Virus record (IMG/VR): IMGVR_UViG_3300031578_000158
Span: 1 to 37,482 of that record
DNA: 37,482 nucleotides
DNA from: a virus
Lineage: Duplodnaviria; Caudoviricetes
Strand: one strand, 5' to 3'
Part shown: one piece after another, positions 1 to 37,482 of the stretch
How the letters are laid out: each line of letters starts with the position of its first letter
Position numbering within the stretch: the stretch's first letter is position 1
Made by a program: the position numbers and the translations under genes
Notes under the pieces: generated by a model
Seen by the model: the letters and a program-made list of their open reading frames with translations, nothing else
Database searches by the model: none
What the model was told of the DNA's origin: nothing

Positions 1-409
1 TCCAGTATTCAACACTGATCTCTGAAACACCCAGGATCATACTTACCTCATAGAAGGACATATCCAGAATCTCAAGACATGTTTTTAATACATGAGTAAA
101 ATGGTCCTGAGAGATACCCTTAGTCAATGTTTCTGGAGTTTCAACCAGAATCTCGATCTGAGCCTCTAACCCAGCTACTTTGGCTTCTGGTTCTTGTTCT
201 GTCTTGTCCCCAAAAGACTCTCTCTGTACTACCTCTGATCCATAGAGGTCTCCTATCAACCCGTTCACCTCTGCATCCAATCTAATAGCAGCTAGCGCCA
301 TCTGGTGAGTGTTCGCCGATTCGTTTGCTGTATCTTCTCCTCTCATAATACAATCAGCCAGGTACTTGTGAATTGCCTTTCGTTCTTCGTGTGTGAGTCC
401 TGCTTCCAT
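1..409 (-). CDS. Hypothetical protein, 3' end outside window, probable helix-turn-helix near the edge
   Basis: Read manually: ATG at 409, open to base 1 (MEAGLTHEERKAIH...LEILDMSFYEVSMILGVSEISVEYW); the last segment fits an HTH pattern. Absent from the ORF track because no stop is in the window. Confidence 0.6.
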   Translation of the reverse strand, partial: MEAGLTHEERKAIHKYLADCIMRGEDTANESANTHQMALAAIRLDAEVNGLIGDLYGSEVVQRESFGDKTEQEPEAKVAGLEAQIEILVETPETLTKGISQDHFTHVLKTCLEILDMSFYEVSMILGVSEISVEYW

Positions 410-414
410 TGTTG

Positions 415-822
415 TTAGCTACTTTCAACAAGATATGCAATATGAGCAAGGAGTGCAGGACTGTTAATGTCTTGATCTTCCCCCCCTCGATACCGTCCCG
501 TGGTCTTGTTTCTGAAATACCAATCGAAGGATCCGTTTTTGAATATAGTAAACGACAAATTAAATATCTTAGTTGTCCAGTATATTTCTAGTCTATCGCA
601 ATATATCTCTGCAAAAGGAACCACGATAATTGCTCGCTCTAGGTCGATATGTGGAGCAATACCCGATTGCGGGATCTCCTTTTGCTCATTGGGCATAAAG
701 TAGTCCGTAACAATTAGTGCTGTTGTCAGTTGTTGCTCATTGATCTTATTCTCTGATTCAGATTTGTTGAGATAATCCAACCAGTCCTTCTTGGTGTATG
801 TTTTAGATTCAGTCATGATCAT
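415..822 (-). CDS. Hypothetical protein
   Basis: 135-aa ORF in the minus-strand array; ATGA overlap with the upstream ORF. Confidence 0.6.
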   Translation of the reverse strand: MIMTESKTYTKKDWLDYLNKSESENKINEQQLTTALIVTDYFMPNEQKEIPQSGIAPHIDLERAIIVVPFAEIYCDRLEIYWTTKIFNLSFTIFKNGSFDWYFRNKTTGRYRGGEDQDINSPALLAHIAYLVESS

Positions 823-995
823 TCTCTGTATCCTATCCAGGGGGGTCTTGGTGGATACGTTGTGACTCTAAGGTGCTCACTAGCACTTGGCCCGCAGGCA
901 GCACACTCAGGAATAGTTCTCTCTACCCAGACATGCCACGATTGACACTGATACACTCTTCTGATTGAGTTGGCGTCATGAATATGACATTTCAT
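819..995 (-). CDS. Small Cys/His-rich protein (58 aa), below ORF-track cutoff
   Basis: MKCHIHDANSIRRVYQCQSWHVWVERTIPECAACGP...; ATGA overlaps with neighbours on both sides. Confidence 0.6.
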   Translation of the reverse strand: MKCHIHDANSIRRVYQCQSWHVWVERTIPECAACGPSASEHLRVTTYPPRPPWIGYRE

Positions 996-1225
996 GGATG
1001 AGCCTCCTCTGGGTATATCTCAATTAGAATTACACCATCAATATCCAAGGAATAATGTACAGCACCACCACCATGTTCCTCTTTGACAAATGGTTCAATC
1101 CCGGGGAAATTGCTTGCATCTGGATATAGATTGAGGTCAAGGATGAGTTTAAATGCTTGTACGGCATCTTTTGGATATTTTGTTCTTAGGGTAACTATTT
1201 TGTCGAACTTGATTTGGTTGTTCAT
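992..1225 (-). CDS. VOC/glyoxalase-like small protein
   Basis: IVTLRT...FVKEEHGGGAVHYSLDIDGVILIEIYP resembles glyoxalase-like proteins. Start moved to ATG 1225, behind an AGAGGA SD (track start is 1240). Confidence 0.5.
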   Translation of the reverse strand: MNNQIKFDKIVTLRTKYPKDAVQAFKLILDLNLYPDASNFPGIEPFVKEEHGGGAVHYSLDIDGVILIEIYPEEAHP

Positions 1226-1292
1226 GTTGTTCCTCTCCATAATGTTTGTTCTGTCTCACCGATAGGTGAATAAAAAGGAAAATTGAGGAAAT

Positions 1293-1523
1293 CTATAATC
1301 TATTCCTGAAATGTTCTCCCACTTGCCTGTTCACCAACATTGCAGCTTCATAGCCCTGGTCCAACCCAATCAGATAACCAGACATAAAGCCTTCTCTTTG
1401 CCCCTCGTGTAGTTTGACATGACCGTGCTGTTTTGCCGCATGAATGATGCCAGGATCATAGATTTCATCGTCACACAGGAAGCACTTCATGATGGCATCT
1501 TGTCTCGGATATTGTTCTTCCAT
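1293..1523 (-). CDS. Hypothetical protein with CxxC
   Basis: 76-aa ORF with KCFLCD and a G-x3-G repeat (GQREGFMSGYLIGLDQGY). Confidence 0.55.
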   Translation of the reverse strand: MEEQYPRQDAIMKCFLCDDEIYDPGIIHAAKQHGHVKLHEGQREGFMSGYLIGLDQGYEAAMLVNRQVGEHFRNRL

Positions 1524-1657
1524 ATCTCTCTGTATCCACAGTGCCTACATTGAAATGTAACATGCCCAAGATCAAATAAATCATCTGGCCTGCCTTGCAT
1601 GACCAATTCGTACCTATGACTCCCGATTAAGCATAACAATTTTCTTAGAAATATCAC
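1487..1657 (-). CDS. DUF1660-like small phage protein
   Basis: GTG at 1657 with GTGA overlap; RKLLCLIGSHRY...QCRHCG pattern. Confidence 0.55.
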   Translation of the reverse strand: MIFLRKLLCLIGSHRYELVMQGRPDDLFDLGHVTFQCRHCGYREIWKNNIRDKMPS

Positions 1658-1971
1658 TCCCTCTCCTTGTTCAGCTCCTTGAGGCACTCCCTGCACGCCG
1701 CATTCCACCCGGCATCATAGGCTCCACCGGGTCCGGCTCCGTCCCATCGCGCCATCACCCCCTCCACGATCTCCACCGCTCGCTCGACCCATGCGTCGTG
1801 GCGTGCGGCCCTCGCCTCGTCGCGTTGATCTACCAGCCGCCTGATGATGGCTGCTGCCGCCGCAGTGGTCTCGCTCGATGCGAAGATCCCGAGCGCAACG
1901 CATTGCTCCAGCGCCAGCAGCACGTCCAACTCCCTCTCCGCCAGTACCCCATTCAACTCGTTGTCGGTCAT
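1654..1971 (-). CDS. Hypothetical protein, GC-rich module
   Basis: ATG 1971 with AAGGAG SD and ATGA overlap with the upstream gene; 105 aa. Confidence 0.65.
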   Translation of the reverse strand: MTDNELNGVLAERELDVLLALEQCVALGIFASSETTAAAAAIIRRLVDQRDEARAARHDAWVERAVEIVEGVMARWDGAGPGGAYDAGWNAACRECLKELNKERE

Positions 1972-2903
1972 TGGGTCTCCTTCCTTAGCGCGGCGATGAT
2001 CCGTGAGCAGGCTGCGTTTTTTCCGATGCTGAAATTGTCCATAAGCGGGGATTTTGGGCGCACCCCCTCCACTATCTCCTCGATCCTCTCCATGGGGATC
2101 GAGTCGGATGCGGGCCTCACTTCGGGATAGCAGTCCCCGTGGTGCAGGCCACCCCGCCGACCACAGCGGGGGCACGGGCCACCGATCTTGTAGGGCGTCT
2201 CCTCCCACCCCTTGTACTTGAGCGCCCCACGAACGAGCGCCAAGGCTCCGAGTGCGGCATTGATGGCGTCCATCTGCTCAAGAGATTTCCGCAGCACTGC
2301 CTCTGACTCCCGTGCGTCGGCCGCGTTGGCATCTAGGTCTGACTTCAGCTTCTCCACCTCGGCCCTCGCCTCGTCGCGATCGGCTACCAGTGCATCGCGG
2401 TCACAATCTCGGTCATTGACGGCTGCGCGGAGCGACGTGCTGTACTCCTCGACCAGGGCGCGTAGTCGATCCACCTCATCCTCAGCCTCCACTGCGCGCT
2501 TGCACCAGTAGCCTGTTGAACCATCAATGAATTTAATCTCAAGCTCGGCCTGCTGCGCCCTCACCTCCGTCTCGCGGAGATTCACGAGAGTTGCTTCCAT
2601 CTCCTCCTCGGAAGCCTCGAAAGCCTTTTGGACTGCCGTGTGCTCGTTGAAGCAGGCATCGAACGCATTGCACAAATGGCACTGTCCGCAGTCTACACAT
2701 TCCGAAAGGCAATGATCCGGTTCGTCGTGCATGAGGAGATCGATATAATCTGCGTTCGTTTTACAGATCCAGCATTCAAATTTTGGTTGTTCGATCGTGA
2801 AGAGATCAGCCGTGAAGAGATCAGCACCGCACTCTTTGCAGTACGGACGATCCACTGTGTAGACCGGAGAATGCCCCTCTACGTCGCAATCGTACTGGCT
2901 CAT
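1968..2903 (-). CDS. Mosaic Cys-rich and coiled-coil hypothetical protein
   Basis: 311 aa; several CxxC clusters, central heptad region, CPRCG..HHGDC; exact 15-bp tandem duplication at 2796-2825. Confidence 0.7.
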   Translation of the reverse strand: MSQYDCDVEGHSPVYTVDRPYCKECGADLFTADLFTIEQPKFECWICKTNADYIDLLMHDEPDHCLSECVDCGQCHLCNAFDACFNEHTAVQKAFEASEEEMEATLVNLRETEVRAQQAELEIKFIDGSTGYWCKRAVEAEDEVDRLRALVEEYSTSLRAAVNDRDCDRDALVADRDEARAEVEKLKSDLDANAADARESEAVLRKSLEQMDAINAALGALALVRGALKYKGWEETPYKIGGPCPRCGRRGGLHHGDCYPEVRPASDSIPMERIEEIVEGVRPKSPLMDNFSIGKNAACSRIIAALRKETQ

Positions 2904-2904
2904 T

Positions 2905-3102
2905 TTATGGGTTCCCTTTTGTCATTAACCCAACAAACTCTTTTACCGTTTCTTGCGTCCCCCTCGTGGCTGCAATCGCCTTGTCCAAAAGAAGCTGGAA
3001 AGTGATCTGCACAAAGAGCATTCTGTCGATGTTCTCGTTCATCTTCTTGTGCCCTTCTTCAAGTGCGTCGATTCGCTTGAGTAGATCTGTGATGTCGCTC
3101 AT
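2905..3102 (-). CDS. Small coiled-coil protein
   Basis: 65 aa; TAAAATG coupling on both sides. Confidence 0.6.
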   Translation of the reverse strand: MSDITDLLKRIDALEEGHKKMNENIDRMLFVQITFQLLLDKAIAATRGTQETVKEFVGLMTKGNP

Positions 3103-3206
3103 TTTATGGATTCCGATACGTGCTTCTGAAAAGACGAATATCTTCTTCGATCATGGCTTTCCTTTGTCTTCGTAGAACTGAATCCTGCCCTGGTTCATGA
3201 AAGCGG

Positions 3207-3422
3207 TCATGGGGTCTCCTTCTTCTCCACCAGCGCACCAATCTCCGCAGCTATCTGCTGTCCACACCCGCAGTCCCGTGAGTACGCGAGAGCCCACTGC
3301 ACCGCCTCCTTGAGTGCAGCACCCCAGCCCTCAGCCCTCGCCTCCTCCAGGCACAGCGGACAGGTCACTCCGGGGCGAAAGTACACAGCGTGCTCGGCGC
3401 AATTCAGCACGTCGTCAGTCAT
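3207..3422 (-). CDS. Hypothetical protein, GC-rich module
   Basis: 71 aa; GGAGG SD; CxxH...CPLC. Confidence 0.6.
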   Translation of the reverse strand: MTDDVLNCAEHAVYFRPGVTCPLCLEEARAEGWGAALKEAVQWALAYSRDCGCGQQIAAEIGALVEKKETP

Positions 3423-3423
3423 C

Positions 3424-4155
3424 TCAAACCTCCACTATAAAATGTTTATCAAATTCACGATTCAGACAGTGCGTGTATCCTCTTGGATTGCATACCACCC
3501 TTGTTTCTCCAACTAAGTAATCACAATTCCCATGAGTATGTCCGTGGATCCATAATTTAGGTTGTTTGTCCCAAATCAAATCCTCCATGTCGCACAAAAA
3601 GAATCTGTTGAGCTGACTTCCCTTGAACCTGGAATCAACGCTCTGTTCTGTCGGTAAATGATGTGTCACAACAATTGTGTCTTTATCTGTGTTCTCATTC
3701 AGAAACGTCTCTGCCCTGTCGTTCTGTTCATACACCCAGGGGTCAAATCCAGAAATAACCAAGAAGTCACTTAGCATTCTCTCGTAAAGAATATTTTCGG
3801 GGTGCTCTCTGAACCACAAAGAAGTTCCTGCAAACTTCTGACCATTAATCGTAACACACTCATGGTCGAGCCAGTGGAAGTTATCTAGCTTCCTGTTGAG
3901 GGCCTCCAGACGGTTGTGAACAATATGTGGGCTAACCCTGTAGTATTCGTGGTTGCCTGTGACATATACCACATGAGGATACAGGACTGCAAACTGCTCA
4001 AGCGCAAAGATGAGACCGTAGTCAATAAGTGAAATATCTCCGGCAAGTACGAGCACGTCAACGTCTTGGTCCTTGGGATAGACATCGGCCATGAATGAGT
4101 CCGGCCAGTGGTTGTCGAACTCAAAGTGGAGATCACTAAGTATTTGTATCTTCAT
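3424..4155 (-). CDS. Calcineurin-like metallophosphoesterase
   Basis: Motifs SDLH, AGDI, GNHE, THH, HGHTH and NPRGY. Confidence 0.92.
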   Translation of the reverse strand: MKIQILSDLHFEFDNHWPDSFMADVYPKDQDVDVLVLAGDISLIDYGLIFALEQFAVLYPHVVYVTGNHEYYRVSPHIVHNRLEALNRKLDNFHWLDHECVTINGQKFAGTSLWFREHPENILYERMLSDFLVISGFDPWVYEQNDRAETFLNENTDKDTIVVTHHLPTEQSVDSRFKGSQLNRFFLCDMEDLIWDKQPKLWIHGHTHGNCDYLVGETRVVCNPRGYTHCLNREFDKHFIVEV

Positions 4156-4802
4156 AGTTGCTGGTATTCGTGATTCACGATCTCAATGATCTTATCAATA
4201 AAGTCTTGAGATTGTTTCTTCACTCCTGTTCTGGCTTTGCTGGCTGTGTGTTCGATCTGATCCTTGATACTGCCAACTACAACATTCTTCTTCAATCGCT
4301 CTGCGTGTTTTGCGGCATCAACCACACCCTGGACTTTGGTTTCATATGCACTAAGTTCAAGTATGGCTTTATCTTTGAGTGCTGCGGTCTCAGTGTGTTG
4401 TTTGTGGGATTCCTCTAGTTCAACCTCAAGTGTGTCTATCTGTTTTTTGGCTGAATCTAGTTTCTCTTGTAGGTCTGTCGCTGAATCTTTTTGTCCGTAA
4501 TGTTCGTATACTTTGTATACGACATCCGCAGCAGCGGCAATTAAACGCTGCAAATTTAGTTCGTCATAGTCTATGTATCTGCCTCCGTCGCTTAAATAAA
4601 TAACTTCATTTTTACATCGGGTAGTGCCTTTAAAAACTCGCCCCATTATGTCCAGTGTTTGCTGGATCTTGATCTTATTGAGTTCTTCTTCTGCTTCCTT
4701 CTCTCTTTGTTGTCTTTCTAGTTTGATCTGTGAAATCCTCTGTTCCTCCTTTTTCTTGTAGTAATCCGCATCATGGTTCATCAAGTAATCACGGTGGCGC
4801 AT
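4152..4802 (-). CDS. Coiled-coil hypothetical protein
   Basis: 216 aa, rich in E/K/Q heptads; ATGA overlap with the phosphoesterase. Confidence 0.65.
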   Translation of the reverse strand: MRHRDYLMNHDADYYKKKEEQRISQIKLERQQREKEAEEELNKIKIQQTLDIMGRVFKGTTRCKNEVIYLSDGGRYIDYDELNLQRLIAAAADVVYKVYEHYGQKDSATDLQEKLDSAKKQIDTLEVELEESHKQHTETAALKDKAILELSAYETKVQGVVDAAKHAERLKKNVVVGSIKDQIEHTASKARTGVKKQSQDFIDKIIEIVNHEYQQL

Positions 4803-4804
4803 CT

Positions 4805-5020
4805 TTACACCTCGCTATGATCTTCGATCAGCTCAAGAACCTTAGACGCGGGGAAATGGGACAACTCGCTCAACACAATATTGAGCACCCCTGACAGTTC
4901 AGCGATGTTTAAGTTTACCTTGCCACCTTCTCTCTCTGCCACTCTCTTGGTTAGCGCCGCCTCATTGATCCTGCCGTCACTGCGATAGAGCATTGCTTTG
5001 TCCATCTTGTTGTCACTCAC
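4805..5020 (-). CDS. Small protein resembling the helical N-terminus of HU/IHF
   Basis: GTG 5020 after AGGAGG; INEAALTKRVAEREGGKVNLNIAELSGVLNIVLSEL is similar to HU helices 1-2, with no beta-arm. Confidence 0.4.
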   Translation of the reverse strand: MSDNKMDKAMLYRSDGRINEAALTKRVAEREGGKVNLNIAELSGVLNIVLSELSHFPASKVLELIEDHSEV

Positions 5021-5261
5021 CGTGGTCCTCCTTCTTGATGGTTGAACCTTCAAAGTTAATCAATTCCGTAATCTTTGTGTAAATCATTCCTGCACAAGAC
5101 TCCCAGAACACATGGGCACCAATCACAAGTGGGATACTACCCCGTATTCTCTGCGCAACATCTGCTGCCCGCCTTAGTCCGTCTATTCTTCCTTTAATGT
5201 AAGACCCAGGATGCTCCCATCCACATAGATCATGATCATGATTGCATGCTTTATATCTCAT
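5013..5261 (-). CDS. Hypothetical protein
   Basis: 82-aa ORF overlapping the next gene's start. Confidence 0.55.
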   Translation of the reverse strand: MRYKACNHDHDLCGWEHPGSYIKGRIDGLRRAADVAQRIRGSIPLVIGAHVFWESCAGMIYTKITELINFEGSTIKKEDHGE

Positions 5262-5359
5262 GGAGAACTCATGGCCTTTTCCAGTCGTTCTTCTCTAGTT
5301 CACTTAGATACCTAAAGAATCTATCAAGCGCAAGACAAAAGGCTATCATTATGGCTATC

Positions 5360-6106
5360 TTAGCCAGCATAAGGCCACGCACTCCTGAGAGTGTCATATA
5401 GCTGTTGATCTAATGTTGTTAATGATTGAATCGTACTGAGTTGTGACTTAGTTAGGTGACTTCTCTTGATCCTGTTCTCAGAAACATTCTGTACCGTAAG
5501 AGGTGCTGGATTACGGATATTGAAGGAGTCAATAACTTCTCGCCTAAGACAATATAGCTTTTCGGTTATACCGACAATGCAACAACGCAATACATCGTTG
5601 GCCTTCTCTAGCATCATGGCCCTTGTCTTTGGGGTCTGCCTAGAGGTTCTAAAGCGGCAAAATTTCCAATGATCTACATATTTTTCTAGTATGTATCTAA
5701 ATGGAAGGATAAGAGATCTAAGTTGGTAGTCTTCAATCATTGTTCTACCAGATTTGTCAACAAGGAACTGATCCAAAGACATACCAGACTTCATGCCGAA
5801 TTTCTTGGCTACATGTGTCCCCCTTGAATATTGATAGTATTGTGAGAGTGCCCTGTCTATCGGATTTCTCAATATTACAATAGGAACAAACTTTTTGCCT
5901 TCGTGTTCCCAGCCAAGGACATCTGGAACACCTCCACGAACAATTACAGCAGAAGTATTCCCATCTACTGCCTTTAGTCTTTTGGTGACAGCCGGTTCCC
6001 ACCCCTTGATGCATTGTCCACCATATGACTGCTCAAGGAATCTAGTGAACGCAGTCCCGCCTGTCTTGGGGACATGCAACAATACCGGTACACGTTTGTC
6101 GGTCAT
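5360..6106 (-). CDS. PAPS-dependent sulfotransferase (Sulfotransfer_2-like)
   Basis: 5'-PSB motif LLHVPKTGGT, 3'-PB motif ILRNPIDRALSQY, and C-terminal VGITE and LDQQLY. Confidence 0.88.
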   Translation of the reverse strand: MTDKRVPVLLHVPKTGGTAFTRFLEQSYGGQCIKGWEPAVTKRLKAVDGNTSAVIVRGGVPDVLGWEHEGKKFVPIVILRNPIDRALSQYYQYSRGTHVAKKFGMKSGMSLDQFLVDKSGRTMIEDYQLRSLILPFRYILEKYVDHWKFCRFRTSRQTPKTRAMMLEKANDVLRCCIVGITEKLYCLRREVIDSFNIRNPAPLTVQNVSENRIKRSHLTKSQLSTIQSLTTLDQQLYDTLRSAWPYAG

Positions 6107-6216
6107 GGTGGGTGGAGACTAACAGCAAAAAGTGTTCATGTCAACACGTCACAAACAATCTCAGACATATTGTTTTCAGCTTGACTCAACACACCGAAAA
6201 GGTTAATACTATCATC

Positions 6217-6537
6217 ATGAAGTACAGAAACTACGTCCATCGTGACGCCATCGAACGAGACTGGCCGAGCGGCCCTCATGACTCAAACAAGAAGCAACGT
6301 TCTAAGTCTGAACGACAAATTGTCAAGAGAGAGATCGGACAATTTGATCCGTTTGATTTATACTGCGAATACTGTGGCCGAAGGCTATGTAATTATGATT
6401 GTGACATGCATCTAGATGAAGACATGTATCTAGATGAAAGTGCATGGGCCGATATGTGCCTTGAAATGCTGATAGACAATCCACAAAGCCATAAAGTAGT
6501 AGAACAATACTTAATAGTTGACGAAACGGAGAATTAG
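6217..6537 (+). CDS. Hypothetical protein with basic N-terminus, Cys cluster and acidic tail
   Basis: Likely start ATG 6217; CEYCGRRLCNYDC; 18-bp tandem repeat at 6403-6438 (17/18 identical). Confidence 0.55.
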   Translation: MKYRNYVHRDAIERDWPSGPHDSNKKQRSKSERQIVKREIGQFDPFDLYCEYCGRRLCNYDCDMHLDEDMYLDESAWADMCLEMLIDNPQSHKVVEQYLIVDETEN

Positions 6538-6546
6538 TAGTAAAAT
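6518..6546 (+). promoter_or_regulatory. Sigma70-type promoter
   Basis: TTGACG-17 bp-TAAAAT upstream of the AGGAGG/TTG start at 6596. Confidence 0.7.
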
Positions 6547-6595
6547 TCAGCTTATTAGTATCCGTATGTTTTGTCCTATTTAGGAGGCTTCAATT

Positions 6596-7060
6596 TTGGC
6601 TATTGAGAACGATACAGACTATCTTCAAAAATCGGGCAAGGAAGAAGCACTCAACTTGCTTGTTGGGTCTAATTCTGCCGTAACGGCTCTTAGGTTTTCT
6701 ATCGATGACACATATGCCCCCCCGGTAGGCGCCCTGTTCACGTATACGGTTGATCTGGCCTCGTCTCAGATTCCCGCACCTGAACGGCTCAATGGTCCAT
6801 ATAGATACTGGACATTTACCACAGAAGATTTTGGTGGTGGAAGCGCAAACCTTTTAGTGGTTTTTGGCTCGGCAGATAACGCCGCTGCTTCTGCCGCAGC
6901 GGCAGATATTGGGGGGGTTGCTGGAACTACACATCTGGAGGTTGATCTTGGGTTTGTCCCCGATGGAATCCCAAGAACATTCTTCTTTAGAGATGGAATT
7001 ACCAGATGTGACATGTTCACCGTCACCGGGCCCACTGGCGTTATTGTAGAGATCCATTAA
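6596..7060 (+). CDS. Hypothetical protein, beta-rich, possibly virion-associated
   Basis: 154 aa; AGGAGG SD, TTG start; rich in A/G/T. Confidence 0.65.
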   Translation: MAIENDTDYLQKSGKEEALNLLVGSNSAVTALRFSIDDTYAPPVGALFTYTVDLASSQIPAPERLNGPYRYWTFTTEDFGGGSANLLVVFGSADNAAASAAAADIGGVAGTTHLEVDLGFVPDGIPRTFFFRDGITRCDMFTVTGPTGVIVEIH

Positions 7061-7062
7061 CA

Positions 7063-8298
7063 ATGGGACATCATCCTTGGCGCAACACCATGCACCCAGG
7101 TCCAATCTGGTATACCAATGCGGGGATGGGACACTGGTCGCAATACACTGCTCCCGTCGCATTTGTAGCTGGAACATGGGTTGAGCAAATTGCAGCAGGA
7201 TCAGTAACACCTATCTCTGGTTCTTTTGCTAGCTTCCCCCATGACGGGGCAGGTGGCAACAAGAATTGGTATTCATTGTCTCACACCGCTGGGTTCGGTG
7301 GTGATGAATTCCTACAGTTGCTCAGGGTGCCCAGTGATTATTCCGTAATTGAAGAGATCGACGCTCCATTTGCTGCATTTGACAGTTTGGCACTTTATCG
7401 TGGGTTAATGGTCAATGCCGGTATCACAGCGGAACTTATGATCACTGGACTTGCCGCTGATACTGTTTCTGTGAACGCCCACCTTGCGTATACGGCAACA
7501 CCGTTGACAACAACCTCTCCGACATGGACATCGGTGAATAAGTTTTCGGGAACCACAACGCCAACTGGATTCGTGATTCTTTCACCAATGCTCCCCCTTG
7601 TTGGGCATCATCTCGGACAGTCACATATGGCCCTTGCGCAGTCCGAAGTGAGTGGAGACATTGGTATTTACACATGGGACTCTCTCAGCGGAACATCTGA
7701 GGTTTTAGAGAACACAATATTAGCTTCCGCTTCTCTCCTGAACCAAGTCTCTGGTGGTGGACTGATTGTAAACGATAGTTTCCTTGCTTTCTCTTTCTAC
7801 GACAATGATGCTCAAGAATTCGTTGTAGTTGGGAAAGATCCCTCAACCTCGACCGTCCTTTTTGAGAGTCGCTCGGCACAGGCAGGTGGGACTACGGCAA
7901 ACGGAGTCACCAGGGGATCCGCCAGGGCAAATATTACCGCTACAGTGGCGGCAGAGTGTGAGTTCTACGTTGAGCCCATTGTGTTCCCTGCTGCGCCCAA
8001 GACAATGATTGTGACTACAGCCGGTGTCACATCAGAACCCACGCTACCGTCTTTGCCAAAAGGAAGCGGTGATCTTTCAAACAAACAATATGCCATTGTT
8101 GATGGTGGTTTGATCTACAGACGAGACACACCCGGGTTCACATATGCACTACAGACTAACGTAGTGGACTCTCCTGTTTTCACTGGTGGTGGTGCAGTTT
8201 CCCCAATGGTGGCTGATCGTTCTCTTGACCAATCTGATGGCTCTGCCATTCAGGTTCTCTTGGATGATGGAAGTGTCTGGACCTTTCATCCTTCCTAG
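7063..8298 (+). CDS. Ser/Thr/Gly-rich beta protein, possibly structural or propeller-like
   Basis: 411 aa; composition typical of virion accessory proteins; no family recognised. Confidence 0.6.
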   Translation: MGHHPWRNTMHPGPIWYTNAGMGHWSQYTAPVAFVAGTWVEQIAAGSVTPISGSFASFPHDGAGGNKNWYSLSHTAGFGGDEFLQLLRVPSDYSVIEEIDAPFAAFDSLALYRGLMVNAGITAELMITGLAADTVSVNAHLAYTATPLTTTSPTWTSVNKFSGTTTPTGFVILSPMLPLVGHHLGQSHMALAQSEVSGDIGIYTWDSLSGTSEVLENTILASASLLNQVSGGGLIVNDSFLAFSFYDNDAQEFVVVGKDPSTSTVLFESRSAQAGGTTANGVTRGSARANITATVAAECEFYVEPIVFPAAPKTMIVTTAGVTSEPTLPSLPKGSGDLSNKQYAIVDGGLIYRRDTPGFTYALQTNVVDSPVFTGGGAVSPMVADRSLDQSDGSAIQVLLDDGSVWTFHPS

Positions 8299-8310
8299 TG
8301 AGGAGGCATC

Positions 8311-8694
8311 ATGGATCCGCTTTCTCAACTAGGTGTCGGTGGAGTTTTCGCTGTCTTTATCATCAGGGAAGTGTTTAATCTCCTAGATAAACGCAAGACC
8401 GCTAATGGTTCTATAGAACCAGATGATTCTATCAAGAAGACTATCTATCAGATATCCAAACAGATAGATGACCTACATGACTGGCACAAGGTTACGGATG
8501 AGGATGGAGTCAAGGTGTGGTATGTCAGGCGAAGCCTGGAGACCTCCCTCAAAGATCTGTCTGATAATATTAGAATTCAGACTGAGGTTCTACAGAAGAT
8601 TCTCCAGACACAAACCAATATGGAGAACAATATGAACAAACTAGAGGCTGATCTGGCTAAACAGGCTGACAACAAATCTGTAAGTTCTGTCTAA
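8311..8694 (+). CDS. Holin-like protein (BhlA/UviB-like)
   Basis: Single N-terminal TM helix (SQLGVGGVFAVFII) followed by coiled coil; AGGAGG SD. Confidence 0.55.
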   Translation: MDPLSQLGVGGVFAVFIIREVFNLLDKRKTANGSIEPDDSIKKTIYQISKQIDDLHDWHKVTDEDGVKVWYVRRSLETSLKDLSDNIRIQTEVLQKILQTQTNMENNMNKLEADLAKQADNKSVSSV

Positions 8695-8723
8695 GTGTTG
8701 GTTATCGTTGGTGATCTTTTCCC

Positions 8724-8753
8724 TTGACAGAGACTAGACTGACCTGCTAGGGT
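8724..8753 (+). promoter_or_regulatory. Possible sigma70-type promoter
   Basis: TTGACA-18 bp-TAGGGT with TGn extension. Confidence 0.4.
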
Positions 8754-8787
8754 GGAGGGTGGTAGCGGGGGGATAATAAAAACACAT

Positions 8788-8844
8788 TAACTAAAGATAA
8801 CTAATAAATAAAGATAACTAAGATTAGTTAAATTAGTTAACTAA
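8788..8844. repeat. AT-rich cluster of TAACTAA/TTAGTTA heptamers (iteron- or operator-like)
   Basis: TAACTAA at 8788, 8798, 8815 and 8838; TTAGTTA at 8824 and 8833; perfect palindrome TTAGTTAACTAA at 8833-8844. Confidence 0.8.
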
Positions 8845-8859
8845 GGGGATACAAATTTC

Positions 8860-8979
8860 GTGCCAATTTCAATATTTGAATACGAACAGAATATATACAA
8901 TGCTGGTGTCCGTGGATGGTGGATTGGATTCTCTGTTGGTATTATCACAGGATTATTGCTCTCTGTTGTTCTTATGTGA
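8860..8979 (+). CDS. Small membrane peptide (39 aa)
   Basis: GTG start after AAGGGG; MPISIFEYEQNIYNAGVRGWWIGFSVGIITGLLLSVVLM has one hydrophobic helix. Confidence 0.45.
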   Translation: MPISIFEYEQNIYNAGVRGWWIGFSVGIITGLLLSVVLM

Positions 8980-9026
8980 CACCTTATGTGACACCACTTG
9001 ACAAGATAAGATCCAGGTGGTAGGAT
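8971..9026 (+). promoter_or_regulatory. Strong sigma70-type promoter with upstream 12-bp tandem repeat
   Basis: CTTATGTGACAC x2 (8971-8994), then TTGACA (8998)-17 bp-TAGGAT (9021) with TGn extended -10. Confidence 0.75.
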
Positions 9027-9055
9027 TCATTCAGTGATTAGCGAGGTATTTGAAA

Positions 9056-9254
9056 AACAAAGTTGCGGTTGTCACGGCAAGGTTTTTGGGTATAACCTAC
9101 TGTGAGGGAAGAGTTCCCGTGTGTGTGTGGTTTCTCCTTCCGTTGTTGGTCATGGTGTTTCCTTCGTCGCTTCTCTCCTCGCTCTTTCTGTTTCTCTCAC
9201 GAATGAACTCACAAAAACCCAACTCTTTTAGCCTAATGACTGCACGAAGTTGTT
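9056..9254 (+). ncRNA. Putative rod-shaped sRNA with anti-RBS loop
   Basis: Nested stems 9056-60/9250-54, 9064-71/9237-44, 9076-78/9231-33, 9081-88/9212-19 and 9102-10/9192-9200; G-U pairs favour the + strand; 9113-9198 contains a single A. Confidence 0.65.
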
Positions 9255-9257
9255 ATA

Positions 9258-9324
9258 TTTCATCCGTCAAAATCCTTGTCCCAAAGGGTCGTGCCCCGCT
9301 ATACGGCTCGGAATCAGGATGAAA
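9258..9324 (+). ncRNA. Unassigned multibranch RNA element
   Basis: Closing stem TTTCATCC/GGATGAAA enclosing hairpins CCTT..AAGG and GTCGTG..TACGGC. Confidence 0.45.
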
Positions 9325-9326
9325 CA

Positions 9327-9398
9327 CGGGGGTTCGTCTAATGGTAAGACCGTGGGAAACAACCCATGTTGCAGGTTCGAGTCCTGCACCCCAGACCA
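9327..9398 (+). tRNA. tRNA-like element with non-canonical anticodon loop
   Basis: Acceptor 6/7 bp plus A-CCA; D-arm GTCT-AATGGTA-AGAC; T-arm GCAGG-TTCGAGT-CCTGC; anticodon stem GTGGG/CCCAT closes a 6-nt AAACAA loop. Confidence 0.8.
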
Positions 9399-9403
9399 TT
9401 GCC

Positions 9404-9618
9404 CTCATGGATTATTCGGTGTGTAAACCATGAGTATTTCACATTCAAGTAAGATCTTGCAGGGTCGAGCCTCTGGGTGTGGTGTCGGTCAGCACCGGCC
9501 CAATCTTTTTAGTGGCTGCAATCACAATGATAGAAGGTTGGGCATTGTAGGGTAGTGTGGAGGGGGGTCCAGTAAATGAGACTGGATCACGCCAGGGGCG
9601 AGGATTGGGCCGCCTGGT
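9404..9618 (+). ncRNA. Series of structured elements between the two tRNA-like units
   Basis: Hairpin 9404-10/9428-34; junction 9451-9507 ending in a T-run; stems 9516-22/9544-50, 9566-73/9581-88 and 9591-96/9613-18. Confidence 0.5.
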
Positions 9619-9621
9619 TGA

Positions 9622-9687
9622 CCCCTGTAGCTCAGTCGGGAGAGCCGTCAGTTCTGGGTCGGAGGTTCGAGTCCTCCCAGGGGGCCA
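9622..9687 (+). tRNA. tRNA-like element with truncated anticodon arm
   Basis: CCCCTG/CAGGGG acceptor plus G-CCA; TA-GCTC-AGTCGGGA-GAGC D-arm; GGAGG-TTCGAGT-CCTCC T-arm; only 15 nt between D and T arms (about 22-23 in a normal tRNA). Confidence 0.8.
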
Positions 9688-9689
9688 TT

Positions 9690-9875
9690 ATGAATATAAA
9701 ACAAGAACTCAGAAGAGTAGTTGAAAGAATGTTGAATACCCCCAGTTGGGAATCAGATGATTTCAATACTGGGTGGGTTGCGGCTTGTGAAGAATTACTC
9801 ATAGCTATGGACGGCGAAGGGGATTTTGTAGACATTAATCAGATGATCGCAGACAAAGAAAGCGATGGCGTATGA
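9690..9875 (+). CDS. Hypothetical protein (61 aa)
   Basis: ATG 9690, 2 nt after the CCA; MNIKQELRRVV...GWVAACEELL. Confidence 0.6.
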   Translation: MNIKQELRRVVERMLNTPSWESDDFNTGWVAACEELLIAMDGEGDFVDINQMIADKESDGV

Positions 9876-9961
9876 TTCTTGCGTTAATCGCAATCGCTGA
9901 TGTATACGTGATTGTATGGATGGTCCACGAGTTGAGATATTGTTGGAGGGGGAATGACTAA
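9872..9961 (+). CDS. Small hydrophobic peptide (29 aa)
   Basis: ATGA overlap with the upstream gene; MILALIAIADVYVIVWMVHEL... Confidence 0.4.
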   Translation: MILALIAIADVYVIVWMVHELRYCWRGND

Positions 9962-10133
9962 CTTTATTATTGGCCTTGTGGTTCTGGCCGTGTGGGGCCC
10001 GTTCTGTCACTATTTCGTCTTTGATTGGGGCCACAAGAAACGGAGTATGAAGTATGATTGGTATTCCGAAGATGAAGATAGTCAACATGTATTCTGTGGG
10101 GGAGACAAAGTACCTGATCATAAGATGCCCTAA
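9954..10133 (+). CDS. Small membrane protein (59 aa)
   Basis: GGAGG SD; MTNFIIGLVVLAVWGPF... Confidence 0.45.
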   Translation: MTNFIIGLVVLAVWGPFCHYFVFDWGHKKRSMKYDWYSEDEDSQHVFCGGDKVPDHKMP

Positions 10134-10332
10134 GTGTGGCATGAGGTTTGGACACCCCGAGAACAGATTTAGTGTTGAATGCCCCAGGGTGGGTTGCATA
10201 AATGTTGATGGCCTGGTAAACATCAGAGATCGTTTTAGGGTTGCTGATCTTGAATCTACATGCAGAACGATAATTGGTTCTTCAAACTTCGCTAATAAAT
10301 GGAGTCAGATAAAATGGACACCGCAGGGCTAG
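10054..10332 (+). CDS. Zinc-ribbon protein
   Basis: IRCPKCG...VECPRVGC; start codon uncertain. Confidence 0.55.
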   Translation: MIGIPKMKIVNMYSVGETKYLIIRCPKCGMRFGHPENRFSVECPRVGCINVDGLVNIRDRFRVADLESTCRTIIGSSNFANKWSQIKWTPQG

Positions 10333-10703
10333 CCGTTGAGATGATGGAGTCAGGTAAATTTGATAGACCTGAGATTTATGTTGCCAAGTTCCAGGCAGCC
10401 ATTGATACAATCCAGCAACAGACCGCTAAGGCTGTAGCCAATAAGTACAATGGTCAGGTCATGGCATTAGATGAGAAGATCAAGAAACTTTGTGTGGCCT
10501 CTAAGAATGTGTGCATTCATTATATCAATGATGGCACCCGCAATGATGATGCTGGGTATAACGATGGTGGATGTTCTGGCCCTTGTGTGAGTTTTGGCTC
10601 TGACACTCAGTTGCAGGAATTTGAAGACAAGATTGAGAAGATCGTAGGCGTGCTGGAACAGGAGTTTGGCATCACATTTCCTGAGATTTACGCCGGGGAT
10701 TAA
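10314..10703 (+). CDS. Hypothetical protein
   Basis: GGAG SD before ATG 10314; within the + strand operon. Confidence 0.6.
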   Translation: MDTAGLAVEMMESGKFDRPEIYVAKFQAAIDTIQQQTAKAVANKYNGQVMALDEKIKKLCVASKNVCIHYINDGTRNDDAGYNDGGCSGPCVSFGSDTQLQEFEDKIEKIVGVLEQEFGITFPEIYAGD

Positions 10704-10721
10704 TTTTGTTATACTGCCCAT

Positions 10722-10925
10722 ATGGGTGCAATTACTTTCTTCCTCTATTTGAACATTTTTGCTATGGTCTTCGGTCTTGGCTGTGGCCTGTTGGAGTTCA
10801 AACAAAGGTTGGCCTATCGTGAGGATAACGCATTTATAAAGTCACTTGGGCTGTCATGTGCATACATGATGTCGTCAATGGTCATTATCAATGCAATCAG
10901 AATTGTTATAGCGTTGATGTTTTAG
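10722..10925 (+). CDS. Small two-TM membrane protein
   Basis: Two hydrophobic stretches in 67 aa. Confidence 0.55.
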   Translation: MGAITFFLYLNIFAMVFGLGCGLLEFKQRLAYREDNAFIKSLGLSCAYMMSSMVIINAIRIVIALMF

Positions 10926-10926
10926 T

Positions 10927-11670
10927 ATGAAACGCTCTACTGTATTATTCCTGGCAAAGAACAGGTTTGCATTTACACAGGCATCTCTGCTATCCGTGCT
11001 GAGATACACCAATCCAGAATTGACAGAGAGAGTTGTCTTGGTCGATGGTGGATCCGAAGATGGGACAAAGGAATTCTTGCGTGATATTTGTACTATATAT
11101 GACGGGCCACACATCCTTGAGTTTGTCGCGGGTCAGGTCGGGCATGTCTGCGATTGTTTCAAATACGTTGTCCCTAGTTGTGGCACCGATTTCCTGGCTA
11201 AGATTGACAACGATGTCGTTGTGCCACCTTATTGGATGGATCATTGTGTTGAGATTCTCGATGGCAATCCAAAGATTTCATTTCTTGGGACTGTTGCTAG
11301 GGACTCCAAGCCGTTTGATGCCTCAGATGAGGCAGAGAGGTCTACTATTGGGGTCAAGAATATTGGAGGAGTTGGATTATTCAGAACCAAACCATTTAAG
11401 AGGACCATGCCGAAGGGAGCAAACAAATACTTTGGGTTCCAGGGGTTCCAGTCTCAATCAGGTGGCGGGTGCGCATGGGTCCACCCAAACATGAGGTGCT
11501 TTTTGCTGGACAAGGTTCCTGTTGAGCCATGGAGGGGGCTGACTAAGAATTACATTAGCAAGGGGTATCAACGGAGTTGGCAGCCATACAAGAAGGATCC
11601 CGATTTTTGGTCATGGTTCCTTGATGATAATTTTGTTGATGATTATATCTCAGAAGAGGCAATGGAATAA
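10927..11670 (+). CDS. Glycosyltransferase family 2
   Basis: VVLVDGGSEDGT and FLAKIDNDVVV (DxD) motifs. Confidence 0.88.
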   Translation: MKRSTVLFLAKNRFAFTQASLLSVLRYTNPELTERVVLVDGGSEDGTKEFLRDICTIYDGPHILEFVAGQVGHVCDCFKYVVPSCGTDFLAKIDNDVVVPPYWMDHCVEILDGNPKISFLGTVARDSKPFDASDEAERSTIGVKNIGGVGLFRTKPFKRTMPKGANKYFGFQGFQSQSGGGCAWVHPNMRCFLLDKVPVEPWRGLTKNYISKGYQRSWQPYKKDPDFWSWFLDDNFVDDYISEEAME

Positions 11671-12188
11671 TGAGCAAAATCCAAGTGGCAGATGAGCCTT
11701 GGTGGACTCCCGGGGCTATTAAGCTGATTGAGGATCATTTGTGTAATGTTCCCGATCCTGGCGCTGACATCCTTGAGTTTGGTTGTGGCGGTTCTACGGT
11801 TTGGCTCTCTCGTCTTTGTGCGTCGTTGATCTCTGTAGACCACAACCAAGAGTGGGTGGATGCAGTCAACCAAAAGATCGGAGACCTTGAGCCACTGATT
11901 GATGTGTACAAGAGAGATAGGCCGTATCACACGGTGTGCGACAAGATGAAGGGTGATTTTGATCTGGTCTGCGTGGACGGGAGAGACCGGATACAATGTG
12001 TTCAAGCGTCTAAGGCGCTGGTTCGGCCTGGTGGGATTCTTCTCTTGGACAACTCAGAACGAGAGAAGTACAAGCCTATTTTCAGTATGTTAAAAACATG
12101 GCATAGAATTGAAACTAGCTGGAATTACTTCCATCATCTCAAACAGAAAAGGATTGGATGGTCAACAACAATGTGGATGAAACCATGA
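11670..12188 (+). CDS. Class I SAM-dependent (O-)methyltransferase
   Basis: ILEFGCGGST, ISVDH, FDLVCVDG and RPGGILLLDN motifs. Confidence 0.88.
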   Translation: MSKIQVADEPWWTPGAIKLIEDHLCNVPDPGADILEFGCGGSTVWLSRLCASLISVDHNQEWVDAVNQKIGDLEPLIDVYKRDRPYHTVCDKMKGDFDLVCVDGRDRIQCVQASKALVRPGGILLLDNSEREKYKPIFSMLKTWHRIETSWNYFHHLKQKRIGWSTTMWMKP

Positions 12189-12892
12189 ATATTGTACCAG
12201 GCGAGGAAATTCGTGAGGTGGATGTTTACGGAAAGACATTCACTGTCTTGGCTAAAAATAAGTGGTTCTGGGATCGTGTAGAGAAACGAGTATGGGAACC
12301 AGAGACGTTCAAGATTCTCGACCAGTATCTTACCAGAGAGGTTTACTATCTTGATGTTGGTGCCTGGATTGGTCCCACTGCCATGTTCGCGGCAACATTG
12401 GCCGGTCATGTTTGTTGTGTTGAACCTGATCCGGTAGCAAGGGCAATCCTGACTAAGAACATGTATATGAACGGGCGCCGTCATAAATTTGATTATGACA
12501 TCATCCATGGGGCCATTTGCCCTAATAGAGCAACTGTAGTGGTCAAAGCCAGGGGTGCTCTTGGCAACAGTATGACTTCGATATATGGATCTGGCGAAGG
12601 CAGAGTAGTCGATGCATACACAATCCAAAGATTAGGCACCGGACCCGACAATCTATTTGTTAAGATGGACACAGAGGGGGCAGAAGCAGAGATTATCCCC
12701 GGGGAAATTCAGTTTCTTTGTGACAATAAAGTTACCGTATACTTGTCTCTGCACTGGGACGTGATCCCCGCTGCCAAGCACAAAGGGCTGATTGAGGCCA
12801 TGTACAAGATGCGAGTGGAGGATGTTCACGGAAACAATATCCCTGTGAAAGATATCTTGAATTATCGAACCGTAATGCTACTTCCTGGTTGA
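12185..12892 (+). CDS. FkbM-family methyltransferase
   Basis: WEPET, LDVGAWIG, VEP and VKMDTEGAE motifs; start at 12185 by ATGA overlap. Confidence 0.9.
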   Translation: MNIVPGEEIREVDVYGKTFTVLAKNKWFWDRVEKRVWEPETFKILDQYLTREVYYLDVGAWIGPTAMFAATLAGHVCCVEPDPVARAILTKNMYMNGRRHKFDYDIIHGAICPNRATVVVKARGALGNSMTSIYGSGEGRVVDAYTIQRLGTGPDNLFVKMDTEGAEAEIIPGEIQFLCDNKVTVYLSLHWDVIPAAKHKGLIEAMYKMRVEDVHGNNIPVKDILNYRTVMLLPG

Positions 12893-12924
12893 CAAATAAT
12901 TACGTTCTGTGATAGGAGTACACC

Positions 12925-13062
12925 ATGAACATAAAGACCCCCAAGAGGTATTTCATTAACATTGACGGTGATCTTGTCCAGGTCCCGCGCTCTGAATACT
13001 ACCTTAGTCTGTTGAGCTTCAAGAAGAAGAAACGTAAGAAGAACAACAAGGAGGACCAATAA
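12925..13062 (+). CDS. Small basic protein (45 aa)
   Basis: AGGAG SD; MNIKTPKRYFINIDGDLVQVPRSEYYLSLLSFKKKKRKKNNKEDQ; below track cutoff. Confidence 0.6.
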   Translation: MNIKTPKRYFINIDGDLVQVPRSEYYLSLLSFKKKKRKKNNKEDQ

Positions 13063-13063
13063 C

Positions 13064-13771
13064 TTGGCTACCTACCACACTATGATTCAGGTCATGAAAA
13101 CTCTTGAGCTTTTTGGTAAGTGTCAGATTATTGAGCCTGGTGTAATCGAGGTTCGCGACATTGACAGAATTGCAATTGTACCAAAATACAGATTGGCTAT
13201 TGGCGAGATCGAGGAATGCGCACCACATTTGCTTGGTGACACGATTAATGGAGCGCACGAGGAAGACCCAACCCAACTTCTTTCGGATCTTGCGCAGAAC
13301 AACAAGAACTTTATTGAGAATACCAAACCATTTTCTCACGCTATTTCCATGTCCCTCCTGTGGGTGCTGTGGTTCTATGATCATCTCACGATGGACAACA
13401 GACAATACGGATCCACACCTGTTGTCTATTCTAGGCCAAGATGGACAAAGATAGCCCACGATCATGAAGATTCAGATGTACTGACTCCGACCGATGTTTA
13501 CGATTCTGATTGTGGGTTGGATATATCTGATACGAAAAATCTTCCAATCTATGCATCGCACAGGGATATATTAACCCTGTCTTGTGCAAACTTGGCACAC
13601 CTCAAGGTTCAAAGAAATGAAGAGGGTTTAAGTGGAACAACCAGTCTTGATGAAATGTTTGCGTATGGATTTTGTCTTGCAAACAACATGGATGCGATAT
13701 TAGAGTGTAGAGAAATTGTCTGTCACACAGATGGACTGGATATTGTTTTTAGGGGAACTGTATTTCATTAA
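13064..13771 (+). CDS. Hypothetical protein
   Basis: 235 aa; AGGAGG SD, TTG start. Confidence 0.65.
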   Translation: MATYHTMIQVMKTLELFGKCQIIEPGVIEVRDIDRIAIVPKYRLAIGEIEECAPHLLGDTINGAHEEDPTQLLSDLAQNNKNFIENTKPFSHAISMSLLWVLWFYDHLTMDNRQYGSTPVVYSRPRWTKIAHDHEDSDVLTPTDVYDSDCGLDISDTKNLPIYASHRDILTLSCANLAHLKVQRNEEGLSGTTSLDEMFAYGFCLANNMDAILECREIVCHTDGLDIVFRGTVFH

Positions 13772-13785
13772 ACAAGAGAGGGAGT

Positions 13786-14334
13786 ATGAGCGGAAATTAT
13801 CACGATCCAGTCAATCATCCGTCACATTACTGTGATCATCCATCTGGTGTGGAGTGTATTGAGATTACCGAACACATGAGCTTTAATCTAGGAAACGCAG
13901 TTAAGTACCTATGGAGGGCGGGGAACAAAGATCCTGGCAAGAAAGAACAGGATCTCAAGAAGGCCATGTGGTATATTGATCGCGAGATCGGTAGAGAAGG
14001 AACCGTGAACGACCTAGCAATTGATATTGAAACAGTCATGGAGATGTTCCCTAGCATTGTCGAAGATATTGATGAGTGTGATGTTCCACCTGAATGGCTC
14101 GATCCAGACGCTGGGAAGATTAAACCATCAAGTTACACACAGGTGTCGATGGTCAAAGACCCACCGAATGATTGTAAAAAGAAAGATACTGATGTCCCGG
14201 TAACGTGTTTGTATGACGACTATATCCCGACTAGTGAGACTGTTGGATCAACCACCAAGAAATATAATCAGATGAGAGCATCTGATCTTTTACCCAGCCA
14301 GGCACGTAAAAACGTGACACTTGCAGGAGCCTAA
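13786..14334 (+). CDS. DUF3310 domain protein with C-terminal extension
   Basis: DPVNHPSHY...ECIEI...FNLGNAVKYLWRAG.K...DLKKAMWYI signature. Confidence 0.9.
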   Translation: MSGNYHDPVNHPSHYCDHPSGVECIEITEHMSFNLGNAVKYLWRAGNKDPGKKEQDLKKAMWYIDREIGREGTVNDLAIDIETVMEMFPSIVEDIDECDVPPEWLDPDAGKIKPSSYTQVSMVKDPPNDCKKKDTDVPVTCLYDDYIPTSETVGSTTKKYNQMRASDLLPSQARKNVTLAGA

Positions 14335-15715
14335 TTTGAATTATTCTAGACTAGACAATGTTGTACGGTTGTTTGTCCATTACCTTAATAGATTCCCTAA
14401 TAAGTTTGCTATTGAGAATTACGTCTACAAGACAGACAAGTCAATTGGACAGATCGAGCAAGAAATCAAGAACTCCTCAGAGAGGAAGGAGATCATCAAG
14501 GGCTGGTATGTTGAATTTCTTGGAAGGAACAACAAGCCAACCGACAAGGGGATTTATTCACACATACAATCCGGTGCTTCTTATTCGGAACACAAGATAA
14601 GTTTTATTAATGCGGCGGAAAGAAGCAAAAGGATAGTGATTCCGGCACTCAATGATTTGTTTGATGCATATGATTATAGCAACGATCTTGTGCTAGCGTG
14701 TACTTCTTCGGAGATCGATGCCGCTGAACTTAGGCAGGGCATCGACTCTGTAACCAAGATTGTTGACGATACTAACGCGGGCGCACCAACCCTGCCTCCC
14801 ACTCCGAGTCCAGACAGTCCAATGAAATTGGGGATTCGCGGTGAAGGGATCCTGAATGGTACAGATTTGATTAATGGACTCCTGGTTGGGATCGGGCATT
14901 ATACATTTTTGTCCAATCCACAGAATCACGTTAAGTCCGTTAATGATATTGCTAGTTATGGATTCAATCTATTGAGGGTGTTTTCTAGCCTCCCAAGGAA
15001 CCCCGAATATTTACCCGGGGCTTGGTGGATTTCTCCATGGGAAGATCCAGATAGATATTTTAGGATTCTCAATGAGACACTATCAGAGTGCAAGAAAAAC
15101 AGGATTCGACTCCTGTACTGTTTCTTTGATGAAGTTACCAGGACAGATAATGTGAACTTTGACAGGGCCGAAAATACATGGAACGGCAACTCACCATCAA
15201 GATCGGAAGCGGTGTCAATTATTGATTATCTTGCTGAATCTTTCCCGGCATCTAATGCAGATGCTTTTTTGCCGGAACTGATGAACGAGCCCCCAGGAGA
15301 TATGAATACTTGGGACTCTAGTTGGAATTCGTTTCTTGTGAATCATTTGTCCAAGGTTACAAGCAACCCAGTTAGTATTGATTACGAAAACCCAGGAGTG
15401 GGAACGGTTCTATGGGAGCACGTCCATCCCGGGTATCATAGTAATGGCGGGCTTACCAGAAACGGCACCAAAGATGTTCTTGATACGCTGAATCGTTGGA
15501 GATATCGCTATGCAGAACGCAATTCAGCAGTCCATGTTGGCATCAGCACAGATGGCGTACGAGAAGATCGCATATGGGACACAGAAGAGTTCGCCAGGAT
15601 GATTACTGGTGAAGGGTTTTCTTGTGAATTGATGATGTCATATCGAGCACCAGAGCGATGGAACGATAACGACAAGAGGATTGTTGAGAGATTTGCAAGG
15701 GGGGCGGGACTCTAA
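14321..15715 (+). CDS. Two-domain protein: DUF4214-like region, Pro-rich linker, clan GH-A-like glycoside hydrolase barrel
   Basis: WYVEFLGR..PTDKG; PTLPPTPSPDSP linker; GFNLLRVF, LLYCFFD and ELMNEP. Confidence 0.55.
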   Translation: MQEPNLNYSRLDNVVRLFVHYLNRFPNKFAIENYVYKTDKSIGQIEQEIKNSSERKEIIKGWYVEFLGRNNKPTDKGIYSHIQSGASYSEHKISFINAAERSKRIVIPALNDLFDAYDYSNDLVLACTSSEIDAAELRQGIDSVTKIVDDTNAGAPTLPPTPSPDSPMKLGIRGEGILNGTDLINGLLVGIGHYTFLSNPQNHVKSVNDIASYGFNLLRVFSSLPRNPEYLPGAWWISPWEDPDRYFRILNETLSECKKNRIRLLYCFFDEVTRTDNVNFDRAENTWNGNSPSRSEAVSIIDYLAESFPASNADAFLPELMNEPPGDMNTWDSSWNSFLVNHLSKVTSNPVSIDYENPGVGTVLWEHVHPGYHSNGGLTRNGTKDVLDTLNRWRYRYAERNSAVHVGISTDGVREDRIWDTEEFARMITGEGFSCELMMSYRAPERWNDNDKRIVERFARGAGL

Positions 15716-15716
15716 G

Positions 15717-16367
15717 ATGAGTGACTTCTGGATTCAAACGATGTCGGGCCGCAAGGTGTGCCTGGACAATATTGATCCATCAACCATTGACGAGATGGAT
15801 ATAGCTCATTCGTTAAGTATGCAGTCTAGGTTCAACGGCCACTGTTTGCGGCAGTACAACATTGCACAGCACAGTCTGTTGGTGTATGAGCTAGTCAAGA
15901 AGGCCATCGACTACCCCAAGAGGTTCCCACCTCTTACTGGGGCAGACATTGCCCATGAGATTACCGAACTACAGATCATGCTAGGGGCGCTGCTTCATGA
16001 CAGTTCAGAGGCATATACTGGGGATATTGTTAATCCATTAAAGAGATTCATCAGAAGCAAAACAACTGCATTTGATGACCTAGAAGAAGACATCACCAAA
16101 GTAATCTTTACGAAGTATGATTGTGTAACGACATATTCTCTGGGCCTAATCCATCCTTTGATAAAAGACTGCGACAGAGAGGCCCTAGCTATTGAGAAGA
16201 AGTATCTAATGATCCCGATTGCTGACATTTGGGGTAAGTTGCCGAACGTAGACTCCCATCCTCCCATTGATTGCCTATCTCCTGAGAGCGCCAAACACGA
16301 GTTTATAAAGGTGTTCAGCCATCTTAGGTCACAAATTAAACTAATGAGAACCATTGATGCCCGTTAA
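15717..16367 (+). CDS. HD-domain phosphohydrolase (YfbR/YfdR-like)
   Basis: IQTMSG, DIAHSLS...RFNGH...YNIAQHS, ALLHDSSEAYTGDI and IKDCD. Confidence 0.9.
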   Translation: MSDFWIQTMSGRKVCLDNIDPSTIDEMDIAHSLSMQSRFNGHCLRQYNIAQHSLLVYELVKKAIDYPKRFPPLTGADIAHEITELQIMLGALLHDSSEAYTGDIVNPLKRFIRSKTTAFDDLEEDITKVIFTKYDCVTTYSLGLIHPLIKDCDREALAIEKKYLMIPIADIWGKLPNVDSHPPIDCLSPESAKHEFIKVFSHLRSQIKLMRTIDAR

Positions 16368-16863
16368 CTCGCTCCCATATCCAGAAGAATTTGAGAGAAT
16401 GGTATACGCCAGAGAGGTGGAACCATCCTACTCTGCCATCGCCAGAAGGTTTGGGGTGAGTCGGGCGTGGGCCAGTAAGTATTACAACAAACAGGGTGTA
16501 GACATCCAGACACTCAAGAGGTCTAGGCAGATCACCATCAGCAGATGCGATTGTATTTCTGTCATATCTTCGGGTAAGACGATTAAAGCTGGGGCCGAAA
16601 CATTTGGGCTGAGTCCATCTCAATATAAGCGCTCCCTAAGAGAACATGGATTGACACAAAGGAAGAGGTTAGATATTCTCAGAGAGATCCACAAGAGACA
16701 GGCCAACGAGGAATATCTTTATTTGTGCGACAAGGCCGGTAGGAATCTGTCCTCTCATGACCTAAAATCCCAGAAGAAGCATAAACTATATGGCAGGATT
16801 TATAGATTATTTGGTTCGTTTGTGGAGTTCCGCAACCAAGTGGGTGAGGGCAAAAGTGGCTAA
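16354..16863 (+). CDS. HTH DNA-binding protein
   Basis: SYSAIARRFGVSRAWASKY, plus a second HTH-like segment TIKAGAETFGLSPSQYKR. Confidence 0.65.
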   Translation: MMPVNSLPYPEEFERMVYAREVEPSYSAIARRFGVSRAWASKYYNKQGVDIQTLKRSRQITISRCDCISVISSGKTIKAGAETFGLSPSQYKRSLREHGLTQRKRLDILREIHKRQANEEYLYLCDKAGRNLSSHDLKSQKKHKLYGRIYRLFGSFVEFRNQVGEGKSG

Positions 16864-17131
16864 GAAAAAACAAGCAGAAGAAAGAAACGTACAGATTGTA
16901 ATCTTTGGTATTATGCCATCTGGCGAGAGAGTTGATATTATTTCTGCTGGGCAGAACATTATTCTTCCATTTTCTGAAGCGGACACTGTGAGAAAATACA
17001 TTACAGCCACATTGACCAAGGGGGAAAATATTGGATTTTCCTTTGACGTAGACGATCGTGAGATCGAGAAATTGAGTGTCTTTATTTCTTCAAGTATAAC
17101 AAGCGTTACAATTGGGATTATGAAGATATAG
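16856..17131 (+). CDS. Hypothetical protein
   Basis: GTG 16856 after GAGG; overlaps the upstream stop. Confidence 0.55.
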   Translation: MAKKKQAEERNVQIVIFGIMPSGERVDIISAGQNIILPFSEADTVRKYITATLTKGENIGFSFDVDDREIEKLSVFISSSITSVTIGIMKI

Positions 17132-17184
17132 TGTTGACATTGGTTGTTCTGTGTGATACAAAGGCCGCTAACAGGAGGATTGTC

Positions 17185-17523
17185 GTGGACAAATTGGAAC
17201 GTAGAGATAGAATTCGTAATCTGATTAAGTCTCGTGGGAAGCTAGGAGCATTCGTTAGCTCTTGGAATGTCAGCAGATACAGACTAGCTAAACTGACTGA
17301 TGACCTGCCCGATGGCGAGGTGTTTGATAAGTTCGTTAAAACGTTCTCTGTTGACCCTGGTGAATTTTGGGACGGTGATGATCTCGATAAGATTAGAGCC
17401 AGGACAGGGAACCGGGGCCGCCCCGTTGGGGCCAAGGTGCGCAAGACAAAGCTAGTTGAGATTATGCTTTCGTCTAACGACGATGACGACGACTACATTG
17501 ATGACCTGGATCATTTCTTTTAG
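17185..17523 (+). CDS. XRE-like HTH protein with AT-hook-like motif and acidic tail
   Basis: AGGAGG SD before GTG 17185; LGAFVSSWNVSRYRLAKL...FSVDPGEF; NRGRPVGAK; DDDDDYIDDLD. Confidence 0.5.
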   Translation: MDKLERRDRIRNLIKSRGKLGAFVSSWNVSRYRLAKLTDDLPDGEVFDKFVKTFSVDPGEFWDGDDLDKIRARTGNRGRPVGAKVRKTKLVEIMLSSNDDDDDYIDDLDHFF

Positions 17524-17549
17524 ATTAAAGATCACGCAATCTAGATATT

Positions 17550-17593
17550 AGACCTCCTGCCGGGTGTTCCTTCCTGGTTGGGGGTCTTTTTTT
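17550..17593 (+). terminator. Intrinsic terminator
   Basis: Long stem AGACCTCC..GCCGGG / CCTGGT..GGGGGTCT followed by a T-run. Confidence 0.8.
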
Positions 17594-17599
17594 GTGCTC

Positions 17600-17628
17600 T
17601 TGACTGTTTAACATTAATAATGTATGGT
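17600..17628 (+). promoter_or_regulatory. Sigma70-type promoter for the packaging operon
   Basis: TTGACT-17 bp-TATGGT. Confidence 0.65.
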
Positions 17629-17647
17629 AATTTCGGAGGTTTAGGTA

Positions 17648-18157
17648 ATGGCGAGTTCCACTGCGGACAAGAAAATTACTGAATTCATTAAAGACTTAAA
17701 TTCTACAACTCCAAGAAAAAGAGCAAAAAGGGAAGATGGCGTAATCGCCATGTTGGAGTTGTTGGACCCACTTGAGCTAAATAACTTATGTGGGAACGAC
17801 AAAGAATTCAGGTTAACCGTAGATGCAGAGAACCGCCGTGCCGTTCTCAAGGCACAACATCTTCTTCATCTTGTACTAGAAGAGATGATGTCAGAGGAAA
17901 GACTTGAATGCACGAATCTTGATGACCTGAGAAAGACAGCAGATGCTGCTGCAAAGATTTCCCAGCTTCTCAATAACAGGCCCACTGCCATTGCAGGGAA
18001 GCCTGACTTAGATGAATCAAGTGATGACGACATTACCAAGAAACCACATTCTTCACTTACCGATGATGAATTGGCAGTGATGATGAAGAGAGCCCAGGAC
18101 AACAAGCAGAGGCTAGAAAAGAATATTGGTCCTGTTAGGTTACATAAGGATAAGTAG
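17648..18157 (+). CDS. terS: Probable terminase small subunit
   Basis: Helical 169-aa protein directly upstream of TerL; positional call only. Confidence 0.55.
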   Translation: MASSTADKKITEFIKDLNSTTPRKRAKREDGVIAMLELLDPLELNNLCGNDKEFRLTVDAENRRAVLKAQHLLHLVLEEMMSEERLECTNLDDLRKTADAAAKISQLLNNRPTAIAGKPDLDESSDDDITKKPHSSLTDDELAVMMKRAQDNKQRLEKNIGPVRLHKDK

Positions 18158-19824
18158 TGGCAGAGAAGAAAGTATTCAAACGCAAGGGTAGTTCTAGTTG
18201 GCTAAAAGATAGCCAATACTACAATCCTGCCAGGCTCAAGTTCGCCAACAAGAAGGAGCGCGAAGAGTTTATCGGACAAATGCTTCTTGAGGAATCCCTC
18301 ATGGAGGAGAGTATGATCCGCCAGGCCAGGGTGGATCCCTGTGTATTCATTGAATACGTGATGAAGGACGATAGCCCTGATAGTGGGAACAGGAAGATTG
18401 AATTAGCCAAGTTCCAGAGGGATCAACTTATCCCACATTTTATGGACAATCCGAATGCCATTGCCGTGATCCCAAGAGAACACGGCAAGACCACAATCCT
18501 GATTGGTTTGATCCTGTGGTTGATCGGCAATAATCCAAACATTCGTGTGAAGCTGGTCTGTAACTCAGATGACAACGCAAAGAAGCGATTAGGTAAGATT
18601 GTTACCTACATGATGCACGATCCTGATTTTAAGAAAGTGTTTCCTGACATTAAGCCAGATCTCCGTGCCTCATGGACCAAAACAGCTATTACGGTGAAGC
18701 GTGACACAATTGCTGTAGACCCAACCATTGAGGCGTGTGCAGTTCTTTCTACGGCTACCGGTGGACGCGCTGACGTTCTGCTTGTAGACGATCCGGTTGA
18801 TGCTAGAAATACCATCCAAAACCCAGCACTCCAGAAAACAGTTAAGTCTGTGTTCAAGAGTGTGTGGATGAATATTCTAGTGCCCAATGGAAAGATTTGG
18901 TATATTGCTACTCTTTGGAGCAAGGCAGATCTCACTCATGAACTGATGAAGAACAAGAGGTTCAAGACCCTCAAGATTGAGGTTGGGCCTGACTACCAGA
19001 CAATTTGGGAAGATCGTTGGCCCAGAGAACGACTTGTTGAAAAGAGGGAGTCTATTGGCTCCGTTGAGTATGACAGAAACTTTAGACACCTTGTTGTATC
19101 AGATGAGGACAGAATTTTCTCTGACTATGTGTTGTCCAGACTTCCCAACGACAGACTTGGGATCGAGGATATACCAGATAGCTGGAGTAAGTTTGGGGGT
19201 ATCGACCTCGCCATATCAAAGAGACTAGATTCAGCATACACAGTAATGTTTACAATTGCAGTAAACCCAGAGAATAATCACAGAGTTGTGTGTGAGATTG
19301 CTAGGGGGAGATACTCGTCCCCAGAGACAGCACAGATGATTGCTCGTCAATTCGACAAGTGGAAACACCAGATGATTTATCTTGAAACAAATGGTTACCA
19401 AAGAGCAATCAAAGAATGGATGGAAGTAGCTGGTTATAGTATTATCCCAATGAGGTCATTTTTCACTGGTGCCACCAGCAAAATGGACATTGCAACAGGT
19501 GTTAGCTCTATTGGTGTAGAGATGGAAAATGGCAATTGGGAAATACCTATGAAAAACCATGAAGAATCTGGTATGATAGGTGGAGATCAATGTCGATGTT
19601 CTTTCCATAAATATCTGACTGAATTGAGACATTATCCACTTTCTGAAACTACTGATATTGTTATGGCTTCTTGGCTTGCCCGGGAGGCAGCTAGGCGTTA
19701 CCGGGGGGGATCATTCATTAGGGTTATAGGTGAGAGCGATCCAGAAGAGGATCATGTACCTGCGCCTAGACTGATTGACAGCATTGACAGCCACGGCCCG
19801 CTAGAGCGGTTAGGAATTTTTTAA
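18157..19824 (+). CDS. terL: Terminase large subunit
   Basis: Walker A PREHGKTT, Walker B GGRADVLLVDDP, nuclease GIDLA, ETNGYQ and DIVMA. Confidence 0.95.
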   Translation: MAEKKVFKRKGSSSWLKDSQYYNPARLKFANKKEREEFIGQMLLEESLMEESMIRQARVDPCVFIEYVMKDDSPDSGNRKIELAKFQRDQLIPHFMDNPNAIAVIPREHGKTTILIGLILWLIGNNPNIRVKLVCNSDDNAKKRLGKIVTYMMHDPDFKKVFPDIKPDLRASWTKTAITVKRDTIAVDPTIEACAVLSTATGGRADVLLVDDPVDARNTIQNPALQKTVKSVFKSVWMNILVPNGKIWYIATLWSKADLTHELMKNKRFKTLKIEVGPDYQTIWEDRWPRERLVEKRESIGSVEYDRNFRHLVVSDEDRIFSDYVLSRLPNDRLGIEDIPDSWSKFGGIDLAISKRLDSAYTVMFTIAVNPENNHRVVCEIARGRYSSPETAQMIARQFDKWKHQMIYLETNGYQRAIKEWMEVAGYSIIPMRSFFTGATSKMDIATGVSSIGVEMENGNWEIPMKNHEESGMIGGDQCRCSFHKYLTELRHYPLSETTDIVMASWLAREAARRYRGGSFIRVIGESDPEEDHVPAPRLIDSIDSHGPLERLGIF

Positions 19825-21263
19825 TGGGTTTTTTTGATAGAACCAATAAGCCATTGTCGGTTACTGCAAAGATCCTTCACAAAGAAGAGAAGGCTTCTGC
19901 GCAAACACCACTGGTGTCAACTAGTGCAGTAGATGTTAGCAGCTCCAGTGTTGACATTGATTTCCAATCTCTTCCCGACTTTTATTCAACATCTTGGGTT
20001 TATGTATCCGTTAGCAAAACTGCAAATTCATGCTCTTGTATCCCAATTAAGGTTTTCAACAAAGAGATCATCACGAGAGAGACTGAAACCAAGGATGCAC
20101 AAGGGAATGTTGAAACAGTAAAGTTCGAAGAGGAAAGGATAAGCAGGGTCCACGGGGCAAGACTAGAGCGACTATGGAAAAAGGCCAACCCCAACATGAA
20201 CGGCACAGACCTCATACGGGATCTTGTGTCCTACATGTTCTTGACCGGACAAGGGATGCTTGAGGTTGTCAGAGACGGGAACGATTCTCCATCTGAGCTA
20301 TACATTATTGACCCCAGAAGAATGGAGCCGATTCCAGATCCCAAGACCAAGATCAAGGGGTGGAAATATACAGTCAACAATAAAACGATATTTCTTGATA
20401 AGAGGGACGTAATCCATATCCCATTTTTCCATCCAAGTAATAATTTCTGGGGGTACCCCACGTCTAAGACCGCCAAGCGCAGGGTACTGACAGATGAGAA
20501 GGCCCTTTTGTTTAGGGAGAGATTCTTTGACAATAACGCCCTTGTCACCGGAGTCCTTGAGACCGATCAGGAATTGACCGATCCTCAATACAAGCGAGTA
20601 GATAAGTTCTGGTCACAAACATATGCTGGTGTCCGTAATTCACATAAAGTAGCTATTCTTGAGGGGGGCTTAAAGTTCAAAGCCATCTCACACAAAGCTC
20701 AAGAGATGGAATACAATGCCGGTAGGGAGTTTCTCAGGGATGAGATTTTTGCCATTTACGGCATGTACCCTGCGGTTGTGGGGATGAGTAAGGGCTTGAG
20801 TTCTGGTGAGATCGAGCAGCAGTACAAGATGTATTACCAGGAAACAATTATGCCCATCATGAAGCTGATTGTATCCAAGATTAATGAGTTCTTCTTTGGT
20901 GATGCGCGATTTAACAATAGGCGGCAACAGCAGTTTGCTATGTTTGACTTTTCTGAGGTGCCCGCAATGCGCGGTGACATTGAGGCTGAGTCTCGCATGG
21001 CTGCTCGTTATGTGGATCGTGGAATTATGAAGATCAATGAAGCCAGGGCTTCGTTCCTGCATATGCCATCTGTTGAGTGGGGAGAGCATTTCTTCAAACC
21101 AATGAATCAGGAGCTTTGGGTCCCCGGTCAGACTCCCGTACAGGAAGGCGAGAACCCCAGTGGTGGACCGGGAACGTCCCCTGGCAACGATGGAACACAA
21201 CCGGGGACAGAACCAGATCGAGGCCCCGGGGAAGACCCTGAAATTGATGTTGGTCAAACTTAA
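19824..21263 (+). CDS. HK97-family portal protein
   Basis: WVY.SV, NPNM, DVIHI...NFWGYP, FFDNNA, NSHKVAILEGGLKF, INEARA; Pro/Gly-rich tail. Confidence 0.95.
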   Translation: MGFFDRTNKPLSVTAKILHKEEKASAQTPLVSTSAVDVSSSSVDIDFQSLPDFYSTSWVYVSVSKTANSCSCIPIKVFNKEIITRETETKDAQGNVETVKFEEERISRVHGARLERLWKKANPNMNGTDLIRDLVSYMFLTGQGMLEVVRDGNDSPSELYIIDPRRMEPIPDPKTKIKGWKYTVNNKTIFLDKRDVIHIPFFHPSNNFWGYPTSKTAKRRVLTDEKALLFRERFFDNNALVTGVLETDQELTDPQYKRVDKFWSQTYAGVRNSHKVAILEGGLKFKAISHKAQEMEYNAGREFLRDEIFAIYGMYPAVVGMSKGLSSGEIEQQYKMYYQETIMPIMKLIVSKINEFFFGDARFNNRRQQQFAMFDFSEVPAMRGDIEAESRMAARYVDRGIMKINEARASFLHMPSVEWGEHFFKPMNQELWVPGQTPVQEGENPSGGPGTSPGNDGTQPGTEPDRGPGEDPEIDVGQT

Positions 21264-21273
21264 TGATATTATG

Positions 21274-21302
21274 TGGACTTTTATGTATTGTCGTGATATA
21301 TT
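21274..21302 (+). promoter_or_regulatory. Possible promoter for protease/capsid
   Basis: TGGACT-17 bp-TATATT with TGn extension. Confidence 0.55.
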
Positions 21303-21330
21303 CTTTTTAGACTTTTAAGGAGGGTGGGTT

Positions 21331-22692
21331 TTGGATATTACTATTCCCTTTAGTACAGAAACTCTAGGTAAGGACATTCTAGGTGATTTTAATATTGATG
21401 GGAAAGGTATGTTCTTTGCTCCCATCCAGAAAGCACTAGGAGATAACAGTACCGGCACGGTAGTTAGGGGCATGGCCTCTACGTCAGATGAAGATAGGAC
21501 TGGAGATATTGTCCTACCGGATGCGTTCCGGTCTTCCATTGAATTCTTCATGAGCAACAATCCCCTGATGTTTCTTAACCATAATTGGGACGCACCAATT
21601 GGTAGAGTTACGTCGGCAGAGATTACCTCGTCTGGGTTGGCAATTGTAGGTAAGTTGGACGATGCCGCTGACAATCCAGAGGCAAAGCGTGCGGCAGGGT
21701 ATGTGGACCGTAACCTGTTGAATGCGTTTAGTATTGGGTTCAGGATTCTGGATTTTGATTTCCGTATGGATCCACATGACGAGTTTTCGATTGTGGGCAT
21801 GATCATCAAGGATCTTGAGTTGCTTGAGGTTTCTCTTGTAACCATCCCTGCTAACCGCAATGCGACGACAAACTCTTTCAAGATGTTTGGGCAGGTTGGT
21901 AGCGACCTCCAAGCCAGGAAGATGGCAGAGCACAAGAAGAATCTTGAACACAACGAGACCAAGAATCTAGTTGTAGAGATTGAGGAGATCCAAAATATTA
22001 CTACAGAGACTAAAGAGATCGAGGAAAATTCCCCCAGGGGGGTTGCCGAGATCAAATCTGATTTGTATGGCATTCTTTGTGATGATGACTTTGGGACGCT
22101 TGAGGAAGACGAGGAGCTTTCGCGGGCAGTAAAGTATTCAGAGCTGGCCCTTGAGCTAGACAGTTCCGGTCTGCATTGCCCCCACTACAGGAAACATACG
22201 AAGATGGAGATCAAGGAGATTCTTGACGGTAAGCGCTATGAGTTCCAACTCTTTTTCGCAGATGACGAAGAGGTTATGGTTTGGGAGAATACTTCCAATG
22301 AGATTCATAAGCTCAATGAAATGCCGAGAATGATCAAGAATCACATCAAGTCTACGGATACCTACAACAAGCTATCCGAGATTAATACACTAGTTAAATG
22401 GTTTAATAATTGTAATGCACTTGACAATACCGAAATTGAAGTGCATAATGTTGATAATTCTTTGGAAGACGAAACTACCGAGAACGTAGTCAAGTCGCCT
22501 GAAACCGAGAAGGTTGAAGTTCCATCCAAGAATACCGGTGGTGAAAGTGCGAAACTGGAACTGGCCGTAGCAATCAAGGGTGTGCTGGACAAGCTAGATA
22601 GCATTGAGAAGGCACAAAAGGGACGAGATACCCAGGTAAACGTGCTGATTGAAAGAGCAATCAGCCAAGCTAAACTTTCAGGAGATTTGTAA
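21331..22692 (+). CDS. HK97-type prohead protease with long acidic C-terminal extension
   Basis: GMAST..EDRTGDIV, FLNHNWDAPIG, AFSIGF and LLEVSLVTIPAN. Confidence 0.93.
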   Translation: MDITIPFSTETLGKDILGDFNIDGKGMFFAPIQKALGDNSTGTVVRGMASTSDEDRTGDIVLPDAFRSSIEFFMSNNPLMFLNHNWDAPIGRVTSAEITSSGLAIVGKLDDAADNPEAKRAAGYVDRNLLNAFSIGFRILDFDFRMDPHDEFSIVGMIIKDLELLEVSLVTIPANRNATTNSFKMFGQVGSDLQARKMAEHKKNLEHNETKNLVVEIEEIQNITTETKEIEENSPRGVAEIKSDLYGILCDDDFGTLEEDEELSRAVKYSELALELDSSGLHCPHYRKHTKMEIKEILDGKRYEFQLFFADDEEVMVWENTSNEIHKLNEMPRMIKNHIKSTDTYNKLSEINTLVKWFNNCNALDNTEIEVHNVDNSLEDETTENVVKSPETEKVEVPSKNTGGESAKLELAVAIKGVLDKLDSIEKAQKGRDTQVNVLIERAISQAKLSGDL

Positions 22693-24030
22693 ATGTCTGA
22701 CGAGAATGTTGTCACTATTGATGACCAGCTTGTCGAGGCCGTTAAGGACATTAATGCTAGGTTGAAGGGACTTGAGACCGGTGCGGTTGAGAGTCGAGAA
22801 GCTGAGATTAATGCTGCTGTGCAGAAGGCTATTGCCGATCATGCAGAGCGGACCACTGCGACCCGCAAGACTGAGGATGAGGTTGAGTTTCAGGCCACTC
22901 AGGCCAAGGCTAGTTACAAGAGCTTTGTTAATTCGAGAACTGCTAAGGGATCTGACAACGAAGAGGCGCAGCGTCTTAATGATGAGCTGCTTCTTATGTC
23001 CAAGATCACCCAGCGTCCGGTCCAGTCCCTCAAGGGATTCGGTGAGTTTAATGCTCTAATGAAGACCTTGTATACGTCCAACACGGGCGGCGGCGAAGAG
23101 TATATTCCTACCCTTCTGTCCAACCGTCTTGCTGAGAAAGTGCGTCTTGAGCTGCGGGTTGCCGCGCTTTTTGATGACTTTGTTATGCCTTCGCAGCCCT
23201 TCGATTGGCCGCTGGAAGGTTCCGATTCTTCGGCGTACCTCGTCGGTGAGTCTACCAGCGTAATTGTTGGTGCTACTGTTATTGCTAATTCGGATCCTGG
23301 CACCGCCAAGGTCCAGTTCTCTGCTGTGAAGCTCGGTTCCAAGACAATCTTCTCTGCCGAGGTTGATGAGGATTCTTTGATCCCCATTATGCCGTATGTT
23401 GAGAAGAAGATTGCTCAGGCCATGGCTAACGCCGTGGAAGATGCGATTATCAACGGTGATACTGCTGGCACACATCAGGACTCTGATGTTCTGTCTGCTG
23501 CCGATCATCGGAAGGCTTGGGATGGTTTGCGCAAGCTGACCAACGCTGGTGCGAAGGTGGCTCTTACTACTTTCAGTGAGACCAACCTCCGAAGCATCCG
23601 TGGCAAGATGGGCAAGTACGGCGTCAATCCCCGTGATCTTGTGTACATTGTGTCGCCTGCTGGATACAACAAGTTCCTTGATCTGGATGACGTGACTACT
23701 CTGGATAAGTATGGTCCCCAGGCGGTTGTGATTACTGGCGAGCTTGCTAAGTTTGACGGTATTCCTATCATGATCTCTGAGTTTGTGCGCGAGAACCTCA
23801 ATGTGACTGGCGTGTATGACGGTATTACCGTTAACAATACTCAGGCGATTCTGGCCCGACCCGATCAGTTCCTTATTGGACGGAGGCGTCAGCTTACCGT
23901 TCAGTCCGAGAAGCTGATTGAGGAGGATCAGGTCAAGGTTGTGGCTCATGATCGGCTGCACTTCCGCCATATCAACGAGACGCCTACTGCGTCTAACTTC
24001 GTTGGTTTGGGCAATGACGTGGCTGTCTAA
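22693..24030 (+). CDS. Major capsid protein, HK97 fold
   Basis: Coiled-coil delta domain, GGGEEYIP, EDAIINGD, GELAKFDGIPI; follows the protease. Confidence 0.95.
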   Translation: MSDENVVTIDDQLVEAVKDINARLKGLETGAVESREAEINAAVQKAIADHAERTTATRKTEDEVEFQATQAKASYKSFVNSRTAKGSDNEEAQRLNDELLLMSKITQRPVQSLKGFGEFNALMKTLYTSNTGGGEEYIPTLLSNRLAEKVRLELRVAALFDDFVMPSQPFDWPLEGSDSSAYLVGESTSVIVGATVIANSDPGTAKVQFSAVKLGSKTIFSAEVDEDSLIPIMPYVEKKIAQAMANAVEDAIINGDTAGTHQDSDVLSAADHRKAWDGLRKLTNAGAKVALTTFSETNLRSIRGKMGKYGVNPRDLVYIVSPAGYNKFLDLDDVTTLDKYGPQAVVITGELAKFDGIPIMISEFVRENLNVTGVYDGITVNNTQAILARPDQFLIGRRRQLTVQSEKLIEEDQVKVVAHDRLHFRHINETPTASNFVGLGNDVAV

Positions 24031-24052
24031 GTAGTCTAGGTTTTACTCTAAC

Positions 24053-24088
24053 AGGAAGGCGGGGTGTTATTGCCCCGCCTTTCTTTTT
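24053..24088 (+). terminator. Intrinsic terminator after capsid gene, overlapped by a possible promoter
   Basis: AGGAAGGCGGGGTG-TTAT-TGCCCCGCCTTTCT-TTTT; TTGCCC (24070)-17 bp-TATGGT (24093). Confidence 0.9.
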
Positions 24089-24127
24089 GTGGTATGGTAA
24101 TCTTGATTATTTAGGAGGTAATCCGTA

Positions 24128-24490
24128 ATGCCGAAATATGGACATTTGGTTCGCTGTACTGCTGATTGTGAGAATTACGTTAAGGATGCCGATTACACTG
24201 TGGGGTTGAACATTACAGAGCATGAGGCAAATCGAGTCTTTTCTGAACACCCTAAGTGCTGGACGGTGTTGAGGTTTAATTCTAAATTTAAGGATAAGAA
24301 CCCAAAGCCAAAGTCCAAGGCAAGCAAAGAGAAAGTTGAGGATACCGTGGACGAGCCCGTGCAGTCTGATGTTGCCGATGTAACGGAGCAGATTGAGATT
24401 CCAGAGGTAAAGACTACTGGCCTGAAAAGCCCCGGTAAGACGTATAAGCCAGCGTGGTCAAGCCACAATCTATCTGACAAGGACGATTAA
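24128..24490 (+). CDS. Hypothetical head-region protein
   Basis: AGGAGG SD; 120 aa with a low-complexity C-terminal half. Confidence 0.65.
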   Translation: MPKYGHLVRCTADCENYVKDADYTVGLNITEHEANRVFSEHPKCWTVLRFNSKFKDKNPKPKSKASKEKVEDTVDEPVQSDVADVTEQIEIPEVKTTGLKSPGKTYKPAWSSHNLSDKDD

Positions 24491-25164
24491 TGTCTCTTAC
24501 CTTTGTAACCATTCAGGATTTAAGGCTCCATTCTGGGCTGACCGTTGGTGATTCCAGCAATGACACATTGCTGACGGACTATGCAGAATCATCTGAGGCT
24601 GAAATCCTCAATATGGTCCCAAGGTTCAAGGGCAGGATCTGGAATCAGCCGCTGTTTGTTGCGGCAGAGACACATGATCACCAGCCCAATGATATGTCGC
24701 CGGATGATTCTATTGTCCTGAAACATTATCCCGTGGCTTCTGTGGCGGGTGTCACCGATCTGAGCACTAACCTGCCCGTGAACACTGGTAGCTATTTTGT
24801 TAGGCCAGATGAAGGCATGGTGACATTCTTTCCCACTGACATTGATGTTGTGCTGGATACTATTTCTCCGGGGTTGAACACATCTCGTTTCCGCCCTGGC
24901 CTGGCGAGGGGCAAGCGTAAGTATACGATTTCATACACTGTTCCTGCCATGGAGACACCGGCAGACCTAAAAGGACTTGTGCTTAGGAATGCCAGGAATG
25001 AGTTTTTAGCTAAGGGTATTCCTGCCAATGTTCGATCCATCAAGGTTGGTGACATGGAGGTTGAGAACGAGCCCTCTGGCCGTAGGCAGGCGTATTTTAC
25101 TGATTCTGAATTCAATGTGATCAGAAGGTATATGGACTTTTATAGACATTCTACTGCGTTGTAA
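24490..25164 (+). CDS. Head-tail adaptor/connector
   Basis: FVTIQDLR..., LKHYPVASV, ISY...PADLK, IKVGD and IRRY pattern; position after the capsid gene. Confidence 0.75.
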   Translation: MSLTFVTIQDLRLHSGLTVGDSSNDTLLTDYAESSEAEILNMVPRFKGRIWNQPLFVAAETHDHQPNDMSPDDSIVLKHYPVASVAGVTDLSTNLPVNTGSYFVRPDEGMVTFFPTDIDVVLDTISPGLNTSRFRPGLARGKRKYTISYTVPAMETPADLKGLVLRNARNEFLAKGIPANVRSIKVGDMEVENEPSGRRQAYFTDSEFNVIRRYMDFYRHSTAL

Positions 25165-25166
25165 CC

Positions 25167-25796
25167 ATGTTAGAACTTCCAATCCCAGATTTTTTCCGAG
25201 TGAGTATACCCTTTACGGTATATAGGAAAACCGACTTCACATTGGATAGTGGAGGAGGCATTGCCGTTATTGGCGCTGGCCTGACCAGGCAACCGGATTC
25301 TCCGGCAAAGCAGTTGACCATTATGACGGGTGGTGGCGTGGGTGATTTCCCTGTTGATCTAACGTTTACTGGCACAGACGAAGACAATGTAGGTATCGTA
25401 GAAACGGTTACGTTTACGGACAATGGATTCAAGATTACCAGCAAGGTATTTAAGACAGTAACATCTATTGGCACAGTGGTGCCTGGTGGGTATTCGGATT
25501 CGGCTACGTTTACGATCCAGGCAAGAGCCAGAGGGAATGAGCCAATCTTTTCAAAGGTTGCAGTAAAGGCTGGGTTTAATCCAAGTTTCCAGCCAACTAC
25601 AAATTTGATTGACAAGATTAGATATCCCACTTCCGGCATGGAAGAAGAAGCGCACTCTGAGATCTACTTTAATAGAGATGAGTTCACTCCTATTTTGAGG
25701 GATATTTTTTCTAGTTCAGATTTGGGTGATTGGGAGGTTATTCATATTGCAACTTGGTTGCAAAGCCATTATAAACTTAGAGCAAAGAGGTTGTAA
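25167..25796 (+). CDS. Probable head-closure protein with inserted beta domain
   Basis: Position; LTFTGTD..IVETVTF..SKVFKTVTSI segment typical of virion proteins. Confidence 0.4.
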   Translation: MLELPIPDFFRVSIPFTVYRKTDFTLDSGGGIAVIGAGLTRQPDSPAKQLTIMTGGGVGDFPVDLTFTGTDEDNVGIVETVTFTDNGFKITSKVFKTVTSIGTVVPGGYSDSATFTIQARARGNEPIFSKVAVKAGFNPSFQPTTNLIDKIRYPTSGMEEEAHSEIYFNRDEFTPILRDIFSSSDLGDWEVIHIATWLQSHYKLRAKRL

Positions 25797-25816
25797 AAAT
25801 CCCGCTCGGAGGATAG

Positions 25817-26320
25817 ATGTCAAGAAACGTCGATAAATATCTCAAGAGAGTCAAGAACAATAACGACAGAGAGAAGTTGCTCAGAGAGTCGATCTTGTTG
25901 TCTGGTTATTTCAATGTTAATGATCTTGAGATTGACGATCATTTGAATTTCTGTATTGATATGACGTTCAATCCAAAATCCACAAGCTATGCAGAAGCGT
26001 TGATCACATCAGACATTGATACTGTAATTGGCAAGATCGTGTGTCAGATTCTTGACATCATGATTGTTTCGTCAAGGCTATTCCCAAAACTCAAGTACAG
26101 GTACGAAGCCTTCAAGGTGGCTGTAAACTACCACTCAGACGCCCCCGGTGAGTCGTGGCAGCTAGGCTTCTGGACACACAGGGATGCAATCTTGAAGATC
26201 AAGTTATCGAGGGAGTTCAAGGAACACGGGATCAAGAACAAAGAGGTTATCACCTCCTGGCTAAAACAGACCAACATGAGTACATACAAAGAACCTGTAG
26301 CACAGGAAATGTTGGCATGA
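25817..26320 (+). CDS. Hypothetical protein
   Basis: GGAGG SD; 167 aa; coupled to the next gene by ATGA. Confidence 0.65.
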   Translation: MSRNVDKYLKRVKNNNDREKLLRESILLSGYFNVNDLEIDDHLNFCIDMTFNPKSTSYAEALITSDIDTVIGKIVCQILDIMIVSSRLFPKLKYRYEAFKVAVNYHSDAPGESWQLGFWTHRDAILKIKLSREFKEHGIKNKEVITSWLKQTNMSTYKEPVAQEMLA

Positions 26321-27438
26321 ATGTAATTTGTATTCTTTATGATTCTCTCAGACAAGATTGTGTACAAAGATGCCCATCTTTTGTGGAACTAAAGTCAAGA
26401 AGCCTGTATGTCTCAGACATTATGGCTGCATCTACTTGGACCAAGACATCCATAGCATCAATTTTCGCGGCAGCATATCCGGTAGAACACGGTGTGTATT
26501 ATGAGAATAGCGTGTTCCCCGATCAGGAGACATGGCTTCATAAGCTCAAATACTCACTGAGTACGAAAACTACTGGTATTAGCTCTAACCCGTGGATCAT
26601 GGAAAAGTTTGGATTCAGCAAGTTATTTGATAATTTCAAGTATGTGAACTGGGATCCTCACAGTCCAACGATTGGTTCAGAGAAATGCTGTGATACAAAA
26701 ATATACAGCATGCTGAAAAAGATGTTCAGTGAGCACACATCTAACAACTTTGTATATACTCATATGATGAGGACGCACCAGCCATATCATGCCAATTCTT
26801 ATTGGGCGGGAGTTCAGGCTTGTGGTCAGCAAGTCCTTGATTTCATTGACTTTATTGACAATGGCCCCAATGCGGACAACACAGTTGTCATGGTCGTGTC
26901 TGACCATGGTGAATCACTAGGTGAGAACGGGTTCAATTTTCATTCAGATAGTGTACAGCACGTAGAGGCGAAGGTTCCCATGTTCCTGTACAGCAAGGGA
27001 TCCGCCCAAAGTATGGGGACAGTGATGGATGAGTTTGTTGGGTCCAATGTTGATATTGGTCCTACCATTCTTGACATCTTTGGCCTGGGCGAAGACGTAT
27101 TAGAGTCCTTTCTTCCTGGTATCAGTGTATTTGACAATCCAGATCCAAATAGAATCAGGATCATTGAGTCACATGCGAGAGGCAAGACGGGCATGGGGAG
27201 GAAAACCGCCATTGTCCAGGGGAATAAAAAGACAGTATTTCACGGCGACAAGCTAGAGTATGTTTGTGACCCACACACAGAAGCCAGGATAAAATCAATA
27301 GGATCAACTAGTGCTATTGCAACTGAGATCTTTATGGGGTATAAGGATCATGAAGTAGATGTTTTCAACTCGCTTCCGCAAGAAGATGTGGACCAGATTA
27401 AAGTTGAAAACAGCATGAAAGAATTAGGATATCTGTAA
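26317..27438 (+). CDS. Sulfatase-like alkaline phosphatase superfamily enzyme (Thr at nucleophile position)
   Basis: YDSLRQD, STWTKTSIASIF..YPVEHG, THQPY, SDHGE, DIGPTILD and C-terminal KELGYL; start at 26317 by ATGA overlap. Confidence 0.85.
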   Translation: MNVICILYDSLRQDCVQRCPSFVELKSRSLYVSDIMAASTWTKTSIASIFAAAYPVEHGVYYENSVFPDQETWLHKLKYSLSTKTTGISSNPWIMEKFGFSKLFDNFKYVNWDPHSPTIGSEKCCDTKIYSMLKKMFSEHTSNNFVYTHMMRTHQPYHANSYWAGVQACGQQVLDFIDFIDNGPNADNTVVMVVSDHGESLGENGFNFHSDSVQHVEAKVPMFLYSKGSAQSMGTVMDEFVGSNVDIGPTILDIFGLGEDVLESFLPGISVFDNPDPNRIRIIESHARGKTGMGRKTAIVQGNKKTVFHGDKLEYVCDPHTEARIKSIGSTSAIATEIFMGYKDHEVDVFNSLPQEDVDQIKVENSMKELGYL

Positions 27439-27470
27439 TTCTCAATGAGGCCGTCAGGTCCGAGGACGCA

Positions 27471-29945
27471 ATGAAAGAAACTACTGTTAGCGTAATTATC
27501 CCCACATATAATCTGATTTCTTGTTTGTCCGACTGTGTTGAATCAGTTAGGGCACTTTCTGATTGCAAGATCCAGCTCATTGTAGTGGACAATGCACCCG
27601 ATGACGAGGGAACAAAGGCATGGTGTGAGTCGTTTGGTGACATTGAATATTACAGGAACACAGTCAATAATTTTCCGTCCGCGATCAATCTTGGGATGGA
27701 ACATGCTGTTGGTGATTACATTGTCTGGCTGAATAATGACACTATCGTTTGTCCTCATTGGGACTCTCGTTTGATTGAAGCCTTCGCAGGGGGAGAGGCC
27801 GCATATCAGATTGAGGTAGGTGCCGTGGGTCCTATTTCAACCACAGTTGGCGGGCCACAAAGAGAAGAGAATCTTGCCTATACAGCAGATGGATATGAGA
27901 AGTTTACAGAGGAAATCTATCAAGCACGCAAGGGTGCATATGAGATGAGTGGATTCCTCACAGGGTTTTGTCTCATGGTCAAGGCATCTGCCGCCAAGAA
28001 AGTAGGGAAGCTAGATGAAGATTTTGGCATTGATGCACACGGTGGTTTTGAGGACAATGATTATATCACCAGACTTATTCATTCTGGCTACACAGCTATT
28101 ATTCATCGAGGGGTATTCATCCATCACCAGATGAGTAGAACATTCCGCAAGTTCTTTCCAGAGGACAAAGTGGGGATGGTTAATAAGTCCAGGTTCTACA
28201 GAAAATGGAAGGAGATCAATAAGCAGCACAATAAGCTAGCTGTTTGCTATCGTGTTCGTATCCCCAATGACAGACACATGGATTACTTTGAGAGATCTCT
28301 TAGTAAGTGTGCATCATTCGCTGATGGTATCGCAATCTTCAACGATCACTCTACTGTAGATAATTTTCACGACAAGGTGAAAGCTGCATGTGGTCCGTGT
28401 GAAGTTGTGATCCACGACAAAGAAGGTGATCTATTCAATGAACGTGATGATAGGAATCAGAACATTGATTTGGCTAAGTCTGCGTTCAATCCTGATTGGT
28501 TGATTACCCTGGATCATGATGAGATTTTCGAGGATGCCGTAACCCGTCAGTCCTTGGAGAAGCTCATGAACTTCCCTGATCCTGTCATTAAGTCTTATGG
28601 ATTTCATTTCTGTACTTTCCATAATGATGAAAATAAGTTCCGTAAAGATGGTACTATGGGGAACATGGCTGGGTACAGGATGTGGAGGAACGTACCAGGC
28701 AGGAAGATCATTCGTGGGAACAAGATTGGCTTGCACTGCGGCAATCATCCTGAATTCTCTAACCTTGAGAGATCATTCACTAATTTCAGAATCAAGCACT
28801 TGGGATACGTTGACAAGGTACAGGACAGAGAGAGGAAGAAAGATTACTACAATAGTCTTGACACAGACAAGAAGGTCAATCTGATTGGCGCTGACAATTA
28901 TGACCATGTGGCAGATGAGAGCACTCTGAGATTGTACACCTACAAAGAGAACAACGGCGCTGCGCTTGTCCTGATGGTAAAGAACGAGGAGGACTATATT
29001 TCTGAGCTGCTAAATCGGCACGGCGCCATGTTCCCAGAGATCATTGTTGTTGATACTGGATCCACCGATCACACTGTTGAACTTTGTAAGTATTTCACAG
29101 ACAAAGTATATCTATTCAACAAAGAGACCAGGCCGCAGTATTTTGACGAAGATGGAACATTGATGGACCTCTCTGCCCCCAGGAATTTCGGATTAGATCA
29201 GGTCACAGAGGAATGGGCCGTAATTCTTGATGCAGATGAATATATCCATAACCCATTGGTAGTTCGTCACATGATGGATGAGAACACAATTGATGCCTAT
29301 CAGCACCAGATTAAGAACCTCCAGAGGAACGGTCACTATACCATCTCAGAGTCCATCAGGACCGTCAGGATGAGTTCCAAGCTGCGTTGGACGGGTAGGG
29401 TACACGAGACAATCGACAAGAAGACAAGCCCCAATTCTGTTGTCACCATCCCCCATGGGCTTGATCATATTCATACTGGATTCCTCAAGTCACAAGAGAA
29501 GGTCCATGCCAAACTTGAACATTACTCAAAGTTGCTACGGGCCGACCTACAGGACAACGCAAACAATGCCAAGGCTCACTACGCCATAGGCGCACACTTC
29601 ATGAACAAAGATAGATGGATTGAGTGTGAGGCTGCGTTCACAATTGCCTGCAATCTAGAGAAGACTTTTTACCCACCTCGTAGGGATCTTTGTTATTACT
29701 ACATGAGGAAGGGCGCGACACTAATGCAGCAGACACTTGAGTTCCTCCCACAAGACCATACGTTCCGCCCACATGCACAGAAAGTTCTAGATTTTGTTAG
29801 AGAGAACTGTGGTGTGTTAAAGGTTGGGAATCCTGATTTGAGCGACAATACGGATGTTTTGGAATACCACAAGATTATGAACAAAATGTTTGCTGATGAC
29901 AACTACAAGGATATTGTGAAATCTACAGGATTGACAGACCTGTAA
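27471..29945 (+). CDS. Multidomain glycosyltransferase: three GT-A/GT2 domains plus TPR
   Basis: VSVIIPTYN..LNND..FEDND; FNDHST..WLITLDHDE; MVKNEE..VVDTGSTD..RNFGL..LDADE..VHE; TPR-like AHYAIG helices. Confidence 0.9.
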   Translation: MKETTVSVIIPTYNLISCLSDCVESVRALSDCKIQLIVVDNAPDDEGTKAWCESFGDIEYYRNTVNNFPSAINLGMEHAVGDYIVWLNNDTIVCPHWDSRLIEAFAGGEAAYQIEVGAVGPISTTVGGPQREENLAYTADGYEKFTEEIYQARKGAYEMSGFLTGFCLMVKASAAKKVGKLDEDFGIDAHGGFEDNDYITRLIHSGYTAIIHRGVFIHHQMSRTFRKFFPEDKVGMVNKSRFYRKWKEINKQHNKLAVCYRVRIPNDRHMDYFERSLSKCASFADGIAIFNDHSTVDNFHDKVKAACGPCEVVIHDKEGDLFNERDDRNQNIDLAKSAFNPDWLITLDHDEIFEDAVTRQSLEKLMNFPDPVIKSYGFHFCTFHNDENKFRKDGTMGNMAGYRMWRNVPGRKIIRGNKIGLHCGNHPEFSNLERSFTNFRIKHLGYVDKVQDRERKKDYYNSLDTDKKVNLIGADNYDHVADESTLRLYTYKENNGAALVLMVKNEEDYISELLNRHGAMFPEIIVVDTGSTDHTVELCKYFTDKVYLFNKETRPQYFDEDGTLMDLSAPRNFGLDQVTEEWAVILDADEYIHNPLVVRHMMDENTIDAYQHQIKNLQRNGHYTISESIRTVRMSSKLRWTGRVHETIDKKTSPNSVVTIPHGLDHIHTGFLKSQEKVHAKLEHYSKLLRADLQDNANNAKAHYAIGAHFMNKDRWIECEAAFTIACNLEKTFYPPRRDLCYYYMRKGATLMQQTLEFLPQDHTFRPHAQKVLDFVRENCGVLKVGNPDLSDNTDVLEYHKIMNKMFADDNYKDIVKSTGLTDL

Positions 29946-29959
29946 GGATAATGTAGAGT
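29931..29959 (+). promoter_or_regulatory. Sigma70-type promoter, probably giving a leaderless mRNA
   Basis: TTGACA-17 bp-TAGAGT; ATG 29966 follows after 6 intervening nt with no SD. Confidence 0.6.
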
Positions 29960-29965
29960 TTAATC

Positions 29966-30703
29966 ATGGCAGATATATTTGGATTCAGCAATGTTAAGGG
30001 GACAAGCAATAAGAACATTATTACTGCCGGTGACAGTAATTCGGTAATGCAGATACAGGTAGACTTTAGCGAGATTACACAGCTCTTTGCTATCTATAAT
30101 GAGAATGGAACAATTGCCAGAGGAGCCAGGGCGGCAATTAATCGAGCATTCAAAAAGATGGCAACCACTACACGTACAAGATTGAAGGCAAATACCAACA
30201 AGAATAAGTTTGACAACAGGAGAAGTGGACGAAATCTTACATTTAGGCGCAAGGTGATTGTCCCCTATGCAGCAAGGACCGCCAAGGATAGGTCTCACAT
30301 TACCAGCGGGAATCCACAACTGATAAATAGATTCAATAGTGACATGACTAAGGGCGTTGATATCACCCAACCAACCGATCCAGACAAGAACAAGATTACG
30401 GTTCAGATTGGATGGGATCCAAAAGCGACGAGAGTGGGGAATAATCGAGTAGATCTTCGCCATATCCCGGGGGTCATTACCGGTAAACGATTCTCTGTTC
30501 CTCGTGACGTATTGACTCTTACTTTGAACGAGGTTGAAAAGAACTTTGATGATATACTCAACAAAGAGATGAATAATTTTATTAGTTCAGATTCGATCAG
30601 CCCATTCTCTGCCACAGGCAAGGGGGCCTCTTTGTCTGTTGGCCTCAATGATCTTGGATTCCAGGCAGCCCAGGGAATTGGTGACTTTATTTCGGGTGTG
30701 TAA
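29966..30703 (+). CDS. Probable neck/tail-completion protein
   Basis: Basic ARAAINRAF..TRTRLK helix and position before the tail terminator. Confidence 0.5.
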   Translation: MADIFGFSNVKGTSNKNIITAGDSNSVMQIQVDFSEITQLFAIYNENGTIARGARAAINRAFKKMATTTRTRLKANTNKNKFDNRRSGRNLTFRRKVIVPYAARTAKDRSHITSGNPQLINRFNSDMTKGVDITQPTDPDKNKITVQIGWDPKATRVGNNRVDLRHIPGVITGKRFSVPRDVLTLTLNEVEKNFDDILNKEMNNFISSDSISPFSATGKGASLSVGLNDLGFQAAQGIGDFISGV

Positions 30704-30705
30704 TT

Positions 30706-31116
30706 ATGGATAGAGTATTTGATGTAGTCACGACTTCCTTGATGAACGATACATCTGTTACGGATATCGTTGGCTCTAGGATCAGCATGGGACATATTGC
30801 AACATTGTCTGAACCTCAGTTCCCATTGGTCACACTTGAGTTTGAGGTACGCGGTGATGTGTTGGTCCCTGGTGCCGTGGTCAGGCCACCCATCCAGATT
30901 TCGTCCTGGTCCCTCCGCAGCTTTACGGAAGCGGCAAAGATACTGAGACTGATTGAGAAGAACTTTATTGACAATATGCCCATCCAGAATGATGACTTGA
31001 ACATTACTCTGTCGGTATTGGGCACACCCACATTCGCTGCATTTTCGGAGGGCGAGAGCGAACCTAGATCATACAGTGGTATCCAGTCTTATGACTTGAG
31101 TGTTTGTTTCAAGTAA
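30706..31116 (+). CDS. Probable tail terminator (DUF3168-like)
   Basis: LMND..VTDIVGSRI, FPLVT and IQISSWS..EA..I pattern. Confidence 0.7.
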   Translation: MDRVFDVVTTSLMNDTSVTDIVGSRISMGHIATLSEPQFPLVTLEFEVRGDVLVPGAVVRPPIQISSWSLRSFTEAAKILRLIEKNFIDNMPIQNDDLNITLSVLGTPTFAAFSEGESEPRSYSGIQSYDLSVCFK

Positions 31117-31127
31117 GAGAGGACTTT

Positions 31128-31502
31128 ATGTCTGAGAACAGTAGCAAGAACAATAGAGGCAAACCCAGGCAAGAAGAGATTGCCAGTATGCCATTTGACA
31201 AGCGATGGGAGTGTACTAGGTGCAGTAAACTTCTTGCGTTTGTTGGGTCTGAGGATGAGAATTATCTTAGGATCAAGTACAAGGATCTTTATGTCCACAC
31301 CTACAAGCCTCACCATATTGGGGTGAACTGTGTGCAATGTGGGCATTATAACGAGATTTCTCAAGAGAATTTTGGGGAGAGATATTCTTTCGACATTAAA
31401 GATGATGGTGTCCATTTCTTTGATTCCAAGTGTGAATTTGACAAGCAGGTCTTCACCCAGGAAAACATTGATGATTTTTATATCTTGCTTCAACAGCTAT
31501 AA
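31128..31502 (+). CDS. Com-like zinc-ribbon protein
   Basis: WECTRCSKLLA...VNCVQCGHYNEI matches the Mu Com-type pattern; GAGG SD before ATG 31128. Confidence 0.6.
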   Translation: MSENSSKNNRGKPRQEEIASMPFDKRWECTRCSKLLAFVGSEDENYLRIKYKDLYVHTYKPHHIGVNCVQCGHYNEISQENFGERYSFDIKDDGVHFFDSKCEFDKQVFTQENIDDFYILLQQL

Positions 31503-31513
31503 GATGCTATATT
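31485..31513 (+). promoter_or_regulatory. Possible promoter for the tail tube operon
   Basis: TTGCTT-17 bp-TATATT with TGn extension. Confidence 0.55.
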
Positions 31514-31548
31514 ATTTCTGATTGTGCTTACTTTAAGGGGGTGATTTC

Positions 31549-32079
31549 TTGGCACTTAATGTTCCTAGTGGAAATGTAAAAAATGTTTCCTTCGGTCCTG
31601 GCGTTCTGTTTATTGGCGCTCCTGGTTCTACGCCTACTACAGACGTTGGGTATGTTCGTGGGTCGCAGCTTTCGTTTGCCCGAACTCCTCTTGATCTGAA
31701 TCAGGGTATGCCTGATACGCTTATCAAGCGCTGGATTACGGCTGAACAGGCTACTCTTACCTTTACTGGTCTTGAGTTGACTCTTGCTAACCTCAAAGAC
31801 GCCCTTGGCGCTGGCGAGATTAGTGGAACTAACCTTGGACTCGGTGGAGATCTGAATACTGAGGAAAGAGCGGTTATGCTTCGGCATAGCACTCAGGCAG
31901 GTTATACTATTTTCGTAGACTTCTACTTTGCCACTCGCGAGGGTGACTTTAGTATGTCTTTCGAGAATGACTTCCTTGAGCTTCCTTTTGGCTTCCGGGC
32001 GCTGGAGACAGCAACCGATTGGGCCGGGGCTGCGCTTTCTGAGCAACAGAGGCTGTTCCGCATTCGTCGTTTGGTCTAA
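31549..32079 (+). CDS. Major tail (tube) protein
   Basis: NVSFGPGVLFIG..DVGYVRG..LELTLANLK.ALG; position before the chaperone and TMP. Confidence 0.8.
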   Translation: MALNVPSGNVKNVSFGPGVLFIGAPGSTPTTDVGYVRGSQLSFARTPLDLNQGMPDTLIKRWITAEQATLTFTGLELTLANLKDALGAGEISGTNLGLGGDLNTEERAVMLRHSTQAGYTIFVDFYFATREGDFSMSFENDFLELPFGFRALETATDWAGAALSEQQRLFRIRRLV

Positions 32080-32110
32080 TTTCTATTCACTCTGAGGAGG
32101 GATAACTCCC

Positions 32111-32569
32111 GTGGATAACACTATCGTCACAGAAGAAGATGTCGTTAAAGATAACCCTCTTGCCAAGGAGCAGGAGATTTATTTTAGTATTCCTGAAACC
32201 ATCAAGACAATTGATGGCGACCCCAAGAAGGTCAAATATCCTATCTCTTGGAGGAAACAAGAGAACATTGTAAAGATCTTTGCTAGTGCGGTTCAGAAGA
32301 ACCCATTCCCTAGCAACATGACAAACATTGGTGAGGTTGTAAACTTTGCCGTCAAAACCCTTGGAGATGTCAGTGGCGACGTTACTGCCATTTGCGCCAT
32401 TATCCTTGACGAGTCTGAGGATTGGGTAATGGACAAGCTGGAGTTCGAGACAGTGATGGAGGTAGTCGTCCCTTTTGTCGTAAAAATATTCTCGACCGTG
32501 AACAAGACAGTTCTGAGCGGGACGAAGCAGAAGACAGGATCAAAGCTAGTGAACGCCATGCGCAAGTAA
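32111..32569 (+). CDS. Tail assembly chaperone (G-like)
   Basis: Lies between tube and TMP; AGGAGG SD; in-frame slippery heptamer C CCT TTT at 32470-32476. Confidence 0.75.
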   Translation: MDNTIVTEEDVVKDNPLAKEQEIYFSIPETIKTIDGDPKKVKYPISWRKQENIVKIFASAVQKNPFPSNMTNIGEVVNFAVKTLGDVSGDVTAICAIILDESEDWVMDKLEFETVMEVVVPFVVKIFSTVNKTVLSGTKQKTGSKLVNAMRK

Positions 32570-32922
32570 GTCAATATGCTATCACTAGATTTATTCACAC
32601 TTTCATGTATAATTACAAGGGGTGGACTGTAGATACTGTACTGGACACACCCAAGGAGGTTTTGGATAGATTGTATATTTCCATTGCTAGATCGAACTTT
32701 GAAGAATCGTATGAACGGGCCTCTATGGCAGGTGCCAAGCAGGACTCCCTTAGTAATATGAGAAGGAAGTTTGATAATGCCATCTATAAATTGGAGGGCA
32801 AATCCGGGGATCAGGTAGAATCACAGATTGACCCAATGAAGCAGATTGATCAAATGAATGCACAAATGGCAATGCTTGGAGGAGGACAATTTATTCCCGT
32901 AGTGGATGTTAAATCTGAATAG
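32470..32922 (+). CDS. Tail assembly chaperone -1 frameshift extension (GT-like)
   Basis: The -1 frame is open from the slippery site to 32922; FMYNYKGWTVDTVLDTP is typical of T segments. Confidence 0.7.
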   Translation, partial: PFCRKNILDREQDSSERDEAEDRIKASERHAQVSQYAITRFIHTFMYNYKGWTVDTVLDTPKEVLDRLYISIARSNFEESYERASMAGAKQDSLSNMRRKFDNAIYKLEGKSGDQVESQIDPMKQIDQMNAQMAMLGGGQFIPVVDVKSE

Positions 32923-32934
32923 GGGATGAGTTAA

Positions 32935-35900
32935 GTGCCAGGACTTAGAGAATTTGCAATTACGCTGACTGCCGATGTCGGCGGGATGGTTCGCGGGATC
33001 AAGAGGGGGACTGAGGCATTTGATGCCTTTGGCTTTGAAACTCGCCTTGTTTTAAGGACCATCGGGACAGCAATTACGGCTCTTGGCGCTGGTATCTCTA
33101 CATTTGTTGCATTTGGTGTTAATGAGTTTAAGAAGTTCGAGAAAGAACTCAATAACTTTACTACTCTTCTTTTTGACGATGCCTCTACAGCAACAAATGA
33201 GATTACTCAACTAACAGAAGAGTACACAAAAGCAATTCTCGATCTTTCTGTCGCATCTGGAAAGACTGCCGTAGACCTCGCAAGAGGTTTGTATGATGTT
33301 ATTTCTGCTGGTTCACAAAGCATTACAGATTCGTCACAAGCAATTGAAGTTCTTACGGTTGCCACACAGTTGTCGGTTGCTGGTCTTTCTAGTGTAGAAA
33401 CTGCCGCAGATGGTGTAACCACAATCATGAATGCCTACGCTACCTCTAATGTTAGCGCAGCGGAGGCAGCGGATTTCCTGTCAAATACGGTAATTCGTGG
33501 AAAGACACGCCTGGACGAATTGAATGGGAGTATGGGTCGCCTAGCGCCTCTCGCATCACAGGTCGGTATTTCCCTCAGAGACCTTTCTATTATTTTAGCC
33601 CAGACAACTCGCTCGGGACTCAAGACAGACGAAGCTATCACTTCAATCCGTGGCATTATGCGCTCCTTTATTAAGCCAACGGCTCAAGTTAGAGAAGCAG
33701 CAAAACTTCTAGCCATACAGTTGGACGATAGTTCATTTTCCATTGACGTTAATGCCATTAGAACAAAGGGCCTTGTTGGCATTCTTGGTCAGTTGGCTAC
33801 TCGGTATCGTAGTCTTACGGGCAAGGACCAGGCTGATTTTGTTAATCAGTTGGGTGAGATTTTCCCTCGTATCCGTGGTCTTTCTGGAGGTATCGCATCT
33901 CTTACTCAGTTTCTTACTGGTTTTGGTACTGAGCTTGAGCTTGATATTGAGGCCGCAGAAAGAACCGGTACTGCGCTCAAGCAGTTTGAGGACCAGACAG
34001 ATACACTTGCCTTTGCTACGGATAGACTAAGTAGCTCCATTGCCGCTCTTGCTATTCAATCTGTAGATGGCGCCCTTACTCCAGCTCTCAAGCTTATTAC
34101 AAATTCATTCACATTTCTCCTTGAGGTTCTGAGAGACATCCCTATTTTGGGAGACTTGATTGCTTTGTTTGCTGGCATTATTGGCCCCATTGTTACAGCA
34201 ACTGGTGCTATTATCCTTTTTGCTGCCGAAATAGCAATCTTGGATAAGTTTATTCTCCCACTTTTTATTGCACAGATGACAAGGATGGGGATTTCTGTTG
34301 GATTGCTCACTCTCGCCACCAATGCTTCCACCTTGGCGCTCAGTCTTTTTGCCGGGGCAGTGAAGACTGGCATCCTTCGTCTCTTTGGGACGCTCCCCAC
34401 ATTCGCGGCCTTTGCTGCTGCTGCGTTCCTTGGCGTAAAGGCCCTCGGCGCCTTGTTGGATGTATTTGTTGAGTCGAAGGACGTTCTCACCGAAGAAGAG
34501 AAGTCTGTTATTTCGATTTCAGAAAATATCAGAGACAATGTCCAGAGGATCAAGGACTTAGAGGAGGCGAAGAAATCGGCCCTGCTTTCATCCGAAGAGA
34601 AGATAAACCTTGATACTAGAATTAAAAATCTAACCGAAGGAATAACAAAGGCTCAGTTGGATCTAAACGAGGCAATTGAGGCGACTCCGGCAGCCAAAGC
34701 CAAACAGCTATTTGAGGATCTTACTGAGACTTTTAATCTAATTAACAATCTTGGAGAAACCAAAGGCGATGGGTTCTTCGCCCAACTAAAAGATGCCTTT
34801 ACTGGCTTCCCCGAACAGCTCAAAGGTTTGTTTGAGCTATTCAAGATTTCTGGAGTTACGCTTGACGTGACCGAGGCTCTTGCAAAGGTTGAGGCAGACA
34901 GAGCCGCTGCTAGAAAGAAATTCAATGAACTGGAAGCTATTGCGTTTGTTGAGTCCGCAACCTTTAGAGAGGAGGAACTTGAAGACATAACAAACGCCCT
35001 GAGACTTGATGCTGAAAAACTTGAGGCACAGAAAGACGCGCTAGGTGCATCCGATCTAAGACTTGAGGCTCTTAACAAAGAAATTGATTTGGCTAAGGCT
35101 CTTGCGAAGGATAAGAAGAAGTCAGAATTTGATCTTGCAAAGCTCGAACAGGATAGGGCAAAGGAGGAAACCAAACGAGCTGAGATAGTACGCAAACTAA
35201 ATTCTGAGATTGCTCAATCCAATGCCGCCATTCTTGCATCAAAGGCAGAGGAGTTTGCGATCAATGTTGGCATCCTCCAGCAGCAGGCAGAGAAGACACT
35301 CTCGCTTGAGGATGACCGGATTGCCCAAATTGGTTTGGTTCTTTCTATCGATGCCGAGATTGATGCGAGAGAGGCCGCGCTTGTTGCTCTTAGGGCATCT
35401 GTTAAGGAAGAGAGGGCGCTTGCCCAAGACGCAAAACTAACAGAACAGGCGACACAGGCTAGAGTTGGCGCCATCCAGGCAAATATTAATAAATCAAAAG
35501 CAGAAATCGAAGCCCTAAAAGAGAAGAAGAGACTAGAACTAGAAACACTAGAGATTCTGAGGGATAGAAACAGAGAGCTAGAGCTTTCCAGAGAAAAACG
35601 CCTTGCAGAGATCGATGTTGACAGGATCAGGTTAGATATTGCCTCTAAGATTACAGGCGTAGAGGAAGAACAAAAACAAATTGAGATTGAGTTAACAAAA
35701 CTAGTTGCCGAAGAGTTACGACTCAGGAATGATCTTCTGGATTCAGAGTTTACTGACGTAAAAGGGAACGAAGTAAAGACCAGAGAACTACAGTTCCAAA
35801 GAGATGCTCTTATCGCACAAGCAGAAGCAGCCGATAAGTTAGTTGGACTCCTTACTCGATCTTCTTTCCAGCGTGGGTTGCAGAACATCTCTGATGCGAT

Positions 35901-37482
35901 CAAGAATGCTAAGTTTGATTTTGAGGATCTTGCAGATCTTGTCATTGGCTTTGCTGGTGACATCAAGGGTGAGTTGACTAGCTCTCTTGAGGGCTTAATA
36001 TCTGATGCTATTTTTAGTCCAGAGGCCAGACGCGCAATTAAGTCTGAGTTTGACCAGACCATGCGTGATCTCAGGACTAGTCATGCCGAAACACTGACTG
36101 AGATTGCCAAGCAAAGAGCCGCCGATCTTGCAAACCTCCAAGAGGTAGAAGCCGCAAAGCGGCTTGAGATTGGACAGACCCTTGGCCTTCAAAGAGAGGA
36201 ACTTCGCAAGGAACTCCTTGGTGAAAGAGGAGAACGCATTGAGGCATTCCGCGATGAGAAGGACGACCTCAAAGATGCACTAAATGACGGGATCGAAGAG
36301 AGAAGAGAAGCGTTTAACAGAGAGATTACAGAACTCAATCGACAGCTTGCCGAAAAGGAGATCAAAGAGGAGGATTTCAACAAGAAGGTTGCAGAACAGA
36401 AACGAGAACTGGCACAGGACATTCTCGATATTGAGTCTGATAATGCAAAAGATTTACTTGACGCCAGAGAGACATTCAATAACGATATTGTTTCTTTGGA
36501 CGAGGATAGAGAACAACAGCTTGCCGCCCAGCGAGCAGAGTTTGCAGCCGAACTTGAAACACAGTTTTCGGAGTTCGTTGGGGCAAGGGCAGATATTGAA
36601 GATACGTTCAGGTCTGATCTTCTGACTTCTCAGGAACAATTCCGCACAGACGTTGCACAAGCAATGATGGATCTACAATCCGCTCTTGAGGAGCAGGGAG
36701 ACCCCATTGCTAATTTCTTTGATAATTTGTTTGCTGGCATCATTGGTAATTTTACTAGCCTACTTGCCCAGATTGGGGGCGGTCTTATTACTCAGGGGTT
36801 TGGTGCTCTTGCTAGTGCCATCGCCCCGGGCGCAGTCAGCGCCTTTACCACGGCTGTTGAGGGGACCGCGATTGGCGATGCGCTAGTTACTGGGGCAGGA
36901 GCCGCCGCAGCGACTACACTCTCTACTACAACTGCGGCAGGAGCCGCCGCAGCGGGCGGGGGTGGACTGGCGGCATTTGATGTGGCTGCCCCCGCCAGCT
37001 TAGGTGCCCTGGGGACAGCCGCCATTGCAGCTATCCCCTTTGTCGTTGCCATTGTTGGCCCTATCATTGCAGAGGCTCTTGGTTTTGGTGTCCCAACAAG
37101 AGAAGAAGAGATTGAGGCTCAAGTTGCTGCTGGTTCTAAGGTTGTTATTGGTCAGTTTTTCGACCTGTTCTCTGACGCATTTGAATCACAAGATCTTAGT
37201 TTGTTTGACTTTGGTGAGGGGTTTGGGCCTACCGCTGCACCCACCTCCACTAACAACAGGACTGGACAAACATTCGATATTGGTCCCAGTATTGATAATC
37301 CACTAGATATTCTTATCAATTCCATTTCCCCCAGCTCTGCTGGTGCGGGTGGCCTTCGTGGCTCCGAGCAGGCCATTCAGGAATTGTTCTTTGGACCCAA
37401 CTTTGAGAAAGGCCTAGAGCTTTCAATCGGTGTACCTATTAATAATATCGCTGGTGATATTTCAAGAACACTTGAAGCTATC
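32935..37482 (+). CDS. Tape measure protein, TP901-type core, 3' end outside window
   Basis: GTG 32935; DLARGLYDVISAG..AADGVTTIMNAY..GKTRLDEL..LAPLASQVG..IKPT. No stop is reported by the ORF track, implying at least 1516 codons. Confidence 0.92.
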   Translation, partial: MPGLREFAITLTADVGGMVRGIKRGTEAFDAFGFETRLVLRTIGTAITALGAGISTFVAFGVNEFKKFEKELNNFTTLLFDDASTATNEITQLTEEYTKAILDLSVASGKTAVDLARGLYDVISAGSQSITDSSQAIEVLTVATQLSVAGLSSVETAADGVTTIMNAYATSNVSAAEAADFLSNTVIRGKTRLDELNGSMGRLAPLASQVGISLRDLSIILAQTTRSGLKTDEAITSIRGIMRSFIKPTAQVREAAKLLAIQLDDSSFSIDVNAIRTKGLVGILGQLATRYRSLTGKDQADFVNQLGEIFPRIRGLSGGIASLTQFLTGFGTELELDIEAAERTGTALKQFEDQTDTLAFATDRLSSSIAALAIQSVDGALTPALKLITNSFTFLLEVLRDIPILGDLIALFAGIIGPIVTATGAIILFAAEIAILDKFILPLFIAQMTRMGISVGLLTLATNASTLALSLFAGAVKTGILRLFGTLPTFAAFAAAAFLGVKALGALLDVFVESKDVLTEEEKSVISISENIRDNVQRIKDLEEAKKSALLSSEEKINLDTRIKNLTEGITKAQLDLNEAIEATPAAKAKQLFEDLTETFNLINNLGETKGDGFFAQLKDAFTGFPEQLKGLFELFKISGVTLDVTEALAKVEADRAAARKKFNELEAIAFVESATFREEELEDITNALRLDAEKLEAQKDALGASDLRLEALNKEIDLAKALAKDKKKSEFDLAKLEQDRAKEETKRAEIVRKLNSEIAQSNAAILASKAEEFAINVGILQQQAEKTLSLEDDRIAQIGLVLSIDAEIDAREAALVALRASVKEERALAQDAKLTEQATQARVGAIQANINKSKAEIEALKEKKRLELETLEILRDRNRELELSREKRLAEIDVDRIRLDIASKITGVEEEQKQIEIELTKLVAEELRLRNDLLDSEFTDVKGNEVKTRELQFQRDALIAQAEAADKLVGLLTRSSFQRGLQNISDAIKNAKFDFEDLADLVIGFAGDIKGELTSSLEGLISDAIFSPEARRAIKSEFDQTMRDLRTSHAETLTEIAKQRAADLANLQEVEAAKRLEIGQTLGLQREELRKELLGERGERIEAFRDEKDDLKDALNDGIEERREAFNREITELNRQLAEKEIKEEDFNKKVAEQKRELAQDILDIESDNAKDLLDARETFNNDIVSLDEDREQQLAAQRAEFAAELETQFSEFVGARADIEDTFRSDLLTSQEQFRTDVAQAMMDLQSALEEQGDPIANFFDNLFAGIIGNFTSLLAQIGGGLITQGFGALASAIAPGAVSAFTTAVEGTAIGDALVTGAGAAAATTLSTTTAAGAAAAGGGGLAAFDVAAPASLGALGTAAIAAIPFVVAIVGPIIAEALGFGVPTREEEIEAQVAAGSKVVIGQFFDLFSDAFESQDLSLFDFGEGFGPTAAPTSTNNRTGQTFDIGPSIDNPLDILINSISPSSAGAGGLRGSEQAIQELFFGPNFEKGLELSIGVPINNIAGDISRTLEAI

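Follow-up and report, generated by a model that had tools for sequence, protein, structure and literature searches.

The segment at 9141-9165 of an uncultured tailed phage is likely the pairing seed of a predicted + strand noncoding RNA that would act in trans on the starts of the phage's own leftward genes and dampen their translation, a reading to which we give about an even chance. It is the best of the readings considered, and the parts of it shown below are the complementarity itself, its selectivity for leftward starts, an A-poor and weakly folded context with three anti-SD motifs, consensus promoters and tRNA-like elements.

The window, the whole 37,482-nt stretch of DNA that was analysed, is a fragment of the tailed-phage record IMGVR_UViG_3300031578_000158. 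The phage has a GC content of 45%, and the window contains HK97-type head genes, a terminase at 18157, and glycosyl- and methyltransferases. By gene calls, 1-6106 holds small leftward genes and from about 6230 onward all called genes are rightward, those that flank the element included. The presence in one phage of glycosyltransferases, methyltransferases, a sulfatase and a sulfotransferase (10927-12892, 26155-29945 and 5360-6106) is an observation in its own right, as is the location of the sulfatase and a large glycosyltransferase amid head and tail genes. Sampled words of 5000-12000 are contained to 94-99% in each of three soil metagenome runs, two of which may be the source. A second record of the same phage has the element region unchanged, and contigs of runs X1 and X3 span it without differences, so the element DNA is not an assembly artefact. 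Contigs of run X5 cover the modules 1677-2326 and 3204-3418; the element is uncovered there, a gap without evidential weight.

Table 1. Positions in the window of the element, its surroundings and its predicted targets (duplex energies with the seed in kcal/mol)
Feature	Position	Strand	Basis or remark
Second consensus promoter, upstream, same direction	8724..8753	+	consensus match
Consensus housekeeping-sigma promoter TTGACA-17-TAGGAT, extended -10	8998..9026	+	predicted start near 9033
Predicted RNA, leader up to the first tRNA-like element	9033..9326	+	promoter and element positions; ends predicted
18-codon ORF opened by the seed segment (rival reading)	9097..9153	-	no consensus promoter upstream
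86-nt stretch with a single A (anti-AUG), GU repeat and three anti-SD motifs	9113..9198	+	sequence
Seed	9141..9165	+	antisense to the leftward start family (SD, start codon, first four codons); minus strand is SD + ATG
tRNA-like RNA, encoded CCA, 6-nt anticodon loop, no readable anticodon	9327..9398	+	34.3 bits
Second tRNA-like RNA, anticodon arm replaced by ~10 nt, adjoins the start at 9690	9621..9688	+	36.4 bits, E 9.3e-6
Predicted target, 105-aa gene at 1971 (SD + start)	1959..1983	-	-36.9
Predicted target, 19-codon ORF at 3210 (SD + start)	3198..3222	-	-28.8
Predicted target, 71-aa gene at 5020 (SD + GTG start)	5008..5032	-	-27.2; missed in the preliminary description
Predicted target, sulfotransferase start at 6106, no SD, predicted near-leaderless	6096..6110	-	-27.0
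Leftward-arm consensus promoter TTGACA-17-TAGTCT	6116..6144	-	-10 box ends 9 nt before the sulfotransferase ATG

The complementarity was pointed out in a preliminary description made from the letters of the DNA, and its three principal alignments proved exact on re-alignment: 9141-9165 with 1959-1983 (21/25, with two G-U pairs), 9143-9157 with the sulfotransferase start at 6096-6110 (14/15, with one G-U) and 9147-9165 with 3204-3222 (16/19, with two G-U). The sulfotransferase label given to the 6106 gene is also borne out, by PF03567 (E 4e-5, 24.3 bits versus a cut-off of 22); the supposed gene at 3210 is an ORF of 19 codons only. Three weaker matches that were also listed are present when placed in start-codon register, with identities of 17/25 (start 1225), 15/25 (3154) and 15/25 (12925), but not in other registers, where 7/18 and 5/14 were found, and their energies (-19.6, -22.8 and -21.8 kcal/mol, in the same order) are within the tail of the background. 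That background comprises the seed duplexes with 14,940 windows of both strands (mean -12.6, sd 3.4 kcal/mol), and the four best of them are at the starts 1971, 3210, 5020 and 6106. In the comparison of energies with those of other start regions, proposed earlier, the match exceeds chance: of 820 foreign starts, all SD-bearing, read antisense and drawn from terminase-related phages and two mycobacteriophages, none (0/820) matches the seed's best duplex or its top-four sum, and the closest of them to the 1971 start reaches 19/25 identity. As the top four duplexes are all with leftward starts and no foreign start equals them, the match exceeds that of any generic consensus ribosome site. In another 14,642 nt of this phage, where only rightward structural genes lie, no seed duplex is better than -25.4.

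Among the starts that had not been named before, the seed prefers leftward (n=11) over rightward ones (n=32), with -17.9 versus -13.3 kcal/mol (p=0.0014), keeping in mind that the six starts named earlier were omitted from this test, that it is one of several run and that the list of starts is our own annotation. SD strength alone does not differ between left and right starts (p=0.30). For the same start set the natural antisense sequences of 1971, 3210 and 5020 have no left preference (p=0.15, 0.19 and 0.21, respectively); that of 6106 is left-selective too (p=0.003). In pairing with other starts, the antisense of 1971 and that of 3210 equal the seed (best -35.1 and -35.8), with 19 and 15 starts, respectively, at -18 or better versus 14 for the seed; of 48 other starts, only 18 pair better with the seed than with the 1971 antisense. 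The borders of the seed were set after the matches were known, and its G-U (wobble) signature comprises two independent positions only. The proposal that one RNA could silence many starts is partly supported, in that the complementarity is specific to the phage's leftward starts, unnamed ones included, but the strong predicted targets are four. The accompanying caveat, that some matching is expected from any consensus-like ribosome-binding site, was understated, the seed itself being a perfect sense-strand start of the 1971/3210 family.

The evidence for a + strand RNA begins with its promoters. A strict promoter motif occurs five times in the window versus 0.85 times in 200 shuffles (maximum 4), and two occurrences on the + strand (8724 and 8998), consensus matches only, point into the element. 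On the minus strand 9160-9720 has no strict promoter, only two 4-of-6 sites near 9571. No terminator was found between 9033 and the first tRNA-like element. The AT-rich sequence between the two rightward promoters, 8780-8850, has short repeats and an inverted repeat, and is a candidate origin or operator.

The composition of the 86-nt stretch is unusual, with its one A to be compared with six in the next-lowest 86-nt interval of the window. In 2.4 Mb of other phage DNA there are 52 intervals with two or fewer A, and only four of the 52 are at a GC of 0.60 or less. The anti-SD motifs are at 9134-9141, 9159-9165 and 9173-9180. Two of the three corresponding SD-like motifs are without a start codon at a usable minus-strand distance, and the anti-SD motifs that flank the seed have no outstanding target, with their best genome-wide duplexes mostly within genes. 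The matches were initially ascribed to the loop of an sRNA. The region is weakly folded (z +1.74), with 193 of 200 shuffles folding as well, and the stem that would close the loop, 9076-9124 with 9197-9233, is not above chance (175 of 1000 shuffles and 335 of 2018 genome pairs), and so the loop is unsupported. Opening the anti-SD of the seed costs 2.0 kcal/mol and opening the seed in full 7.2, which is the RNA's median value; the duplexes are at -27 to -37. The preliminary observation is therefore partly confirmed, its matches standing and its loop not, and the interpretation put on it is partly supported.

Both tRNA-like RNAs downstream score above the Rfam tRNA gathering value of 29 and have acceptor, D and T arms with CCA, but both lack the 5-bp anticodon stem with 7-nt loop of a tRNA. 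Position 9327 is a possible RNase P cut site at which the upstream RNA could be freed; from what is generally known of tRNA processing, such a cut would make its 3′ end. The sequence between the two, 9400-9620 (+), folds somewhat better than shuffles (z -2.11); it is ORF-poor and hairpin-rich with a degenerate T-arm-like sequence near 9458-9476. Scanning of the whole window with Rfam gave no family at gathering score, and at E-value level the matches in 8690-9750 are to tRNA only. YrlA Y RNA (RF02553) was considered and rejected at 16.2 bits versus a gathering score of 69 (E 3), as was tmRNA, of which ARAGORN found none; a terminase-related virus record does have a tmRNA gene (L050:4501-4841).

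If the element is a trans-acting antisense RNA, the host housekeeping polymerase is predicted to transcribe it from about 9033, and RNase P may free an RNA of about 290 nt at the 9327 tRNA-like element. Its open A-free middle would nucleate at an SD or AUG through U- and G-rich pairing that is tolerant of wobble, and the pairing is computed to extend to 15-23 pairs over the starts 1971, 3210, 5020 and 6106. Loading of 30S would thereby be blocked at 1971, 3210 and 5020 and at the leaderless start 6106. Because the 6106 message is predicted to be near-leaderless, pairing there would mask the 5′ end and initial codons instead of an SD. The sulfotransferase gene with this predicted near-leaderless message is the first gene of the leftward arm. 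It counts against the reading that the strongest target, 1971, belongs to a module swapped in recently. Since the two promoters share one housekeeping type, they favour neither late shut-off nor constant damping. A more far-reaching version, to which we give a modest chance, is that one wobble-rich A-free RNA, released where host RNase P cuts at a tRNA mimic without an anticodon, would mask SD, start and first codons of the whole accessory arm, leaderless start included. Its control would extend to incoming modules through the shared start-associated boundary sequence that they bring with them.

The reading that competes best with a trans-acting RNA has a substantial though clearly lesser chance than it, and is that the segment is an orphan start: a fourth copy of the start-associated boundary sequence, stranded by module shuffling or gene loss and without an antisense role. 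On the minus strand the seed has an SD at 6-nt spacing and an ATG followed by three more codons, in the same orientation as the targets, and two copies of the motif there, 1965-1983 and 3204-3222, are identical to each other at 18 of 19 positions. Database copies of the motif are gene starts. The one non-self match of the exact 21-mer is the start of a LuxR-type gene in an unrelated virus, all five matches of the motif in A-free flanks start ORFs of 41-157 aa (two of the five being identical), and the four matches of the family pattern in GTDB start long ORFs. In all, each of the 10 non-self copies of the single motif in the databases apparently starts an ORF of at least 41 aa; of the three non-self matches of the tandem pattern, one is a real start and two are inside coding DNA.

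The match of other contigs to the window breaks off at 1981 and starts at 3204 and 3222, which are motif edges, and the first 46 residues of the 1971 protein are common to two other proteins with divergence after that. Because the motif marks these junctions and there is this shared N-terminus, a relic of a module junction is a serious rival, and recombination at boundary sequences is a described model (PMC3233612). The minus-strand regions 1654-2903 and 3207-3422 are GC-rich mosaic modules, 90-99% shared with contigs of other soil elements, and 3210-3104 (-) has chains of 16-19-codon ORFs coupled via overlapping stop and start. The 3210 start is likewise strong with only 19 codons behind it. 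A different minus-strand frame, upstream of the element's ATG, ends with KETP-stop overlapping that ATG, as do the genes ending at 3207 and 1968, but this ending is a trivial consequence of the motif, and a T-free strand cannot hold stops.

A stranded start would leave unexplained the three tandem SD-like motifs and the single A in 86 nt of a phage with the GC content given above. The site is moreover within a wholly rightward block with no minus-strand promoter, and past codon 4 it has no resemblance to any leftward gene. A survey for orphans of this type covered 478 SD-bearing short-ORF starts in gaps, 410 from eight related genomes and 68 from four Cluster K half-genomes, with two stretch-edge duplicates and one promoter repeat dropped. 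Its best start-like case has 19/25 identity to the starts of its own genome, and the element, at 21/25, is rank 1 of 54 in its own. With nothing comparable among the 478 in other phages, none being above 19/25, orphans of such quality are rare, yet the clade is also without an analogue of the element.

There is a small chance that the RNA is real but mainly host-directed, a general anti-SD and anti-AUG damper, or that the repeat is a DNA or RNA site for binding of a protein, with the phage matches due to the shared start consensus. The occurrence of the family pattern at four bacterial gene starts in GTDB, one of which presumably resembles rbfA, fits this, and U and G at the variable positions permit wobble to many starts. 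However, the 24-letter pattern has only four matches in 596 Gb versus two in the window, and for an operator the copy at 9147 would be unusually placed, about 120 nt past the predicted start. Marginally less probable again is a leftward mini-gene, in which a minus-strand promoter, weak or non-consensus, would drive expression of a peptide of 18 residues (9153-9097) through the SD and ATG. Its SD is good and at 6-nt spacing, its context is U-poor and unstructured, and the leftward arm has further SD-bearing ORFs of 16-19 codons (3154 and 3210), but there is no consensus promoter upstream on the minus strand, where the nearest 4-of-6 sites, at about 9571, are antisense to the tRNA-like RNAs, the two opposing promoters are strong and no homologue was found. 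A chance match to any consensus-like ribosome site is very improbable, for though the 6106 match is made up of four leader letters and the common start of MTD-type proteins and the three weaker matches are unexceptional, the seed's values are reached by none of the foreign starts, and for 1971 and 3210 this reading is largely refuted.

On sequence comparison the element is a singleton. Single-protein scans for close relatives with the terminase and a holin-like protein found only the second record of the same phage, and the 1971 gene has no relative in viral contigs or phage records. A search for the 341-nt region among 50 of the 80 terminase-related records turned up the same phage and otherwise just nine matches of 14-19 nt. 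A contig of 93,781 nt with identical proteins does exist. No homologue of the element was found in 49 terminase-related records or in 50,697 phage records, and blastn found no match in 76 of 79 holin-like loci (the three loci of the same phage being excluded).

The c4 antisense RNA of phages P1 and P7 targets ant mRNA and is structured with its pairing sequences in loops (PMC12197685). The likeness is that of a phage RNA pairing in trans with a ribosome-binding region and blocking translation, here as a prediction, and the differences are the poor structure of the region here and its four predicted targets versus the ant mRNA. Like c4, the element has complementarity to the ribosome-binding regions of distant messages and + strand promoters of its own, the latter as consensus matches only. 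The Rfam covariance model of the c4 family gave no match, neither at gathering score nor with E allowed up to 10.

Several anti-SD motifs per RNA are known from the cuckoo sRNAs of alphaproteobacteria and the C-rich loops of S. aureus RNAIII-type RNAs (PMC4615179), and the presence of multiple anti-SD motifs in one RNA is the likeness to the element. Those RNAs are host-encoded and have a fixed 9-letter motif in 2-4 separate hairpin loops, whereas here there is one open A-free stretch that includes an anti-AUG. Membership of the cuckoo family was rejected since its CCUCCUCCC loop motif and 2-4 hairpins are absent here.

By analogy, the closest architecture to that of the element is the system of Start-Associated Sequences (SAS) of Cluster K mycobacteriophages (PMC3203893, PMC11373665); Cluster EF Microbacterium phages also have SAS (PMC7302621). 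In Cluster K, four genomes have one opposite-orientation copy that is not tied to a gene, and the authors suggested that it may be a small leftward ORF and left open an RNA or protein ligand (PMC3203893). A conserved start motif on non-structural genes together with a single opposite-orientation copy without a gene is what the two have in common, and here too a single complementary copy is in a noncoding, oppositely transcribed stretch, though by analogy only. There are 11-19 near-identical 13-mers in the SAS phages versus two close and two looser copies here, with no sequence likeness. The motif here spans the first four codons and has no tight hairpin, and membership by the 13-bp SAS consensus was rejected, the motif being different and present as three copies of a 19-mer. 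Boundary sequences of mosaic phage genomes, short conserved sequences where modules change (PMC3233612), resemble the junctions at 1981, 3204 and 3222; they account for the leftward copies but not alone for the isolated copy in the rightward block.

In Adephagia (JF704105), the single opposite-orientation SAS is on the + strand of the gap between genes 92 and 93 (L099:30655-30722), where late transcription starts (PMC11373665). This copy is the 10-nt loop of a strong hairpin, with no start codon following it on the opposite strand. The gap region has matches in 193 phage records, and in Cluster K1 the late-leader hairpin is located behind a conserved TAGACT box (L099, L101-L108). The pyrimidine anti-SD loop is kept in nine of 14 aligned sequences and lost in five, and among the nine that keep it the stem has two-sided changes at six of 20 pairs. 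Co-variation of SAS and loop is absent in the two phages compared, Amohnition and Phrank, in which the loop differs but the SAS is unchanged. As an analogue, Cluster K shows that the design exists and not that the phage studied here uses it. Its hairpin is the more testable case since this phage is uncultured and its element a singleton. The window also encodes a DUF3310 protein (13786-14334, +). Speculation that the DUF3310 protein of Adephagia affects translation of SAS genes is to be found in the paper on that phage (PMC11373665).

In the literature covered, which is thin on subscription journals, we found no tested phage RNA directed against a start motif that several phage genes share. 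The antisense RNAs described from phages, c4 among them, have one message each. If the trans-acting reading is true, a block of accessory genes would be switched in one step by an RNA against their common start motif, and such an RNA would answer the question, open since 2011, of whether the ligand of SAS is RNA or protein (PMC3203893). Should its more far-reaching version be true, the element, together with the anti-SD late-leader hairpin of Cluster K, would supply the missing ligand of start-associated sequences.
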